Source: an uncultured Armatimonadetes bacterium
GTDB taxonomy: Bacteria > Armatimonadota > UBA5829 > DTJY01
Length of the DNA stretch: 64,000 nucleotides
NCBI GenBank assembly: GCA_963717145.1
Contig: OY970325.1
Coordinates: 4,128,001-4,192,000, forward strand
Direction: 5' to 3'
Part shown: positions 1-64,000 of the stretch, in pieces
Position numbering within the stretch: the first letter of the stretch is position 1
Layout: each line of letters opens with the position of its first letter
Made by a program: the position numbers and the translations under genes
Notes under the pieces: generated by a model
Databases searched by the model: none
What the model was told of the DNA's origin: nothing
Seen by the model: the letters and a program-made list of their open reading frames with translations, nothing else

Positions 1-962
1 ATGAACTGTCTCACATACTGCAGTGAAACTGTTGTCAATACAGAGTCGGGCAACACCAAGGCAAGCCGACCAGGTCTGCCGCCGGCCTTAAGAAGCTCGA
101 TACATCGCTCCAAGAACAGGAGTTCGCTCTTCTGAGCACGTCGGATGGATCCCCTGGACCCCAGATCGAATTGCTCGAGTGTTTCCGGCTCAGAGACGAT
201 ACCCCCAAATGGGGGATTTGTGGCAACTACGTCGCATGAAGCGGGTGTCAGCCGCGACACGGCGGTGAGGGTCGGCCAAGCGGATAGGGCATTTGCGCAA
301 AAAACGTTGGAGTGCCCGTCTCCATGTAGCACCATGGTTACCATCGCCAAGTGCGCCAATCGCTCGTTTAGCTCGACTCCCACCAGGTGCTGGGAAGCAT
401 ACTGAGCTACATTCAGATCTGGGTTGCGCTGGGATACGTAATTCAAGCCGTAGAGAAGGAAACCGCCACTGCCACACGCAGGGTCCGCGAGGACATCATC
501 GGGTCCAGGGTTCAATATCGTGATGGCCAGTTGAACTATTGGCCTTGGCGTAAGGTACTGACCGAGCTCAGCCTTAAAAACATCTCCAAGGAAGGCTTCA
601 AAAGCTCTTCCGGGCGAGTCCAAATCCGATTCCACCAAAGACAAGTCCTGGAGTTGTTCGACTACGTTAGATACGATCTGCTCGGATACTGCCAGAGGTT
701 TGTTGAACACTCCAGGATATGCATTGCAGGCTTGGTCATACACCTCCAGGACTCGAACGGCTGTGTCGTGAGCCGTCTCGCCGTTTTGCCTCCTGAACTC
801 CCCTTTCCCCTGCACCTCATCGTATACCTTGGCAAAAAGCAATTTGGAGAACTCATCAAACGCTGTGACAGGATCACGCCGTCCACTCTCCCAGAGCATC
901 TTGTGTGAGTTCGCGAATCGCTCCTTGAGTTGTGCCAGTGCAACCTTGTGCGGTCGGTTCAT
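1..962 (-). CDS. N6-adenine DNA methyltransferase (type I RM HsdM-like), 3' end runs off window
   Basis: Manual translation of the minus strand from ATG at 962: MNRPHKVALAQLKERF...GQYLTPRPIV...DPACGSGGFL...TNPPFG...LFLERCIELL; SAM-binding motif I and NPPF motif IV; no stop before window edge; absent from ORF track. Confidence 0.9.
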   Translation of the reverse strand, partial: MNRPHKVALAQLKERFANSHKMLWESGRRDPVTAFDEFSKLLFAKVYDEVQGKGEFRRQNGETAHDTAVRVLEVYDQACNAYPGVFNKPLAVSEQIVSNVVEQLQDLSLVESDLDSPGRAFEAFLGDVFKAELGQYLTPRPIVQLAITILNPGPDDVLADPACGSGGFLLYGLNYVSQRNPDLNVAQYASQHLVGVELNERLAHLAMVTMVLHGDGHSNVFCANALSAWPTLTAVSRLTPASCDVVATNPPFGGIVSEPETLEQFDLGSRGSIRRAQKSELLFLERCIELLKAGGRPGRLALVLPDSVLTTVSLQYVRQF

Positions 963-1135
963 CTTGTCCGCTGCGCTTTCTGTGCTAGTCTTGCCATCAT
1001 GAGAACAGAGCCGTTCATCACATGCGTTCGGCAACCATACGCAATCTTCCTTCCGAATCCGTTTTCAAACCAAAGCCGATCCGGGGATGTCGGATCGGCT
1101 TTGGTTCCACATATCTGTACATGGCAGTTGTAGTG

Positions 1136-3526
1136 CTAGACCCCCACCCTGACATTCGACTCGGAGAGGGATTCGGCGGCCTCGGGCGATTCCTTGTAGT
1201 CGCAGCCCTCTTTCGTGCACTTCACACCCTGTGGTTTGCCGCGATACTGCTTCTCGACAAGCATCCCGCCGCAGGTCGGGCATTTCCTGTCGAGCGGCTT
1301 GCCGGGCAGGATGAGCTTGCAGTCGGGATACCGGTCGCACCCGTAGAACGGGCCCATCCGCGAGAACTTCTGGACGATGTGCCCCGTGCAGCCCTCGTTC
1401 GGACAGGGGGTTCCCTCTCCTTCGCCCTCCTTCGGGATGTTGATGATCGTCTTGCACTTCGGGTAGCCCGAGCAGCCGAGGAATTCGCCGTACTTGCCCT
1501 GACGCTTCAGGAGCGGCTTCCCGCACTTCGGGCACATCTGATCGGTCACCTCGGGAGCGGCAACCGCGCCGCGTGAAACGAACTCGCACTCTTCGTTGCT
1601 GCACCGGTACTTCGAGCTTCCCGGCGACTCCTCTACGATCTCTCCGCCGCAGCCCGGGACGGGGCATGCCTCGCCGAGCTTCTTGTTGACGATGGTCTTG
1701 CACTTCGGGTAGCCGGAGCAGCTCAGGAATGCGCCGTACCTGCTCTCACGGATGACGAGCGGCTTCCCGCAGTTCGGGCACACTTCCTCGGTCTCGATCG
1801 CGGACTTCTTGATCCGCTCCATGTTCTCTTTGGCCTCGGCAAGCTCGTGCTCGAACGGACCCCAGAACCCGCGTATCACGTTGACCCAGTCGAGTTCGCC
1901 TTCCTCGATCTCGTCCAGCTTGTCCTCGATCCCGGCCGTGAAAGTGACGTCCATGATGTCGGGGAAATGCTTGACCAGCAGGTCCGTGACCGTGCATCCG
2001 AGGTCGGTCGGCTTGAACTTCCGCTCGGCCAGGGTGACGTATTCGCGGTCCTGGATCGTCGAGATGATGCTCGCGTAGGTGCTCGGGCGGCCGATCCCCT
2101 TCTCTTCCAGCGCCTTGACCAGCGTGGCCTCGGTGTATCGTGGCGGCGGCTCGGTGAAGTGCTGCTTCGGGATCAGTTCGAGCAGTCGGAGCAGCTCATC
2201 CTTCGTGAGCTTCGGGAGGAGTTGGTTCTCATCGTCCTCCTCCTTCCCGCTGCCGTTGTCCTTGCCCTCGGTGTAAAGCACTGTGAACCCGGCGAACTTG
2301 ACGGTCGAGCCGGTTGCCCGGAAAACATATTCTGTCGCGGAAACATCAACGGTGACGACATCGAGCACCGCAGATTCCATCTGGCTTGCCAGGAACCGCT
2401 GCCAGATCAGCTTGTAGAGGCGGAACTGGTCCTTGTTCAGGATGCTCTCGAGGTGCTCCGGCCTTCGCAGAACGGATGTCGGACGGATCGCCTCATGCGC
2501 GTCCTGTGCCGACTTGCGCGACTTGTACACTCGGGGCGCGGGTGGGAGATACTGCGGGCCGTATGCTTCGAGGATGTATTCGCGCGCCTCTTCGACCGCC
2601 TCCTGCGCGATGCGCGTCGAGTCGGTTCGCATATATGTGATAAGGCCGACGTGGCCCTCTTCGCCGAGTTCGATGCCCTCATAGAGCATCTGTGCGACTG
2701 ACATCGTCTTCTTGTTCGAGAATCCGAGTTTGCGCGAAGCCTCCTGCTGGAGCGTGCTGGTGATGAACGGCGGCGCGGGATTACGCTTCTGCTCGCGCTC
2801 TCTGACGTCGGCGACTGCCCAGGTCGCTCCCTCGAGGTCGGAGAGGATGCGACTCGACTCTTCCTCGCTTCCGACCTTGATCTTCTCGCCTTTCTTCTCG
2901 ACCAGCTTGGCGTTGAACGACTTCTCCTCAGCCAGTTTGGTGAGTGTTGCAGTGAGCGACCAATACTCCTCGGGCACGAACGCGAGGATCTCGCGCTCCC
3001 GGTCGCTGATCAGTCGGACTGCGACGCTCTGCACGCGTCCGGCGCTCAGGTTCTTCTTTACCTTGCTCCAGAGCAGTGGGCTGAGCTTGTAGCCGACGAG
3101 TCTGTCGAGGACACGTCGCGCCTGCTGTGCATCCACGAGCTTGTCGTTGACGTCATGGGGATGGCGGAGCGCCTCCTGGACGGCATTGCGCGTGATCTCG
3201 TTGAAGCTGATGCGCCTGGCATCCTTGAGTTTCAGCGTCTGCTCGAGGTGCCATGCGATGGCCTCTCCCTCACGGTCAGGGTCTGTCGCGAGGTACACAT
3301 GTTCGACTCCCGCTGCGGCGTCTCTGAGGCGCTTGATGACATCTTTCCGATCCGGGATCGCCGTGTATGACGGCTTGAAGTCGTGCTCGACATCTACGCC
3401 GAGTTCCCGCTTCGGGAGATCGCGAACGTGGCCCATCGACGCCTCGATCTGGAAATCCTTCCCCAGAAAGTTCTTAAGCGTCCTGGTCTTGGCCGGTGAC
3501 TCAACTATGATCAGGGATTTTCCCAC
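1136..3526 (-). CDS. topA: DNA topoisomerase I (type IA) with C-terminal Cys4 zinc ribbons
   Basis: LIIVESPAK, ATDPDREGEAI, SAGRVQS, LITYMRTDS (catalytic Tyr), repeated CPxCG...CSGYPKC; likely GTG start at 3526 (ORF open to 3601). Confidence 0.97.
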   Translation of the reverse strand: MGKSLIIVESPAKTRTLKNFLGKDFQIEASMGHVRDLPKRELGVDVEHDFKPSYTAIPDRKDVIKRLRDAAAGVEHVYLATDPDREGEAIAWHLEQTLKLKDARRISFNEITRNAVQEALRHPHDVNDKLVDAQQARRVLDRLVGYKLSPLLWSKVKKNLSAGRVQSVAVRLISDREREILAFVPEEYWSLTATLTKLAEEKSFNAKLVEKKGEKIKVGSEEESSRILSDLEGATWAVADVREREQKRNPAPPFITSTLQQEASRKLGFSNKKTMSVAQMLYEGIELGEEGHVGLITYMRTDSTRIAQEAVEEAREYILEAYGPQYLPPAPRVYKSRKSAQDAHEAIRPTSVLRRPEHLESILNKDQFRLYKLIWQRFLASQMESAVLDVVTVDVSATEYVFRATGSTVKFAGFTVLYTEGKDNGSGKEEDDENQLLPKLTKDELLRLLELIPKQHFTEPPPRYTEATLVKALEEKGIGRPSTYASIISTIQDREYVTLAERKFKPTDLGCTVTDLLVKHFPDIMDVTFTAGIEDKLDEIEEGELDWVNVIRGFWGPFEHELAEAKENMERIKKSAIETEEVCPNCGKPLVIRESRYGAFLSCSGYPKCKTIVNKKLGEACPVPGCGGEIVEESPGSSKYRCSNEECEFVSRGAVAAPEVTDQMCPKCGKPLLKRQGKYGEFLGCSGYPKCKTIINIPKEGEGEGTPCPNEGCTGHIVQKFSRMGPFYGCDRYPDCKLILPGKPLDRKCPTCGGMLVEKQYRGKPQGVKCTKEGCDYKESPEAAESLSESNVRVGV

Positions 3527-3719
3527 TACTTGGTTCCTCTGCTCCTTGTGTTCCTCGCCCTTTGGCTCCTGCGACTCATTATCGGAGAGGCGCGTCTGCA
3601 TCTCTAGACTGCGAAATACCCCAGCGGGTTCCGCGCAAAACGAAGCCTGCCGTCGGGTGCCGGCAGGCGCGAGACATCATTTAACCATATCGAGAGCTAT
3701 TCCGCAAGCCTCAGGGGGA

Positions 3720-4223
3720 TCACGTATGCCGCCACGGACCAGGGAACGGCCCGGGGAACGGACCCGGCCACGGGCCTTTGAACTGCTGACCGAACGGCAT
3801 CCAGATCAGCGGGATGAAGCCGGCGATGAGAGCAACGGCTCCCGCGATTATGACCCACATGCCGCGATTGTCGCCCCTCGAGTACGCCATCGCTCCGAGG
3901 ACTATCGCCGCGATCGAGAGAAGCCACGAACAGCAGCAACAGCACCCGAATAGCCCCAGGCCGGCGCACACGAAACCTACGATCACCAGGGTATCGGTAT
4001 CCTGGCGGTTCCTCGGAGGCGCATAAACCGGTGAAGACGGCGGTGTCGGCGGGACCGGGGATACGGGTTGTACCGGCGGCACAGGGGGAACAGGCTGCGG
4101 TGACTGCGATTCCTGCTCCGTTTCCGTCACAAGCGGCTCCCCGCACTGCCAGCAGTTCGCGCTGGATGGGAAGCTTGCTGCTCCACATTTCGAGCACGCG
4201 ATTCTGTTCGGATTCTCGTTCAC
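3720..4223 (-). CDS. Zinc-ribbon / Pro-rich / DUF4190-like membrane protein
   Basis: CSKCG..CWQCG ribbon, Pro-rich linker, two hydrophobic helices with Cys run. Confidence 0.7.
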   Translation of the reverse strand: MNENPNRIACSKCGAASFPSSANCWQCGEPLVTETEQESQSPQPVPPVPPVQPVSPVPPTPPSSPVYAPPRNRQDTDTLVIVGFVCAGLGLFGCCCCCSWLLSIAAIVLGAMAYSRGDNRGMWVIIAGAVALIAGFIPLIWMPFGQQFKGPWPGPFPGPFPGPWRHT

Positions 4224-4326
4224 GATTGTCCTCCCGAACCGGCCGGTGTGGACTGCCCGCCGGGTTAATCCGATACTCCACTACCCAGTTATTCTACCTT
4301 CGCTCCGATAGTCCTACCTGCGAAGT

Positions 4327-4494
4327 CCCCAATGCCGTAGGGGCGATCCTTCTACGGTCGCCCGTCGATGTGGCGACTGCCGGCCCCAACGCCGTAGGGG
4401 CGATCCTTCTACGGTCGCCCGCCGATGTAGTGGCCGCGCCTCCGTGCCGGCCATCCGCCGGACCTGGCCGGCACGGAGGCGCGGCCACTACATC
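4327..4494. repeat. Composite REP-like cluster: two 57-bp-period GTAGGGGCGATC..GGTCGCCC units plus a GTAGTGGCCG-family palindrome
   Basis: Direct repeats at 4327 and 4384; inverted repeat 4424-4494. Confidence 0.85.
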
Positions 4495-4853
4495 ACAATC
4501 CGAAGCACTCCGAAAACGAACAGCAGACCGAATGCCGACAAGGTCAGCGCCAACACACGCCGTCTCGCCCAGTCGAGCACGGCGGTACGACGCCCCGTCA
4601 GCGCCTCGTACACGCCGACGACCCACCAGAGTGCGAACGCGGCCGCAAACACGACCGCCAACGGATGGAACTCCATCGCCCGCCGGAGATCGAGATGCGC
4701 CAACGCGATGGTTGCCCGCGTCATCCCGCATGTGAGGCATGGATAGCCGGTCACATGATAAAAGACGCACGTCGCGGGCAGATGGTTGACCGGCAGGAAC
4801 CGAAAGGCCATCACGATGATGGGAAGTGAGGCTACTATGGCAAGCTTTCTCAT
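4488..4853 (-). CDS. DUF2752 family membrane protein
   Basis: CVFYHVTGYPCLTCGMTRA motif. Confidence 0.85.
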   Translation of the reverse strand: MRKLAIVASLPIIVMAFRFLPVNHLPATCVFYHVTGYPCLTCGMTRATIALAHLDLRRAMEFHPLAVVFAAAFALWWVVGVYEALTGRRTAVLDWARRRVLALTLSAFGLLFVFGVLRIVM

Positions 4854-4898
4854 CCGATTGGATTGTAGCAAACGGCCGTCGCCTTGTCCAATCGGGCA

Positions 4899-5074
4899 GG
4901 GTGCATTTCCGCAGAGTGAGTCAGCCTCTCGTTATGCCACCAGAGTGGCTACTCGAGGAGAACGGTTGGGTGGCTTGCCAAGCTTCCCAGGCCCCAAACC
5001 CGTCTAGTCTCGAGTAGGTTTCTCTGGAAACCATAACGAGAGACGGTCGCCACCCACTCAACTCGAATGCACCC
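4899..5074. mobile_element. MITE copy 1 (176 bp), TIR GGGTGCATT, 9-bp TSD AATCGGGCA
   Basis: TSD at 4890-4898 and 5075-5083; homologous copy at 55792-55963. Confidence 0.9.
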
Positions 5075-5159
5075 AATCGGGCAGGAGAGTGTCTACTCGT
5101 CATGGTGTGCGAGACATCCGTCGCCGAATATGCTAAACTCTAGGCGGAGGGACCATCGT

Positions 5160-7832
5160 ATGCCGGACCGCACAACTCACGCTCCGTTCCGATACCGCAG
5201 CCTGGACGAACTCCGGGCCGCGATCGACCAGCTTGGCCTCGATATTGCCGTCGACGAGGACACGTCGATCCTGGCGCGGCCCCTCCAGGTCGCAGGACGG
5301 ACGATCCCCAACTCGATGGCGATCCAGCCGATGGAGGGCTGTGATGCCCAGCCCGACGGTTCGCCGGACGAGCTGACCGTCCGCCGGTACAAACGGTTCG
5401 GCGCGGGCGGAGCGGGCCTCCTGTGGTTCGAGGCCACGGCGGTCGTCCCCGAGGGCCGAGCGAATCCCCGTCAGCTTTGGATCCGCCCGGAGACGAAGGA
5501 CGCCTTCGCCCGCATGCTCGATGACTCCCGAAAGGCGGCAGCCGAGTCGATGGGGGCGAGTCATCGGCCGTTCGCCGTGCTTCAGCTCACTCATTCAGGC
5601 CGATACAGCAGGCCCGGGAAGTCGCCGTCGCCGATCATCGCCCAGCACGATCCGCTCCTCGATCCGACCAGAGGCACTCCGCCCGATCAGCCGGTGATCA
5701 CGGACGACGAACTCGATGCCCTGCAGGATCGGTACGTCGAGGCTGCCCGTCTGGCGTTCGAGGCGGGATTCGATGCCGTCGATGTGAAGGCATGCCACCG
5801 GTATCTGATCAACGAATTGCTGGCATCGCACACGAGAGAGGGCCGCTACGGAGGGAGCTACGAGAATCGGACGCGCTTCCTCAAGAACGTCATCGGCCGC
5901 ATATTCGATGAACTCGGGCGCGATAAGATCGTCACCACCCGCCTGGGAATCCACGACGCGCATCCCCATCCCTACGGCTGGGGCATGGACCCCGATGAGC
6001 CGAAGCGCCTCATCCGCGAGCTTCAACAGATGGGCGTGCGGCTGATCGACATCACGATGGGCAACCCGTACTTCAACCCGCACGTGAATCGCCCATACGA
6101 CACGCCGAGTATCGGCTTAGACCTACCTCACGAGAACCCGCTCGCCGGCGAGGAGCGGCTGATCACACTCACTCGCCAAGTACGAGAGGGGCTGTCGGAC
6201 ATGGCCGTCATCGGCAGCGGGTACAGTTGGCTGCGAAACCTCTGGCCGTATGTCGCGGCGGCGGAGATCAGGCGCGGGAGCGTGCAGATGGTCGGCCTCG
6301 GACGCCAGGCGTTCGCGTTCCCCGGTTTCGCGAAAGAGATCATCGAGACCGGCAAGCTCGACATCCGGCACACTTGCATCACGTGCTCCTCATGCACGCA
6401 GATCATGCGCGACGGAGGGACCGCCGGATGCGTGCCGTTCGATCGCGAGGTCTACGGGCCGATCTACCGCGAGGGACGGCATAACAGCCTCGACTATATC
6501 CTGGCGCAGGCGTCCCGGTGCCGCGATTGCTTCGACCCTCAGTGCAAGGACGGTTGCCCGGCGGGAGTCGATATCCCCGGCTTCGTCCGCGCGCTTGCGG
6601 ATGGTGATATCAGGGGCTCGTACGAGATCCTCCGCGACCGGAATGCACTCCCGGAGACGTGCGGGTGCGTCTGCCCGTCGGAGGTCCAATGTGAAGGGCA
6701 CTGTGTGGAGAACGTCTTCTCGCAGAGCCCGGTGCCGGTCCGCGAACTGCAGCTCTACGTGAGCCGAATCGCCCGCGAGAACGGCTGGGCTTCGCTGGTG
6801 GTGTCTGACGCTGTAGGGGCGTGCCTTGTGCCGCCCGGTTCACCGTCGCAGGCGGCACAAGGCACGCCCCTACAGCGTCATGGACGGATCGCGGTGATCG
6901 GCGCGGGACCCGCCGGCCTCGCATGTGCCTCCGAGCTTCTTAGGCTCGGGCATTCGGTCGATCTCTTCGATCTCGGTGAGACAATTGGCGGAACGGCGGG
7001 CGGATCCATTCCATCCAAGCGGCTCGGGAATGACATCCTTGGCGACGAGGTGCAGGCGACGTTGGGCGACCGGCTGACATTCCATCCGGGTGAGGGCCTC
7101 ACCGCCGATCGAGACCTCGACTCGTTCGCGCGGGAGTACGACGCCGTCTTCCTCGGCATGGGGCTCGGCAAGTCGCCCACTCTGCTCAAGACCAGCCCTC
7201 ACCCCCAGCCCCTCTCCCACAGGGCGAGGGGAGTACAGGACGCAATCGCCTTCCTCTGGGCGTGCAAGAACGGGGAGGCGGTCGTGCCGGAGCGAGTGGC
7301 GGTGCTCGGCGGCGGAAACACCGCGATGGATGCCGCGACTCAGGCGGTCGAATGCGGCGCGAAGGATGTCTACCTCGTCTACCGGCGCTCGTTCGCCGAG
7401 ATGCCCGCTTGGCCCGCCGAACGGGACGAGGCGCTGAACCTCGGCGTCCACTTCCTACTGCTGACTCAGCCGCTGGGGTATGAGTTCGACGATGAGGGTC
7501 GGCTCAAGGGAGTCCGAATCGCGCGGACTGTGCTCGGCGAGCCGGATGCGTCAGGCAGGCGACGACCGGCCCTAGTGCCTGACAGCGAGTCGCTGCTTGA
7601 AGTCGATCTCGTGCTGGAGGCGCTCGGCCAGGGCGTACCCGAAGGCTTCGAGCGTGTGATCCCCGGCGTGGAGCTTTCAGGCGGCCTCATCAAGGTCGAC
7701 GAGTCAGGACGCACGTCACGTCCCAAAGTCTACGCGGGTGGCGATATCGTGAACGGCGGCACGACCGTCGTCCAGGCCGTCGCCGACGGCATGCGCGCAG
7801 CCCGCGACATACACTCATCGCTGCACTCTTGA
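5160..7832 (+). CDS. Fusion: NADH:flavin oxidoreductase (OYE-like TIM barrel + Fe-S) and GltD/NfnB-like FAD/NAD(P) oxidoreductase
   Basis: QPMEGCD, QLTHSGR, KACHRYL, CITCSSC; then RCRDCFDPQCKDGCP, CGCVCP, VIGAGPAG, VLGGGNTAMD, YAGGD; SD GGAGG upstream. Confidence 0.9.
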   Translation: MPDRTTHAPFRYRSLDELRAAIDQLGLDIAVDEDTSILARPLQVAGRTIPNSMAIQPMEGCDAQPDGSPDELTVRRYKRFGAGGAGLLWFEATAVVPEGRANPRQLWIRPETKDAFARMLDDSRKAAAESMGASHRPFAVLQLTHSGRYSRPGKSPSPIIAQHDPLLDPTRGTPPDQPVITDDELDALQDRYVEAARLAFEAGFDAVDVKACHRYLINELLASHTREGRYGGSYENRTRFLKNVIGRIFDELGRDKIVTTRLGIHDAHPHPYGWGMDPDEPKRLIRELQQMGVRLIDITMGNPYFNPHVNRPYDTPSIGLDLPHENPLAGEERLITLTRQVREGLSDMAVIGSGYSWLRNLWPYVAAAEIRRGSVQMVGLGRQAFAFPGFAKEIIETGKLDIRHTCITCSSCTQIMRDGGTAGCVPFDREVYGPIYREGRHNSLDYILAQASRCRDCFDPQCKDGCPAGVDIPGFVRALADGDIRGSYEILRDRNALPETCGCVCPSEVQCEGHCVENVFSQSPVPVRELQLYVSRIARENGWASLVVSDAVGACLVPPGSPSQAAQGTPLQRHGRIAVIGAGPAGLACASELLRLGHSVDLFDLGETIGGTAGGSIPSKRLGNDILGDEVQATLGDRLTFHPGEGLTADRDLDSFAREYDAVFLGMGLGKSPTLLKTSPHPQPLSHRARGVQDAIAFLWACKNGEAVVPERVAVLGGGNTAMDAATQAVECGAKDVYLVYRRSFAEMPAWPAERDEALNLGVHFLLLTQPLGYEFDDEGRLKGVRIARTVLGEPDASGRRRPALVPDSESLLEVDLVLEALGQGVPEGFERVIPGVELSGGLIKVDESGRTSRPKVYAGGDIVNGGTTVVQAVADGMRAARDIHSSLHS
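6806..6880. repeat. REP-like palindrome (GTAGGGGCGTGCCTTGTGCCGCC family) inserted in-frame in CDS
   Basis: 30-bp perfect arms, 75 nt total; same family intergenic at 11401-11464. Confidence 0.9.
7196..7232. repeat. CCCTCACCCC..CCCTCTCCC..GAGGGG palindromic element inside CDS
   Basis: Matches intergenic element at 20453-20542; encodes PHPQPLSHRARG. Confidence 0.75.
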
Positions 7833-7856
7833 TATCCCATCGCCGATCACCGATCG

Positions 7857-8585
7857 CTACCCGATCTCGGCGCGAGCGTCCTTGCGGAGTGGGTTCGTCC
7901 GCGCGGCAAGCGAGAAGAGGAACGGGTAGTCCTTCCGCAGATGGATCATGTACTCCAGCCACTGGGTGAGCAGCGCGGTATATGCGCGCTCGGCGTCGAC
8001 CATGAGATGCATCAGATCACCCTCGGACGGCACCCCGATCTCCTCGCGGAGCCGCAGTTCGTCGCCCAGATGGAAGACCGCCCACAGCAGATCCGTGAAC
8101 GCCTCGTGCTCGAGGAGCATCGGATTCTCTAGAAGCCGGAGCATGAACTCGCGCTTCTCCGTCATGTACGCTTGGAGACCCCTGAGATGCGCCTGGTCCG
8201 GGGTGACAGCGAACGTTCGATCATTGCTCCATGTGATGGCGTCCCGTATGTGTTGCTCCGTCCAATCGGGCGCGACGGCGGCGTTCTGCGCGATCTCGTC
8301 CTGATCCGCTGCCATTTCCGCCATCAGCTTCAGTAGCCCCTGGCCGACCTCGCTGTAGAACGCGCCGATCACCATGTTCAGCTTGCGCCGGCGCTCGCCC
8401 ATCTCCCGTGCGGAGAGCATCTGGCTGATGATGATAGTGACGAGCAGCACCTCCAGCGGCATCAGGGCGAGATCAAGCAGCAGGTAAAACCCGATGCCGT
8501 GCGCATCGCGAAAGATGGCGTAGTGGACGGCATATCCAATCGCCGACGCGAGGATCAGCAGTAAGGCTATGGTGCGAGTTCGCAT
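7857..8585 (-). CDS. Conserved hypothetical membrane protein (2 N-terminal TM helices)
   Basis: Clean ORF with hydrophobic N-terminus, KLNMVIGAFYSEVG and LLEHEAFTDLLWAVFHL segments. Confidence 0.7.
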   Translation of the reverse strand: MRTRTIALLLILASAIGYAVHYAIFRDAHGIGFYLLLDLALMPLEVLLVTIIISQMLSAREMGERRRKLNMVIGAFYSEVGQGLLKLMAEMAADQDEIAQNAAVAPDWTEQHIRDAITWSNDRTFAVTPDQAHLRGLQAYMTEKREFMLRLLENPMLLEHEAFTDLLWAVFHLGDELRLREEIGVPSEGDLMHLMVDAERAYTALLTQWLEYMIHLRKDYPFLFSLAARTNPLRKDARAEIG

Positions 8586-8595
8586 GGTAGTATTG

Positions 8596-8667
8596 GTGAA
8601 CAGTGAACAGTAAACGGTGAACGGTGAGAATCCGGACTGTTCACTGTTTACCGTTCACCGTTCACTT
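8596..8667. repeat. Inverted arrays of heptamer GTGAAC(A/G)
   Basis: gtgaacagtgaacagtaaacggtgaacgg ... ctgttcactgtttaccgttcaccgttcac. Confidence 0.8.
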
Positions 8668-8673
8668 GATTCC

Positions 8674-9939
8674 CTACTCCGGCAACTTGGATCCCTTGGT
8701 TTCAGGGACGAACCAGATCAGGACCAGGCCGATCACATAGACAAAAGCCATCGTAGTGCCCGCGCGCTCGAACGAGCCGCCGAAGACCTTACTGAGTTGC
8801 CCGAATCCCATGAGGATCGCCGCCGCCGCTACGACTCGCCCGATGTTGAACGAGATACCCTCGCCGGTCGAGCGAATGCGCGTCGGGAACAGCTCGGGCA
8901 GATAGAGTGGCAGCCACCCGAAGAAGCTGGTCGTGAAGACTCCCGCGATCGCGGCCAGAACGAGCAGTCGCAGGCTGTATCCATCGGTGAACTGGAAGAC
9001 GAGGATCGCCGAGGCAAGGCTGGTGAGGCAGAAGATCGCGTAAGACCACCTGCGCCCAAACCAGTCGGCCGCCGGGCCGCCGAGGAATGACCCGGCGATC
9101 TGCCCGAATGCCATCCACATCGCTGCGACCGCCCCCGCCGCCAGTTTCTCCTTGATTGCATCCGGAGGGAACATGTTCTGCACCCAGGTCGGGATAAGCT
9201 GGAAGACGCCCCAAGTACCGATCACAGCAACCGATGACAGCAGACAGGCCATGATCATATTCCGCCGAAGAGCGGGTTCGAGAAGCTGCTTCAGGTCGGG
9301 CCGCTCACCCCGCTCACGCGCCTGTACCCACTTCGCGGGCTCCTTGATACAGCATCGGATCGGGAAGGAGAGGAGGGCCGGAACGAGCCCGATGCAAAAG
9401 ATGAGACGCCAGCCGAGGTGATTGAAATTGAGATTGACGAGCGAGCTGATGAGAAATCCGACGTTTGCCGAGCTGCCGAGGAGTCCTGCCAGGAGCGGGC
9501 GTTTCGCATTCGGCCAAGTCTCCATCACCAGTGCGACCCCGAGTCCCCACTCGCCGCCAAGACCCATCGCGCCGATGAACCGGCAGATGCCGAACTGCCA
9601 GGCGGTCTGGGATAGCGCGCTCAGTCCCGTGAAGACCGAGTACAGAATGACGGTGATGATCATCGTCTTCACGCGGCCGATTTTGTCACCGAGTCGCCCG
9701 AAGATGAACCCGCCGGCCGATGCTCCGAGCAGGAAGAGGGCGAACATGTATCCCGCATACTGGGTGATCATCCCCTTGTCAGTGGTGTGCAGGAGATCTC
9801 TCAGCGCCGGCTGTGCCAGTACGGAGTAGAGACCCATCTCCATGCCATCGAACATCCATCCCAGCCACGCCACAATCAGGATCAGCCAGAGAGTGCCGGT
9901 ACTGGTCCGCTCAGCCTTGTCAACCGCCATATCGCTCAT
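8674..9939 (-). CDS. MFS transporter
   Basis: GRLGDKIGR motif A, GLGGEW, ELFPTRIRSTG, ~12 TM. Confidence 0.93.
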   Translation of the reverse strand: MSDMAVDKAERTSTGTLWLILIVAWLGWMFDGMEMGLYSVLAQPALRDLLHTTDKGMITQYAGYMFALFLLGASAGGFIFGRLGDKIGRVKTMIITVILYSVFTGLSALSQTAWQFGICRFIGAMGLGGEWGLGVALVMETWPNAKRPLLAGLLGSSANVGFLISSLVNLNFNHLGWRLIFCIGLVPALLSFPIRCCIKEPAKWVQARERGERPDLKQLLEPALRRNMIMACLLSSVAVIGTWGVFQLIPTWVQNMFPPDAIKEKLAAGAVAAMWMAFGQIAGSFLGGPAADWFGRRWSYAIFCLTSLASAILVFQFTDGYSLRLLVLAAIAGVFTTSFFGWLPLYLPELFPTRIRSTGEGISFNIGRVVAAAAILMGFGQLSKVFGGSFERAGTTMAFVYVIGLVLIWFVPETKGSKLPE

Positions 9940-10005
9940 TTGGTCCTCGCTCCATGGTTAAGTGTGGTAGTAAGCCGGCCCTATGGTATCGCGTCCGGCT
10001 CATGG

Positions 10006-11378
10006 TGTCAACATGGCGAATTGCTTCACGAACGATGTTACCGAAACGGAAACGTTGCCTCAGATAAGAATGTTACCGAAACTGAGGCATGGAGAAGATG
10101 ACAACTGCATCCGTAAGAGAAGTCGTGAGGCGCAAACGCAAAGAATATGGCAAAGCCACCAAATCGGAGAAGAAGCTGGTATTGAGTGAAGTCCAGGGAT
10201 TGACCGGTTACCACAGGAAGTCGCTGGTGAGGCTGTTCGCGAAAGGAGTTCCACCAGCGAGGAGTCCAGTGAGACGCGCAAGGAAGTCGAAATACGAGCC
10301 GATAGCCCACAAGCTGAAGACACTCTGGGCTGCGAGTTTCTACGCGTGCGGTAAGCGTCTGCAGCCGTTTCTGACTGAGTTTCTACCCATACTGGAGTCA
10401 TTCGGGGAGATAACGGTTACACCAGAAGAAGAGAGGCTGCTTAACTCGATCAGCGCGTCGAGCATCGACAGGTTGATGAAGAAGGAGCGGTCTGCCCTAT
10501 CGCTAACAGGGAGGACCTTAACAAAGCCGGGGACACTGCTTCGGTCTCAGATCCCGGTGAGGACGTTTGCCGACTGGGATGAAGCTGAGCCTGGGTTCTT
10601 CGAGATGGACTTGGTGGGTCATTGCGGAGGTGACGGGAGCGGAGAGTTCCTGTATACTTTGACTATGACTGATGTAGCGACCGGATGGGTAGCGCTTGAT
10701 GGAATGAAAGGCCGAGGGGAGCACGGAACCGTGCTTGCGGTGCAGTCCGCGTCCAAGAGCGCACCGTTTGCAGTCAGAGGCATAGATACCGACAACGGCG
10801 GCGAGTTCATCAACCATCACATGAACAAGTACTGTCGAGCGCACAGGATCACGTTTACGCGCAGTCGGCCTTACAAGAAGAACGATCAATGTCATGTAGA
10901 GCAGAAGAACTGGAGCGTAGTCCGGCAGTTTATAGGTTACCGGCGATTCGAGACGGACGAGCAGCTTGCGGTACTAAAGGCGATATATCCGCTGATCGTG
11001 GCGTATCACAACTTCTGTCAGCCCATGATGCGTCTTAAAGAAAAGGAGCGGATTGGGAGTAAAGTGATCAAACGCTATGAGCCTGCGATGACGCCGTACC
11101 GCAAGCTGATAAGTGTTGAAGGATGGCTTGACGATGAAGCAAAGGATCGCCTCGATAAAGAACGTAGAGCGACGAACCCGGTGGAGCTACTAAGACGCAT
11201 CCACAGGCTATCATCAAAGCTTGACAGGATGCCGAACAAAGACAGATCGAAAGCGAGCAAGGCGCGGCCCTGAGCGGCGATCAAGAGCCGATCTGACATA
11301 CTTGAACACACTACTTGGTAACATTATCAATGACGCAACGAATGGCGTTTCGGTAACAAAGTTAAATGAGGCAACACG
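10006..11378 (+). mobile_element. IS element with rve/DDE transposase (ISNCY/ISLbi1-like), subterminal repeats
   Basis: Repeated TTGC.TCA..N..TGTTACCGAAAC motifs, two at each end in inverted orientation; CATGG flanks at 10001-10005 and 11379-11383; exact ends uncertain. Confidence 0.75.
10089..11273 (+). CDS. Integrase-core (rve) DDE transposase
   Basis: FEMDLVGHCG, TDVATGW, DTDNGGEF, FTRSRPYKKNDQCHVEQKN. Confidence 0.93.
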   Translation: MEKMTTASVREVVRRKRKEYGKATKSEKKLVLSEVQGLTGYHRKSLVRLFAKGVPPARSPVRRARKSKYEPIAHKLKTLWAASFYACGKRLQPFLTEFLPILESFGEITVTPEEERLLNSISASSIDRLMKKERSALSLTGRTLTKPGTLLRSQIPVRTFADWDEAEPGFFEMDLVGHCGGDGSGEFLYTLTMTDVATGWVALDGMKGRGEHGTVLAVQSASKSAPFAVRGIDTDNGGEFINHHMNKYCRAHRITFTRSRPYKKNDQCHVEQKNWSVVRQFIGYRRFETDEQLAVLKAIYPLIVAYHNFCQPMMRLKEKERIGSKVIKRYEPAMTPYRKLISVEGWLDDEAKDRLDKERRATNPVELLRRIHRLSSKLDRMPNKDRSKASKARP

Positions 11379-11400
11379 CATGGCGATCAGACGACAGAGC

Positions 11401-11464
11401 CTGTAGGGGCGTGCCTTGTGCCGCCTCGTAGTGGCGTCGGGCGGCACAAGGCACGCCCCTACAG
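11401..11464. repeat. REP-like palindrome (GTAGGGGCGTGCCTTGTGCCGCC family)
   Basis: ctgtaggggcgtgccttgtgccgcc...ggcggcacaaggcacgcccctacag. Confidence 0.9.
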
Positions 11465-11477
11465 ACATGGTCCGCCC

Positions 11478-12197
11478 TCATTCCACGAGCAAGAGCGCCA
11501 CCGGAATCGCGACTCCAAGTAGAAGGTAGAGGAACGATGGCTTGTCCTGCTCCTCGTGCAAGCGTGGGAGGATGTTGGCGGTCGCAACGTAGATGAACGA
11601 ACCGGCGGCGATCCCGAGCAGGACCGCCAGGGTGATCTCCGAGACGCCCCTGGTCCAGAACCAGGCGCCGAACGCGCCGATGGGAGTCGCCACTGCCACC
11701 AACGTGGACAGGAGCAGCGTCAAACCGCGTCGGTACCCGGCTGCGCTGAACATCGAGACCGATGTTACGCCCTCCGGTACTTCATGGGCGATGACGGCGA
11801 TCGCCGCGGTGAGTCCGAGTGCGGAGGATACTCGCAGTCCGGCGGCTATCGCCACCCCATCGACCAGGCTATGGACTGTCAGGGCCACGAACGCCATCGT
11901 GCCTATGACGCCGACTTTGCATGTCGAATGATTCGTACACGACCTCGAATGGATGAACTGCTCGATCGCGATGAACACGAGGAAACTGCCGAGCATCGCC
12001 CATCCGGCGGGGATAGCCGCTCGCTCGATCGAACCGGGCATGAGGTGCAGGAACGCCGTGCCGATGAGCACGCCCGAGCCGAAGCCCATCAGCCGGGTGA
12101 TCGTCCGTCGAGGCATCTGGCCCCGCGCGAGAACGGCGAGCGCCCCGATGAGCGTCGCAATCCCCGCCCCCAGGCTGTAGATGGTGAGTTGGACCAA
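11478..12197 (-). CDS. ZIP family metal transporter
   Basis: HSLVDG and HEVPEG signature motifs, hydrophobic. Confidence 0.92.
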   Translation of the reverse strand: MVQLTIYSLGAGIATLIGALAVLARGQMPRRTITRLMGFGSGVLIGTAFLHLMPGSIERAAIPAGWAMLGSFLVFIAIEQFIHSRSCTNHSTCKVGVIGTMAFVALTVHSLVDGVAIAAGLRVSSALGLTAAIAVIAHEVPEGVTSVSMFSAAGYRRGLTLLLSTLVAVATPIGAFGAWFWTRGVSEITLAVLLGIAAGSFIYVATANILPRLHEEQDKPSFLYLLLGVAIPVALLLVE

Positions 12198-12224
12198 GCG
12201 CGCCTCTCAGTTCGGCCACGGGAG

Positions 12225-13268
12225 TTATGTGACCGTGATCCTTCCCGGGAGGTCTTCGGTGATCTCACCGATGACCGCTGCGATCGGGACGCCCGCCTGG
12301 ATGAGCGCCATGACGAGCGCGTCGGCCTTCTCGGGCGCGACGGCCATCAGCAGTCCGCCGGACGTCTGAGGGTCGCAAAGGATGAGCTGGGAGACCTCGT
12401 CGATCCCCGGGCCGAACGTCACGTCGGCGGCGATGAACTCCCTGTTCCGATATGCGCCTCCGGGGATCATGTCCTGCTCGGCCAGCGCGCGGACGTCCGA
12501 GAGAAGCGGGATCTTCGACAGCCTGATCGCTGCCCCCAGCTTGCTCGCGGTACACATCTCCCAGAGGTGGCCGAGCAGCCCGAAGCCGGTGACGTCGGTG
12601 CAGGCGTCCACCCCGATGTCGGACATGACGAGCGAGGCGTCGCGGTTGAGCGTCTTCATCAGTTCGATCGCTTCCCGGACCGTCGGCGCTGAGGCGACGC
12701 CCGGCTTGATCGCTCCGGTGACGATCCCAATCCCCAGAGGCTTGGTGAGAATGAGCTTGTCGCCCTTGACCGCGCCGGCATTCCTGACTATTGCGTCCGG
12801 ATGAGTGAACCCGATGACGGCCATGCCGTACTTCGGCTCGGGGTCATCGATCGTGTGGCCGCCAACGATGCTGACCTTCGCCTTCTGAGCCTGCTCAGCG
12901 CCGCCCTGCAGGATCTCGTCGAGCACGTAGACCGGCAATGTGTGCACGGGAAAGCCGACGATGTTGAGCGCGATCGCGGGCTGAACTCCCATCGCGTAAC
13001 AGTCGCTCATGGCATTCGTGGCGGCGATGGCGCCGAAGTCGCGCGGGTCGTCCACGATAGGCGTGAAGTAGTCTACCGTGAACGCGATGGCGAGGTCGTC
13101 CCGGATCTTGTAGACCGCGGCGTCATCGGCGGTGTTCATGCCGACGAGCACCTTCGGATCGACTATCGGGGGTAGGTGACGCAGAACCTGCGCCAGGTCC
13201 TTAGGACCGACTTTACACCCTCACCCACCGCCGGTTGTGTATGCCGTCAGCCTGATCTTCTCGGTCAT
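12225..13268 (-). CDS. selD: Selenide, water dikinase, selenocysteine-containing (in-frame TGA at 13221-13223)
   Basis: MTEKIRLTAYTTGGG-TGA-GCKVGPKDLAQVL continues in frame into ADDAAVY, DYFTPIVDDP, GGHTIDD, TDVTGFGLLGH, DPQTSGGLL. Confidence 0.95.
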
Positions 13269-13282
13269 TCGCGTCTGCCCTT

Positions 13283-13530
13283 CCTACTCATACTCATACT
13301 CATACTCGTACTCAAACCGCCGTGGGTTCGGGCGGATTTGCAGTCCGGCCCGTATTGGCAATCCGGGGATCTGTGATTCCAAGGCACCCGGGATGGCATC
13401 ACAGATGCCGGTTTGCCCTCGGGTGCTGGATTTCAAATCCGCACCAACGTGGGTGAAACAGCCGGGCGAAGCATTGGCGTCTGTCTTGCCAGGTCGGTGC
13501 AGTCCGACGGGCCAATGCTTCTCCCCTACA
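13283..13530. repeat. Intergenic repeat mosaic: (TACTCA)n, GCGGATTT..AAATCCGC palindrome, GGGCGAAGCATTGGC-family palindrome
   Basis: Hexamer run 13283-13313; arms match 57211-57231 and 37793-37862. Confidence 0.75.
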
Positions 13531-13542
13531 CGTCTTCGCAGT

Positions 13543-14601
13543 TCATCCCCGGGCCTTCGGCTCATAGACGCAATATGGCTCGGGGGCGAGGTAGTCGCCC
13601 GTTATGCCGTATGCCCGGGCGCGGCATCCCATGCAGACGCGCTTGTACTCGCAGATCCCGCACTTGCCCTCCAGGTTGTTCTCGTCCCGAAGGTCCTGGA
13701 AAACCTTCGCATTCTCCCAGATGTCCTTGAAGTTATCCCGCCGAACGTTGCCCGCCGAAACCGGAAGGTATCCGCAAGGATATACCTCTCCGACGTGCGA
13801 GACGAAGCAGACCGCCGAGCCCGCGAGACATCCCTTCGTCATCGCCTCGAAGCCGTGAGTCTCCGGCGTGATGCGGATGCCCTCCTCCTTCGCGCGCTGA
13901 CGCATGACCCGGAAGTAGTGCGGCGCGCAGGTCGCCTTCAGGGCGATCCCGGCGTCCTTCGAGCGGTCGTAGAACCAGTTCAGCACGCGTTCGTATTCGT
14001 CCGGACGGATCATCTCCTCGTCGGCGATCTCCTTCCCGCATCCCGTCGGCACGAGGAGGAACATGTGAAGCGCGACCGCTCCCCGCTCCTTCGCGAGTTC
14101 GAGGATGGCGGGGATTTCGTCGATATTGTGCCGGGTGACCGTCGTGTTGATCTGGAACGGAATGCCCTCGGCTTTGATAAGCTCTATGCCCTCCCAGGCG
14201 CAGTCGAATGCGCCGGGAAGTCGCCGGAACGAGTCGTGCGACTCAGAGGCTGCTCCGTCGATGCTCACGCTGACCCGCTGGACGCCGGACTCGCGGATCT
14301 TCCTCGCGATCTCGGGCGTTACGAGCGTGCCGTTGGTGGCGAGTGCGACCTTCAGCCCGGCCTCGTTGGCATAGGAGGCGATCTCGAATATGTCCGGCCG
14401 CACGAGCGGTTCTCCACCGCTCAGGACGAGCACCGGCTTGGCGACCGACGCGATCTGGTCGATGAGCGTCTTCGACTCCTCGAGCGTCAGGTCGTCGGGC
14501 GGTCGCTCCTCGACGGGACACGCGCGGCAATGGATGCACTTCAGGTTGCACGCCGTAGTTGTCTCCCAGAACACGAGCCTGGGTATGAATTCGTGATGCA
14601 C
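13543..14601 (-). CDS. Radical SAM/SPASM protein, AhbD/NirJ-like (heme b synthase-like)
   Basis: WETTTACNLKCIHCRA, SGGEPL, TCAPHYFR, GCLAG..CFVSHVGEVYPCGY, KCGICEYKRVCMGCRARA. Confidence 0.85.
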   Translation of the reverse strand: MHHEFIPRLVFWETTTACNLKCIHCRACPVEERPPDDLTLEESKTLIDQIASVAKPVLVLSGGEPLVRPDIFEIASYANEAGLKVALATNGTLVTPEIARKIRESGVQRVSVSIDGAASESHDSFRRLPGAFDCAWEGIELIKAEGIPFQINTTVTRHNIDEIPAILELAKERGAVALHMFLLVPTGCGKEIADEEMIRPDEYERVLNWFYDRSKDAGIALKATCAPHYFRVMRQRAKEEGIRITPETHGFEAMTKGCLAGSAVCFVSHVGEVYPCGYLPVSAGNVRRDNFKDIWENAKVFQDLRDENNLEGKCGICEYKRVCMGCRARAYGITGDYLAPEPYCVYEPKARG

Positions 14602-14684
14602 TTGATACTCCTTCAGAACGGACTTGATGACAGCCGATTATACCATTGCGACGGCGGAGAGTCCATCCATGTTACAATACGCGT

Positions 14685-15113
14685 ATGGCAAACCTGTCAA
14701 CCCGACGGCCAGTACCCGCCGTGGCGGCTGTGATAATCGAGGACGGAAAGCTGCTTCTTATCAGGCGTGGTGTGGAGCCGTCGAAGGGCAAGTGGTCGGT
14801 GCCCGGCGGGAGCGTCGAGTGGGGCGAGTCGCTCATGGATGCGGTCAAGCGCGAGGTCCGCGAGGAGACCGGCCTCGAGATCGAGGTCGGCAAGGTCGCG
14901 GGCGCCCTCGATCTCCGCACCGAGGGCGCTGACGGCGTCTCCTACCACTATGTCATCATCGACTACTTCGCGCGTCCGACCGGCGGCGAACTCGGTCCCG
15001 GCGACGATGCGTCCGACGCCCGCTGGGTTTCCCTCGACGAGTTGGATTCCTACGATCTTACCGCGCATCTCCGCGAACGGCTGGGGGAGATGGGCGTGAT
15101 GGCTGATGGTTGA
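14685..15113 (+). CDS. NUDIX hydrolase
   Basis: GGSVEWGESLMDAVKREVREETG Nudix box. Confidence 0.93.
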   Translation: MANLSTRRPVPAVAAVIIEDGKLLLIRRGVEPSKGKWSVPGGSVEWGESLMDAVKREVREETGLEIEVGKVAGALDLRTEGADGVSYHYVIIDYFARPTGGELGPGDDASDARWVSLDELDSYDLTAHLRERLGEMGVMADG

Positions 15114-15272
15114 TGGTTCATGGGGAATGGCTGATCCTGAACCGCCAATACTCCCACACTCCCATACTCCCTCCCCCATTCCCCCATAAACCATCAACCA
15201 TTCCCGAATGACCCTCCCGCAATCTGGGTACAATCTTCCGTAAGCTCATCATGCTTGTGGGAGGACTCAGCG

Positions 15273-16499
15273 ATGTGGCAGGAGTCGTATAAGTACATCA
15301 TTGTCGGCGGCGGACAGGCCGGTGGGTTGGCGGTCGAGGGCATCAGGGAGCACGACCAGGACGGCTCGATCCTCATGATCGCCTCGGAGCAGTGGCTCCC
15401 TCATGAACGCCCCCCGCTCTCGAAGAAGCTCTGGACGGGCAAACAGACGATCAACGATGTCTTCTTCCAGGACACCGAGTTCTACAACCGGAACGGCGTC
15501 GATCTGGGCCTCGGCGAGAAGGTCATCAAGGTCGATCCCGCCGCGCGGACCGTGACGACCGAGCACGGTCATCAGCACCACTACGAGAAGCTCCTTCTCG
15601 CCACCGGTGGAACTCCACGCAGGCTCGACATCCCCGGCTGTGACCTCTCAGGGATCTACTACTATCGCCGCCTGGAGGACTTCATCCGCCTGAGGAGGGA
15701 CACGCTCGAGAACACCACGGCGGTCGTCATTGGCGGCGGGTTTATCGGCTCCGAGGTGGCGGCGGCGCTCAGCCTGTTGAAGGCTAACGTGACGATGGTC
15801 TTCCCCGAGCCGTATCTCGTCCACCGGATCTTTCCCGAGGGCTATGGTCGAGCCATGCAGGAGATGTACATCCGGCGCGAGATCGACGTGCTCACAGGTG
15901 ATCTTCCGGTATCGGTGGAGAGAAGTCGCGGTAAGTACATTACGACAACGCAGAATGGCAAACGGCTGGAATCGGACATCCTGCTCGTCGGCGTGGGGAT
16001 CCTGCCGGACGTGAGTCTGGCGGAGTCGGCGGGCATGGATGTGACCAACGGAATTGTGGTGGACGAGTACTGCCGGTCGTCGAACCCCGACATCTACGCA
16101 GCGGGCGACAATGCGTTCTTCCCATACTTGGCGCTCGGCGAGCATATGCGCGTCGAGCACTGGGACCATGCGCTCAATCAGGGCAGGTACGCCGGCATGA
16201 ACATGGCGGGTGCTGATGTGAAGTACGACTACATGCCCTACTTCTGGTCGGACCTGTTCGAATTCGGCTACGAGGCGGTCGGGGAGATCAGTTCGAAGCT
16301 CGATGTCATCGCCGACTGGGAGATAGTGAACGACACGGGCGCGCTGTATTACCTCCGCGATGGAAGGGTCCGCGGCGTGATGACATGCAATATCTACGAC
16401 CGCATGGACGACGCGCGCGACCTGATCCGAAGCGGCGCGCAGTTCACGCCCGACGAGCTTCGAGGGCGCATACGATCGAAGCAGCATCAGGCGGCATAA
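15273..16499 (+). CDS. FAD-dependent NAD(P)H oxidoreductase (ferredoxin reductase-like)
   Basis: IIVGGGQAG, ERPPLSK, LLLATG, VIGGGFIG, YAAGD, PYFWSD. Confidence 0.9.
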   Translation: MWQESYKYIIVGGGQAGGLAVEGIREHDQDGSILMIASEQWLPHERPPLSKKLWTGKQTINDVFFQDTEFYNRNGVDLGLGEKVIKVDPAARTVTTEHGHQHHYEKLLLATGGTPRRLDIPGCDLSGIYYYRRLEDFIRLRRDTLENTTAVVIGGGFIGSEVAAALSLLKANVTMVFPEPYLVHRIFPEGYGRAMQEMYIRREIDVLTGDLPVSVERSRGKYITTTQNGKRLESDILLVGVGILPDVSLAESAGMDVTNGIVVDEYCRSSNPDIYAAGDNAFFPYLALGEHMRVEHWDHALNQGRYAGMNMAGADVKYDYMPYFWSDLFEFGYEAVGEISSKLDVIADWEIVNDTGALYYLRDGRVRGVMTCNIYDRMDDARDLIRSGAQFTPDELRGRIRSKQHQAA

Positions 16500-16517
16500 T
16501 CAGAAAAGGAGAGTACC

Positions 16518-16901
16518 ATGTCATTTCCGATGCGCGAACAGGTAGAGAACATCAAACCAATGGATACCGAGCAGCTTCTCTCGAGGGAGGATGCGGAGTA
16601 CCAGGCGCAGTACGTACCTCAGTGGAAACTGAACGAGAACTCGATCGAGCGGACGTTGACGCTCAAGGACTTCCTTGACGCGATCGATTTCGTGAACCGG
16701 GTCGCTGAAGTTGCGGAGGCTCAGCGCCACCATCCCGACATCCACGTCTCCTACAATAAGGTCCGGCTGGAGAACTCGACGCACAAGGTCGGCGGCCTGA
16801 CGCTGAACGACTTCATCCTGGCGTTGGCGCTTGACCAGGTGGTGGGAGTCGAGAGCCGAAATGCGTCTGTTGTGGAGCTTGGTAACACTGTCGAAGCATA
16901 G
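16518..16901 (+). CDS. Pterin-4a-carbinolamine dehydratase
   Basis: AEAQRHHPDI, STHKVGGLTLNDFILA. Confidence 0.92.
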   Translation: MSFPMREQVENIKPMDTEQLLSREDAEYQAQYVPQWKLNENSIERTLTLKDFLDAIDFVNRVAEVAEAQRHHPDIHVSYNKVRLENSTHKVGGLTLNDFILALALDQVVGVESRNASVVELGNTVEA

Positions 16902-16958
16902 ACGGCGATGAGCTCCGGTAGCGCCGCCGGGCTCTGCTGCCGAAGCATCAAGAGGTTC

Positions 16959-16992
16959 GATCCCCCTGACGACTCCCGTCGTCAGGGGGATC
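16959..16992. repeat. GATCCCCCTGACGACTCCCGTCGTC palindrome family
   Basis: Related copies at 23641-23712 and 27668-27725. Confidence 0.75.
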
Positions 16993-17009
16993 GGAACGGG
17001 GGATGGTTG

Positions 17010-17771
17010 ATGGCTGATGGGGGATGGTTGAAAGGCAAAGCAGTCCTGATTACCGGGGCGGCCAGGCGGATCGGGCGGGCGACGGCGCTCGCGTTTGCCG
17101 ATGAAGGAGCGAACGTCGTCGTTCATTACCGGAGTTCTGCGGACGAGGCGAAGGGTCTTGTCTCAGAGCTTGCCGCGATGGGAGTTCAGTCCTGGATGGT
17201 CCAGGCGGATCTGTCCAAACTGGATGAAACCGAATCGCTCATCGGGCGCGTGTTGGACCTGGCCGGGTCGCTCGATGTGGTGGTGAACAACGCGTCGATC
17301 TTTCCCAACAGTACCCTGGAGACCCTGACCTTCGATGGCCTGATGGATGACATGCGGGTGAACGCCTGGTCTCCGTTCGTGCTGAGCCGGGAGTTCGCGC
17401 GCCTGGTCGGCATGGGCAGGATCGTCAACCTGATCGACTCCCGAGTGAAGGACTACGACTGGACGCACGTGGGCTACATCCTGAGCAAACATGTGCTGTG
17501 GGCGCTGACGAAGATGATGGCGCTCCAGTATGCGCCCGACATCACCGTGAATGGGGTCGCGCCGGGGTTGATCCTTCCGCCGCCGGGGAAGGACGAGAAC
17601 TACCTGGAGAGACTGAAGGATACGGTGCCGCTCCGGGAGGTCGGCGATCCCCGGCACGTGGCGGAGGCGATCGTATACCTTGCGAAGAGCGAGTACGTGA
17701 CCGGCGAGATGATCTTCGTCGACGGCGGCCGGCATCTCAAGCAGTATCTCGATCCGACCAAGCGTCCCTGA
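17010..17771 (+). CDS. SDR, pteridine reductase (FolM/PTR1-like)
   Basis: ITGAARRIG, VNNASIF, YILSK, VNGVAPG; pterin operon context; start uncertain (17010 or 17028). Confidence 0.88.
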   Translation: MADGGWLKGKAVLITGAARRIGRATALAFADEGANVVVHYRSSADEAKGLVSELAAMGVQSWMVQADLSKLDETESLIGRVLDLAGSLDVVVNNASIFPNSTLETLTFDGLMDDMRVNAWSPFVLSREFARLVGMGRIVNLIDSRVKDYDWTHVGYILSKHVLWALTKMMALQYAPDITVNGVAPGLILPPPGKDENYLERLKDTVPLREVGDPRHVAEAIVYLAKSEYVTGEMIFVDGGRHLKQYLDPTKRP

Positions 17772-17872
17772 ATCGCTCGTACTCGTACTCCTAATCGTAA
17801 TCGTACTCCAGAGGTTAGCGAGGTAGGATTCGAGTACGATTACGATTACGAGTAGGAGTAGGAACGAGCGGA

Positions 17873-18226
17873 ATGGACAGAATACTCATCTCCGATATCC
17901 TCGTCCGGTGCATCATCGGCGTTCGGAAAGAAGAGCGCCGGGAGAAGCAGGACGTCACGATCAATATCATCCTGAGCACCGACCTGCGCAAGGCGGGCGA
18001 GTCGGACAGTCTCGAAGACTCGATCGACTACAGCGCGCTCAAGAAGCGGGTCGTCGCCATGACGGAGGAGTCGCGGTTCCACCTCATCGAGGCGCTTGCG
18101 GAACGGATCGCCCGGATATGCCTCGAACATCCACGGGTTGTCGAGGCGCAGGTGAGGGTCGAGAAGCCGACCGCCCTCCGATACGCCCGAAGCGTCGGAG
18201 TCGAGATCAGCCGGGGACGGGAGTAG
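17873..18226 (+). CDS. folB: Dihydroneopterin aldolase
   Basis: IIGV..EERREKQ, SIDYS, LIEALAE, VRVEKP. Confidence 0.93.
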   Translation: MDRILISDILVRCIIGVRKEERREKQDVTINIILSTDLRKAGESDSLEDSIDYSALKKRVVAMTEESRFHLIEALAERIARICLEHPRVVEAQVRVEKPTALRYARSVGVEISRGRE

Positions 18227-18592
18227 GAGTATGGGAGTGTGGGAGTAGGGGGAGTATGGGAGTGTGGGGGTGCCGATGAACGCTGAGAGGGTCCAACAAC
18301 TGGTTAGGGAACTGCTGATCGAGATCGGGGAGGATCCGGACCGCGAGGGCCTGCTCAGGACTCCCGAGCGCGTCGCGGCGTCGTGGGAGTATCTGACCGC
18401 GGGCTATCGGACGGATGCGAACAAGCTGGTCAACGGCGCGATCTTCACCCAGGAGATCGAGAACATGGTGATCGCGCGGGACATCGACTTCTACAGCATG
18501 TGCGAGCACCATCTCCTCCCGATGTTCGGTCGATGCCACATTGGCTACATCCCCAAGAATGGCAAGGTCATCGGGGTCAGCAAGCTGGCTAG

Positions 18593-20180
18593 CAGCCTGT
18601 CCATGAAATAACCTCTGGCGCAAGGTGCCAGGTATGTAGTAAAATACGGGTATGAGCAAGCCATACCTTCCTTATCAACCTGACCAGATATTGCTGTTGC
18701 CGCCCTTGATGTCGGAGTGGCTGCCCGAGGGACATCTCGCATACTTTGTGAGCGATGTCGTAGACAGTCTCGACCTTTCCGCGATATACGCCTCATACGA
18801 GAAAGAGGCCCGAGGAGCGCCGCCGTTCCATCCGGCAATGCTTACAAAGATCATATTCTACGGTTTGTGCCGGGGAGTGTATTCATCTCGAAAGCTCTCC
18901 CTGGCCACGTATGAAGATGTAGCCTTCCGGGTGCTTGCGGCAGGAAATCATCCCGACTTCCGCACGATAAGCGAGTTCAGGAAGAGGCATCTCAAGTCCC
19001 TTGCGGACCTGTTTGTGCAAGTGCTCAGGCTATGCGCAAGCGCCGGGCTTGTGTCGATGAAACACATAGCCATAGACGGAACAAAGCTGCTTGCCAACGC
19101 AAGCAAGCACTCCGCCATGAGCTACTCTCGGATGGTCGAGAAAGAAAAAGAGCTTCAGGCTGAGATCGAGGCGCTCCTTGCGAAGGGTCTTTCTGTGGAC
19201 GACCAGGAAGACGCGGAATATGGTCTTGACCGCCGAGGAGACGAACTCCCGGAGGAACTCGCAACCAGAGAGAAGCGGCTCGCCAAGATCAGGGAAGCAA
19301 AAGAAGCGCTGGAGCGCGAGGCCAAAGAGCGAGCATCAGCCGAAGAAGCGATGCGAGCCCAAGAGAAGGCGGAGCAGGAAGCATCCGGGAAGAAGCCTCG
19401 CGGCAGAGAGCCGGGGCCCGTAAAGACAGAGCCGGAAGGGAAGGCACAGCGGAACTTCACAGACCCGGAAAGCCGGATAATGAAGGACGCAAAGAAAGCC
19501 TTCGTGCAGGCATACAACGGACAAGCTGCGGTAGACGCAGATCATCAGATTGTAGTGGCGTGTGATCTCACGAACCAGGCAGCGGACTCACCGCATCTTA
19601 GTGACATGATCGAGGCAATCAAGGAGAACACCGGAAAGAAACCGGAAGAACTATCCGCCGATGCCGGATACTTCAGCAGCGACAACATAGAGATGGTCGA
19701 GCAGCAAGGGATCGACGCTTATATACCGCCTGACAGACAACGTCATGGCAAAGAGCCGACGGCGCCTTCCTGCCTTGATCCGGCAAAGCAATCCGCCGCA
19801 GATCGCCAGAGAGCAAAGCTCTTGACTCCTCTTGGCCGAAAGATCTACGGGAGGCGGAAGGAGACGGTAGAGCCGGTGTTCGGCCAGATCAAGAGCGCAC
19901 GGAACTTCCGAGGCTTCCTACTCCGAGGCCTTGCGAAAGCGAAGTCGGAGTGGACGCTTGCGTGTCTTGGGCACAACATGCTGAAGCTATACCGATACGG
20001 CGACCGGAAATCGATCTTCGATACGTAGATATATGACCTGGATCAGGCTGATTATCAAGGTACAAGGGGTCTTTACAGACCCTCGCCGGAAATCCGGCGA
20101 AAAACACTATCGAACAGCAGCCAGCGCGACCCCGCAGATGGGAAACTCACCCACATAGCGGGGAATTCTCAGACAGGCTG
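18593..20180 (+). mobile_element. IS1182-family insertion sequence, copy 1 (1588 bp), TSD CTAG
   Basis: TIR CAGCCTGTC/GACAGGCTG; CTAG at 18589-18592 and 20181-20184; same element at 58462-60049. Confidence 0.95.
18652..20028 (+). CDS. IS1182-family transposase
   Basis: LPEGHLAYFV, YSSRKL, PDFRTISEFR, AIDGTK..ANAS, ADAGY, VEPVFGQIK. Confidence 0.95.
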   Translation: MSKPYLPYQPDQILLLPPLMSEWLPEGHLAYFVSDVVDSLDLSAIYASYEKEARGAPPFHPAMLTKIIFYGLCRGVYSSRKLSLATYEDVAFRVLAAGNHPDFRTISEFRKRHLKSLADLFVQVLRLCASAGLVSMKHIAIDGTKLLANASKHSAMSYSRMVEKEKELQAEIEALLAKGLSVDDQEDAEYGLDRRGDELPEELATREKRLAKIREAKEALEREAKERASAEEAMRAQEKAEQEASGKKPRGREPGPVKTEPEGKAQRNFTDPESRIMKDAKKAFVQAYNGQAAVDADHQIVVACDLTNQAADSPHLSDMIEAIKENTGKKPEELSADAGYFSSDNIEMVEQQGIDAYIPPDRQRHGKEPTAPSCLDPAKQSAADRQRAKLLTPLGRKIYGRRKETVEPVFGQIKSARNFRGFLLRGLAKAKSEWTLACLGHNMLKLYRYGDRKSIFDT

Positions 20181-20452
20181 CTAGGATCGTGGATATGTTC
20201 GCCCGCCGCCTGCAGATCCAGGAGCGGATGACCGAGCAGATCGCCCGCACACTCATGGAGAGCCTCAAACCGGAGGGAGTCGGCGTCATCGTGGAAGCGC
20301 AGCATCTGTGCATGATGATGCGCGGGGTCGAGAAGCAGAACTCGCTGATGACGACCTCGACGATCCTCGGGAGCTTCCATCAGTCGGTCGCCACCCGGAC
20401 CGAGTTCCTCACGCTGATCGGACGCCATCGGTTCTGATACGGAGTGCGGAGA

Positions 20453-20542
20453 CCCTCACCCCCGACCCCTCTCCCTCGGAAGGGCGAGGGGAGTTGGCGT
20501 CCCCCCCTCGCCCTTCTGAGGGAGAGGGGTCGGGGGTGAGGG
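20453..20542. repeat. CCCTCACCCC-family double palindrome
   Basis: ccctcacccccgacccctctccctc...gagggagaggggtcgggggtgaggg. Confidence 0.85.
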
Positions 20543-20601
20543 TCTTCCGGCATTTTGTGTTGCATTCCCCGTCCTCTCCGCATATACTGATCCCATCAGA
20601 C

Positions 20602-21237
20602 ATGTTCACACGCAAGCGACTCCGAATCAAGATGATGATCCTGCTGGCCGCTCTCATTCTCGGCGCGCCGATCACCGCCAGGCTGGCGATGCACTCGGCG
20701 GCGCGCGGGCGCGTCTACTCCGATGCCGGCCGGGTCCCCAAGTGCAGGGTCGCCCTGGTACTCGGCGCGGGAGTCCACCCGGATGGCACGCTCTCCACAC
20801 TCCTTCAGGACCGGGTGGACGCCGGGATCGCGCTCTATGAGGCCGGGAAGATCGAGAAGTTGCTGATGTCCGGCGACAACAGCGTCGTCCACTATAACGA
20901 GCCTCAGCGGATGATGGAGTACGCAGTGAGTCAGGGAGTGCCGCAGGAGGATGTGGGGATGGATTTCGCGGGCCGGCGGACCTACGACTCGGTCTACCGC
21001 GCCAAGCATATCTTCGGCCTCGAGGAGATCATCATAGTGAGCCAGCGGTTCCATCTCGACCGAGCGGTTTTCCTCTGCGACAGACTCGGTGTCGCGGGAT
21101 GTGGTTTCGCCGCCGACAAGCCGCATCACGACAACCCGAAGGCGGCGGTTCGTGAGGTCCCGGCATGTCTGAGCGCACTCGCCGATGTCTACATCCTCAA
21201 TCCGACCCCGATCCTCGGCAGGAGAGAGAAGATATAA
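20602..21237 (+). CDS. SanA/ElyC (DUF218) family protein
   Basis: ALVLGAGV, LLMSGDN..YNEP, DFAGRRTYDS, SQRFHLDRA. Confidence 0.92.
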   Translation: MFTRKRLRIKMMILLAALILGAPITARLAMHSAARGRVYSDAGRVPKCRVALVLGAGVHPDGTLSTLLQDRVDAGIALYEAGKIEKLLMSGDNSVVHYNEPQRMMEYAVSQGVPQEDVGMDFAGRRTYDSVYRAKHIFGLEEIIIVSQRFHLDRAVFLCDRLGVAGCGFAADKPHHDNPKAAVREVPACLSALADVYILNPTPILGRREKI

Positions 21238-21309
21238 CCGTAGTGGCCGTGCCTCCGTGCCGGCCTGGAACCCCGAATGGCCGGCACGGAGGCACGGGCC
21301 ACTACGGTT
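21236..21309. repeat. REP-like palindrome GTAGTGGCCGTGCCTCCGTGCCGGCC family
   Basis: Near-perfect inverted repeat; copies at 4424-4494 and 39751-39815. Confidence 0.88.
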
Positions 21310-21429
21310 CGAGTACGAGTACGATCGACCCCCACATCCCTACCGATAGTGCCGCAGGATCAGGAAGATGAGGACGCCCCAGATCAGCAGGGTGAAGATG
21401 ATTGTCCGAATCGTTCTCCAACTCATATA

Positions 21430-22134
21430 TCACCCCGGGGACGCCTTGTAGACTAGATACAGACCAGCGATCAGCACGAGGACTCCGCATATCTTCTTGA
21501 AGATATCGGCGCCCTTCGAGCCCTCATTCCAATCCAGGTAGCGTTGGACGAGTTCCGTCGAAGTGCCCGCCGCCGTGATCACCGAGCAATGCCCAAGCCC
21601 ATACACCAGGAGCAGCAGGACCGCATAGGCCGGGTTCGTCGGGGCCACCCGGAACGTGACCGCGAGGATCGGGCCCATGAATGCAAATGTGCACGGTCCG
21701 AGGGCGATCCCGAACACCAGGCCGAGGATGAACGCCGCCAGAAACCCCTTGCGCTTCATCCCGATCCGACCCGGCCCGGACCAGGGCATCGGGATCACGC
21801 CGAGCAGGTGCAGGCCGACGAGGAAGAAGACGCCGGCGACGAGATAGTTGCCCCACGGGCCGACATCCCCCATCATCCGGCCCGCCTGAGCGGTTATTGC
21901 GCCGATCAGCCCGATCGTGACCAGGATTCCGGCGGCAAACAGGGAGGCGATGCCGAACGCCCGGCGGGTAGTGAGCTTCCCCTGGTCGCTGATGAATCCC
22001 ACGATCAGCGGAATGCTCGACAGGTGACACGGGCTCAGAACGATGCTCAAGATGCCCCACAAGAAGGCGGCCCCCAGCGCGATGGCCGGTGTGCCCTCGA
22101 CTGCATGGCCGAATGCGGTGAACAGCCTCTCCAT
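21430..22134 (-). CDS. ccdA: CcdA/DsbD-type transmembrane thiol-disulfide transporter
   Basis: SIVLSPCHL and GIALGPCT conserved PC motifs, ~6 TM. Confidence 0.9.
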   Translation of the reverse strand: MERLFTAFGHAVEGTPAIALGAAFLWGILSIVLSPCHLSSIPLIVGFISDQGKLTTRRAFGIASLFAAGILVTIGLIGAITAQAGRMMGDVGPWGNYLVAGVFFLVGLHLLGVIPMPWSGPGRIGMKRKGFLAAFILGLVFGIALGPCTFAFMGPILAVTFRVAPTNPAYAVLLLLVYGLGHCSVITAAGTSTELVQRYLDWNEGSKGADIFKKICGVLVLIAGLYLVYKASPG

Positions 22135-22135
22135 G

Positions 22136-23038
22136 TCACTTCACTATCTTGACGATCCCCGCCTCGATCGACGCCTTGTCCCAGCCGCCCACGTGCCGCA
22201 GAACCTCCTTGCCGCCCTTGTCATAGAAGACCAGCAGGGGAATGGCCTGCGCCCCATAATGGACGCCGAGGACCGGTGTCTTGTCCAGGTCGATGTCGAG
22301 TACCGCGACCTTGCCTGCATACTTCGTGGCGAGCGCCTTGATGATCGGCGCCATCGTCAGGCATGGCATGCAGTTGACCGAGCCGAACTTCGCCACACTC
22401 GGTTTGCCCGAACGGCGCGCCTTCTCGATCGGGTTCTTGACCCATTGCGCGTACTGCTGCTTCGCCCAGGCGTCGGATATCCGGATCGAATGCCGGCTGC
22501 CGAAAGTCGCTACGTGGCTGCTGATGGCCGCGTTTGCCTTCTCCTCGCGGAGATAGTTCTTGATGGCAGTCTGGACCTGCTCATACTTGGCGCCGCCGAA
22601 CATCGTGACGTTCGCGTCGAAGAACGCATGCGCGTCCGCGTCGCTTACATCAGCCCCTGAGAGGATGATGGCATCCACGTACTGCTGCACGAGTTGGTCC
22701 TCAGTTCCCTTGACACCGCTCTTAGCCGCCCAGTCCTTGGCCTCTTTGGTGACGAGTTTTCCGACAGCGATGTCCTCCAGAAGGACGAAGCCATACCGGG
22801 CAAACTCTTCCTTGGAGGGCGATTTCATCTCGGCCAGTCGGTCGGCCAGGTCCTTCGCGGTGATCTTCACCCCATCTGTCTCCAGGAGCGCTCCGGCGAC
22901 AGCGCCTGGGACGGCCTGACGCAGGTCGCCGGATGAGAGGCCGGGGTACTTCGATTCGATCGTGACCGTATTCGCGCCACGGACTGCTCCGAGTGCGGTG
23001 GCGAGAATGAATATGATCAACGGCAGGCGTGAAATCAT
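22136..23038 (-). CDS. Exported thioredoxin with SurA-like helical N-terminal domain
   Basis: Signal peptide; C-terminal FGSVNCMPC...AIP Trx fold. Confidence 0.8.
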   Translation of the reverse strand: MISRLPLIIFILATALGAVRGANTVTIESKYPGLSSGDLRQAVPGAVAGALLETDGVKITAKDLADRLAEMKSPSKEEFARYGFVLLEDIAVGKLVTKEAKDWAAKSGVKGTEDQLVQQYVDAIILSGADVSDADAHAFFDANVTMFGGAKYEQVQTAIKNYLREEKANAAISSHVATFGSRHSIRISDAWAKQQYAQWVKNPIEKARRSGKPSVAKFGSVNCMPCLTMAPIIKALATKYAGKVAVLDIDLDKTPVLGVHYGAQAIPLLVFYDKGGKEVLRHVGGWDKASIEAGIVKIVK

Positions 23039-23052
23039 GGTGCGTACTTCTC

Positions 23053-23607
23053 CTATAACTCGATGCCTTGTTTCTTGAAGGCGGCGACAATGTCTTCTTT
23101 CGCATAGAACCCGAAATGCCGGGCGAACTCCTTGCCGTCGGTTCCGTACAGGATCTGGGTGGGAATGGTGGAGATCCGATAGCGCTTCCCGGCGCCCGGA
23201 TCCTTATCCAGGCTGATCACCACGACCTCCAGCTTGCCCTTGTACTCGGCGCGCAGTTCATCCAGAATCGGCGCCATCAACTTGCAGGGGATGCAGTTGT
23301 CGCCACCGACATCCACGATCCGAGGCAGGCGTTTCGGCTTGGGTGCGACCTTCTCAGGCTGCGTGGCGGGCTCCTCGGTCTTGACCGATGCCTTTTCGGG
23401 CTCGGCTTTTGGGGTGGCCACAGCGGGCTTGGTCTCAGGGCGCACCGGCTCGGCCGGTTCGGGCTTCTCCGCGGGCGATGAGGCCGGCGCATCCTGCACC
23501 ACGGCATTATCAGCCGGGGGCTTATCACCGTCACCCCTAAGGCTGAAAGCCGTGATGACCGCGGCCGCCAGCAGGACTACTATGATCAGCTTCCACATCT
23601 TGGCCAT
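23053..23607 (-). CDS. Exported/anchored thioredoxin family protein
   Basis: N-terminal hydrophobic segment, Pro/Ala linker, DVGGDNCIPC...TIPTQ. Confidence 0.88.
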   Translation of the reverse strand: MAKMWKLIIVVLLAAAVITAFSLRGDGDKPPADNAVVQDAPASSPAEKPEPAEPVRPETKPAVATPKAEPEKASVKTEEPATQPEKVAPKPKRLPRIVDVGGDNCIPCKLMAPILDELRAEYKGKLEVVVISLDKDPGAGKRYRISTIPTQILYGTDGKEFARHFGFYAKEDIVAAFKKQGIEL

Positions 23608-23714
23608 ATCTGTTTCCTTCCCTCGCTACTTCGTCTCAGGCCCGACGACGGGGGGCGTCGGGGGATCACGTGTGATGCTGTTGGGATACCCTGACGACTC
23701 CCATCGTCGGGGCG

Positions 23715-23945
23715 CTACTTGACGAGATCGGCGATCTCCTTCGGGCTGAGCAGCTTGCCCGTGGACTTGATCTCGCCGTCCACCATCAGCGCCGGAGTCG
23801 AGAGCACCCCGGCCTTCATGATCTCCATCAGGTCGGTCACCTTCTCGACCTCGGCGTCGATGCCGTACTCCTTGACGGCCCGTTCGACGTTCTCGGTGAG
23901 CGCTTTACATTTCTGGCAGCCGGCCCCGAGAATGCGGATTTTCAT
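23715..23945 (-). CDS. Small redox-active disulfide protein (MTH895/Thioredoxin_3 family)
   Basis: MKIRILGAGCQKC...GVLSTPALMVDG. Confidence 0.92.
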   Translation of the reverse strand: MKIRILGAGCQKCKALTENVERAVKEYGIDAEVEKVTDLMEIMKAGVLSTPALMVDGEIKSTGKLLSPKEIADLVK

Positions 23946-24132
23946 TATACCATTCCTTTCAGCGCAGGAGTGCCACTGATTTGACGCGAAAAGCGGATGA
24001 AATTGGCACAGCCACGAATCACTTATGTTAGGGGCGAAGCATTGGCCTATCGGATATCCAACTGCCCCGGGCCGATACGCCAATGCTTCGCCCGCCGTCG
24101 AGTACGATTACGAGTACGAGTAGGAGTACGAA

Positions 24133-25203
24133 CTAGAGCAACAGGTTGAACAGATACCCCACCAGCAGTATACCCACCGCTACCACACCAACGAACACGG
24201 CAATCAGTCGTGGCTTCAGCACTCGCCGCAGGATGATCGTCTCCGGGAGCGAGAGCCCGATGACCGACATCATGAACGCGAGCGATGTCCCGAGCGCCGC
24301 GCCCTTCTCCATCAGCGCCTGCACGACCGGCACGATCCCCGCCGCGTTCGAGTACATCGGGACACCGATGAGCACCGCCGCCGGGACGCTCCACCATACT
24401 CCTTTGCCCATGAATGAGGCGAGCATCCCCTCAGGCACGTAGCCGTGGATCCCCGCGCCGACCGCGATCCCTGCGACGACATACGGCCACACCTTGCCGA
24501 CGATCTCCCGCACGGCATCGAGCCCGTACCGGACCCGGCCGTCCCAGGTCAGGCTCGCTCCCTCCGACGCTTGCGCCATCTTCACGTCGAATACCCAATC
24601 CTCGATGAACCGCTCCATCCTCAGCCGGCCGATGACCCATCCGGCGACGATGGCGACCAGCAGCCCGGTGCCGACGTATAGAGCCGTGACCTTCCAGCCG
24701 AACATGCCGTAGAGCAGGACGATGGCGATCTCGTTTATCATCGGCGCGGCGATCAGGAACGAGAACGTCACACCGAGTGGCACACCGGCCTCGACGAACC
24801 CGATAAACAGCGGGCATGCCGAACACGAGCAGAACGGCGTCACGATGCCCAGACACGCGGCCATGATGTTGCCGACGAACTCCTTCTTCCCCGCCAGAAT
24901 GCCTCGGGTCCGCTCCGGGGTGAAGAACGATCTGAGCATCCCGATGCCGAAGACGACGAGCAGAAGGAGCATCAGGACCTTCGGCACGTCATATAAGAAG
25001 AACGCCACGCTGCTGCCGAGCCGGCTCTCGAGCGACAGGCCGAGCCACTTCGACGTGATGAAGTTGGCGGCGGGCTTGAGCCATCGGTACACCAGCACCC
25101 ACAGCACGAGTCCGACCGCCAGCATCACATACAGGCGGCCACCGGCTCCGGGCTTGTCCGGAGCAGTAGCGCTCTCACAGCAGCATTTGTCGTTGTTAGT
25201 CAT
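24133..25203 (-). CDS. arsP: ArsP-like permease (DUF318)
   Basis: TPFCSCSACPLF, GVPMYSN, GLSLPE. Confidence 0.9.
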   Translation of the reverse strand: MTNNDKCCCESATAPDKPGAGGRLYVMLAVGLVLWVLVYRWLKPAANFITSKWLGLSLESRLGSSVAFFLYDVPKVLMLLLLVVFGIGMLRSFFTPERTRGILAGKKEFVGNIMAACLGIVTPFCSCSACPLFIGFVEAGVPLGVTFSFLIAAPMINEIAIVLLYGMFGWKVTALYVGTGLLVAIVAGWVIGRLRMERFIEDWVFDVKMAQASEGASLTWDGRVRYGLDAVREIVGKVWPYVVAGIAVGAGIHGYVPEGMLASFMGKGVWWSVPAAVLIGVPMYSNAAGIVPVVQALMEKGAALGTSLAFMMSVIGLSLPETIILRRVLKPRLIAVFVGVVAVGILLVGYLFNLLL

Positions 25204-25248
25204 CGTGTAGAACTCATAATACCCATGGACCCATGGGGGCTATCGCCT

Positions 25249-26103
25249 TCAGCAACCTCCCCTGGGCTTGGTTGCGCGAACGAACGCACTGATGATCGAG
25301 CCGACCAGTGTGGCGACCCCCTCTGTCCCAAGCTCCCGGATCACGTCCTCGGGCACGATGCCATTGGCGTCCTCAGTGGAATAGGTCCGAGCGATCTCGA
25401 CAGACGGATAGGCAAACCCTGCGTCGAGGAGCTTGGCCTTGTAGTCATCGACATGAAGCGCGCCGGCGACGCATCCCGCCCAGAGCGCGAGATGTCTCTC
25501 CAATTCGGCGGAGAGCGGCCGTGTCAGCACGATATCGGCAACGGCGAACCGACCGCCCGGCTTGAGCACCCGGAACGCCTCCCGGAGCACCTGGTCCTTG
25601 TCGGTCGAGAGGTTGATCACGCAGTTACTGATGATCACATCCACCGAGCAGTCCGGGAGCGGGATGCTCTCGATCTCGCCTCTGAGGAACTCGACGTTCT
25701 CGACGCCGGCTTCCTTCTGGTTCTGACGTGCGAGCGCGAGCATCTCGTCGGTCATATCGAGGCCGTATGCCTTGCCGGTCGGTCCGACGCGCCGGGCCGA
25801 GAGCAGGACATCGATCCCGCCGCCGCTTCCGAGATCGAGCACGACCTCGCCCGGCTTCAATTCCGCGAGGGCGAGCGGATTCGCGCATCCCATCGAGGCG
25901 AGCAACGCCTCGACCGGGATGCCCTGGGTCTCGGCCTCGGTGTAGAGGTCGCGGGTGATCGCATCCTTGCACGGGGCACCGCCGCAACAACTGGTTTCCT
26001 TATGCTCGCCCGCGTTCACCGCGACCTGGCCGTACTTCTCCTTCACGTAATCCTTGATGGTGTTCCCACCACCCGACGAACCGCAGCAACATTTCTCTGA
26101 CAT
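25249..26103 (-). CDS. arsM: Arsenite S-adenosylmethionine methyltransferase
   Basis: [39 protein letters not shown]. Confidence 0.95.
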
Positions 26104-26206
26104 TGTTGTCCTCCTTATGTGACCACTTCGCTAATCAAGCACCGTCTAGTCCTGAGTATGCCGGTGAATGACGGCATACTCAGGACTAGGCGGGTGTCCC
26201 TGCTCA

Positions 26207-26527
26207 TCACAGCTTGCATGCCGCCATCTTGTGTTCTGCATCCGCGCGGATGACCGCATCTATGCACCCGAGGAAATCGAGGATGCATGGGCAGCAGAGT
26301 CGGTAGTAAACCTGCAAGCCCTCTTTGCGGTCGGACACGATACCGGCATTCCTCAGCACCGCAAGATGTTTCGATACCGTGGACATATCCGATCCGACGA
26401 GCGCCTGCAGTTCGCAGACGCACAGCTCCCCGTCCGCGAGCGCCTCGACCATCGCGAGACGGCTTGGGTGCGACATCGCCTTTATCACCTGGGCCTTGGC
26501 CCTGTAATGTCCCTCGTCGTATGTCAT
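26207..26527 (-). CDS. arsR: ArsR/SmtB family repressor
   Basis: [27 protein letters not shown]. Confidence 0.92.
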
Positions 26528-27588
26528 CCCGCGGCCTCACAGATCGGCTCGAACCATCTCTTGCGGAACGCGAACGCCACGTTCACCAGGCCGATCATCA
26601 CCGGCACCTCGACGAGCGGGCCGATCACCGCCGCAAACGCCGCGCCCGAGTTGATGCCGAATACGGCGACCGCCACCGCAATCGCCAGCTCGAAGTTGTT
26701 GCTGGCGGCGGTGAACGAGAGGGTAGTCGTCTTGCCGTAATCAGCACCGACCTTCCGTCCCATGTAGAACGACACCAGGAACATGAGCACGAAGTAGATC
26801 AGCAGCGGGACGGCGATCCTGAGCACGTCGAACGGCTGACCGATGATCTTCTCGCCCTGGATGCTGAACATGACGATGATCGTGAACAGCAGCGCCACGA
26901 GCGTGATCGGGCTCACCCTCGGAACGAATTCGCGCTCGTACCACTCACGGCCTTTGAGTCGCAGGAGGATGAACCGCGTGAACATTCCGCCCAGGAACGG
27001 CACTCCCAGGTAGACGAAGACGCTCTTCGCGATCTGCCCGATGCTGACGTGGACTGCGATCCCTTTGAGGCCGAAGAGCGGCGGGAGCACCGTGATGAAA
27101 ACGTAGGCGAACACCGAGTAGAAGAGCACCTGGAAGATCGAGTTGAAGGCGACGAGCCCGGCGGCATACTCACGGTCGCCGTCCGCGAGGTCGTTCCAGA
27201 CGATCACCATCGCGATGCACCGCGCGAGGCCGATCATGATCAGGCCGACCATATACTCCGGGTAGCCGCGCAGGAAGACGATCGCCAGGAGGAACATGAG
27301 GATCGGACCGATCACCCAGTTCTGCACCAGGGAGAGCGCCAAGATCCTGAAGTCGCGAAATGCCTCGCCGAGCCGCTCATACTTCACCTTGGCGAACGGC
27401 GGATACATCATCAGAATAAGCCCGATCGCGATCGGGATGTTCGTCGTCCCGACCTGGAACCGGTTGATGAACGGGACCACCCCGCTTACCAGGTAGCCGA
27501 GCGAGACTCCGACCGCCATCGCCGCGAAAATCCACACCGTCAGATAGCGGTCGAGACATGATAGCTTCTTGCCGATACCATCGGCCAT
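26524..27588 (-). CDS. acr3: Acr3 family arsenite efflux transporter
   Basis: [40 protein letters not shown]. Confidence 0.96.
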
Positions 27589-27736
27589 TCGCGAACCTCC
27601 TCTGTAGGGAACGGCCGCTGTCCCGTTCCGCCTCACGTAGGGAACGGTCGCCGCCCTGTTCCGCCTCGACGACGGGAGTCGTCAAGGCATCGTGGCGTGA
27701 TCCCCTGACGACTCCCGTCGTCGGGGCGCACCGTAC

Positions 27737-27773
27737 TATTTGGCATTATAGCCAAATAGCCAAATGGTGTCAA
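27737..27773 (-). promoter_or_regulatory. Consensus sigma70 promoter with overlapping palindromic (ArsR-type) operator
   Basis: TTGACA(27773-27768)-17 nt-TATAAT(27750-27745); TATTTGGC-N6-GCCAAATA centred on the -10. Confidence 0.85.
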
Positions 27774-27871
27774 GGGGTCGTGTAGGAGGGATTCTGCGGG
27801 ATGGTTTGTGCCCGCTAGTTCCGAATGAGGGGAGGTCGGGATTACCGGGCACAAACCATCCCGCATAATCC

Positions 27872-28618
27872 CTACAGCTCGGTCTTCTCTTTGGCGGCCC
27901 GCATGGCTTCTCTCTTCGCCTTGATCTCCGCCATCAAGTCGTGCATGCGGTCGAGTGCCGCTGCCTCTCCCTCGTTGCGCGGCGCGTACCACGGATGACG
28001 GACCCTCATGGTGAGGGATGAGCAGATCGGCTCGTCGGGGAATGCGCCGGGGTCGAACAACTCATAGTCGCGGAACCGTGTCGGCTGCTCCTGGTAGCAG
28101 GACCAGACGGCATCGCGCACCAGCATGGGATCGCCTTCGTCCAGCAGATCGATGATCCTGATCTGCCGTCGAAAGCGCTCGATGGCATCAATGGGGATGT
28201 TGTACAGATACGGTGTAAGAGCCTCCGAACCAATGATCCTCCGGTCGTCACCCACGCCGTTGAGAAGCAACGCATTCAGGGTTTGTCCGACGAGATGCCC
28301 CGGCGATTCAGGGCCGCAGATCACGAGGTAGCGGATGTTGGGATTGGCCACGATGTTGCAGATCACCTTCTCGATGCCGATATTCTCCGTCTGGAGCGTA
28401 CCGGCGAGCGCCGCGCCTGTCTCTATCCCAATTCGCACCAACTGCTCGATGCCGGGTGGTATGGCGTCGTCGGGCCACTTGAGGACCGCACACACGGCCA
28501 CAGGGGACAGGTCATTCCCGCGCAGGTAGCGCCCCTCTTCGGGTGGATACTCGGCGGGCGGCGTCACCTTGAAACCAGGGTTAGGCTTCCAGACCCGGGC
28601 GTCATCGTCATCCCGCAT
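27872..28618 (-). CDS. MtrA-like corrinoid-binding protein (tetrahydromethanopterin S-methyltransferase subunit A family), soluble
   Basis: SPVAV, GAALAGTLQTENIGIEKVICNIVANPNIRYLVICGPESPGHLVGQ, IIG...PYLYNIP..AIERFRRQ, DPGAF, collinear with recalled archaeal MtrA including the cobalt-ligand His. Confidence 0.9.
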   Translation of the reverse strand: MRDDDDARVWKPNPGFKVTPPAEYPPEEGRYLRGNDLSPVAVCAVLKWPDDAIPPGIEQLVRIGIETGAALAGTLQTENIGIEKVICNIVANPNIRYLVICGPESPGHLVGQTLNALLLNGVGDDRRIIGSEALTPYLYNIPIDAIERFRRQIRIIDLLDEGDPMLVRDAVWSCYQEQPTRFRDYELFDPGAFPDEPICSSLTMRVRHPWYAPRNEGEAAALDRMHDLMAEIKAKREAMRAAKEKTEL

Positions 28619-29072
28619 TGCCGATCTCCTTCGCCTCGATGCTTCGGTGCAACACTATCGGCAGGCAGAGAAGAATGAACCCGACGTCCCTGGCGATCAG
28701 GCTCCAGCCGACTGTGTCGCCGGCGTGCGAAAGGGTGAAGCAGCCGCACTCGATGCTCAACCCGCGAGCCATGGCCGAAGCCGCGGCCGCGATGAACACG
28801 ATGTTCAGCCCGGCGAGCAGAATCCCGCCACTTCTCAGGAAGACGCCTGTGATCAACGACAGGCCGCACAGCACCTCAACCCAGGGCATCACGATGGCGA
28901 AAACGTTGACGGTCGGGACGGGGAGAAGGCGAAATCCTGCCACGCTGTCCGCGAAATCCGACGGCTTCAGGATCTTGCCAACCGCAGCATAGATGAAGAT
29001 CGCGGCCAGGGCCAGGCGGCATACGATTGCGACAGTCTTGTTGCGAAGGATCCAGTCCAGCGTCCTGTGCAT
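28608..29072 (-). CDS. DoxX/MauE family membrane protein
   Basis: FIYAAVGKI, PWVEVLCG, RGLSIECGCF, RDV. Confidence 0.9.
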   Translation of the reverse strand: MHRTLDWILRNKTVAIVCRLALAAIFIYAAVGKILKPSDFADSVAGFRLLPVPTVNVFAIVMPWVEVLCGLSLITGVFLRSGGILLAGLNIVFIAAAASAMARGLSIECGCFTLSHAGDTVGWSLIARDVGFILLCLPIVLHRSIEAKEIGNAG

Positions 29073-29758
29073 CAGTCGCCTGCCTTCATTCCGGATGAAG
29101 TCGGGTATCCGGCGTCCGTCCATCCGGGCAGGCCTTCGAGCATGATCACCACGCGGGTGTGCCCGAGCGCGACGAGTGCATCCGCCAGTTTGATCGCGGA
29201 CGAGCACTGCACATCGCTGCAATAGGTTACCAGCAGCCGATCTTTCGGAATCTTGCCGAGGACTTTCTCGTAGTCCTCCTCGACCGACTCGTACCCGAGC
29301 CATAGCGCACCGGCTATGTGTTCTGCCTCATAGTCCTCGACTGCTCGTGCGTCCAGGAAGATCGCGCTCTTGTTGTCGTAGCAGGCTTTCGCGTCACTGA
29401 GGTTCGTGAAGAGCGCCTGGATCTTCTGCGCCGCAGGCTTGGGCTTCGTCGCTCCGGGGATCGGTGCGACTTCAGTCTTCGGCTTCACAGGCTCGGACTC
29501 CTTGATCGGCTTCTCGGGCGACACGGTTGCCGGCGCCGACTCGATTGCGGTCGGCTTTGCGCTCGGCGCAGGAGTCGGCTTGCGTTGTGGCGACTGGGCC
29601 ATCAGCAGCTCCCTCTTGACCGTGAGCCTCGTCTCGGAAAGCGGCTTCCGGATGAGCGGCAGACCGTCAGAGCGCAAGGCATTCGAGGTGATGCCGAGAA
29701 CGATCGCGATGGCCAGGAGAATCCCGGCCTGAGCGATAACTCTACGAGCTGCCGGCAT
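29072..29758 (-). CDS. Membrane-anchored rhodanese-like protein
   Basis: FLDAR...HIAGA, TYCSDVQC, LEGLPGW. Confidence 0.9.
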   Translation of the reverse strand: MPAARRVIAQAGILLAIAIVLGITSNALRSDGLPLIRKPLSETRLTVKRELLMAQSPQRKPTPAPSAKPTAIESAPATVSPEKPIKESEPVKPKTEVAPIPGATKPKPAAQKIQALFTNLSDAKACYDNKSAIFLDARAVEDYEAEHIAGALWLGYESVEEDYEKVLGKIPKDRLLVTYCSDVQCSSAIKLADALVALGHTRVVIMLEGLPGWTDAGYPTSSGMKAGD

Positions 29759-31133
29759 CCTTCGTGGCCTCCTTTACGATGTTTCCATATACAGGTAGAC
29801 TGATTGACTGGCCTTCGGGGAGGTCAGTGACGATCTTCAATTGTTCCATCACCCTGTCCTCGACTTTGCCGGCAGTCACCACCAGGCTGAGTTTGTAGCT
29901 GCCCTTGCCGTCCTTGAGCGGCTTGAAGCTGGTGATGCGCGCGTACTTCCCCGGCTCAGTCTTGACGATCTTGAATGGCTTGGGAGTCAGCGGCGTGAGA
30001 GTGATCGTCGTTTCGTACTTCCCGCCAGGCTTGAGAGTTCCGAAACTGACGGTGTCGGGACTGAGCTTGGCAATCGGCTGAATCTCGGCTTGCACGGTGA
30101 GCATTATCTTCTCGTGCGCGGGATCATTCGTCTTGACCAGGACGCGCTTCTGTACCTTGCCTTCGTAACCCGAAGAGTCGAACGCGATCTCCACCTTCTC
30201 TGAAGCGCCGGGAGCAATCGGGGGAATCGAGGCCCTGACGACCCTGGTGCACGTGCATATCGCCGTGGTCTTCGTTATCTCCAACGGCGACTTCCCTGTG
30301 TTCTTGTAAGCGAATACCGCCGTGCCCTTCTGTCCTGTGGCAATCTTGCCGAAATCGAATACGGTCTTCTCGAACTCGATGGTCGGCGCCATCGACGGGT
30401 CTACGGCGACGGGAGGCGGTTGTGCCCCATTTCCGGCCCCGGACATCACGTTTCCGTACAGGTAGTGGGCTATGGACGGGTTACCGGGAAGGTCGGTAAC
30501 GATGCTCAGTTGTCCGAATATCCTCTCGGGGGCCTCACCTGCGGTTACCTGGACCTTCACGGAGTACTTTCCATCCGCTCTGGGCGTCTTGTCGAATGCC
30601 TTCACGGTCACCTGCTTGGTGCCGCCGTCTACGCTTAGTATCTTGAACTTCTGTTTTACCAACGGAGTGATCAGAATCTCTGTCTCGGTAGTCGAATGAG
30701 GCTTAAGGTTGCCGAGTGTGGTCTGGGGAGGGGTCAAGTCGGCGATAGGCAGCACCTCGCCTACTATCGACAGTGTTGTCGTCGGATGGTCCGGATCGTT
30801 GGTTGCGACGGAGATCGTCTTGCCGATCGGCCCTCTGAAGCCGGAGGAGCTGAACACTGCCTCGATTGACGCGGACTTGCCAGGGAGCACTTTGACCTGA
30901 GTGGCTTTGGCATCGGTGCAGCCGCAGGACGCGCGCAACTTTTTGATCTCCAGTTCGGCATCGCCCGTGTTCTTGAACGGGAAGACCGCCTTGACCTTCT
31001 CCCCTTCGAGGGGCGTGCCGATGTCGAAGCTGGTCTTCTCAAACTCGATCGTCGCTGCTGCCATAGACGGCATGCTTGTGAGCAGATAGAGGCCTAACAG
31101 CAGGCCGATCATAGTAAGATAACGTAGTCTCAT
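29742..31133 (-). CDS. Secreted protein with two DUF1573 Ig-like modules (CxC motifs)
   Basis: Signal peptide; FKNTGDAELEI..ASCGCT and YKNTGKSPLEI..AICTCT; TNDP motifs. Confidence 0.85.
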   Translation of the reverse strand: MRLRYLTMIGLLLGLYLLTSMPSMAAATIEFEKTSFDIGTPLEGEKVKAVFPFKNTGDAELEIKKLRASCGCTDAKATQVKVLPGKSASIEAVFSSSGFRGPIGKTISVATNDPDHPTTTLSIVGEVLPIADLTPPQTTLGNLKPHSTTETEILITPLVKQKFKILSVDGGTKQVTVKAFDKTPRADGKYSVKVQVTAGEAPERIFGQLSIVTDLPGNPSIAHYLYGNVMSGAGNGAQPPPVAVDPSMAPTIEFEKTVFDFGKIATGQKGTAVFAYKNTGKSPLEITKTTAICTCTRVVRASIPPIAPGASEKVEIAFDSSGYEGKVQKRVLVKTNDPAHEKIMLTVQAEIQPIAKLSPDTVSFGTLKPGGKYETTITLTPLTPKPFKIVKTEPGKYARITSFKPLKDGKGSYKLSLVVTAGKVEDRVMEQLKIVTDLPEGQSISLPVYGNIVKEATKDAGSS

Positions 31134-31161
31134 GTGACTCCTCCCGGGTATTACTTAGCTG

Positions 31162-31860
31162 TCAGACCTCTTGTCCCATCCGCACCGCTGATCCTGCAAC
31201 GGTCCTGCCTTCTACAAGCTCGACCACACGACCGGCGCGGGCTGCCATGCGTGGATCATGAGTGACCATTACTATGGTTATACCCTCATCGATCAGATTC
31301 TGCAACATATCGGTTACACTGTCAGCGGTTGCTGGGTCGAGGTTGCCGGTCGGCTCATCGGCGAGGATGATTGACGGGCTGTTGGCCAGCGTCCTTGCCA
31401 GCGCCACCCGCTGCTGCTGGCCGACGCTCAGTTCCGACGGCTTGTGGTGAAGACGGTTTCCCAGGCCCACCTTGTGCAAAACGGATTCAGCGATGCCCTG
31501 TTGTTCATCTCGCGTCTTGCCGGCGATCATGAGCGGCACCTGCGTGTTCTCGAGGGCCGTCAGGTACGGTATCAGGTTGAAGGTCTGGAACAGGAAACCG
31601 ATCTGCGACCTCCGGAGTTCGATGCGCTCGGCTGGCCGGAGATCGTAGATCGAAACGCCGTTGATCAAGACCTTGCCGGATGTGGGGCGGATCAGTCCGC
31701 CAAGGCTGAGCAGCAGAGTCGTCTTGCCACTTCCGCTCGGGCCGACCAGTGCCACGTACTCGCCCGGCTCGATACTGAGATCGACGCCGGCGAGACCGGC
31801 GACTTCCTTGCTTCCCCGTCCGTAGTTCTTAGAGAGCGATTCGGCGGCTAGAATGGTCAT
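31162..31860 (-). CDS. ABC transporter ATP-binding protein (LolD/MacB-type)
   Basis: [29 protein letters not shown]. Confidence 0.95.
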
Positions 31861-31861
31861 G

Positions 31862-33091
31862 CTATCCCTCCATCAGGATCGTCGCCGGATCGAGGCCGGC
31901 CGCGCTCCGTGCCGGTATCGCGGTGGCGAGGACGCTCAGGGCCACTGAGATGAGCAGCGCCCAGGCGAGCAGCGACGGCATCGGGAGCACGGGGATCTGC
32001 GCGATCCGCGGCCCGAGCCATATGGCCAGAACCGTCCCGAGCACATAGCCGATCAGCCCGCCTGCCCCGCCCAGGATGAGCGCCTTGCTGTAGAATATCG
32101 AGAGCACCTGCCGCGGGCTCATGCCGATGGCGATCAGCGTGCCGATCTCCTTGCGCCGTTCCTGGACATTGGCGAACATGTAGTTGGCGATGCTCACTCC
32201 GCCGACCAGCACGATGATCACCAGGAACACGAGCGAGAACTGCGCCATCATGTTGTTGGTCTTGAGCTGCGTGCTGGCGATCTGCGTGACCGTCACCACT
32301 CTGGCGTCCGGCAGGAGCTTGTTGAGCCCCTCGATGAGGCCCTTCGATATCTCCTTGCAGCAGCCGACGACCTCGATCGCGCTGAGCACCCTGCCCTTGC
32401 CGAACATGGTCTGCACGGTGTGAAGGTGGGCGAAGATGCGCGAGTCGTCAACCGTCCCGGTCTGCGGCAGCACCTTCCGCACGGTGAAGCTGTTCCCCTT
32501 CACGGAGAGCTTGCTTCCCTTTGCCAGGGAGAGAATCCGGGCGGCATCGAAGCCGATGATCGCCTGGTCCTGCCCCAGGTCCTGGATGACCTCTTTGCGG
32601 ACGGCTGCCTTGTCGAGCCCGGCATCATCCTGCGTCTTCGCGCCGGGGACTTCGACCGCGCCGCATCCTTGTGGCCTGCTGAAGATGTCCGCCGACATCT
32701 GCCATGCGGGCTTGCTCTGGAACTCGTTCTTCGGCAGGATGCCGGTCAGGATGAACTTCCGGCCATTGAGCGTCACCGGCACGCTCAGCTTGGGCGAGAG
32801 GTTGTCCACGCCCTGCAGGTCGGAGGCCGTGATCTGATCGACGTATGACTCCGGAAGCTCCTCGCTCGCGAAGTCGGCGCTGTAGTAGTCGCTCACGGTC
32901 GCCGACTTGGGCAGGATCAGCACGTTCGCGCCCAGGTTGTCCAGTTCACGTGCGACCGCCTTCTCTGAGAAGTAGGTCACCGTGCGGATCCCCACGATGA
33001 CCGTGATCCCGAGTGTGATCGCGATGAAGCTGGTCACGAGCTGGCTCTTCCGCTCGAGCAGCTCCTTGAAAACGATATCGAGCTTTCTCAT
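31862..33091 (-). CDS. ABC transporter permease (FtsX/MacB-type)
   Basis: N-terminal TM, large periplasmic domain with GCG and GCC, ERRKEIGTLIAIG, C-terminal TMs. Confidence 0.92.
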   Translation of the reverse strand: MRKLDIVFKELLERKSQLVTSFIAITLGITVIVGIRTVTYFSEKAVARELDNLGANVLILPKSATVSDYYSADFASEELPESYVDQITASDLQGVDNLSPKLSVPVTLNGRKFILTGILPKNEFQSKPAWQMSADIFSRPQGCGAVEVPGAKTQDDAGLDKAAVRKEVIQDLGQDQAIIGFDAARILSLAKGSKLSVKGNSFTVRKVLPQTGTVDDSRIFAHLHTVQTMFGKGRVLSAIEVVGCCKEISKGLIEGLNKLLPDARVVTVTQIASTQLKTNNMMAQFSLVFLVIIVLVGGVSIANYMFANVQERRKEIGTLIAIGMSPRQVLSIFYSKALILGGAGGLIGYVLGTVLAIWLGPRIAQIPVLPMPSLLAWALLISVALSVLATAIPARSAAGLDPATILMEG

Positions 33092-33121
33092 CTTTGAACT
33101 AGGCCCTCCACGTGCATTCAG

Positions 33122-33985
33122 CTACTTTGCCGGGCCGCATCCGCTCGGGCCGCAACCGCTTCCGCAAGAGGCCATGGCGCTCTGCAGGCTTGCCATCAGC
33201 TTGGCCTTGGTCGTGTTGCCGTCGAATGTGCCGAGGACCCTGCCCGGAGGGATGATCATCAGCACCTGTGAGTTCGCTGAGGCGGTGTTGACCTTGCACA
33301 TCTTGAGGAAACTGGACTCCGCCTTGTCAGAAGGGTCGATCTTGACTAGTTGGACCACGCCGGTCAAAGCCTTGTCCGCTTTCATGCCCTCGGCGGCAGC
33401 CACGCTCTCTTTGTTGTACTTGGTCCTGCCATTCTCGAGGCACACCAGCGCGAGCTTGCCGCTTTGGACAGCCTTCAGCACGGCGGCCTGGCCGTCAGAT
33501 ACGAAGGCTTCGGCGACAGCGGTGGAGGTGATCTCTTTCGGATTCTGGTAAGCGCCTGTTGTGGCTCCGTTGGGAGCGACCACGAGCGCCACCGGGATCG
33601 GCGCTCGGTCTACGGCCAGGCGTTTGACCAACGGCTGATTGGCGGTATCGCCGACAGCGACAGTCACGAAGTCCGCGCGACTCGCCAGCTTGCCTTGAAT
33701 GGCTTTTACGGTTGCCAGCATCTTGTTGCTGGCGGCATCGCCTTTCTTGTAGAAAGTGACGAACGCATAGCGATTCTTGCCCGCGGCGGCCCGGACTGCC
33801 TTCTCTGCGGGCGTCTCACTGGGCGCGGCCGGCTTTGCCTGGGCGGCCGGCTTTGCAGATGCCGCCATCGCCTGTTGCTCCAGGCCGCCCATTCCAGGCC
33901 TAGTGTGATGATACGTCGCGACGCTGACCACGACTGCGACGACGATCAGCAGACTTACTGCGTAGAATACCTTACTTCTTAGCAT
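33122..33985 (-). CDS. Exported hypothetical protein with Cys-rich C-terminal tail
   Basis: N-terminal hydrophobic anchor; ends SCGSGCGPSGCGPAK. Confidence 0.75.
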   Translation of the reverse strand: MLRSKVFYAVSLLIVVAVVVSVATYHHTRPGMGGLEQQAMAASAKPAAQAKPAAPSETPAEKAVRAAAGKNRYAFVTFYKKGDAASNKMLATVKAIQGKLASRADFVTVAVGDTANQPLVKRLAVDRAPIPVALVVAPNGATTGAYQNPKEITSTAVAEAFVSDGQAAVLKAVQSGKLALVCLENGRTKYNKESVAAAEGMKADKALTGVVQLVKIDPSDKAESSFLKMCKVNTASANSQVLMIIPPGRVLGTFDGNTTKAKLMASLQSAMASCGSGCGPSGCGPAK

Positions 33986-34046
33986 TTTCTTCCCCTTTCA
34001 GCATCATCCACATGGGGAGATGCAACCACAACTTGCCCTATCATGC

Positions 34047-34412
34047 TCACTCGAACTCTGTCTGCACTCCCGCGATGGAGACCGGCATGCGGTCAAGCTT
34101 GTCCTTCGGCGGGCAGACACTCGCCTCGGTCGGCGCCGCATCGAGTGCCACAATCACATCATCCAGGAAGTCCTTGACGACTCCGGACACAGTCTTCCGG
34201 TTGAGTGAGTAATGCGACCACTGACCCACTCGCTTGACATGCACCAGGCCGGCATGTCTAAGCGTGGCCAGGTGATGGGATGCCGAGGATTGGCTTATCT
34301 CGAGTTCCTCAGTGATCTTGCAGACGCACATCTCGCCGTTAAGGGCAAGCATCTCGACGATCCGCAGCCGTGTGGGATCACCGAGAGCTCTGAAGACGCC
34401 GGCTATCAGCAT
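34047..34412 (-). CDS. arsR: ArsR/SmtB family repressor
   Basis: FRALGDPTRL, EMCVCKI, SASHHL; GGAGG SD before ATG at 34412. Confidence 0.92.
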   Translation of the reverse strand: MLIAGVFRALGDPTRLRIVEMLALNGEMCVCKITEELEISQSSASHHLATLRHAGLVHVKRVGQWSHYSLNRKTVSGVVKDFLDDVIVALDAAPTEASVCPPKDKLDRMPVSIAGVQTEFE

Positions 34413-34435
34413 GATTCTCGCCTCCATGCGCGTAT

Positions 34436-34484
34436 TGACATATGTTCATATACCCATGATACCGCCAAGTCGAAACCTTGTCAA
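34436..34484 (-). promoter_or_regulatory. sigma70 promoter of the arsR-ABC-DUF1573-mtrA-like operon
   Basis: TTGACA(34484-34479)-17 nt-TATCAT(34461-34456); AT-rich imperfect palindrome just downstream. Confidence 0.7.
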
Positions 34485-34527
34485 GCCCAATATACCTCGG
34501 AAAGAGTTCACGATCAAGGTAGCAGAC

Positions 34528-34593
34528 GTCATTCTGAACGCAGTGAAGAATCTGGCCGTGCGCAAACAGATTCTTCACTGCGTTCAGAATGAC
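34528..34593. repeat. GTCATTCTGA.CG.AGTGAAGAATCT palindrome family
   Basis: Inverted arms; copies at 58368-58444 and 61159-61229. Confidence 0.9.
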
Positions 34594-34677
34594 ATCCGCG
34601 CAGCGCAACTATCAACAATCGTGAACTCTTACATACCTGGGGGGACGATTCTGCTCAGAGATGTGGAGTGCTGCCCG

Positions 34678-35595
34678 TCATGGGGGGAAGGTCCGCACGA
34701 AGTAGTCGTAGGCCGCGAGCAGCGACTTGGCGCCGTCACCCGCGGCGATCACGATCTGCTTACCGGGCACGCTCGTCACGTCTCCAGCCGCGAAGATTCC
34801 GGGGACGCTTGTGCGACATCCGCAGTCCACCTCGATCTCCTTCCAGCGGTTCAGCTTCACCTCGGCAGGCAGGTAATCAACGTTCGGGACCGCCCCGATC
34901 TCGACGAACACGCCTGCTAGTGGGATCTCCGTCTCTGCCCCGGTGTCGAGATTCTTCACTCTGATCCCCTTCACGAACTGATCGCCATAGATCTCGATTA
35001 TCTGTGTGCGCAGCATGATCGTCTTCTTGCCGCCGGCACGCACGCGGTCCTGCAGTTCCACGTCGCCGGTGAGGTGGTCTTGAGTATCGAGGATGTAGAC
35101 GTGACTCGCGAACTCGAGGAGTTGCATGGCGGCATCGAGCCCGGCGTTTCCCGTTCCGACGACGGCGACATCCATATCGCCGTACAGAGGAGCATCGCAC
35201 GTGGCGCAATAGGTCACCCCACGCGCCTTGAACTCATCTTCGCCCACCACGCCAAGTCTTCTGGCTGATCTGCCGGATGCCACTATCACCGACCGACCTT
35301 CGTAGGTGTTGCTGGCTCCCGTCTCGACGGTGAATGCCATCCCGTCGATCCTGAGACTCGTGACCGCTTCCTGGACCACCTCGACGCCGAAGTCCCGAAC
35401 ATGCGATTCGAACTTCTGGACGAGGTCGTAACCCGAAATGTACCGGTAGCCGAGGTAGTTCTCGATCTCGGCCGCCCACATGGCCTGGCCGCCGATCTGC
35501 GGCGCGATAACGACCTGGTCCACCTTCTTGCGCGCCCCATAGACCGCGGCCGTCATCCCCGCCGGGCCCCCACCGATGATGATCACGTCGTGCAT
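34678..35595 (-). CDS. trxB: Thioredoxin reductase / AhpF C-terminal-like
   Basis: IIGGGPAG, GVTYCATCD, IFAAGD. Confidence 0.9.
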   Translation of the reverse strand: MHDVIIIGGGPAGMTAAVYGARKKVDQVVIAPQIGGQAMWAAEIENYLGYRYISGYDLVQKFESHVRDFGVEVVQEAVTSLRIDGMAFTVETGASNTYEGRSVIVASGRSARRLGVVGEDEFKARGVTYCATCDAPLYGDMDVAVVGTGNAGLDAAMQLLEFASHVYILDTQDHLTGDVELQDRVRAGGKKTIMLRTQIIEIYGDQFVKGIRVKNLDTGAETEIPLAGVFVEIGAVPNVDYLPAEVKLNRWKEIEVDCGCRTSVPGIFAAGDVTSVPGKQIVIAAGDGAKSLLAAYDYFVRTFPP

Positions 35596-35705
35596 CCCGC
35601 ACCCCTATCCGGACGGTCGTACCGACTGACTTCCAGCCGCCCATACTCTGCTTTTACCCAGAGCCTAACATTCTCAGGGTCGCCGCGGACGCCCGAACTC
35701 CGTCG

Positions 35706-36530
35706 CTACTGAGATGTGGACGTTCGGCGGAAGGAGAAACTGAGACGCAGAACAGAATCCCACTCCCGGAGGCTGATTGCCGATCGAATCAGATTCGTCG
35801 CCTGCCAGTCGAGCCTGAGGAAAAAGCCCGGTGCAAGCTCATAGGCCAGGCCCAGGTCGGAGTCTGTTTTGGTGGAACGCAGGGTACTCATCGGCTGGAT
35901 GACGAGAATGTCCATGGTGAGCGCCAACTTGCTGCTGAGAGGCCTCCTGCCGCGTATCGCCGCGACCAGAGATGGTTGCAGGCCCGTATCTTCGTCGCGC
36001 ACGTTGAGGAGACCGATGCCGATATCGCCTTTGGTCTTGGTGTCGAATTGCTTGCCGATCCCATAGGAGAGAAACTCATAGCCCGATTTCCGGATCTTGC
36101 CCGTCGATGATCCCCTGTCCCGAGCGCTCGTCACGGCGGTCAGAACAGTGTAGTCGCTCTTGTTGCGCATCTGCTCCAACCGGGAATCGAGCCGATAGGT
36201 CAGGACATGCGTCGGACGCTTCACGTTGGTCGCGGTGGTATTGACCGAACCCCGGACGTACCAGGTGCGATCGTTCTTTTTCTCGTCCATCGCGAGTCTG
36301 GCGTACAACGAATCGGCGTCCTGCGAAGTAAATCCGCTCAACTGCGCGTCGATCGTGCGTGTGATAGCGGGCTTCTTCGCTGCCGGCTTGGGCGCCGGTT
36401 TGGCGGGTGCGGTCGTCGGCTTGGCCGGCTGCTCGGCCTGAGGCGGAGCGGTCTCAGCGGCAAACGCGGGTGAGACGGCGGCAAGTAATATGAAGATCAT
36501 GCCTGTGATTGCTGGAAATCTGCGGAACAA
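35706..36530 (-). CDS. Exported protein, probable outer-membrane beta-barrel (DUF481-like)
   Basis: Signal peptide, alternating amphipathic strands. Confidence 0.55.
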   Translation of the reverse strand: MFRRFPAITGMIFILLAAVSPAFAAETAPPQAEQPAKPTTAPAKPAPKPAAKKPAITRTIDAQLSGFTSQDADSLYARLAMDEKKNDRTWYVRGSVNTTATNVKRPTHVLTYRLDSRLEQMRNKSDYTVLTAVTSARDRGSSTGKIRKSGYEFLSYGIGKQFDTKTKGDIGIGLLNVRDEDTGLQPSLVAAIRGRRPLSSKLALTMDILVIQPMSTLRSTKTDSDLGLAYELAPGFFLRLDWQATNLIRSAISLREWDSVLRLSFSFRRTSTSQ

Positions 36531-36585
36531 GAACTACCTCCCAGTGGAACTCGGACGGCGGACGCATGGGCTAGTCCGCCTCTGC

Positions 36586-37848
36586 TTATGACGGTTTCCT
36601 CACCCAATTGTTCATCAGAGACAGCCTGATAACCTGCTCTACCGTCTTGGTCAGCAGTTCCCGCGCCCTCGATTGCGCCTCATCGAGCGGCATCGGGTGG
36701 TTCACGATCGACAGAACTGCGACCGCACCTCGGTCGAGCAACGCGTACCCCTCCGGCTCGATGCCGCCCGCGAGCGCGACCACCGGCACGCCCTCCGACT
36801 CAGCCGCGCGGAGCACCCCGTTGATCGTCTTGCCACCGAGTGTCTGAGCGTCGATCCGGCCCTCGCCGGTGATGATGAGCGATGCCCCACGGATCCGCTC
36901 AGTGAAGTGCGTCGCCTCGAGCACGATCGTAATCCCCGACTGCAGTAGCGCCCCCAGGAATGCCACCGAGGCCGCTCCGAGACCGCCCGCCGCGCCTGCA
37001 CCCGGCATGCTCTCGACGTCGATACCGAGGTCCCGGCGGATGACCTCGGCCAGATTGTGGAGGCCGTCATCGAGCGCCAACACCATCTGCGGAGTCGCGC
37101 CCTTCTGCGGCCCGAACACGGCCGATGCGCCCCGTTCGCCGGTGAGCGGATTGTCAACGTCGCTGGCGACGACGAACTCAGTCTCGGCGATCCGAGGATC
37201 GAGGCCGGACAGGTCGATCGTCCGAATGCGGGCAAGCTCTCCGCCGCCGAAACCAACCTCATTCCCGTCGGCGTCCCTGAAGCGTCCGCCGAGCGCCTGG
37301 ATCGCCCCGACGCCGCCGTCATTCGTGGCGCTTCCGCCGATCCCGAGGATCACGCGTCTGCACCCGGCGTCGAGCGCCGCCCGGATCAGCTCCCCCGTGC
37401 CATAAGTGGTAGTGAGCATCGGATTGCGGCGGTCGGGCGGAACGAGCGGGAGTCCGGAAGCGGCGGCCATCTCGACGACCGCCGTGTCACCGTCGCCGAG
37501 GATTCCGAAGAACGAGTCGATCCGGCCACCGAGAGGATCCGTGGCCGGTGCGCGGACGATCCGCCCATCGGTGGCGGTCACGAGCGCCTCGACGGTTCCC
37601 TCGCCGCCGTCCGCGAGAGGGATCAGGATGGTCTCGGCGTCGGGCATCGCACGGAGGACGCCCTCACGAATGGCTTCGGAGGCTTCCCTCGCGCTCAGAC
37701 TGCCCTTGAACGAATCTGGTGAGATGATGATCTTGATGGGACCTGTGGGGGCGAAGCATTGGCTTCCGGTATCCGACGAGTTTTGAGGTTCCGTAGGGGC
37801 GAAGCATTGGCTTCCGGTATCCGACGAGTTTTCATGTTCGGTGGCCAA
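36586..37848 (-). CDS. glxK: Glycerate kinase (GlxK/GarK family)
   Basis: ISPDSFKGSL, PLADGGEGT, GIGGSATNDGG, GAGAAGGLG, ITGEG; nearest canonical start is a TTG at 37848 within a REP. Confidence 0.93.
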   Translation of the reverse strand: MATEHENSSDTGSQCFAPTEPQNSSDTGSQCFAPTGPIKIIISPDSFKGSLSAREASEAIREGVLRAMPDAETILIPLADGGEGTVEALVTATDGRIVRAPATDPLGGRIDSFFGILGDGDTAVVEMAAASGLPLVPPDRRNPMLTTTYGTGELIRAALDAGCRRVILGIGGSATNDGGVGAIQALGGRFRDADGNEVGFGGGELARIRTIDLSGLDPRIAETEFVVASDVDNPLTGERGASAVFGPQKGATPQMVLALDDGLHNLAEVIRRDLGIDVESMPGAGAAGGLGAASVAFLGALLQSGITIVLEATHFTERIRGASLIITGEGRIDAQTLGGKTINGVLRAAESEGVPVVALAGGIEPEGYALLDRGAVAVLSIVNHPMPLDEAQSRARELLTKTVEQVIRLSLMNNWVRKPS

Positions 37849-37862
37849 TGCTTCGCCCCTAC
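37744..37862. repeat. GTAGGGGCGAAGCATTGGC-family REP cluster with ~48-bp tandem duplication
   Basis: Two direct copies plus inverted arm gccaatgcttcgcccctac; related at 24029-24094 and 13464-13530. Confidence 0.85.
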
Positions 37863-37865
37863 GCC

Positions 37866-38669
37866 CTACGTGATGATCGTGTGCAGACGTGTATCGCCCG
37901 CGAGGACAGATGTCGCGTGCATCGAGCATCCCGGCGCCGTGCCTGTGATGTGATAGCCCCTCGGGATCACAACCGTGTCGCCGTCCTCGATCACGTAGAC
38001 CTCGTCCATCGGTCCGGGATCGTTCGGCCCGGTGTAGATGCGGATGAGGCCGAATCCGTGCTGCGGATCCACGCGGAAGTAGCAGACCTCCTCCATCGGC
38101 ACTTCACTCGGCGGGTTGAACGAGTCGTGCTTGTGGGGAACCGCGCTCGACCAGTTGCCTGAGGGAGTCACCCTCTCGGCCACAATCAGCTTGGCGGCCT
38201 TGACGTTCGCCCCGATGGCCTGGTAGACATCCCTTCGCCAGTGGTCCCTGCCGACGGACTCCCTGGCGATGTCGTCGGGCTGGATGACAACCGGCTCAGT
38301 CGTGTGGCCGGTCGCGAGGGCCGAGCATACGGCGATCTCGACCGGCCCTTCCACGACTTTGACGTTATACGATATGCCTGGTGGAAGATATACCGCGCCC
38401 GGCGGTCCGTCGAACACCGATTCCCGCCCGCCGAGTCGCGCACATTTCATCGCGCCCGCTTCAATGGAAACAACGCCCCGGTGGATGTCGAGCGCCTGCT
38501 CGCAATCGCCGGTATCGCCCGACCACTCGCCGGACGTGAGGTAGAGCACCCCGAACTCGAGGTGCTTCAGGCCCTTGTCCCCGCGAGACACGATGCGGTT
38601 GTAGCCCTCATCGAACGGCTTGGCCTTGAACAGGAGATTATCGCTGAAGTCTTCCGCCCGACTCATCAT
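37866..38669 (-). CDS. iolB: 5-deoxy-glucuronate isomerase (IolB/KduI family)
   Basis: GNWSSAVPHKHD, EEVCYF, IPRGYH. Confidence 0.85.
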   Translation of the reverse strand: MMSRAEDFSDNLLFKAKPFDEGYNRIVSRGDKGLKHLEFGVLYLTSGEWSGDTGDCEQALDIHRGVVSIEAGAMKCARLGGRESVFDGPPGAVYLPPGISYNVKVVEGPVEIAVCSALATGHTTEPVVIQPDDIARESVGRDHWRRDVYQAIGANVKAAKLIVAERVTPSGNWSSAVPHKHDSFNPPSEVPMEEVCYFRVDPQHGFGLIRIYTGPNDPGPMDEVYVIEDGDTVVIPRGYHITGTAPGCSMHATSVLAGDTRLHTIIT

Positions 38670-38679
38670 TCCCTCACGG

Positions 38680-38790
38680 GAATGGTCAATGGTTGATGGC
38701 CGATGGTTAATGGGAGTCATTCCCCATCAACCATCAACCATCCGCCATTCCCTTCCCCCATCAACCATCAACCATCGCCCATCAACCATT
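38680..38790. repeat. Inverted (GATGGTT)/(AACCATC) heptamer arrays
   Basis: Similar arrays at 15098-15200, 17002-17030, 57156-57178. Confidence 0.8.
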
Positions 38791-38792
38791 CT

Positions 38793-39716
38793 CTACAGCT
38801 TTGCCCACGCCTCGTTAAGCACCCTCTTCGCGCCGGCGATGACTATGTCCGAGTCCTCGCCGGAGAGCGGCTTGACCTCGAAGCTGACGACGGGCATCAT
38901 CGTCGGGAGGTCCTTCTTGAAGAAGCCGGTGTCCATCAGCACGCGCAGGAACTCGATCACCTCGTCCACGTCGTTCTCACCGCAGGCGCATCCGAAAGCA
39001 GGGTGCTGGTCGCCGTATGCCGGACTGGACGTGTCGCTCACAACCGCGTTTCCGATGTGCGTATGAACGAGATACGGCGCGGCGGTCGAGACCATCTGCC
39101 CGATCGACTCGTTCAGCAGCGGCTGGTGGCTCAAGTCGACGGTAAGCCCGAAGTTCGGGGACTCCGATCTGACCCTCTTCGCCAGCTCGACCGCCTCGAC
39201 CGTCGGGCCGACCAGGCACTTCTTGTCGATGTCGTAGTCGAACGTCTCGAGGGAGACCATGAGGTCGCCCTTCGACTTTGCGTACTTGCAGATTCGGATC
39301 AGCGAATCGGTCAGCCGGTCGTACGCGGCCTTCTTGTCACCGTCGGCGGGGACCGGGCCGCTCAACAGGGCCAGGACGCTCGCCCCGAGTTCGTACGCCT
39401 GATCGACCGAGTTCTTGCACTGATCGACCGCCCGGGTGCGCTCGGACTCGTCCGCGGCATTGATGTCGAGCTTCTGGGTCAGCAGCGGTGGCTGGCCCGC
39501 GAATACGACGTCCATGTGCGCGCACTTGAGCATCCGGGCGGCCTCAGCGCGGACGGCGTCGTCCTTCATCCAGGTGACTTCGATCGCGCCGAAGTACTCG
39601 TCGTTCAGAATCTTCGACAGCGTTTCGAGGATCGGCCCCTCGCCCTTAATCACCTGCGGGTACGCCATCGGATGGATGACACCCACGTGGAAATACTTCG
39701 AGATCGGCTCTTGCAC
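38793..39716 (-). CDS. Sugar phosphate isomerase/epimerase (AP endonuclease 2 TIM barrel)
   Basis: SLETFD, VDLSHQP, HTHIGN, DQHP, SFEVKP. Confidence 0.85.
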   Translation of the reverse strand: MQEPISKYFHVGVIHPMAYPQVIKGEGPILETLSKILNDEYFGAIEVTWMKDDAVRAEAARMLKCAHMDVVFAGQPPLLTQKLDINAADESERTRAVDQCKNSVDQAYELGASVLALLSGPVPADGDKKAAYDRLTDSLIRICKYAKSKGDLMVSLETFDYDIDKKCLVGPTVEAVELAKRVRSESPNFGLTVDLSHQPLLNESIGQMVSTAAPYLVHTHIGNAVVSDTSSPAYGDQHPAFGCACGENDVDEVIEFLRVLMDTGFFKKDLPTMMPVVSFEVKPLSGEDSDIVIAGAKRVLNEAWAKL

Positions 39717-39750
39717 AGGTCTTACCTCCTGATTGTTGTGCAGCGGTCGT

Positions 39751-39815
39751 GTAGTGGCCGTGCCTCTGTGCCGGCCAGCACCGTGTCATGGCCGGCACAG
39801 AGGCACGGCCACTAC
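39751..39815. repeat. REP-like palindrome GTAGTGGCCG family
   Basis: Perfect inverted arms. Confidence 0.88.
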
Positions 39816-39992
39816 GATTGTGCGGTCGGCAGCTTCGGTCGATTATACCCCCATCACTCAGACGTTTCAAGCGCCCGCCGCCCGTTTCGGCTCTCAGGGC
39901 TGGCGGGTAGGCTGTAGTACAGCTTGATCCACTGCCTGCATGGGCATAGAGAACCAGTCAGCGGCAGTGGATCGGCAGGAAGGAAACCGCAC

Positions 39993-41516
39993 ATGCGCAG
40001 ACTCAGCAGAGCGCCGCTCCTCCTTATTGTGGCCCTTGTTCTTTCCGCGGCGATCACTCCGGCCGCGCTCGCCCAGGCCGCCGACAAGCCGTCGCCGGTC
40101 AAGACCCTGGTCGTCATATCCACGAAGGCCGACGATGTCGACGACAGCAAGATCGACGACAATATCTTCAAGTTCCTGGCGGATCGCTTCAAGGCGGCTG
40201 AAGGAGTCCAGGTGCTCGACCTCAAGTCCGCGCTTGGCCCGTCGTCACGGCTCAAGGACGATCAGATCAAGCAGATGCTCTGGTTCCCGGAATTGATCGG
40301 CCAGACCGACCACGTCCGCCGAAACCTCCATGCGGACGGCCTGCTGATCTCGAATGTCATACTGTTCGGCAAGGCGGGCAAGAGCTGGTACATCAGCGCC
40401 GATCTCAGCTACTACGACTTGCGGGCCACCTCGACTGAGAGCGTTCCGGTCGGTTCGATCGACTTCAGGGCGGAGATCGACAAGGACAAGTTCTACCCGG
40501 TCGCCGCCGATGAGATCATCAACCAACTCAAACAGGACGTTCCGGGCTTTCTGTCCGCTAAGCCGGCGCCGGTAGCGGAACCCAGAGTGCTCTGCAATAA
40601 GAACAGCAAGCTCTTCCATCTGCTCCAGTCGCATCACACGCCCGCGCCATCCGTACCCGTGGAGGAGATGACCCGATCGGCGGCGATTACGGCCGGATAC
40701 AACCCGTGCCTGGTCTGCTTCCCGGAGGCTCAGAAGCATCTGGACCCGAATAGCCTCGAGGCGATGATCGAAGCCGAAACCGCCGGCTTCATCGAGTACT
40801 ACTACCGCGTCTCGTACGATCAGGCGCGTCATGCCCGCCTGGAGAAGATCGGCAACCGGATCATCGCCGACAACGGTTTCACGAAGCGCAGATACCTGTT
40901 CACCGCGCTGAACTCCGACGAGATCAATGCCATCGCCGCGCCGGCGGGTTATGTCTACGTAACCACCGGCATGATGGACATTGTGGAATCAGACGATGAG
41001 CTGGCTGCGGTGATGGCGCATGAAATGGCGCACGTCGAACGGCAGCATGGGGTGCAGCAATACCGACGCGCACAGCAGTCGGCGACCCTCGGCCTGCTGG
41101 TGAGCATTCTTTCCGGGGTTAACCTCAGCATCCTGTCGGATTTCGTCCAGGAGCTGGTCCTTCGCGGATACGATCGCCGCTACGAGTCTGAGGCCGACCG
41201 ATACGGCTACATGTATGCCAGGCGAACGAGCTATGACCCCGAGGCGATGTTCTCGGTCCTGGGGAAGCTCTACGATATGGAACTGGCTTCGAATGTGAAG
41301 GTGGTCAGTTGGTTCAGGACACACCCGAAGTCGGAGGACCGCATCAAGAGCGTGACGGCGTACAAGACCGGTTCGGTGGCGGCCTCGCAGTACCTGGCCG
41401 AGCTTGGGCCGGTGGACAGCGGTCTGGCGGCCGCCGTCCACTCGGATGAACTCCGGTATGTGGACCGGATCGATGATCTCAAGAAGTACGTCGAGACGGT
41501 CAAGACACTGCCGTAG
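39993..41516 (+). CDS. Exported M48 family metallopeptidase with N-terminal extra domains
   Basis: Signal peptide; INAIAAPAG, AHEMAH, YESEAD, RTHP. Confidence 0.88.
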   Translation: MRRLSRAPLLLIVALVLSAAITPAALAQAADKPSPVKTLVVISTKADDVDDSKIDDNIFKFLADRFKAAEGVQVLDLKSALGPSSRLKDDQIKQMLWFPELIGQTDHVRRNLHADGLLISNVILFGKAGKSWYISADLSYYDLRATSTESVPVGSIDFRAEIDKDKFYPVAADEIINQLKQDVPGFLSAKPAPVAEPRVLCNKNSKLFHLLQSHHTPAPSVPVEEMTRSAAITAGYNPCLVCFPEAQKHLDPNSLEAMIEAETAGFIEYYYRVSYDQARHARLEKIGNRIIADNGFTKRRYLFTALNSDEINAIAAPAGYVYVTTGMMDIVESDDELAAVMAHEMAHVERQHGVQQYRRAQQSATLGLLVSILSGVNLSILSDFVQELVLRGYDRRYESEADRYGYMYARRTSYDPEAMFSVLGKLYDMELASNVKVVSWFRTHPKSEDRIKSVTAYKTGSVAASQYLAELGPVDSGLAAAVHSDELRYVDRIDDLKKYVETVKTLP

Positions 41517-41535
41517 GACGGGGTCTGGAGTGATC

Positions 41536-41603
41536 TCCCACACTCCCATACCCCCACACTCCCACACTCCCACACTCCCATACTCCCACACTCCCATACT
41601 CCC
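41536..41603. repeat. Octamer tandem repeat CTCCCA(C/T)A x~8
   Basis: Reverse complement array at 18219-18270. Confidence 0.85.
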
Positions 41604-43087
41604 TACACCGGAGGCGCGCCGATCTGCTTGCCCTCCGGATAGCTCGTTTCCCTCTTCATCCGCTCGAACTCCGCCTTGAGCCTCTTCACGTCGGCGGCGC
41701 GCGCAGGATCCTGCGCAAGGTTGTGCATCTCGCTCGGATCCTTCTCGAGGTCGTACATCTCGTCGATGTCCTTGATGTCCGGGTAGCAGACATACTTGCT
41801 CTTCTCCGTCCGCAGGCCGAGTATCAGCGGCACCCCCGGATACCAGTCCTCTCGGAAGTACTCGTACAGGAACATCTTGCGCCAGGGGGCATGCTTCTCA
41901 CCGCCGGCGAACAAAGGCTTCAGCGAGCGACCCTGCATGGAACTCGGCACCTTCGCGCCCGCCAGGTCCAGGAACGTCGGGCCGAGGTCGATGTTGAGCG
42001 TCATCTCCTCGATCTTCGTCCCCGGCTTGATCATCTTCGGGTAGCGGATCAGCCAAGGGATGCGGATCGACTCCTCGTATGCGAGTCGCTTGTCGCCCTT
42101 CCGATGCTCGCCCATGAAGAACCCGTTGTCGCCCGCGAAGGCGACGACGGTGTCATCGAGCATGCCCTTCTTCTCAAGGGTATCGAGGACCTTCCCGATG
42201 CTCTCATCGACCGCCAGAAGCGTGCGATAGTAGTTGAGCCTTCCCTGCTCCTTGCCACTCCATTCCACCGGTGGGATGGTCTCCGGCACGGGCTTGTCCT
42301 TGGATTCGAGCCACTTGGGCTTCGTGCCGCCGCCAAATGCCATCAGCCTCCGTTGCCACTCCGGTTTCCCTCTGTAGTCATCCTTGAAGCTCGCGGGCTC
42401 CGGGAGCACGGCATCCGACCCGGCATCCTTGTGGCGCTCTGCGGGCGTGAACGGCCCGTGGACCGCCTTGTGGGCGAGGATCATGCAGAACGGCTTGTCC
42501 CGGTCTTTCTCCAGGAACTTCACCGCGTAGTCCGTGAGCAGGTCGGTCATGTAGCCCTCCGCCTGGAACTCGCGGCCGTTCTCGTTCAGTTTGGGATCGT
42601 TGTAGACTCCCTGGCCGAGGAAGCTGAGCCAGTAGTCGAATCCCGGCCTCGGATCGGATTTCCTCTCCATGTGCCACTTGCCGATGTAGGCCGTCTCGTA
42701 TCCCGCCTTCCGGAGCGCCTGTGGGAAGTTCTCCAGCGACGGGTCGGGATCGTTGGCTTCGTTGTTCACGACGCCATGCCGGTGAGCGTATGTGCCTGTC
42801 ACGAAGGAGGCCCGACTGGGGGAGCAGAGCGCGGTGGTCACGAACGCGTTGGTGAGCGTGGCGCCTTCGCGCGCCAGGCGGTCCATATTCGGCGTCTTGA
42901 AAAACGGTACTCGTCCCATGAAGCCCATCGCGTCGTAACGCTGGTCGTCGGTCAATATGAATATCAGGTTCGGACGCTTGGCGGGCGCGGCCTCGAGCGG
43001 CTTGCTCCACCAGGGCAATGTGGCCGCGGCCCCGGCGGCTGCGGCTCGCGTGATAAACTCCCTGCGCGTCAGTTGCTTTTCCGTCAT
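41603..43087 (-). CDS. Tat-exported sulfatase
   Basis: TRREF Tat signal; TDDQ, CSPSRAS, GKWH, GDNG, HRKGDKR. Confidence 0.95.
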   Translation of the reverse strand: MTEKQLTRREFITRAAAAGAAATLPWWSKPLEAAPAKRPNLIFILTDDQRYDAMGFMGRVPFFKTPNMDRLAREGATLTNAFVTTALCSPSRASFVTGTYAHRHGVVNNEANDPDPSLENFPQALRKAGYETAYIGKWHMERKSDPRPGFDYWLSFLGQGVYNDPKLNENGREFQAEGYMTDLLTDYAVKFLEKDRDKPFCMILAHKAVHGPFTPAERHKDAGSDAVLPEPASFKDDYRGKPEWQRRLMAFGGGTKPKWLESKDKPVPETIPPVEWSGKEQGRLNYYRTLLAVDESIGKVLDTLEKKGMLDDTVVAFAGDNGFFMGEHRKGDKRLAYEESIRIPWLIRYPKMIKPGTKIEEMTLNIDLGPTFLDLAGAKVPSSMQGRSLKPLFAGGEKHAPWRKMFLYEYFREDWYPGVPLILGLRTEKSKYVCYPDIKDIDEMYDLEKDPSEMHNLAQDPARAADVKRLKAEFERMKRETSYPEGKQIGAPPV

Positions 43088-43219
43088 GGTCTAACCTCCT
43101 CGATTCCAAACGGCGTACGTACATGTTCTCCTCTCCCTCCTCCGACTCCTACTCATACTCATACTCATACTCGAATTTGATCCTGCTCTGATCCTGCCCC
43201 GTTTTCGTGGACAGATCAC

Positions 43220-44089
43220 CTAGGCCGCTCGTTCGAGAGCGGCCGCCTCGAAATCGGCGGGACTCCGATAGCCGAGGCTCGAGTGGAGTCGCTGTCGATT
43301 GTAGAACACTTCGATGTACTCGAAGATATCAGATCTCGCTTCCTCTCGTGAGGAGTATGTTCGATGATGTATCAGCTCGGCCTTAAGCGTCGCAAAGAAG
43401 CTCTCCATCGGGGCGTTGTCATAGCAGTTCCCGGCGCCGCTCATGCTGGCTCGAATTTCGTAGGCTTCGAGAAGCCTACGAAATTCGCCGCTCGCGTACT
43501 GACACCCTCGATCCGAATGATGGATGACTTCGCCGACCGGTCTTCTGTTCTTGTATGCCATCCTGAGCGCCTCACTTGCGAGCACACTCCCAAGCGTCTC
43601 TTTCATCGACCAGCCCACTATCTGGCGCGAGTAAAGATCCATCACCGCCGAAAGATAGAGCCAACCCTCACGGGTATGCACATACGTTATGTCGCTTACC
43701 CAGACACTGTTCGGTCTGGCTACCTCGAAGTTTCTCTTGAGCAGATTCGCCGCCACAGGCTGGTTGTGCCTGGAGTTAGTCGTAACACGGAACTTCCGTT
43801 TCTGTCTTGCGCGGATTCCGTTTGCTGTCATGAGCCTGGCCACACGGCCTCTGCTGCAGGTCTCACCCGCCTGCCGAAGCCGTATGTGAACCCTCGGGCT
43901 ACCGTAGGTGTCTCTGCTCTCGGCGTGGACCTCCCTGATCCGTGTGAGCAGCTTCTCGTTCTTCCTGGCGCGATCGCTTTCGGGACGCCCCTGCCACGCG
44001 TAGTAGCCGCTCCGGCTCACACCGAGCACCCCGCAGATCGTCCCGATCCTGAAGCGGCCGTCTTGAGCAGCGATGAAGGCGTACTTCAC
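43220..44089 (-). CDS. IS3-family transposase OrfB
   Basis: YGSPRV, WVSDITY, HSDRGCQY, CYDNAPMESFF. Confidence 0.95.
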   Translation of the reverse strand: MKYAFIAAQDGRFRIGTICGVLGVSRSGYYAWQGRPESDRARKNEKLLTRIREVHAESRDTYGSPRVHIRLRQAGETCSRGRVARLMTANGIRARQKRKFRVTTNSRHNQPVAANLLKRNFEVARPNSVWVSDITYVHTREGWLYLSAVMDLYSRQIVGWSMKETLGSVLASEALRMAYKNRRPVGEVIHHSDRGCQYASGEFRRLLEAYEIRASMSGAGNCYDNAPMESFFATLKAELIHHRTYSSREEARSDIFEYIEVFYNRQRLHSSLGYRSPADFEAAALERAA

Positions 44090-44367
44090 TGCTGCTCCCT
44101 CGCAAAGTACGCCGCCGCTTTTTTTAATATGTCTCTCTCCTCTCGGAGGAGATCGTTCTCCTTGCGGAGACGCTTCACTTCGTCCTCAAGGGACTCTCTC
44201 TTCCTGGGATCGATCTCTCCCAGGCTCTCCTTGTACTTCCTGATCCAGGCGTCCAGGCTGTTGATGTTGACTCCCAGTTCCTTTGCGATCCGAGCTTTGC
44301 TCGCCCTGCCGGAAAAGGCCAACTTCACCGCCTCCGCCTTGAAGCTTTCTGAATACTGCCTCTTCAT
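44086..44367 (-). CDS. IS3-family transposase OrfA
   Basis: YSESFKAEAV HTH, ERDILKKA. Confidence 0.93.
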   Translation of the reverse strand: MKRQYSESFKAEAVKLAFSGRASKARIAKELGVNINSLDAWIRKYKESLGEIDPRKRESLEDEVKRLRKENDLLREERDILKKAAAYFAREQQ

Positions 44368-44418
44368 CTTGGGTCACCTCATCTCTTATTATCCGGTGCC
44401 CACTAATTCGAGGCAAGA

Positions 44419-45156
44419 TCAGTATGTTCGATGATGTATCAGCTCGGCCTTAAGCGTCGCAAAGAAGCTCTCCATCGGGGCGTTGTCATAGCAGTTCCCG
44501 GCGCCGCTCATGCTGGCTCGAATTTCGTAGGCTTCGAGAAGCCTACGAAATTCGCCGCTCGCGTACTGACACCCTCGATCCGAATGATGGATGACTTCAC
44601 CGACCGGTCTTCTGTTCTTGTATGCCATCCTGAGCGCCTCACTTGCGAGCACACTCCCAAGCGTCTCTTTCATCGACCAGCCCACTATCTGGCGCGAGTA
44701 AAGATCCATCACCGCCGAAAGATAGAGCCAACCCTCACGGGTATGCACATACGTTATGTCGCTTACCCAGACACTGTTCGGTCTGGCTACCTCGAAGTTT
44801 CTCTTGAGCAGATTCGCCGCCACAGGCTGGTTGTGCCTGGAGTTAGTCGTAACACGGAACTTCCGTTTCTGTCTTGCGCGGATTCCGTTTGCTGTCATGA
44901 GCCTGGCCACACGGCCTCTGCTGCAGGTCTCACCCGCCTGCCGAAGCCGTATGTGAACCCTCGGGCTACCGTAGGTGTCTCTGCTCTCGGCGTGGACCTC
45001 CCTGATCCGTGTGAGCAGCTTCTCGTTCTTCCTGGCGCGATCGCTTTCGGGACGCCCCTGCCACGCGTAGTAGCCGCTCCGGCTCACACCGAGCACCCCG
45101 CAGATCGTCCCGATCCTGAAGCGGCCGTCTTGAGCAGCGATGAAGGCGTACTTCAC
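44419..45156 (-). pseudogene. Truncated IS3 OrfB
   Basis: Ends at HHRTY where it abuts the IR of copy 1. Confidence 0.88.
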
Positions 45157-45488
45157 TGCTGCTCCCTCGCAAAGTACGCCGCCGCTTTTTTTAATATGTC
45201 TCTCTCCTCTCGGAGGAGATCGTTCTCCTTGCGGAGACGCTTCACTTCGTCCTCAAGGGACTCTCTCTTCCTGGGATCGATCTCTCCCAGGCTCTCCTTG
45301 TACTTCCTGATCCAGGCGTCCAGGCTGTTGATGTTGACTCCCAGTTCCTTTGCGATCCGAGCTTTGCTCGCCCTGCCGGAAAAAGCCAACTTCACCGCCT
45401 CCGCCTTGAAGCTTTCTGAATACTGCCTCTTCATCTTGGGTCACCTCATCTCTTATTATCCGGTGCCCACTAATTCGAGGCAAGATCA
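44422..45488 (-). mobile_element. IS3-family element, second copy truncated at orfB 3' end
   Basis: Duplicates 43355-44421 with at least 2 substitutions; lacks right end. Confidence 0.9.
45153..45434 (-). CDS. IS3-family transposase OrfA (copy 2)
   Basis: Same protein as 44086-44367. Confidence 0.9.
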   Translation of the reverse strand: MKRQYSESFKAEAVKLAFSGRASKARIAKELGVNINSLDAWIRKYKESLGEIDPRKRESLEDEVKRLRKENDLLREERDILKKAAAYFAREQQ

Positions 45489-45617
45489 CGACCGGCAAGG
45501 CAAGGAATCCCGAGGGATGGCGTGCAGGATTATTTCGGGCCTGCGCATCAGCGCCGGAACACCCGATGATAATACCAGGCAGAAGAATGCCAGAATGCCG
45601 AACAAGGGAGTGTTCTT

Positions 45618-46583
45618 ATGGCGGTCATGCAGAGAGACATCGTCCGGCGGCAGTCGTCGGGACGGGACATCATCCACCGTTGGGAAGGGAATCCCATAAT
45701 CACCGTTGAGGATATTCCCTTCAGGTGCAATTCGGTCTTCAATGCGGGGGCGGCGAGGTACAATGGCGAGTACATCCTGCTTCTGCGCGTGGAAGACCTC
45801 AAGGGCCGGTCCGTGTTCGCGCTTGCTCGCGGCCACGACGGTTTCCACTTCACCGTCGATCCGACTCCCGCCATGGAGCGGGCCGATGTCGAGCCGTTTC
45901 GGACCTACGAGAGCCGGGGGATCGAAGACCCGCGCATAACCGAGATCGACGGCGTCTTCTACATCATGTACACCGCGGTCTCTCAGTACGGTCCGTGCCT
46001 GGCGCTCGCCACGACGACGAATTTCAAGAAGTTCACCCGGATCGGCATCATATCCGAGCCGGAGAACAAAGATGGAGTCCTCTTCCCCAAGAAGATCGGT
46101 GGGAGGTACGTTCGCCTCGACCGGCCTCATGCGGGACTGGGCAACATCTGGGTGTCATACTCCGAGGACCTCAGGATGTGGGGCGATTCCAGGGCGGTGA
46201 TGACCGGTGTCGGCGGCCGATGGGATTGCGACCGGATAGGCGCGTCGGCCCCTCCGATCGAGACCCCTCACGGCTGGCTTGAGATCTACCATGGCGTCAA
46301 ATGCACCTCGGGCGGCCCGGTCTACAGGCTGGGGGTGGCGCTGCTCGATCTCGAAGATCCGTCGATTGTTCTCAAGCGGGCCGCGATCCCGATCCTCTCG
46401 CCTCGCGAGTACTACGAGCGGATAGGGGATGTCGGCAACGTCGTGTTCTCATGCGGCGCGATCGCGGACGAGCGGGACGGCAACATGCTGGTCTACTATG
46501 GCGCGGGCGACACCTGCATCTGCGTGGGCACGACCTCGATCCACGAGTTGATCGAACGCTGCGACGAAAGCGACCCCGACTGA
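45618..46583 (+). CDS. Glycoside hydrolase family 130 (mannoside phosphorylase/glycosidase)
   Basis: VFNAGA, GIEDPRI, ENKDGVLFP, EIYHGV, NVVFSCG, YYGAGD. Confidence 0.92.
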   Translation: MAVMQRDIVRRQSSGRDIIHRWEGNPIITVEDIPFRCNSVFNAGAARYNGEYILLLRVEDLKGRSVFALARGHDGFHFTVDPTPAMERADVEPFRTYESRGIEDPRITEIDGVFYIMYTAVSQYGPCLALATTTNFKKFTRIGIISEPENKDGVLFPKKIGGRYVRLDRPHAGLGNIWVSYSEDLRMWGDSRAVMTGVGGRWDCDRIGASAPPIETPHGWLEIYHGVKCTSGGPVYRLGVALLDLEDPSIVLKRAAIPILSPREYYERIGDVGNVVFSCGAIADERDGNMLVYYGAGDTCICVGTTSIHELIERCDESDPD

Positions 46584-46735
46584 GAAACCGATCCTTTTGT
46601 CATATACACCGTAGGGGAGGCCTTCAACGGCCTCCCCTTCCTGTTTGGATAGCAGTCATCTTGGCATGTTGCCAAAAGTGGCGAAGTGAGGTATAATGTT
46701 GATAATAGCTACTTTGGCTACGACGAGGTGGTACC

Positions 46736-46990
46736 ATGACGACGGTGAAATCCAAGGAAGCTCAGAACAAGTTCGGTTCGATGCTGGATGCCGCTCAGAA
46801 GGAGCCCGTGACGATCACGCGGCACGATCGCCCGGTGGCGGTGGTCATGTCAACTGAGCGGTATGCGGAGTTGGAAGCGCTTGAGGATTCCGTGTGGGCG
46901 ATCCGCGCCAGGATGGCCTCCGAGAAGGGGCTGATCGGCGTGGAGGAGACGAGGGAGTTCATCGAGAGGATGCTGAATGCCGGCTCCTAA
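46736..46990 (+). CDS. Phd/YefM family antitoxin
   Basis: EAQNKFG...PVTITRHDRPVAVVMS. Confidence 0.92.
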   Translation: MTTVKSKEAQNKFGSMLDAAQKEPVTITRHDRPVAVVMSTERYAELEALEDSVWAIRARMASEKGLIGVEETREFIERMLNAGS

Positions 46991-47249
46991 CCTCTCACCC
47001 GACGCTCGTGACTTCATCGAGAAGCTCCAACACAAGTATGCGAAACAGGTCCTGCTGAAGATCCTCGACCTCTGCCGAGATCCCCAGCCACACGATTCCA
47101 GCCGCCTTAAGTGCCCCGACGAGGGATACCGCCGCGCCAACATCGGCGAGTACCGCATCATCTACCGCGTCGTCGGCGACACGCTCGAAGTCCTCCTCAT
47201 CGGCAAGCGGAACGACGACGAGGTCTACCGCCGGTTCGCTCGAAGGTAG
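46977..47249 (+). CDS. RelE/ParE family toxin
   Basis: YRRANIGEYRIIY..IGKRND.EVY; overlaps antitoxin. Confidence 0.9.
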   Translation: MPAPNLSPDARDFIEKLQHKYAKQVLLKILDLCRDPQPHDSSRLKCPDEGYRRANIGEYRIIYRVVGDTLEVLLIGKRNDDEVYRRFARR

Positions 47250-47344
47250 CGTCTCTCCTCCAACACGGTTGTTGTTGCCCAGGCGGAAATGCGGTACAAT
47301 GCCTGTGATGGACCAGGTTTTCTGGAAGGTCACCGAGGGCTGAG

Positions 47345-47683
47345 ATGAGCAACTTGATCTCCACCGACAAACAGACCGAGTTGGAGCTGAATAGGCTGGT
47401 GAAGCGGATCGCGGACGCCGTGCATCCGATCCGCGTCATCTTGTTCGGCTCGGCGGTCCGCGGCGAGATGGGGCCGGACAGTGACTTCGACCTCCTGGTC
47501 GTGATGCCGGACGGCACTCACCGCCGCCACACCGCACAGCGCATATACAGCACCGTGCGAGGCGTCAGGATTCCGTACGATGTCATGGTAGCCACGCCGT
47601 CGGACCTGGAGAAGCACAGGGACAATATCGGGCTGATCTACAAGACGATCCTAGACGAAGGCAGGGTAGTCTATGCCAGGTGA
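47345..47683 (+). CDS. Minimal nucleotidyltransferase (MNT antitoxin)
   Basis: LFGSAVRG..SDFDLLV. Confidence 0.92.
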   Translation: MSNLISTDKQTELELNRLVKRIADAVHPIRVILFGSAVRGEMGPDSDFDLLVVMPDGTHRRHTAQRIYSTVRGVRIPYDVMVATPSDLEKHRDNIGLIYKTILDEGRVVYAR

Positions 47684-48059
47684 ACTTCAGACGCCTAAGG
47701 AGTGGATGCGCTACGCCAGGAGCGACCTTGCCATGGCAAAGGTCCCGGCCTTTCCCGACATTATGCTGGATACTCTTTGCTTTCATGCTCAACAGGCTGT
47801 CGAAAAGAGCATCAAGGCCGTCCTGATCTCCAAAGGCATCCCATTCCCCAGAACCCACTATATCGACCTCCTGATCGATCTGCTCCCGGCCGATACACCT
47901 CGTCCGCCGGATGATGCCGAAGTGGTAGAGCTAACCCAATACGCCGTCACAATCCGCTATCCCGGACTGGACGAACCGATGACTGAAGAGGAGTACCAGA
48001 AGGCGGTCCGCCTGGCAGATTCGGTGGTCAAGTGGGCTGATGGGTTGCTTGCCAGCTAA
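47673..48059 (+). CDS. HEPN domain protein
   Basis: CFHAQQAVEKSIKA, RTH, RYP. Confidence 0.92.
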   Translation: MPGELQTPKEWMRYARSDLAMAKVPAFPDIMLDTLCFHAQQAVEKSIKAVLISKGIPFPRTHYIDLLIDLLPADTPRPPDDAEVVELTQYAVTIRYPGLDEPMTEEEYQKAVRLADSVVKWADGLLAS

Positions 48060-48078
48060 CAGTTATGAGCAGGTGGGC

Positions 48079-48339
48079 TCACGGCTTGTCGAGCGTCTCG
48101 TCGTGCTTGCCGATGTTGCGCAGGACATAGGCGTCGGTTTCTACCTGGAGAGTCATCCGGCAGGAGCGGTCGACGCGGGCTTCCCAGATGCCGGGAGTCC
48201 CCTCGATCTTCCTGAGGCGTAACCCGGGATGCCTCGGGTGCTCCGCCAGCAGCCTGAGCGCCTTGTCGGCCTTCTTCCGCAGTGACTCCGGCAGCGACCG
48301 GTAGGCGGCCCTGAACCTGCCCGTGAGGATGAATCTCAC
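48079..48339 (-). CDS. RelE-like toxin
   Basis: HPRHPGLRLRKI..IWEARVDRSCRMT..NIGKHD. Confidence 0.85.
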   Translation of the reverse strand: MRFILTGRFRAAYRSLPESLRKKADKALRLLAEHPRHPGLRLRKIEGTPGIWEARVDRSCRMTLQVETDAYVLRNIGKHDETLDKP

Positions 48340-48342
48340 CGG

Positions 48343-48615
48343 TTACTCCCCTTTGAGACCATCGAGCAGGTCGTCAACCGACTCGAACTCCTCGACATTG
48401 CCGCTAGTGATGTCCTTCTGCGCCTCCGCTTCGCCCTTCTGCCATTCGGGCGACCAGAACCAGGTGTCCCTCTTGTCGATCAGCTTCTTCGGCGTCAAGA
48501 CTATCTGGCCATCATGGACCTCGCAGTCGAGGAGGTCACTGTCCTCGAGGTGAAGAGCCTTGCGAACCCCGGCAGGCAGTGTTATCTGGGCATTCTTTCT
48601 GATCTTGAGCAACAT
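48343..48615 (-). CDS. AbrB/MazE family antitoxin
   Basis: QITLPAGVRKAL, WFWSPEWQKGE. Confidence 0.9.
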   Translation of the reverse strand: MLLKIRKNAQITLPAGVRKALHLEDSDLLDCEVHDGQIVLTPKKLIDKRDTWFWSPEWQKGEAEAQKDITSGNVEEFESVDDLLDGLKGE

Positions 48616-48768
48616 GCGAAACTCCGAATCTGCGAAATTGCGAAACTCGCAGGGACATTATGCCACAGATTCCGCAGGAGTCCAGCGTTCTTTTTCAAAT
48701 GCGATTGTTGTCATCTCCGAAATGCGGTACAATCGCTAACGAAAGACCGAAAACGGAGAGACGACGAC

Positions 48769-50280
48769 TTGGAACCCACGGATCTGTATTGCCAGGAACT
48801 TCAAACCACACCACAGCCGCAACTCGGCAAGATTCTCGTGACGGGCGCAACCGGGTACGTCGGCGGACGGCTCGTACCGGAGCTTCTCGCGCGAGGATAT
48901 TATGTCAGGGTGATGGTGCGCGCGCTCTCGGCCGAACTGCGCGACCGGTGGCCCGACGTGGAGATCGTGCTGGGCGATGCTCTCGATCCGGAGAGCCTGC
49001 TGCCCGCGTTGAAGGGCGTCAATACCGCATACTACCTGATCCATTCCCTGCTCGGCGGGCACGAGCGGTTCGAAGACCTGGATATTCAGGCCGCAGTGAA
49101 CTTCCGGCAGGCGGCCGATCGCCAGGGGGTCAGCCGTATCATCTACCTCGGCGCGCTGGGGGACGTTCAATCGGAGCTGTCATCGCACCTGCGGAGCAGG
49201 CAGGAGGTCGCCAGGGAACTGAGGCAGGGCAGCGCCAAGTTGACCTCGCTGCGAGCGGCGGTGATAATCGGCTCGGGGAGCGCATCATTCGAGGTAATGG
49301 AACACCTGGCGCGGCGTCTTCCGATCATCCTGCTGCCATCCTGGGCGCAGACACGCTGCCAGCCGATAGCCATCCGGAACGTCATCGCATACCTGGTGGG
49401 CGTCCTCGAGTCACCCGAGACGGCAGGCTGTTCCTGCGACATCGGCGGGCCGGAGATCCTGAGCTACCAGGAGATGCTTCAGACGTTCGCGAACGTATTC
49501 GGACTGAAGAGGCTGTACATTCGCCTGCCAATCTACAATCTCCGCATGACTTCCTATCTCGTCAGCCTGATAACTCCCGTGGCGCACTCGGTGGTCCATT
49601 GCCTACTGGAGAGCGCCGTGAACAACGTCGTCTGTCAGAACAACGACATCCTGGATGTCGTCAAGATCAAGCGACTGCCGTACCGAGAGGCCGTCTTGCG
49701 CGCCTTGTCCCGGGAGGACCAGGACCGCGTGCACACCAGTTGGTCCGATGCATACCCACCCGCCCACGAGTTGATGATGAAACTGGCCGAGATGCCCGCG
49801 GAGAGGCTGTACACGAAGTCGGCGAGTCTCATCACCGGAAAGCCACCCGCCGCTCTGTTCAGCTCCATCTGCCGAATTGGCGGCCGGCACGGTTGGTTCA
49901 ACACGAATTGGCTCTGGAGGCTCAGAGGATCGCTGGACAAGATACTCATGGGCGTTGGGTCGTCGCGGGGCCGACGTGATCCGCGCATGCTCAGGGTGAA
50001 CGATGTCGTGGATTTCTGGCGCGTGGAGGATATCGTCCCTGAGCGGCGACTCCTCCTGCGCGCCGAGATGAAACTGCCGGGCCGGGCGTGGCTGGAGTTC
50101 TGCCTCGATCCTGACACGGCAGATGGAAACAGGCTGTCCGTTCGCGCATACTACGAGCCGTCAGGATTCTGGGGCAAGGCCTACTGGTATGCGGTTTACC
50201 CGCTTCACGCGTTCATATTCCGGGACCTGATCGAACAAATCGAACGCAGCAGCGCCGACGAATCCGATGACTCCGCGTGA
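48769..50280 (+). CDS. NAD(P)H-binding SDR with DUF2867 domain (YbjT-like)
   Basis: VTGATGYVG, YYLIHS, IIGSGSASF, DFWRVE, AEMKLPGRAWLEF; TTG start after GGAG. Confidence 0.92.
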   Translation: MEPTDLYCQELQTTPQPQLGKILVTGATGYVGGRLVPELLARGYYVRVMVRALSAELRDRWPDVEIVLGDALDPESLLPALKGVNTAYYLIHSLLGGHERFEDLDIQAAVNFRQAADRQGVSRIIYLGALGDVQSELSSHLRSRQEVARELRQGSAKLTSLRAAVIIGSGSASFEVMEHLARRLPIILLPSWAQTRCQPIAIRNVIAYLVGVLESPETAGCSCDIGGPEILSYQEMLQTFANVFGLKRLYIRLPIYNLRMTSYLVSLITPVAHSVVHCLLESAVNNVVCQNNDILDVVKIKRLPYREAVLRALSREDQDRVHTSWSDAYPPAHELMMKLAEMPAERLYTKSASLITGKPPAALFSSICRIGGRHGWFNTNWLWRLRGSLDKILMGVGSSRGRRDPRMLRVNDVVDFWRVEDIVPERRLLLRAEMKLPGRAWLEFCLDPDTADGNRLSVRAYYEPSGFWGKAYWYAVYPLHAFIFRDLIEQIERSSADESDDSA

Positions 50281-50479
50281 TGACGAGGCTTCGGCGCCAG
50301 TCTTCCCGCAGATGGCCACCCTGATTTGGAGGCGCAGTTAGCCTGAGGTCGAGCTCGCCACTCAATGCCTATTGGCCGACCTCCATCCCACGGTCCTTCA
50401 GGTGGCACTTCAACTCCCGAGACTGCAGGGGACACGCATGCCTTCCGACGACCGTGCAGTGCCGGCGAAGAGTGGAAAA

Positions 50480-50525
50480 CTGGTACTTTTACCAGCTTGA
50501 CGTAGCGAAGTGACTGGTTTATACT
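50480..50525 (+). promoter_or_regulatory. CTGGTA-N4-TACCAG operator-like palindrome plus sigma70 promoter
   Basis: Palindrome 50480-50495; TTGACG-17-TATACT at 50497-50525. Confidence 0.7.
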
Positions 50526-50597
50526 AGCCATAGTTGGCGGTCTTAGCAGAGCTTCAAAAGCCAATGCCAGCATGTTCGTATCTTGGAGGAGAAGAAG

Positions 50598-51269
50598 ATG
50601 ATCAAACCCCGTTTGTCGCCAGGCCTCGCTGCTCTTATCGTTGTGTTCGTGGTGTCAGCGTCGCCTGGATACCCGGCCATCAGCGTGTCGCACATAACGG
50701 AGTCGCAGTTTCTGGCGCTGGAGTTCACCCGGCATTTCGTCGCGGAGGGCAGAATCGGAAGCAGCTCGATCGGAGGCTTCACATTCGAGTATGACCTCGG
50801 CCCGGACACGAGCCAGCCGTATCAGACCGGCGAATTCGCGTGGACCAACGGATCCCCTGTTGCGCTCCGCTTGGCATTCAATGGAACAACGGCTGAGTTC
50901 AATGTAGATGGCCGTCCCATACTGCAATATAACCCCGCGGTCACCGCAACCCCCCTGGACATCTTCATCCGGACGCGAGCGGAAGCCGGCAAGTCGACCA
51001 TTGAGGTCAGGGACATCTTTCTCGACGGGGAAAGCGCCGGTGTGTCTCAGGCGCCTCCCACGGATTATCTGTGGATCCGCGGCGGGACACTAGACAGCTT
51101 CGAACTCCTCGGCAACTCACTGATGACCTGGACGGGAGCACCGCCCACTCAGTTGGCGCTGGCCTACCAGATCAAGGTGGGAACAGTCGTGCCTGAGCCC
51201 TCATCGCTGTTCGCGCTGCTCGGTGGCATCGGCGCGCTCGGCGGTCTTCTCATTCGCAGGAGAAAGTAA
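50598..51269 (+). CDS. PEP-CTERM surface protein
   Basis: Signal peptide; VPEPSS-TM-RRRK. Confidence 0.9.
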   Translation: MIKPRLSPGLAALIVVFVVSASPGYPAISVSHITESQFLALEFTRHFVAEGRIGSSSIGGFTFEYDLGPDTSQPYQTGEFAWTNGSPVALRLAFNGTTAEFNVDGRPILQYNPAVTATPLDIFIRTRAEAGKSTIEVRDIFLDGESAGVSQAPPTDYLWIRGGTLDSFELLGNSLMTWTGAPPTQLALAYQIKVGTVVPEPSSLFALLGGIGALGGLLIRRRK

Positions 51270-51294
51270 CCGGCCCTATTCTCGGCCTGGTGCA

Positions 51295-51336
51295 ACAGCC
51301 CTCGTCGCTCATACAGCGGCGGGGGCTGTGTTGTTT
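51295..51336 (+). terminator. Probable intrinsic terminator
   Basis: acagccctcgtcgc..gcggcgggggctgt followed by gttgttt. Confidence 0.5.
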
Positions 51337-51435
51337 CTGCCGATGGACACAGCCCCAAAGGAACATCCGCCCCTCACGCCTAATGGAGACTTGACACTCG
51401 GCTGCCATCGAGGCAAGCGCACCCGGAGGGCTGGC

Positions 51436-52815
51436 ATGAACTTCATCTTCATCAACTCGGACAGCTTTCGTCGAGACAACCTCGACTGCTACGGGAACAA
51501 CTGGATTCAGACGCCGAATATCGACGAGTTCGCGCGCGAGTCGGTTGTCTTCGATCACGCATACACTGGCTCGTTCCCGACGGTCCCGAACCGCCGGGAC
51601 GTGCTGACCGGCCGATACACGTTTACCTACACCGACTGGGCGGCGCTCTCCAGCGAGGAGATCGTCCTCCCGCAGGTGCTCGGGAAGGCCGGCTACATCA
51701 GCTACATGATCATCGACACGCCGCACATCATGGGCTCATTCGGATATGATCGGGGATTCAACGGCTGGAACTGGATTCGCGGCCAGGAGGGCGATCGATG
51801 GAAGACTCAACCGCGAGAGGTCAAGCTTCCGTGCGACGTGAAGAAGCTCCGAGGGGCGGACCGGACTACTTCTCAGTATCTGCGCAACGTGGCCGATCGT
51901 CGCGGCGAGGAAGACTACTTCGCGCCGATGACGATGCGCGGGGCGATGGACTGGCTCGACGACAACCACAAGCTCGACAAGTTCTTCCTCTACGTCGATA
52001 CCTTCGATCCGCACGAGCCGTGGGATCCGCCCAAGAAGTACAAGGACCTGTACTGCCCCGGGTACAAGGGCGAAGAGGTCATCTACCCGCTCTATGCGCC
52101 GCGCGGATTCCTGACGGACGCCGAACTGGAGCACATCCGCTGCCTCTACGCGGGTGAGGTTTCGATGGTCGATGCCTGGGTCGGCAAGCTCCTGAAGAAG
52201 ATCGAGGACCTCGGCCTGATGGAGAACACGATGGTGATCTTCACGGCGGACCACGGCTTCTACTTCGGCGAGCATGGGATCATCGGGAAGTTCGGACCGC
52301 TGTGGTGCGAGATGAACCGCATCCCGCTGATCGTGCATCTGCCGGGGGTAGGTGCAGGCCGCCGCGCTCAGTTCGTCCAGCCGTGCGACCTGATGCCGAC
52401 TATGCTGGACCTGGCGGGCGTCCAGCATCCGGACACAATCCAGGGTGTGTCGCTGGTCGATGTCATCAAAGGCAGCAAGAAGCAGACCCGGGAGTTCGCG
52501 GTGACATCGGGGGCGATCGTCCATCCGCCGGTCTCCGACAAGCCGATCAGCCTCGACATCTCCAACTGGGACCAGTACGCCCGGTCAGTCAAGGCGAGCA
52601 CGATCACGACTTACGAGTGGACGCTGATCGTCGCAGCCGGCGACCTGATGCCGGAACTCTATCACAATCCGAGCGATCCGCACCAGACGGTCAACGTCTT
52701 CTCGAAGAACAAGGACGTGGCGAAGAGGCTCCATGCGGACTACATCGCACTCTTGGAGTCGCTCGGCACGAAGGAGGAGTACATCGCGCCGAGGAGGGTG
52801 TTGCCGGGGGTGTGA
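51436..52815 (+). CDS. Sulfatase-like hydrolase with Thr at the nucleophile position
   Basis: NSDSFRRD, SFPTVPNRRD.LTG, FDPHEPW, TADHG. Confidence 0.88.
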   Translation: MNFIFINSDSFRRDNLDCYGNNWIQTPNIDEFARESVVFDHAYTGSFPTVPNRRDVLTGRYTFTYTDWAALSSEEIVLPQVLGKAGYISYMIIDTPHIMGSFGYDRGFNGWNWIRGQEGDRWKTQPREVKLPCDVKKLRGADRTTSQYLRNVADRRGEEDYFAPMTMRGAMDWLDDNHKLDKFFLYVDTFDPHEPWDPPKKYKDLYCPGYKGEEVIYPLYAPRGFLTDAELEHIRCLYAGEVSMVDAWVGKLLKKIEDLGLMENTMVIFTADHGFYFGEHGIIGKFGPLWCEMNRIPLIVHLPGVGAGRRAQFVQPCDLMPTMLDLAGVQHPDTIQGVSLVDVIKGSKKQTREFAVTSGAIVHPPVSDKPISLDISNWDQYARSVKASTITTYEWTLIVAAGDLMPELYHNPSDPHQTVNVFSKNKDVAKRLHADYIALLESLGTKEEYIAPRRVLPGV

Positions 52816-52847
52816 TGATTGCCCGGAACCGAAGCGCTTGTGGCAAC

Positions 52848-52931
52848 CTGGTAATAATACCAGTTTTTGGGCAGGCACACGATCATTCCAGCAAAACGCC
52901 AATTGACGGATTCCAGCGGGGATGGTAAAGT
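52848..52931 (+). promoter_or_regulatory. CTGGTA-N4-TACCAG palindrome plus sigma70 promoter
   Basis: Palindrome 52848-52863; TTGACG-17-TAAAGT at 52903-52931. Confidence 0.65.
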
Positions 52932-52989
52932 GAGTAACTGGGCGAGTTGCCGCAGAGCAGCAGCCACAACAGACAAAGGAGGACAACTG

Positions 52990-53712
52990 ATGAAGAAGGT
53001 GTTTGTGGTCTTGGCAGCAATCGCGTTGTTGTGCATCGGCGGGATGGCGGGGGCCGCCGTCTATGAGGAGCATTTCGACACGGCCGCCGGTAAGTGGTTG
53101 GTGGGGGATCTTGGATGGATCAATGCTCCGGGTTACGCCGGGGACATTCAGGTGACGAACTCGACCGGGCTCGCTAACCCCGCTATCGAGGGCGGTACTG
53201 CGCCCTCCGGCCAGGAGACGGGGGTCGCGAAGGTGTTCAGTCGAGTTCCGACCGCCTCGGGTTATGTCCTGACCGCTAATCTGTACACCACCTCGCACAA
53301 TACAACGTTCGGCTTCGGCGCTGATATGCCATTCCCGGCAGTCTGGGCCGCCTACTGGAGTGCGGTCGTAAGCAACGGTCAAAGCTACTTGCGCTTTGGT
53401 GGATCTGGAATGGACGAGACCCGCTTTGATGTCGCGGGGTACGGTGGCTTGGTGGGTCTGGAGATAAGCGTGGACGAGGCAAACGACCTGGTCCGTGGTA
53501 AGGCGTACAAGTCAGGCATGAGCCCGCTGGACACGGGCTGGGTAAGCTATAGCGGAGCCAACGTATCTAGTGTGGTCTTCCATATAGACGGGCGCTACCT
53601 GAGCGACGATGACCTCGACGACATCGTAGTCACCGCGGTTCCTGAACCCTCATCCCTGCTTGGGCTGGCCGGCGGACTTGGGGTTCTGTTGGGGCTCAGA
53701 AGACGGAGATAG
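52990..53712 (+). CDS. PEP-CTERM surface protein
   Basis: SD AAGGAGG; signal peptide; VPEPSS-TM-RRRR. Confidence 0.9.
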   Translation: MKKVFVVLAAIALLCIGGMAGAAVYEEHFDTAAGKWLVGDLGWINAPGYAGDIQVTNSTGLANPAIEGGTAPSGQETGVAKVFSRVPTASGYVLTANLYTTSHNTTFGFGADMPFPAVWAAYWSAVVSNGQSYLRFGGSGMDETRFDVAGYGGLVGLEISVDEANDLVRGKAYKSGMSPLDTGWVSYSGANVSSVVFHIDGRYLSDDDLDDIVVTAVPEPSSLLGLAGGLGVLLGLRRRR

Positions 53713-53997
53713 TGGCCCTTCTCTCCTCGGCACATTGCATCATCTCTGGAGCCCACATCGGGTCACCCCGCTGTGGGCTCACACTTTCCGTCTGTCAGAT
53801 CGTCCCCAATTGGCGCACTTGTTCCCGAAGACGGACATCCTTGGGACGAGGGAAAAACCCCTTCGATCTTGCGGAGGGCACAATTTGTCCACCGATGTTA
53901 TCGTAACACGTTCACGGCACACCGGTCTGCCGAGCACTCCTCTGCTCCTCGACTATCGGTGACCCTGCCTGGTATAATGCCGCCGAGGTGACTGCCC

Positions 53998-55041
53998 GTG
54001 GAAACCATGCTCGCTGCCGTTTTGCATGACTTCGATGACCTGAGATTGGAGCAAGTGCCGGTTCCTCGCGCCACGGAATATGGCGATGTGGTGGTGCGGA
54101 TCGCATCCTGTGGGGTCTGTGCGACGGATTTCAAGGCGATCAAGGGCATCCGTCCGAATGTGACGTTCCCGTCGATCCAGGGACACGAGCCTAGCGGTGT
54201 CGTCTCGGAGATCGGCCCGGGGGTCACACACGTGAGGGTCGGCGACGAGGTGATCGTCCAGCCGCTCGGGTACTGCGGGCGGTGCGCTCACTGCCGGTCG
54301 GGGAACACCCACTACTGCGAGAATGCCTTCGTCCTCGGCGGCGATGGGCCGGACGACGTGCGGCCCGGCGCATTTGCTGAGTACGTGCTCACGACCGAGG
54401 GCACGCTCTACCACAAGCCGCCGAGCATCTCGTTCGATGCCGCCGCCGTCACCGAGCCGCTCGCGGGCGCATGGAAGGGCGTCATCCACCACAGCGAGAT
54501 GACGATCGGCGACGACGTGGTGGTCATCGGCGTGGGGAGCATCGGCCTCCTGTGCATGATGGTGGCGAAGGCCGCTGGGGCCGCCCGCCTGATCGCCGTC
54601 GACACGAGCGACTACGCGCTCCAAAACGCCCTCGAACTCGGCGCGACACATGCGGTCAATCCGCTCAGAGAAGATCCCCGAGCGCGCATCCGAGAGATCA
54701 TCCCCGACGGGCCGGACCTGATCGTCGAAGCCGCCGGACCGATCGAGGCCGTCCGCCTGATGGTCGATCTGCGGAGACGAGGCACACGATGGAACGTCTT
54801 CGGCATCACGACCCACGAGAAGTTCGAACTCGACGGCGGGCTGACACATTTCCTCGAGGGTCGCCAGGACGCCAGCTTCGGGACGACCTCGCTCTCGATG
54901 ATGAAGGCGATCCGCCTGATGGAGATCGGCCTCGTGGACACCGAGCGGATCATCTCCCACCGCTTCCCGCTCGACCGCATCCACGAGGCCCTCGACGTAA
55001 TGGCCTCCCCGGAGCGCAACAAGATCATCATCAACCCGTAG
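53998..55041 (+). CDS. Zn-dependent medium-chain alcohol/polyol dehydrogenase
   Basis: GVCATD, GHE, CGRCAHCRSG..C, GVGSIG. Confidence 0.93.
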   Translation: METMLAAVLHDFDDLRLEQVPVPRATEYGDVVVRIASCGVCATDFKAIKGIRPNVTFPSIQGHEPSGVVSEIGPGVTHVRVGDEVIVQPLGYCGRCAHCRSGNTHYCENAFVLGGDGPDDVRPGAFAEYVLTTEGTLYHKPPSISFDAAAVTEPLAGAWKGVIHHSEMTIGDDVVVIGVGSIGLLCMMVAKAAGAARLIAVDTSDYALQNALELGATHAVNPLREDPRARIREIIPDGPDLIVEAAGPIEAVRLMVDLRRRGTRWNVFGITTHEKFELDGGLTHFLEGRQDASFGTTSLSMMKAIRLMEIGLVDTERIISHRFPLDRIHEALDVMASPERNKIIINP

Positions 55042-55071
55042 CGTTCACCTCGGCCACCATCCGATCGCCTG

Positions 55072-55473
55072 CTATCCCGGCAGAAGGCAGAATCCCTGTT
55101 CGCGAAAATGCTCGTCGAACCCGAAGGCATTTCGGATACCGAGCTTGCGCATCACGGCGAAACTCACGCAGTCGACGATGTTCGGCCCCCGCCGAGCGGA
55201 CGAGAGCACGCTGCGCGCACCATCACCGTGCAGGACGATGTCCACCCACTGTATCTGCGCGACGGGCAGCACATCTTCGAGATACGTGCGAACGGCGTCC
55301 AGCCCGGCCCTTCTCTGCGCCAGCGCGCAGGTCTCGACGACGACGTAGTTGGATGTGACGAGTTCCTCGTCCGTGGTCAGCAGCGATTCCCAGGTCTGCA
55401 GGGCAACCGCGTGCTCGTCCGTGGTGCGCGAGAGGACCGCGATGAAAGCCGAGGTGTCAACGAACGTGCTCAT
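55072..55473 (-). CDS. vapC: VapC/PIN domain toxin
   Basis: FVDTSAFIA, VVET, VDCVSF, FDEHF. Confidence 0.9.
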   Translation of the reverse strand: MSTFVDTSAFIAVLSRTTDEHAVALQTWESLLTTDEELVTSNYVVVETCALAQRRAGLDAVRTYLEDVLPVAQIQWVDIVLHGDGARSVLSSARRGPNIVDCVSFAVMRKLGIRNAFGFDEHFREQGFCLLPG

Positions 55474-55717
55474 CAGCCAGGTCCTCCGCCCAGTACTCGT
55501 CATGCCGCCTCGCGATGTCCGGCGCACCGAAGTCGGCGCAACCGGCCGCGCTCAATGCCCGCCTCTTGAGTTCTGCCCGATCGGCAAGCGGCTCGGACTC
55601 GGGCGCGGTTTCCAGTACACGACGCATGATCTCCGCCATGGAAACCCTGTCGCGCTTGGCCATGCGCCGTAGCTTCGCCGCGAGCGCCTCGGTTAGCTGA
55701 AGCTGCGTTCTCACCAT
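55457..55717 (-). CDS. Ribbon-helix-helix (CopG) antitoxin
   Basis: MVRTQLQLT..VSMAEIMR..HDEY. Confidence 0.88.
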   Translation of the reverse strand: MVRTQLQLTEALAAKLRRMAKRDRVSMAEIMRRVLETAPESEPLADRAELKRRALSAAGCADFGAPDIARRHDEYWAEDLADEHVR

Positions 55718-55791
55718 GATGCCCTCCGTGCTTACACTTCGCGAATATGCTAACACATCCCGCTACGCCTGTCAATAGTGTCCGGAAACCC

Positions 55792-55963
55792 GGGTGCATT
55801 TCCGCAGAGTGGGCTAGCCTCTCGTTATGCCACCAGAGTGGCTACTCGAGGAGAACGGTTGGGTGGTCTGCCAGTGTTTCCAAACCCCAACCGTCTAGTC
55901 TCGAGTAGCCACTCTGGTGGCATAACGAGAGACGGTCGCCACCCACTCAGCTCGAATGCACCC
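55792..55963. mobile_element. MITE copy 2 (172 bp), 9-bp TSD CGGAAACCC
   Basis: TSD 55783-55791 and 55964-55972; TIR GGGTGCATT; internal 32-bp perfect hairpin. Confidence 0.9.
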
Positions 55964-56028
55964 CGGAAACCCGGCCGCGTCAGGCGGGGGCTTCTCCAAT
56001 AACCCCGCACCCCATACTCACATTCTCA

Positions 56029-57080
56029 TTACCTCGGCCAGCGGAGGTGGACCGGGAGCATGGGCGGGAACTTGGCGTGCGGCTCGATCTGATACCAGTA
56101 GCCGACCGACGCGATGTCGTCCTGAAGCTGCTGGTACTTCCAGTTCGGCCACCAGCCCAAGCGCCTGCATCGTCACGTTGAGGTTCTTCTCGAACCGGAT
56201 CGGATCGAGCATGTGCCAGCGATAGAGCCCGTGCTTCGGGACCTCGCCCGGCTCTTTCCGCCAGAGGGGATACCCCAGGAACGCGGTCGAGAACGTCTCG
56301 CCGAATCCCCACGCGCCGCCGAAGTAGTCCTCCGTGCCGGTGCCGCAGATCGTCGGGGAATCGGGCTTGTCGCCGTCGATGAAGAACTTGATCTCGCCCT
56401 CTCCCCACCAGCCGTTCGCGAGCTGAGTCCAGGCCAGGTAGGTGCCGACGTAGTGCCCCTTGCCCTTGATGCCCTCGAGGATCGTGTGCTCCGGCGCGTC
56501 GATCGGGGTCACCGCGCGCCGCCACTGGGCGTGGAAGTATGCGGCATCATCTGGCACTTCGTCCAGCTCGTAAGTGATCTGGTAGAAGAACCCGCCGATC
56601 TCCTCGAACCGCTGGTTCTCGACCTCGATGCGCGCGCTCTTGCGGAACGGCATCGGCCAGTAGGAGTTGAACCCGCCGCTGGGGTTGACTGCGATCGGGA
56701 TCGAGTTGATGTTGGCCCTGAGCGCGTGGCCGTTCGCGAAGAAGTCGCCGAGCGGGACTTCGACCGACGGGGTCTTCTCACCGTCCCAGTACATGCGAAG
56801 GATGCAGTCGCGGTAGGCCTTTGGATCGACAGGTGATCCAGATGTGGCGGATCGTGCCGGGCCCTTTGATGTCGGCCAGCACGGTGTTCGATTCCTTGGG
56901 GAGCGTGATGCACGGGCGGACCTTCCAGCCCTTGCCGAGCCACGCGCCGGCGTTCGTCTCGTCGGGGACGGCCTGTGCGCCCCCGGCGACCTTCCCGTCG
57001 GGGTTCTCGGCGGATATGCTCCGGGTCTTGCCGTTCGAGACCCGGGCGATGTCGAATAAACCGAATGGCAGCACGGTCAT
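56029..57080 (-). pseudogene. DUF2961/GH172 family protein with two +1 frameshifts
   Basis: TRSISAENP..IRHIWIT | VDPKAYRDCILRMYWDGE..WWGEGE..GTGTEDYF..QALG | WWPNWKYQQLQDDIASVGYWYQ; shifts near 56831 and 56157. Confidence 0.85.
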
Positions 57081-57268
57081 GTCTGTATGGAACCTCCTGC
57101 GTGTTTGTATGCCGGCAACAGATTAGCAGCCCGGCGCGCGGGAGTCAATGGGGAATGGTTGATGGTTGATGGTTGATGAAGGAATGGGAGAATGGGGGAA
57201 TTGGCGAATGGGATTACAAATCCGCACCAACGCCCGTTGTGCTATAATCGGCCAAAGACCATAGTGAG

Positions 57269-58294
57269 GTGAACTGCGTGAAACCGACTTTCGATCCGCA
57301 CGTTTTCTTCCAGCGCGAGTACGAAGGCGTTACTCCCGCTCTCCCGTTTGTCGCCAGGACCTCTGATGAGGCGATCGCATGGCAGAAAAAGGCGCGTGCG
57401 CGCCTCGCGAGGCTACTCGGCGACCTCCCTAAGCCGACCGGGCCGGTGAAGTCGCGCGTCCTCGAAGAGCGAGTATTCCCCGGCTACACGCGCACAAAGC
57501 TCGAACTCGAGACGCAGCCGGGACTCCTGGCGATCGCATACTACCTCCTGCCCGACGACCGGCCTGCGAAGGGTCCGGCGGTGCTCGCGGTCCCGGGGCA
57601 CAGCAAGTCGGTCGAGGAACTGGTCGGCGGCGTCGACGGCGAGGGCGATCCACTCGATTATGCGCTCCAGTGCTGTCGAGCGGGGCTTCCGACCCTGGCG
57701 ATAGAGCAACTTGCGTTCGGCGAGCGGCGTCACGAAGAGGCGATCAGGGCGAACCCGGAGGGCGGCACGTACTGCATCGTCCCCTCATGCGCGGCGCTGA
57801 TGCTCGGCCGGACGATGATCGGCTACCGGGTGCTCGATGCCCGTCGGGCGCTCGACTGGCTCTCGGCGCGTCCGGAGGTCGATCCGAAGCGGCTCGGGAT
57901 GACCGGAATCTCGGGTGGCGGGCAGATCACTTTCTTCACGACCGCGATGGACACCCGCATCAAGGCCTGTCTCGTGAGCGGCTACTTCAACACATTCCGT
58001 GACTCGGTGTACTCGATCTACCACTGCACCGACAACTTCGTGCCGGGGATACTGCGCTGGTACGAGATGCCGGATATGGCCGGGATGATCGCCCCGAGAT
58101 ACGCCTTCTTCGAGCAGGGGGACAAGGACCCGATCTTCCCGCTGGCGGGTTTCAGGCGGGCAGTGAAGAAGGCAACGGAGATCTACGAGGTCTACGGCGT
58201 CCCGAAGCGGATGGGCACGCAGGTCTTCCCCGGTGAGCACCAATGGCACGGCGAGAAGGGCGTCCCCTGGCTGGCAGAGGCGCTGCGGGGATAG
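57269..58294 (+). CDS. Alpha/beta hydrolase (acetylxylan esterase-like)
   Basis: GMTGISGGG nucleophile elbow, DPIFP, GEH. Confidence 0.88.
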   Translation: MNCVKPTFDPHVFFQREYEGVTPALPFVARTSDEAIAWQKKARARLARLLGDLPKPTGPVKSRVLEERVFPGYTRTKLELETQPGLLAIAYYLLPDDRPAKGPAVLAVPGHSKSVEELVGGVDGEGDPLDYALQCCRAGLPTLAIEQLAFGERRHEEAIRANPEGGTYCIVPSCAALMLGRTMIGYRVLDARRALDWLSARPEVDPKRLGMTGISGGGQITFFTTAMDTRIKACLVSGYFNTFRDSVYSIYHCTDNFVPGILRWYEMPDMAGMIAPRYAFFEQGDKDPIFPLAGFRRAVKKATEIYEVYGVPKRMGTQVFPGEHQWHGEKGVPWLAEALRG

Positions 58295-58367
58295 GGTAGT
58301 CAGGCGGGGAGGAATCTCCCCGCCTGACTACCGCATTATTCTTGACACGTCCAAATAAGGCGTACAC

Positions 58368-58444
58368 TGTCATTCTGAGCGTAGTGAAGAATCTGGCCAG
58401 ACGATTCCTCAAACGCCAGATTCTTCACTACGCTCAGAATGACA
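58368..58444. repeat. TGTCATTCTGAGCG palindrome family
   Basis: Inverted arms ~30 bp. Confidence 0.9.
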
Positions 58445-58461
58445 TGAATAATCTGGGCTAG

Positions 58462-60049
58462 CAGCCTGTCCATGAAATAACCTCTGGCGCAAGGTGCCAG
58501 GTATGTAGTAAAATACGGGTATGAGCAAGCCATACCTTCCTTATCAACCTGACCAGATATTGCTGTTGCCGCCCTTGATGTCGGAGTGGCTGCCCGAGGG
58601 ACATCTCGCATACTTTGTGAGCGATGTCGTAGACAGTCTCGACCTTTCCGCGATATACGCCTCATACGAGAAAGAGGCCCGAGGAGCGCCGCCGTTCCAT
58701 CCGGCAATGCTTACAAAGATCATATTCTACGGTTTGTGCCGGGGAGTGTATTCATCTCGAAAGCTCTCCCTGGCCACGTATGAAGATGTAGCCTTCCGGG
58801 TGCTTGCGGCAGGAAATCATCCCGACTTCCGCACGATAAGCGAGTTCAGGAAGAGGCATCTCAAGTCCCTTGCGGACCTGTTTGTGCAAGTGCTCAGGCT
58901 ATGCGCAAGCGCCGGGCTTGTGTCGATGAAACACATAGCCATAGACGGAACAAAGCTGCTTGCCAACGCAAGCAAGCACTCCGCCATGAGCTACTCTCGG
59001 ATGGTCGAGAAAGAAAAAGAGCTTCAGGCTGAGATCGAGGCGCTCCTTGCGAAGGGTCTTTCTGTGGACGACCAGGAAGACGCGGAATATGGTCTTGACC
59101 GCCGAGGAGACGAACTCCCGGAGGAACTCGCAACCAGAGAGAAGCGGCTCGCCAAGATCAGGGAAGCAAAAGAAGCGCTGGAGCGCGAGGCCAAAGAGCG
59201 AGCATCAGCCGAAGAAGCGATGCGAGCCCAAGAGAAGGCGGAGCAGGAAGCATCCGGGAAGAAGCCTCGCGGCAGAGAGCCGGGGCCCGTAAAGACAGAG
59301 CCGGAAGGGAAGGCACAGCGGAACTTCACAGACCCGGAAAGCCGGATAATGAAGGACGCAAAGAAAGCCTTCGTGCAGGCATACAACGGACAAGCTGCGG
59401 TAGACGCAGATCATCAGATTGTAGTGGCGTGTGATCTCACGAACCAGGCAGCGGACTCACCGCATCTTAGTGACATGATCGAGGCAATCAAGGAGAACAC
59501 CGGAAAGAAACCGGAAGAACTATCCGCCGATGCCGGATACTTCAGCAGCGACAACATAGAGATGGTCGAGCAGCAAGGGATCGACGCTTATATACCGCCT
59601 GACAGACAACGTCATGGCAAAGAGCCGACGGCGCCTTCCTGCCTTGATCCGGCAAAGCAATCCGCCGCAGATCGCCAGAGAGCAAAGCTCTTGACTCCTC
59701 TTGGCCGAAAGATCTACGGGAGGCGGAAGGAGACGGTAGAGCCGGTGTTCGGCCAGATCAAGAGCGCACGGAACTTCCGAGGCTTCCTACTCCGAGGCCT
59801 TGCGAAAGCGAAGTCGGAGTGGACGCTTGCGTGTCTTGGGCACAACATGCTGAAGCTATACCGATACGGCGACCGGAAATCGATCTTCGATACGTAGATA
59901 TATGACCTGGATCAGGCTGATTATCAAGGTACAAGGGGTCTTTACAGACCCTCGCCGGAAATCCGGCGAAAAACACTATCGAACAGCAGCCAGCGCGACC
60001 CCGCAGATGGGAAACTCACCCACATAGCGGGGAATTCTCAGACAGGCTG
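58462..60049 (+). mobile_element. IS1182-family insertion sequence, copy 2, TSD CTAG
   Basis: Same length and termini as copy 1; CTAG at 58458-58461 and 60050-60053. Confidence 0.95.
58521..59897 (+). CDS. IS1182-family transposase
   Basis: Translation identical to 18652-20028. Confidence 0.95.
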   Translation: MSKPYLPYQPDQILLLPPLMSEWLPEGHLAYFVSDVVDSLDLSAIYASYEKEARGAPPFHPAMLTKIIFYGLCRGVYSSRKLSLATYEDVAFRVLAAGNHPDFRTISEFRKRHLKSLADLFVQVLRLCASAGLVSMKHIAIDGTKLLANASKHSAMSYSRMVEKEKELQAEIEALLAKGLSVDDQEDAEYGLDRRGDELPEELATREKRLAKIREAKEALEREAKERASAEEAMRAQEKAEQEASGKKPRGREPGPVKTEPEGKAQRNFTDPESRIMKDAKKAFVQAYNGQAAVDADHQIVVACDLTNQAADSPHLSDMIEAIKENTGKKPEELSADAGYFSSDNIEMVEQQGIDAYIPPDRQRHGKEPTAPSCLDPAKQSAADRQRAKLLTPLGRKIYGRRKETVEPVFGQIKSARNFRGFLLRGLAKAKSEWTLACLGHNMLKLYRYGDRKSIFDT

Positions 60050-60062
60050 CTAGGACTCGAAG

Positions 60063-61031
60063 TTATATCAGCAGCTTCAGCAAGAACGCACCGGTCTGTC
60101 CCAGTCCGTTACGGCCCTCGCACAGAATCTGACCTGAGTTGTTCACACCGACCGCAGCAGTCAGGAACCATCCCGGAGGCAGGCTCGCGGCGGACAGATC
60201 GTTGAGGTCCATGTAGTACCCGTTGGCCCACAGAGCAGCTCTCTTGGTCCCACTTGTGCCGACCATATACCCGGCCACCAGGGTACTGTCGTTTTGGCCG
60301 AGAGCACGTCCGTTCAGCCCCGGAAGGCCGAGCAATCGCCGCACGCCGCTCTTCCACGCAGCCGGTCTCTCGACTCCGTTGACAACGGCGTAACCGACAA
60401 CCTGATTGTTGTTGTTGATGCTGAAGGCCTCTCCCAGCCCCAGATCTGTGGCGACTCCCAACTTCCAGAAGAATGCGTGGTCCTTGAACGCGCCGACAAC
60501 GCAACGGAACTTGTTCACGCCATAAGCCCGACCCTCGCCCGGCGTTGCAGAGTATATGATCGTCTTGCGTCCCGTCTCCCACAGCACCGGCTTCGGGACC
60601 CATGCGCCGCCTTCAAACACCTGCTCTTCGCCGACAATAAGCGAACTCGCCTTGCCGCGGGCAATCGCCTTTCCGCTTGATATCCACTGCTGGCCGAAGC
60701 TGGTCCACTGGCACGCGTAAGGGATGTTGAACGGGGGCACATCCACCCCGAAGTTCTCAAACCCCACGCAGGTGCGGATCTCGTCGATGCCGTATGCCCT
60801 GTCCGGTGTAAGCACAACCATGCCGGTTCCGCTTGACCAGAAGAAAGCACGATCCCCGGATGGACCCGTGAGATAACCGGTCGCCTTGCCCGCGACGTTC
60901 AACGCCGTCGGGTGTACCGAGACTCCCGCCGGTATCGGCAGCGCCAACACCGTACAGTGGTACGCGGCTCCTGCCGCTGTTGCCACCAAGAGCAACGCGA
61001 CAATGCCGATGAATACTAGCCTTCTCTTCAT
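60063..61031 (-). CDS. Secreted HAF-repeat (extracellular beta-propeller-like) protein
   Basis: Signal peptide; RAFFW, HAFFW, AFSINNNNQVVG, MDLN, GVNNSGQI, GAFLL. Confidence 0.85.
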   Translation of the reverse strand: MKRRLVFIGIVALLLVATAAGAAYHCTVLALPIPAGVSVHPTALNVAGKATGYLTGPSGDRAFFWSSGTGMVVLTPDRAYGIDEIRTCVGFENFGVDVPPFNIPYACQWTSFGQQWISSGKAIARGKASSLIVGEEQVFEGGAWVPKPVLWETGRKTIIYSATPGEGRAYGVNKFRCVVGAFKDHAFFWKLGVATDLGLGEAFSINNNNQVVGYAVVNGVERPAAWKSGVRRLLGLPGLNGRALGQNDSTLVAGYMVGTSGTKRAALWANGYYMDLNDLSAASLPPGWFLTAAVGVNNSGQILCEGRNGLGQTGAFLLKLLI

Positions 61032-61158
61032 GCGTAGATCTCCTCCCTCATATATCCCTTGCCCTGCAACCGCCAAGGCTACATCTGTAATAGTACAAAA
61101 ACGCGCCTTTGTCAAATGAAATCTTTGCAGGTAGGAGTTCACGATCGAGGTTAGCTGC

Positions 61159-61229
61159 TGTCATTCTGAGCGGAGTGAAGAATCTGGCTGTGCCCGGAGG
61201 CCAGATTCTTCACTCCGCTCAGAATGACA
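61159..61229. repeat. TGTCATTCTGAGCG palindrome family
   Basis: Inverted arms. Confidence 0.9.
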
Positions 61230-61248
61230 AGTGAGGGCATTGGATTGC

Positions 61249-63810
61249 TCAGTCCATCAGCGTGATCTGTGCGAACTGGTTGGGGTCGAGCCAGTTCTCC
61301 TTGCTGCCGGCCCAGACGAGCTGGCACTCCTGTCGGAACGTGTCGAAACTCCCGGGCGAGTCATCGTCATCGAGAGCCGTGGTCAACCCGATGGTCGTGC
61401 CGGGTTTCGCGAGCAGGCTGATCTCCGGCATCGGAATCTTCGCTTCGATGACGTATCCACCGGCCCCGAGCGACTCGTCGTACACGAATGCACATTTCCC
61501 GCCCGGAGACGGATCGCCTGAGTGCTGCCAGTTCCAGACCACCGGGCCCTTGGGGGAGTTGAAGCAGCCGTATTGGAAGTCGTCCGAGGAGTACCGGCGC
61601 TCGGACCGGTCGCCCTGCAAGTCGGTGTCGAGGTTGATCTCGATCCCATCGCTGTTGTAGATCTTCTCGCCCCAGATATCTGCGCTCCGGACGTCATCCC
61701 TGATGCGCGCGGCGACGTAGAGCCACAGCTCGTCCCACATCGCGTAGACGACCCCGCTGCCGTCATCCACGCCCTGCCAGTTCTCAGCGCCGACTGCGAT
61801 CTGCTCCTTGCGGCCGAGATGGATCGGCGCGGCGTCCTTCCACTCATCGAGCTTGCCGTCGATGACGATGGGATTCTTCGCCTTCTTGCAGGCGAGGAAC
61901 GAGATCAGCCGCGTCTGCTCGATCGCCGGCCCCTTGTCCGGGATCACCCTGGCGGTGACGGTATACAGCGTGTCACTGGGCAGACTGGGATCGGCGACAT
62001 CCACCGGTACGCGAGCGGTCCCGGCAGACTCGATCAGGGGCAGATCGACCACCTGGTCTTTCGATTCAGCGGGAGGAGTCGCCGTTACGATCAGTTTGCC
62101 CGTGAATTGCGAGGTCTTTCGGCTTCGGACCTCGATCATTGCCCGACCCGAAGCATCCGGCATGATCTCGACCGCCGCCGGAGGTGTCAGCGTGACCGGA
62201 AGCAGAAGGCTCGCACAGAGCTTCACATCGACGATCACCTCCGCCGGGATGCGGAGGATGTTCCCCGGAGCGCTGTCGGGCGTCTTGATCTTCGCCACGA
62301 GGAGCGCTCTCGACTTCGGTTCGAGAGTAAACGGGATCTCCCTCGGCGTGATGAACTCCGAGTGGATCAGCACCTTGCCCTCGATCGCCTTCTCCCCGGC
62401 ATTGACGGCCCGGAAGCCGACATCGTTGGTCTCATCGGCGGCGACGATCATCTGCGGTGGGAGGAACTGGAACTGGTTGCCGGGCATCACCTGCTCCTGC
62501 GCGAACGGCGACTTCTTCGTGATGTAGCAGGGAAGCTCGGTCAGCGTGAGCGTCACCATGCCGTTGACCGGCTTCAGAACGACGCTGCCGGTCGCAGCAT
62601 AGAACCCGGGACCCTGGGGAGTGGACACATTCAACTTGCCGAAACCTGTTGTGGTCACCTGCTGCTGCCACATCGGGAGGCCGTCGACGGTGACCTCCTC
62701 ATCGCCGACGTAGAGCGTGATGTTCTGCACGCCCTCAGTCGACCACATGACTCCGACTTCCTGCTTCTCTCGGGAGAAGACACGTATTCGTGCCTTCTCC
62801 TCGGTCCAGAGCGAGCGAGAGAACCTCGTGCCCGCCAGGTTCTGAGTCATCGCCTGGTAGGCGATGTAGGCGGGTTTCGGCGAGCCGTCCTGGAACCGGA
62901 TGCCAAAGTTGTCCTCATTGTACGTACGGTCCGGGCCGTCGTTGCCGAACCAGTACCAGAAGATCGTCTCCACCCCGGCGGACATCGACTCGATGTAGGC
63001 CCTGACCAGCATGTTGGCCTGCTTCTCAGGGGTGCTGCCCGTCGACCCGACGTGCGTCGGCCATCCCATCTCGGTGATCCAGAGCGGCTTGTCCTTCATG
63101 CCGTACTTGCTCATCAGGTCTCGGACCTTTACGAGGTCGGCCGCGAGGTTGCTCTCTTCGGGAGTACTTGGGTAGCGGTAGGGATGGACGGAGAGGATGT
63201 CCATGCTCTTCGACGTGCCCTCCTTGAGCACCGCCTCGATGAAGTCGAGCGGGATGCCGGCGGTTGCCAGCCCGATCACCGTGCAGCCGGAGTTGCCCTT
63301 CTTGCACGCCTTGTATGCGGCTTTGAGGAGGCTCGCATAGTCCTTCGGATTGGGAGTCGGCCGCCAGAATCCCTCGCCGTTCGGCTCGTTCCAGATCTCC
63401 CAGTACTTGATCTTGCCCTTGAAGGTTCGCGCCATGAACTCGCAGTACCGGGCGAACCCCTCGACGGCCTCCTTCGACACAGGCGCGTTGTTGTCGTCGT
63501 AAAACTTGTTGCCGTAGTCGAGGATGATCATCGGCTCGATCCCGGCCTTGACGGTGTTCTCGACGTTTTGCAGGATGTTGTCATCGATCTTGAGGACGCC
63601 CTTCTCCCGCTCGACGCGCTCCCAATGGATCTCGTCGCGGATGAGCTTGATCCCGGCCTGCGCGCAGAGGTCGATCGTCGCCTGGTGATTGGCGACATCG
63701 CCCTCCATCGAGTGAAGCTGCATGGCAAACGGCGAGGTAGGCTCCTTCTTCGCGGCCTGCGCCGGGATCGCGAGCACGAGTATCAGTAGTATCAGCGAGT
63801 ACGTTCTCAT
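61249..63810 (-). CDS. Secreted clan GH-A glycoside hydrolase (GH39/GH5-like) with C-terminal CBM9-like domain
   Basis: Signal peptide; WEIWNEPN, SVHPY, WITEMGW; IDGKLDEW..WDELWLYVA..DGIEI. Confidence 0.88.
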   Translation of the reverse strand: MRTYSLILLILVLAIPAQAAKKEPTSPFAMQLHSMEGDVANHQATIDLCAQAGIKLIRDEIHWERVEREKGVLKIDDNILQNVENTVKAGIEPMIILDYGNKFYDDNNAPVSKEAVEGFARYCEFMARTFKGKIKYWEIWNEPNGEGFWRPTPNPKDYASLLKAAYKACKKGNSGCTVIGLATAGIPLDFIEAVLKEGTSKSMDILSVHPYRYPSTPEESNLAADLVKVRDLMSKYGMKDKPLWITEMGWPTHVGSTGSTPEKQANMLVRAYIESMSAGVETIFWYWFGNDGPDRTYNEDNFGIRFQDGSPKPAYIAYQAMTQNLAGTRFSRSLWTEEKARIRVFSREKQEVGVMWSTEGVQNITLYVGDEEVTVDGLPMWQQQVTTTGFGKLNVSTPQGPGFYAATGSVVLKPVNGMVTLTLTELPCYITKKSPFAQEQVMPGNQFQFLPPQMIVAADETNDVGFRAVNAGEKAIEGKVLIHSEFITPREIPFTLEPKSRALLVAKIKTPDSAPGNILRIPAEVIVDVKLCASLLLPVTLTPPAAVEIMPDASGRAMIEVRSRKTSQFTGKLIVTATPPAESKDQVVDLPLIESAGTARVPVDVADPSLPSDTLYTVTARVIPDKGPAIEQTRLISFLACKKAKNPIVIDGKLDEWKDAAPIHLGRKEQIAVGAENWQGVDDGSGVVYAMWDELWLYVAARIRDDVRSADIWGEKIYNSDGIEINLDTDLQGDRSERRYSSDDFQYGCFNSPKGPVVWNWQHSGDPSPGGKCAFVYDESLGAGGYVIEAKIPMPEISLLAKPGTTIGLTTALDDDDSPGSFDTFRQECQLVWAGSKENWLDPNQFAQITLMD

Positions 63811-64000
63811 TCCTGCCTCCATGCAAAACGATGTCCCCCTTACGAAGGGGGACCGGCCTCTGGGCCGAGGGGGTTTCTCTCCGGCTGCCCCCAAGGCGGA
63901 ACCGCCAAGACGCCAAGATCGCCAAGCGGACCTTCACCGAGTCCCCACTTCGCAAGGAGTGGAGCTTCGGCTTCCAGCGGTCCGAGACAATCCTACCGCG

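Follow-up and report, generated by a model that had tools for sequence, protein, structure and literature searches.

An MtrA-like gene carried by an uncultured Armatimonadetes bacterium is best read as an accessory gene of the ArsR-controlled arsenic-resistance (ars) clusters found in anaerobes, and its genomic link to ars genes is evident among its relatives. The window analysed is a stretch of 64,000 nt (contig OY970325.1, positions 4,128,001 to 4,192,000) from a 5.37 Mb genome that is a single contig and 98 % complete. On what the product does our position is tentative, but the reading that we rank first is that it is an ArsR-controlled cobamide methyl carrier, which would pass a methyl group from cobalt to trivalent arsenic.

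An earlier note on this DNA, made from the sequence alone, had described the product as collinear with MtrA, and all four motifs that it listed were found (TENIGIEK at residue 77, NPNIRYL at 92, GHLVGQ at 107 and DPGAF at 189). The search with the MtrA profile, which it had suggested as a check, gave a match to PF04208 with an E value of 1.5e-41 (142.3 bits, gathering cut-off 25) that spans profile positions 3–157 of 173. PF04208 was the only Pfam family matched at E values up to 0.01, with no match to the classical B12-binding domain PF02310 or to the HgcA/CFeSP type. The protein scores 184.2 bits against the NCBIfam subfamily NF002126 (curated cut-off 161), which is named MtrA, though this name is inherited and the function behind it putative. 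It does not reach the cut-off of 249.15 bits for TIGR01111, the equivalog for subunit A of the Mtr complex, scoring 139.9 bits.

Among solved structures, the best match is 5LAA, a cytoplasmic MtrA homologue with bound cobalamin (E 4.6e-40, HMMER alignment), and an AF2 model of the window protein (mean pLDDT 71.8) superposes on it with a target TM-score of 0.90. In 5LAA, His84 is the cobalt ligand and is hydrogen-bonded to Glu54, and the nucleotide-tail pocket consists of Tyr18, Thr53, Asn55, Gly57, Val61 and Asn64 (PMC4915002). The HMMER alignment places His108 on His84 in the numbering of that paper, in line with the earlier note, which had put a histidine at the cobalt-ligand position. The candidate ligand residues of the window protein are as follows.

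His108: candidate cobalt ligand
Glu78: candidate hydrogen-bond partner of the histidine
Tyr31, Thr77, Asn79, Gly81, Val85 and Asn88: candidate nucleotide-tail pocket

In alignment A1, the residues corresponding to His84 (H108), Glu54 (E78), Thr53 (T77), Gly57 (G81) and Asn64 (N88) are each conserved in 20 of 20 sequences and that corresponding to Asn55 (N79) in 18 of 20, while the positions of Tyr18 (Y or F at 31) and Val61 (V, M, I or L at 85) hold similar residues in all 20. The meander that follows helix alpha3 has the consensus GAIPF-Y/F-xEN in archaeal MtrA (PMC4915002) and reads ALTPYLYN in the window protein, where the Pro, the aromatic residue and the Asn are kept and the Gly and Glu are changed. 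As the earlier note had stated, there is no C-terminal membrane anchor; the highest 19-residue Kyte–Doolittle mean in residues 180–248 is 0.13, and residues 216–246 are predicted by AF2 to form a charged helix. Family, fold and conservation of the ligand residues are established for this protein, which, as judged from its sequence, would bind a cobamide and probably carries a methyl group.

The genome contains a single PF04208 match and no match to either MtrH (PF02007) or MtrE (PF04206), the two partner profiles that were searched, in agreement with the claim that no other mtr genes accompany this one. Hence, the MtrA-like protein is best read as no part of an Mtr pump. The host encodes two RACo-type activases, at least eight B12-binding domains over the cut-off, and CobS. 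Its sole acr3 and sole arsM genes both lie at most 2.6 kb from its sole MtrA-family gene.

The MtrA-like gene was correctly described as the last, translationally coupled gene of an ArsR-headed operon. It overlaps the stop codon of the preceding MauE/DoxX gene by 11 nt and has AAGGAG upstream, and from ArsR1 (34427–34047) downwards the genes overlap or are separated by at most 61 nt. In order of transcription, these are:

34047–34427, minus strand: ArsR1, motif EMCVCKI, operon head (Pfam, NCBIfam)
33122–33985, minus strand: 287 aa protein (ORF), hydrophobic segment at the N-terminus, C-terminal tail rich in Cys
31162–33091, minus strand: ABC exporter (ATPase 31162–31860, MacB/LolCE-like permease 31862–33091)
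29742–31133, minus strand: OS_HP2-family protein, two DUF1573 domains (Pfam, NCBIfam)
29072–29758, minus strand: rhodanese-domain protein, hydrophobic segment at the N-terminus (Pfam)
28608–29303, minus strand: MauE/DoxX membrane protein, domain from ORF residue 90
27872–28618, minus strand: MtrA-like soluble corrinoid protein (putative), ORF of 248 aa with an ATG start

Upstream of ArsR1, TTGACA (34484–34479) and TATCAT (34461–34456) with a 17 nt spacer were recognized by eye. The 287 aa protein matched no Pfam or NCBIfam family over the cut-off, and the MauE/DoxX protein is likely to start at 29072, overlapping the rhodanese stop codon. Six genes, among them those for the ABC transporter, DUF1573, rhodanese and MauE proteins, thus interrupt the order ArsR1 to MtrA-like gene at this locus.

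The MtrA-like gene had also been placed immediately before an acr3-arsR-arsM-arsP unit. That unit does come next, but about 235 nt containing a hairpin and a promoter intervene, and it therefore very likely has its own transcription start. The features of this interval and of the genes beyond it are:

27785–27875, minus strand: long hairpin, from the MtrA-like stop codon on (−59.1 kcal/mol, z −10.9, 0 of 200 shuffles as stable)
27738–27773, minus strand: promoter region of the acr3 unit, TTGACA-17-TATAAT at 27773–27745 (12 of 12 sigma-70 consensus positions)
27738–27757, minus strand: perfect inverted repeat ATTTGGC-N6-GCCAAAT over the −10 box
26524–27636, minus strand: Acr3 arsenite efflux pump, encoded once in the genome (TIGR00832, 457 bits, cut-off 283)
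26207–26527, minus strand: ArsR2, motif ELCVCEL (Pfam, NCBIfam)
25249–26103, minus strand: ArsM, SAM-dependent arsenite methyltransferase (NF008823, 340 bits, cut-off 263)
24133–25203, minus strand: PF03773 (ArsP_1) permease, motif TPFCSCS (E 3.7e-76)
23715–24083, minus strand: MTH895/ArsE-family small thioredoxin-like protein (TIGR00412, 104 bits, cut-off 62)
23053–23607 and 22136–23038, minus strand: two exported thioredoxin-domain proteins
21430–22134, minus strand: CcdA/DsbD-type membrane protein, weakly ArsG-like

The hairpin is likely to be the transcript end or a stabilizer of the upstream operon. A motif search for this promoter region gave one exact match in the window, against 0.09 expected at up to two mismatches, and the inverted repeat over the −10 box is a candidate ArsR operator. 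The CVC motif of ArsR2 presumably forms the As(III) site, and ArsR1 has a CVC motif as well. Acr3 probably starts at the Met at 27588, and the ArsE-family domain occupies ORF residues 48–121, so that the true start of that gene is probably internal. ArsM, the sole match in the genome over the cut-off, lies 1.8 kb downstream of the MtrA-like gene; a complex prediction that paired ArsM (alignment A2) and the MtrA-like protein (A1) scored 0.00, which is neutral as to interaction.

Neighbourhoods were examined for the best 80 of the 366 relatives that were detected in species-representative genomes (16 phylum labels), and a locus was counted as ars-linked, by ORF clustering, when Acr3, ArsM, ArsC, a PF03773 ArsP-type permease or an FMN-reductase-family flavoprotein was encoded within 6 kb. 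The enrichment for ars genes that the earlier note had proposed looking for was found, with 63 of the 80 loci, and 28 of the 36 that have at least 5 kb on both sides, being ars-linked. Among these best 80, the genes within 6 kb were those for Acr3 (47 loci), ArsR (45), ArsM (31), the PF03773 permease (31), ArsE-family thioredoxin (30), ArsC (27), CcdA or thioredoxin (14–15) and a small ferredoxin (7), and tblastn with the window's own proteins found Acr3 within 5 kb in 43 of the 80. All but one of the 28 ars-linked loci with full flanks include an organoarsenical-type gene, and 25 of them have ArsM or the PF03773 permease. ArsH belongs to the FMN-reductase family, but the flavoprotein cluster could not be called ArsH, as it had no NCBIfam ArsH match, and ORF clusters 1, 4, 8–12, 17, 20–22 and others were discarded as antisense shadows of real genes.

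In relatives of the same family, the gene order is arsR, MtrA-like, acr3, arsM, arsP, with the ArsR1 orthologue directly 5′ of the MtrA-like gene, and minimal operons of arsR, MtrA-like and acr3 are present at three loci (L067, L072 and L099). Elsewhere the gene lies inside ars clusters in many gene orders, often overlapping ars genes, and the record titles of the carriers are mostly from anoxic habitats or lineages. What is conserved around the gene is its downstream linkage to the classical ars genes acr3, arsM and arsP, and not the operon upstream. The six genes that separate arsR from the MtrA-like gene here, including those for the ABC, DUF1573, rhodanese and MauE proteins, were beside the relatives in none of the 80 loci (tblastn and ORF clustering). 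Going by sequence, the MtrA-like gene is probably induced by arsenic.

Seventeen of the best 80 loci (three of them on contigs of less than 4 kb) have no ars gene, and a scan of 20 neighbours from seven of them showed no conserved methyltransferase or activase, these neighbours being mutually unrelated. In a quick tree, 11 of the 17 fall in one 17-row clade with 99 % support, and hence the arsenic link is not valid for the whole subfamily. The ars label itself clusters weakly on this tree, where it needs 13 changes and shuffled labels need 15.8 on average.

In the mechanism that we put forward, the soluble MtrA-fold protein would hold a cobamide base-off with His108 on the cobalt, which would alternate between Co(I) and methyl-Co(III) as a methyl group moves between cobalt and arsenic. 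We infer both that arsenic is the methyl partner and that transfer would run from methyl-Co(III) to trivalent arsenic, a direction that mirrors the native half-reaction of MtrA, where cobalt gives up its methyl to a nucleophile. Methylcobalamin methylates arsenite non-enzymatically. The methylated products would leave via an ArsP-type permease or as volatile arsines, and methyl loading and reactivation of Co(II) would fall to enzymes from other loci, an assumption also made for HgcA. Against arsenic methylation, no methyltransferase able to load the corrinoid is conserved beside the gene in the best 80 of 366 loci, ArsM lying within 6 kb in only 31 of the 80, and at loci that do have ArsM another route of methylation looks redundant. 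The partly kept meander consensus and the 17 loci with no ars gene weigh the same way.

The reverse direction, in which Co(I) would strip the methyl from MAs or DMAs and free As(III) for Acr3, we consider unlikely though deserving of attention, and we favour methylation over it. The protein would then be an oxygen-free counterpart of the C–As lyase ArsI, and the methyl would pass to folate or a thiol via enzymes encoded elsewhere. The minimal operons argue for this, since in them the gene occupies the usual slot of an As(III)-making enzyme, as do the organoarsenical-type genes at nearly all ars-linked loci with full flanks and the mostly anoxic carriers. ArsI is oxygen-dependent and no ArsI transcripts are reported from methanogenic soil (bioRxiv 10.64898/2026.08.27.747368), while PMC10579292 calls the mechanism of anoxic DMAs demethylation unclear and PMC10418091 provides a precedent in corrinoid-dependent demethylation of methylselenide. 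Weighing the other way, ArsM at 31 of the 80 loci would create a futile cycle, a substrate-specific methyltransferase is not among the conserved neighbours, and the chemistry suggests that methyl-As(III) would offer a poor leaving group for SN2 attack. Moreover, a methanogen inhibitor abolished demethylation in paddy soil, which points to archaea rather than bacteria (bioRxiv 10.64898/2026.08.27.747368, PMC10579292). Doubtful too, and to our minds more so, is a cobamide-binding protein that helps under arsenic stress by means other than arsenic methylation, as a shield or store that protects the cofactor when methyl-corrinoid enzymes come under attack from arsenite or methylarsenite, as a decoy, or as a Co(I) reductant. 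Conserved ligand residues, the strong ars link, the lack of a conserved methyltransferase partner and the nearby thiol-redox genes (ArsE-family thioredoxin, ArsC, CcdA/thioredoxin and ferredoxin, in the numbers given above) would all suit such a role. However, a cobamide shield in ars operons is without precedent, all characterized members of the fold are methyl carriers (PMC4915002), and this role is hard to tell from methylation or demethylation without experiments.

Two further readings are improbable. In one, the fold has lost its cofactor and the invariant C87, C101 and C174 bind As(III), making the protein an ArsD-like metallochaperone or buffer. Cys-based chaperones are common in ars operons and C87 is present in 20 of 20 sequences in A1 where the aligned residue of 5LAA is Ala, but 5LAA also has Cys at the positions of C101 and C174, which are therefore not specific to the subfamily, there is no vicinal Cys pair, and selection for a Cys site leaves the retention of His108, Glu78 and the tail-pocket side chains unexplained. 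Least probable of all, by a little, is a housekeeping corrinoid role unrelated to arsenic, with the gene merely travelling with ars islands. The patchy distribution (3 of 40 relatives), the two identical IS copies that flank the region containing the gene here and the 17-row clade mostly outside ars contexts are in its favour. Set against these are the gene's position inside the clusters, in many gene orders, across 16 phylum labels and often overlapping ars genes, which in a passenger would not persist across these distances, and the arsR directly 5′ of it in same-family relatives.

Distant relatives bear on the direction of transfer. On Planococcus plasmids, a distant MtrA form follows the genes for a regulator of the ArsR/SmtB type and for a heavy-metal P-type ATPase, and, as no methylated substrate is expected beside such an ATPase, a methyl donor role, as in the methylation that we favour, fits better than an acceptor role. 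Among 63 long forms of distant MtrA-domain proteins, five carry a fused thymidylate-synthase domain, and that family binds folate. Longer forms with a TusA domain also occur, and the plasmid form contains DUF4346. The plasmid and fusion relatives share just 35–40 % identity. Two other apparent fusions were not used as support. P0122, a class I SAM methyltransferase joined to an MtrA-like domain, is a singleton with a C-terminus that looks frameshifted, and its methyltransferase part cannot be taken for ArsM, with which it shares only 30 % identity and none of the ArsM cysteines. P0003, with ArsC and an MtrA-like domain, is a partial sequence with a normal start Met at the junction, indicating adjacency and not necessarily a true fusion.

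To our knowledge, the SAM-dependent ArsM and the oxygen-dependent ArsI are the only enzymes known for arsenic methylation and demethylation. Arsenic methylation and demethylation in anoxic soil set the amount of toxic dimethylarsenate that reaches rice, and the anoxic demethylation has been sought among the methylotrophic methyltransferases of methanogens (bioRxiv 10.64898/2026.08.27.747368, PMC10579292). The candidate proposed here is a small, soluble protein encoded in ars clusters under 16 phylum labels, and can be tested with one purified protein. More broadly, we think the chances evenly balanced that MtrA-like proteins form the core of a widespread, undescribed cobamide-dependent route of arsenic methyl transfer in anaerobes, be it as HgcA's arsenic counterpart or as an oxygen-independent demethylase that is still missing, and that MtrA-domain proteins under ArsR/SmtB control, including the plasmid forms beside P-type ATPases, may act on soft metal(loid)s by alkylation or dealkylation. 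If so, this would be the first function for the 'cytoplasmic MtrA homologues', which have been without one since 2016, it would correct a misleading automatic annotation, 'tetrahydromethanopterin S-methyltransferase subunit A', of proteins in organisms without that pathway and, once confirmed, the gene would belong in arsenic gene catalogues. The earlier note was aware of no description of such a module, and our literature searches gave no paper that connects homologues of MtrA with arsenic. That bacteria have MtrA homologues is already known (PMC4915002). The novelty is in the arsenic link and not in the protein itself, for which NCBIfam already uses the name MtrA in bacteria. The main text of AsgeneDB mentions neither MtrA nor corrinoid, and methanogen contigs with both methyltransferase and arsenic genes, cited in bioRxiv 10.64898/2026.08.27.747368, may bear on this point.

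Among known systems, ArsM and ArsI share the proposed substrates and the operons but differ in fold and cofactor, ArsM using SAM and ArsI Fe(II) and O2, and neither a cobamide. The logic resembles that of HgcA/HgcB, where a corrinoid protein acts on a toxic element, as is proposed here, with no loading enzyme in the cluster and ArsR-type regulators nearby, and a small ferredoxin is likewise near the MtrA-like gene in 7 of the 80 loci. The two are not homologous, as Pfam gives only the MtrA family for the window protein, whereas the corrinoid domain of HgcA is of the CFeSP type, with Cys as the cobalt ligand, and is accompanied by a membrane domain. The type 1 mlp clusters and Sdm system (PMC10418091) are a case of bacteria taking up methanogen-type corrinoid methyl transfer for a metalloid, but, unlike the window locus, they include an MtaC-type corrinoid protein, MtaA-like methyltransferases and their own activase; neither arsenic nor MtrA occurs in that paper's main text. 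MtrA of the Na+-pumping methyl-H4MPT:CoM methyltransferase (8Q3V, 9QTQ) has the same corrinoid domain, from whose Co(III) a nucleophile takes the methyl, but the window protein lacks the transmembrane anchor, its genome lacks MtrH and MtrE, and its score is under the TIGR01111 cut-off. The nearest likeness is to the cytoplasmic MtrA homologue of Methanothermus fervidus (5LAA), which is also soluble, with a single Rossmann-type domain, a base-off/His-on cobalamin site with a His–Glu linkage and no assigned function, and which matches the window protein in sequence and fold as detailed above. That protein is archaeal, is 170–180 aa long and shares 97 % identity with the Mtr subunit of its own host (PMC4915002), whereas the window protein is bacterial, 248 aa long, and adds a conserved N-terminal YPPEEGRYLRGND segment, two short insertions, the invariant Cys87, a conserved tail (LFDPGAF...TWRV..PWYAPR and a helix) and the ars context.

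The MtrA-like protein (248 aa) matches the Pfam MtrA profile at an E-value of 1.5e-41, and the four motifs quoted in the earlier note lie at residues 77, 92, 107 and 189. It scores above the cut-off of the NCBIfam subfamily NF002126 (184 versus 161 bits) and far below that of the Mtr equivalog TIGR01111 (140 versus 249 bits). No hydrophobic anchor is present, in agreement with the earlier note, which had described a soluble, anchor-free MtrA. Among solved structures, the best match (E-value 4.6e-40) is a cytoplasmic MtrA homologue from Methanothermus fervidus with bound cobalamin (5LAA). An AlphaFold2 model of moderate quality (20 sequences, mean pLDDT 71.8) fits it with a target TM-score of 0.90, and no other fold gave a significant match.

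According to the available part of its description (PMC4915002), the cobalt ligand in 5LAA is His84, which forms a hydrogen bond with Glu54. Thr53, Asn55, Gly57 and Asn64 bind the nucleotide tail, and Tyr18 and Val61 pack against opposite faces of the base. In the HMMER alignment, these correspond to H108 and E78, to T77, N79, G81 and N88, and to Y31 and V85, respectively, of the MtrA-like protein. When 20 subfamily members were aligned, H108, E78, T77, G81 and N88 were invariant, N79 was found in 18 of the 20, position 31 was Tyr or Phe, and position 85 was aliphatic throughout. The archaeal 'meander' consensus is kept in part. Judged from these residues, the protein is likely to bind a cobamide.

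On the minus strand, a tightly packed run of eight genes extends from ArsR1, the regulator at the head of the operon, to the MtrA-like gene. The genes of the region are as follows.

Genes of the ars region in the window
34427-34047, minus strand: ArsR1
between ArsR1 and the MtrA-like gene, minus strand: 287-aa protein without a family match
between ArsR1 and the MtrA-like gene, minus strand: ABC exporter, permease and ATPase
between ArsR1 and the MtrA-like gene, minus strand: protein with two DUF1573 domains
between ArsR1 and the MtrA-like gene, minus strand: rhodanese-domain protein
between ArsR1 and the MtrA-like gene, minus strand: MauE/DoxX protein
27872-28618, minus strand: MtrA-like ORF, 248 aa
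downstream, in order: acr3, arsR2, arsM, PF03773 ArsP-type permease, ArsE-family thioredoxin, two exported thioredoxins, CcdA-type protein

The MauE gene runs 11 nt into the MtrA-like gene, whose start has AAGGAG ahead of it, bearing out the description of the latter as the last, translationally coupled gene. Directly after the MtrA-like stop lies a hairpin (-59 kcal/mol, z -10.9), followed by a perfect TTGACA-17-TATAAT promoter ahead of acr3, the -10 box of which is inside a perfect inverted repeat that occurs once in the window. ArsR1 and ArsR2 both include a CVC motif, the putative As(III) site. Within the ArsR-headed set (28608-34427), the 287-aa protein is Cys-tailed, the ABC exporter is MacB-like, the double-DUF1573 protein is of the OS_HP2 family and the rhodanese protein is of the membrane type. 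Read by eye, a long, near-perfect inverted repeat with arms of ~30 nt lies on the minus strand at 34500-34620, with a thioredoxin-reductase-like gene (34678-35595) on one side and the promoter of ArsR1 on the other.

The whole ars region is contained in the 38 kb between two IS copies in direct orientation (18587-20189 and 58456-60059), which are ~1.6 kb each and 99.9 % identical, and each of which encodes a 458-aa DDE_Tnp_1/DUF772 transposase. The segment that they flank resembles a composite transposon. At 43354-43653 and 44421-44720 (spacing 1067 nt), the same sequence of at least 300 nt recurs in direct orientation within two neighbouring ORFs of the plus strand (43364-44434 and 44431-45699), which look like a recent tandem gene duplication.

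Linkage to ars genes was examined by scanning one genome per species, giving 366 relatives, and the best 80 of the 366 (55–74 % identity), which span 16 phylum labels, were analysed. Clustering across loci took in every ORF of 70 aa or more lying up to 6 kb from the MtrA-like gene. Antisense-shadow clusters were removed, and the others were named via one representative each (Pfam or NCBIfam) or, for ArsC, via motif. The enrichment on which the earlier note's proposal turned was found: 63 of these best 80 loci include at least one of Acr3, ArsM, ArsC, the PF03773 permease and an FMN_red flavoprotein within 6 kb. By cluster, the loci number 47 for Acr3, 45 for ArsR, 31 each for ArsM and the PF03773 permease, 30 for the ArsE-family thioredoxin, 27 for ArsC, 13 for the ArsF family, 11 for a DGC-domain protein, 10 for the ArsG family and 7 for a small ferredoxin; five loci have a heavy-metal P-type ATPase nearby. 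In an independent tblastn search with the window's own proteins, 43 of the same 80 loci had an Acr3 match no more than 5 kb away, 24 an ArsM match and 31 a match to the ArsE-type thioredoxin, and none had a match to the DUF1573, rhodanese or MauE proteins. Where at least 5 kb was available on both sides, 28 of 36 loci are ars-linked; an organoarsenical-type gene is present in 27 of these 28, and ArsM or the permease in 25. By our own arithmetic, a random gene would lie within 6 kb of the host's single acr3 in ~0.2 % of cases. The MtrA-like protein is placed inside ArsR-headed ars clusters rich in organoarsenical genes.

The small ferredoxin (~100 aa, two Cys clusters, conserved N-terminal PW..GYPRE) lies beside or near the MtrA-like gene at loci L004, L007, L079 and four more of the 80, and its best NCBIfam likeness, a weak one, is to HgcB-type ferredoxins (32 bits against a cut-off of 99).

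Among host relatives, 3 of 40 carry the MtrA-like gene. The order in two relatives of the same family is arsR1-like, MtrA-like, acr3, continuing in the one with a long contig to arsM, arsP, thioredoxins and ccdA, and the window's ArsR-headed gene set is missing from relatives G005 and G010. Because the arsR1-like gene in these relatives directly precedes the MtrA-like gene, the six intervening genes in the window are not conserved partners and represent a local insertion or a loss elsewhere.

No ars gene was found within 6 kb at 17 of the best 80 loci, three of which are contigs under 4 kb and two of which hold ArsE/F/G-type genes only. The 20 neighbours scanned from seven of the 17 were mutually unrelated and included no corrinoid methyltransferase. 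In a quick tree, 11 of the 17 fall in one 17-row clade (99 % support) from Desulfobacterota, Spirochaetota, Actinomycetota and Methanosarcina, and outside it ars genes are missing in just 6 of 64 rows; the role of this clade may differ. Its members include L051, L057, L065, L068, L071, L076-L078 and L081, among which a common neighbour was not seen.

Longer MtrA-domain proteins (63 at E <= 1e-10) were surveyed for fusions. The added sequence is unassigned in 51, a TusA domain in five, a thymidylate-synthase domain in five and a SAM methyltransferase in one, and one has no recorded domain. The SAM methyltransferase fusion was discounted as a probable frameshift. In one near-length match, the MtrA-like sequence is joined to part of an ArsC. 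Proteins P0123-P0177 (e.g. P0128 and P0138; 437-526 aa, Desulfobacterota and archaea) share an MtrA-like domain (55-59 % identity to the window protein), in some cases with a TusA domain at the N-terminus, and their long tail closes with the conserved, Cys-rich motif PCQKTAG.CKIG.GCF. The fusions to thymidylate synthase, a folate-dependent enzyme family, are P0178-P0183 (~526 aa), in which identity to the window protein is 35-49 %. Three Planococcus plasmids encode a 459-aa protein that combines a PterinBD-DUF4346 domain (Pfam) with an MtrA domain, the latter sharing 40 % identity with the window protein over 155 residues and retaining the TEN and GH motifs. On the one plasmid examined (L109:4491-5870), it directly follows genes for an ArsR/SmtB regulator, a small cation-transport protein and a heavy-metal P-type ATPase.

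The host genome (5.37 Mb, single contig, 98 % complete) has a single PF04208 match and none to MtrH or MtrE; the claim of no other mtr genes thus stands for a second MtrA, MtrH and MtrE, the subunits covered by genome-wide profile searches. The host runs corrinoid chemistry, with two RACo-type reductive activases, at least eight B12-binding domains over the cut-off, and CobS. CbiD was not found in this genome, and the host therefore probably depends on corrinoid salvage and does not build the ring itself. Its sole acr3 and sole arsM are both at this locus.

Given the fold, the conserved ligand set, the lack of MtrH and MtrE partners and the placement in ars clusters, the simplest reading would be a cobamide methyl carrier with arsenic as its partner. 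We tentatively favour passage of the methyl group from methyl-Co(III) of the MtrA-like protein to As(III), because this direction mirrors MtrA's own half-reaction, because a substrate-specific demethylase would not be required, and because distant kin near metal pumps or fused to thymidylate synthase suit a donor better than an acceptor. The converse, anoxic demethylation feeding Acr3, is favoured by the minimal operons of arsR, MtrA-like gene and acr3 and appears less likely.

A role for the cobamide other than methyl transfer would keep the predicted cofactor site and seems somewhat less probable again. With the ligand residues invariant or largely conserved, a Cys-based arsenic binder is improbable, and that the gene is a mere passenger, considered beside its recurrence in ars clusters, is marginally more so.

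In the literature searched, no MtrA homologue or MtrA-type corrinoid protein tied to ars genes was found, and neither the exact annotation phrase combined with 'arsenic' nor 'DUF4346' gave a match. The available part of PMC4915002 records MtrA homologues in bacteria, in which His84 is mostly kept, and assigns them no function. The main text of AsgeneDB, in the portion available, gives only arsM, As3mt and arsI as (de)methylation genes and mentions MtrA, corrinoid and cobalamin nowhere. Neither the protein family nor its automatic name is new; its membership of ars clusters appears to be undescribed in the literature searched. In the sections available, one paper terms the mechanism of DMAs demethylation unclear (PMC10579292), and a 2026 preprint seeks it among the mtaB-type methyltransferases of methanogens (bioRxiv 10.64898/2026.08.27.747368). 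For B12-dependent methyl transfer involving arsenic in anaerobes, the MtrA-like protein offers a concrete candidate that is easy to purify. From the Mtr pump it differs in its want of an anchor, its score under the TIGR01111 cut-off and a genome without MtrH or MtrE, and it is not part of an Mtr pump. That corrinoid systems can act on metalloids has a precedent in selenium, according to the accessible part of PMC10418091.
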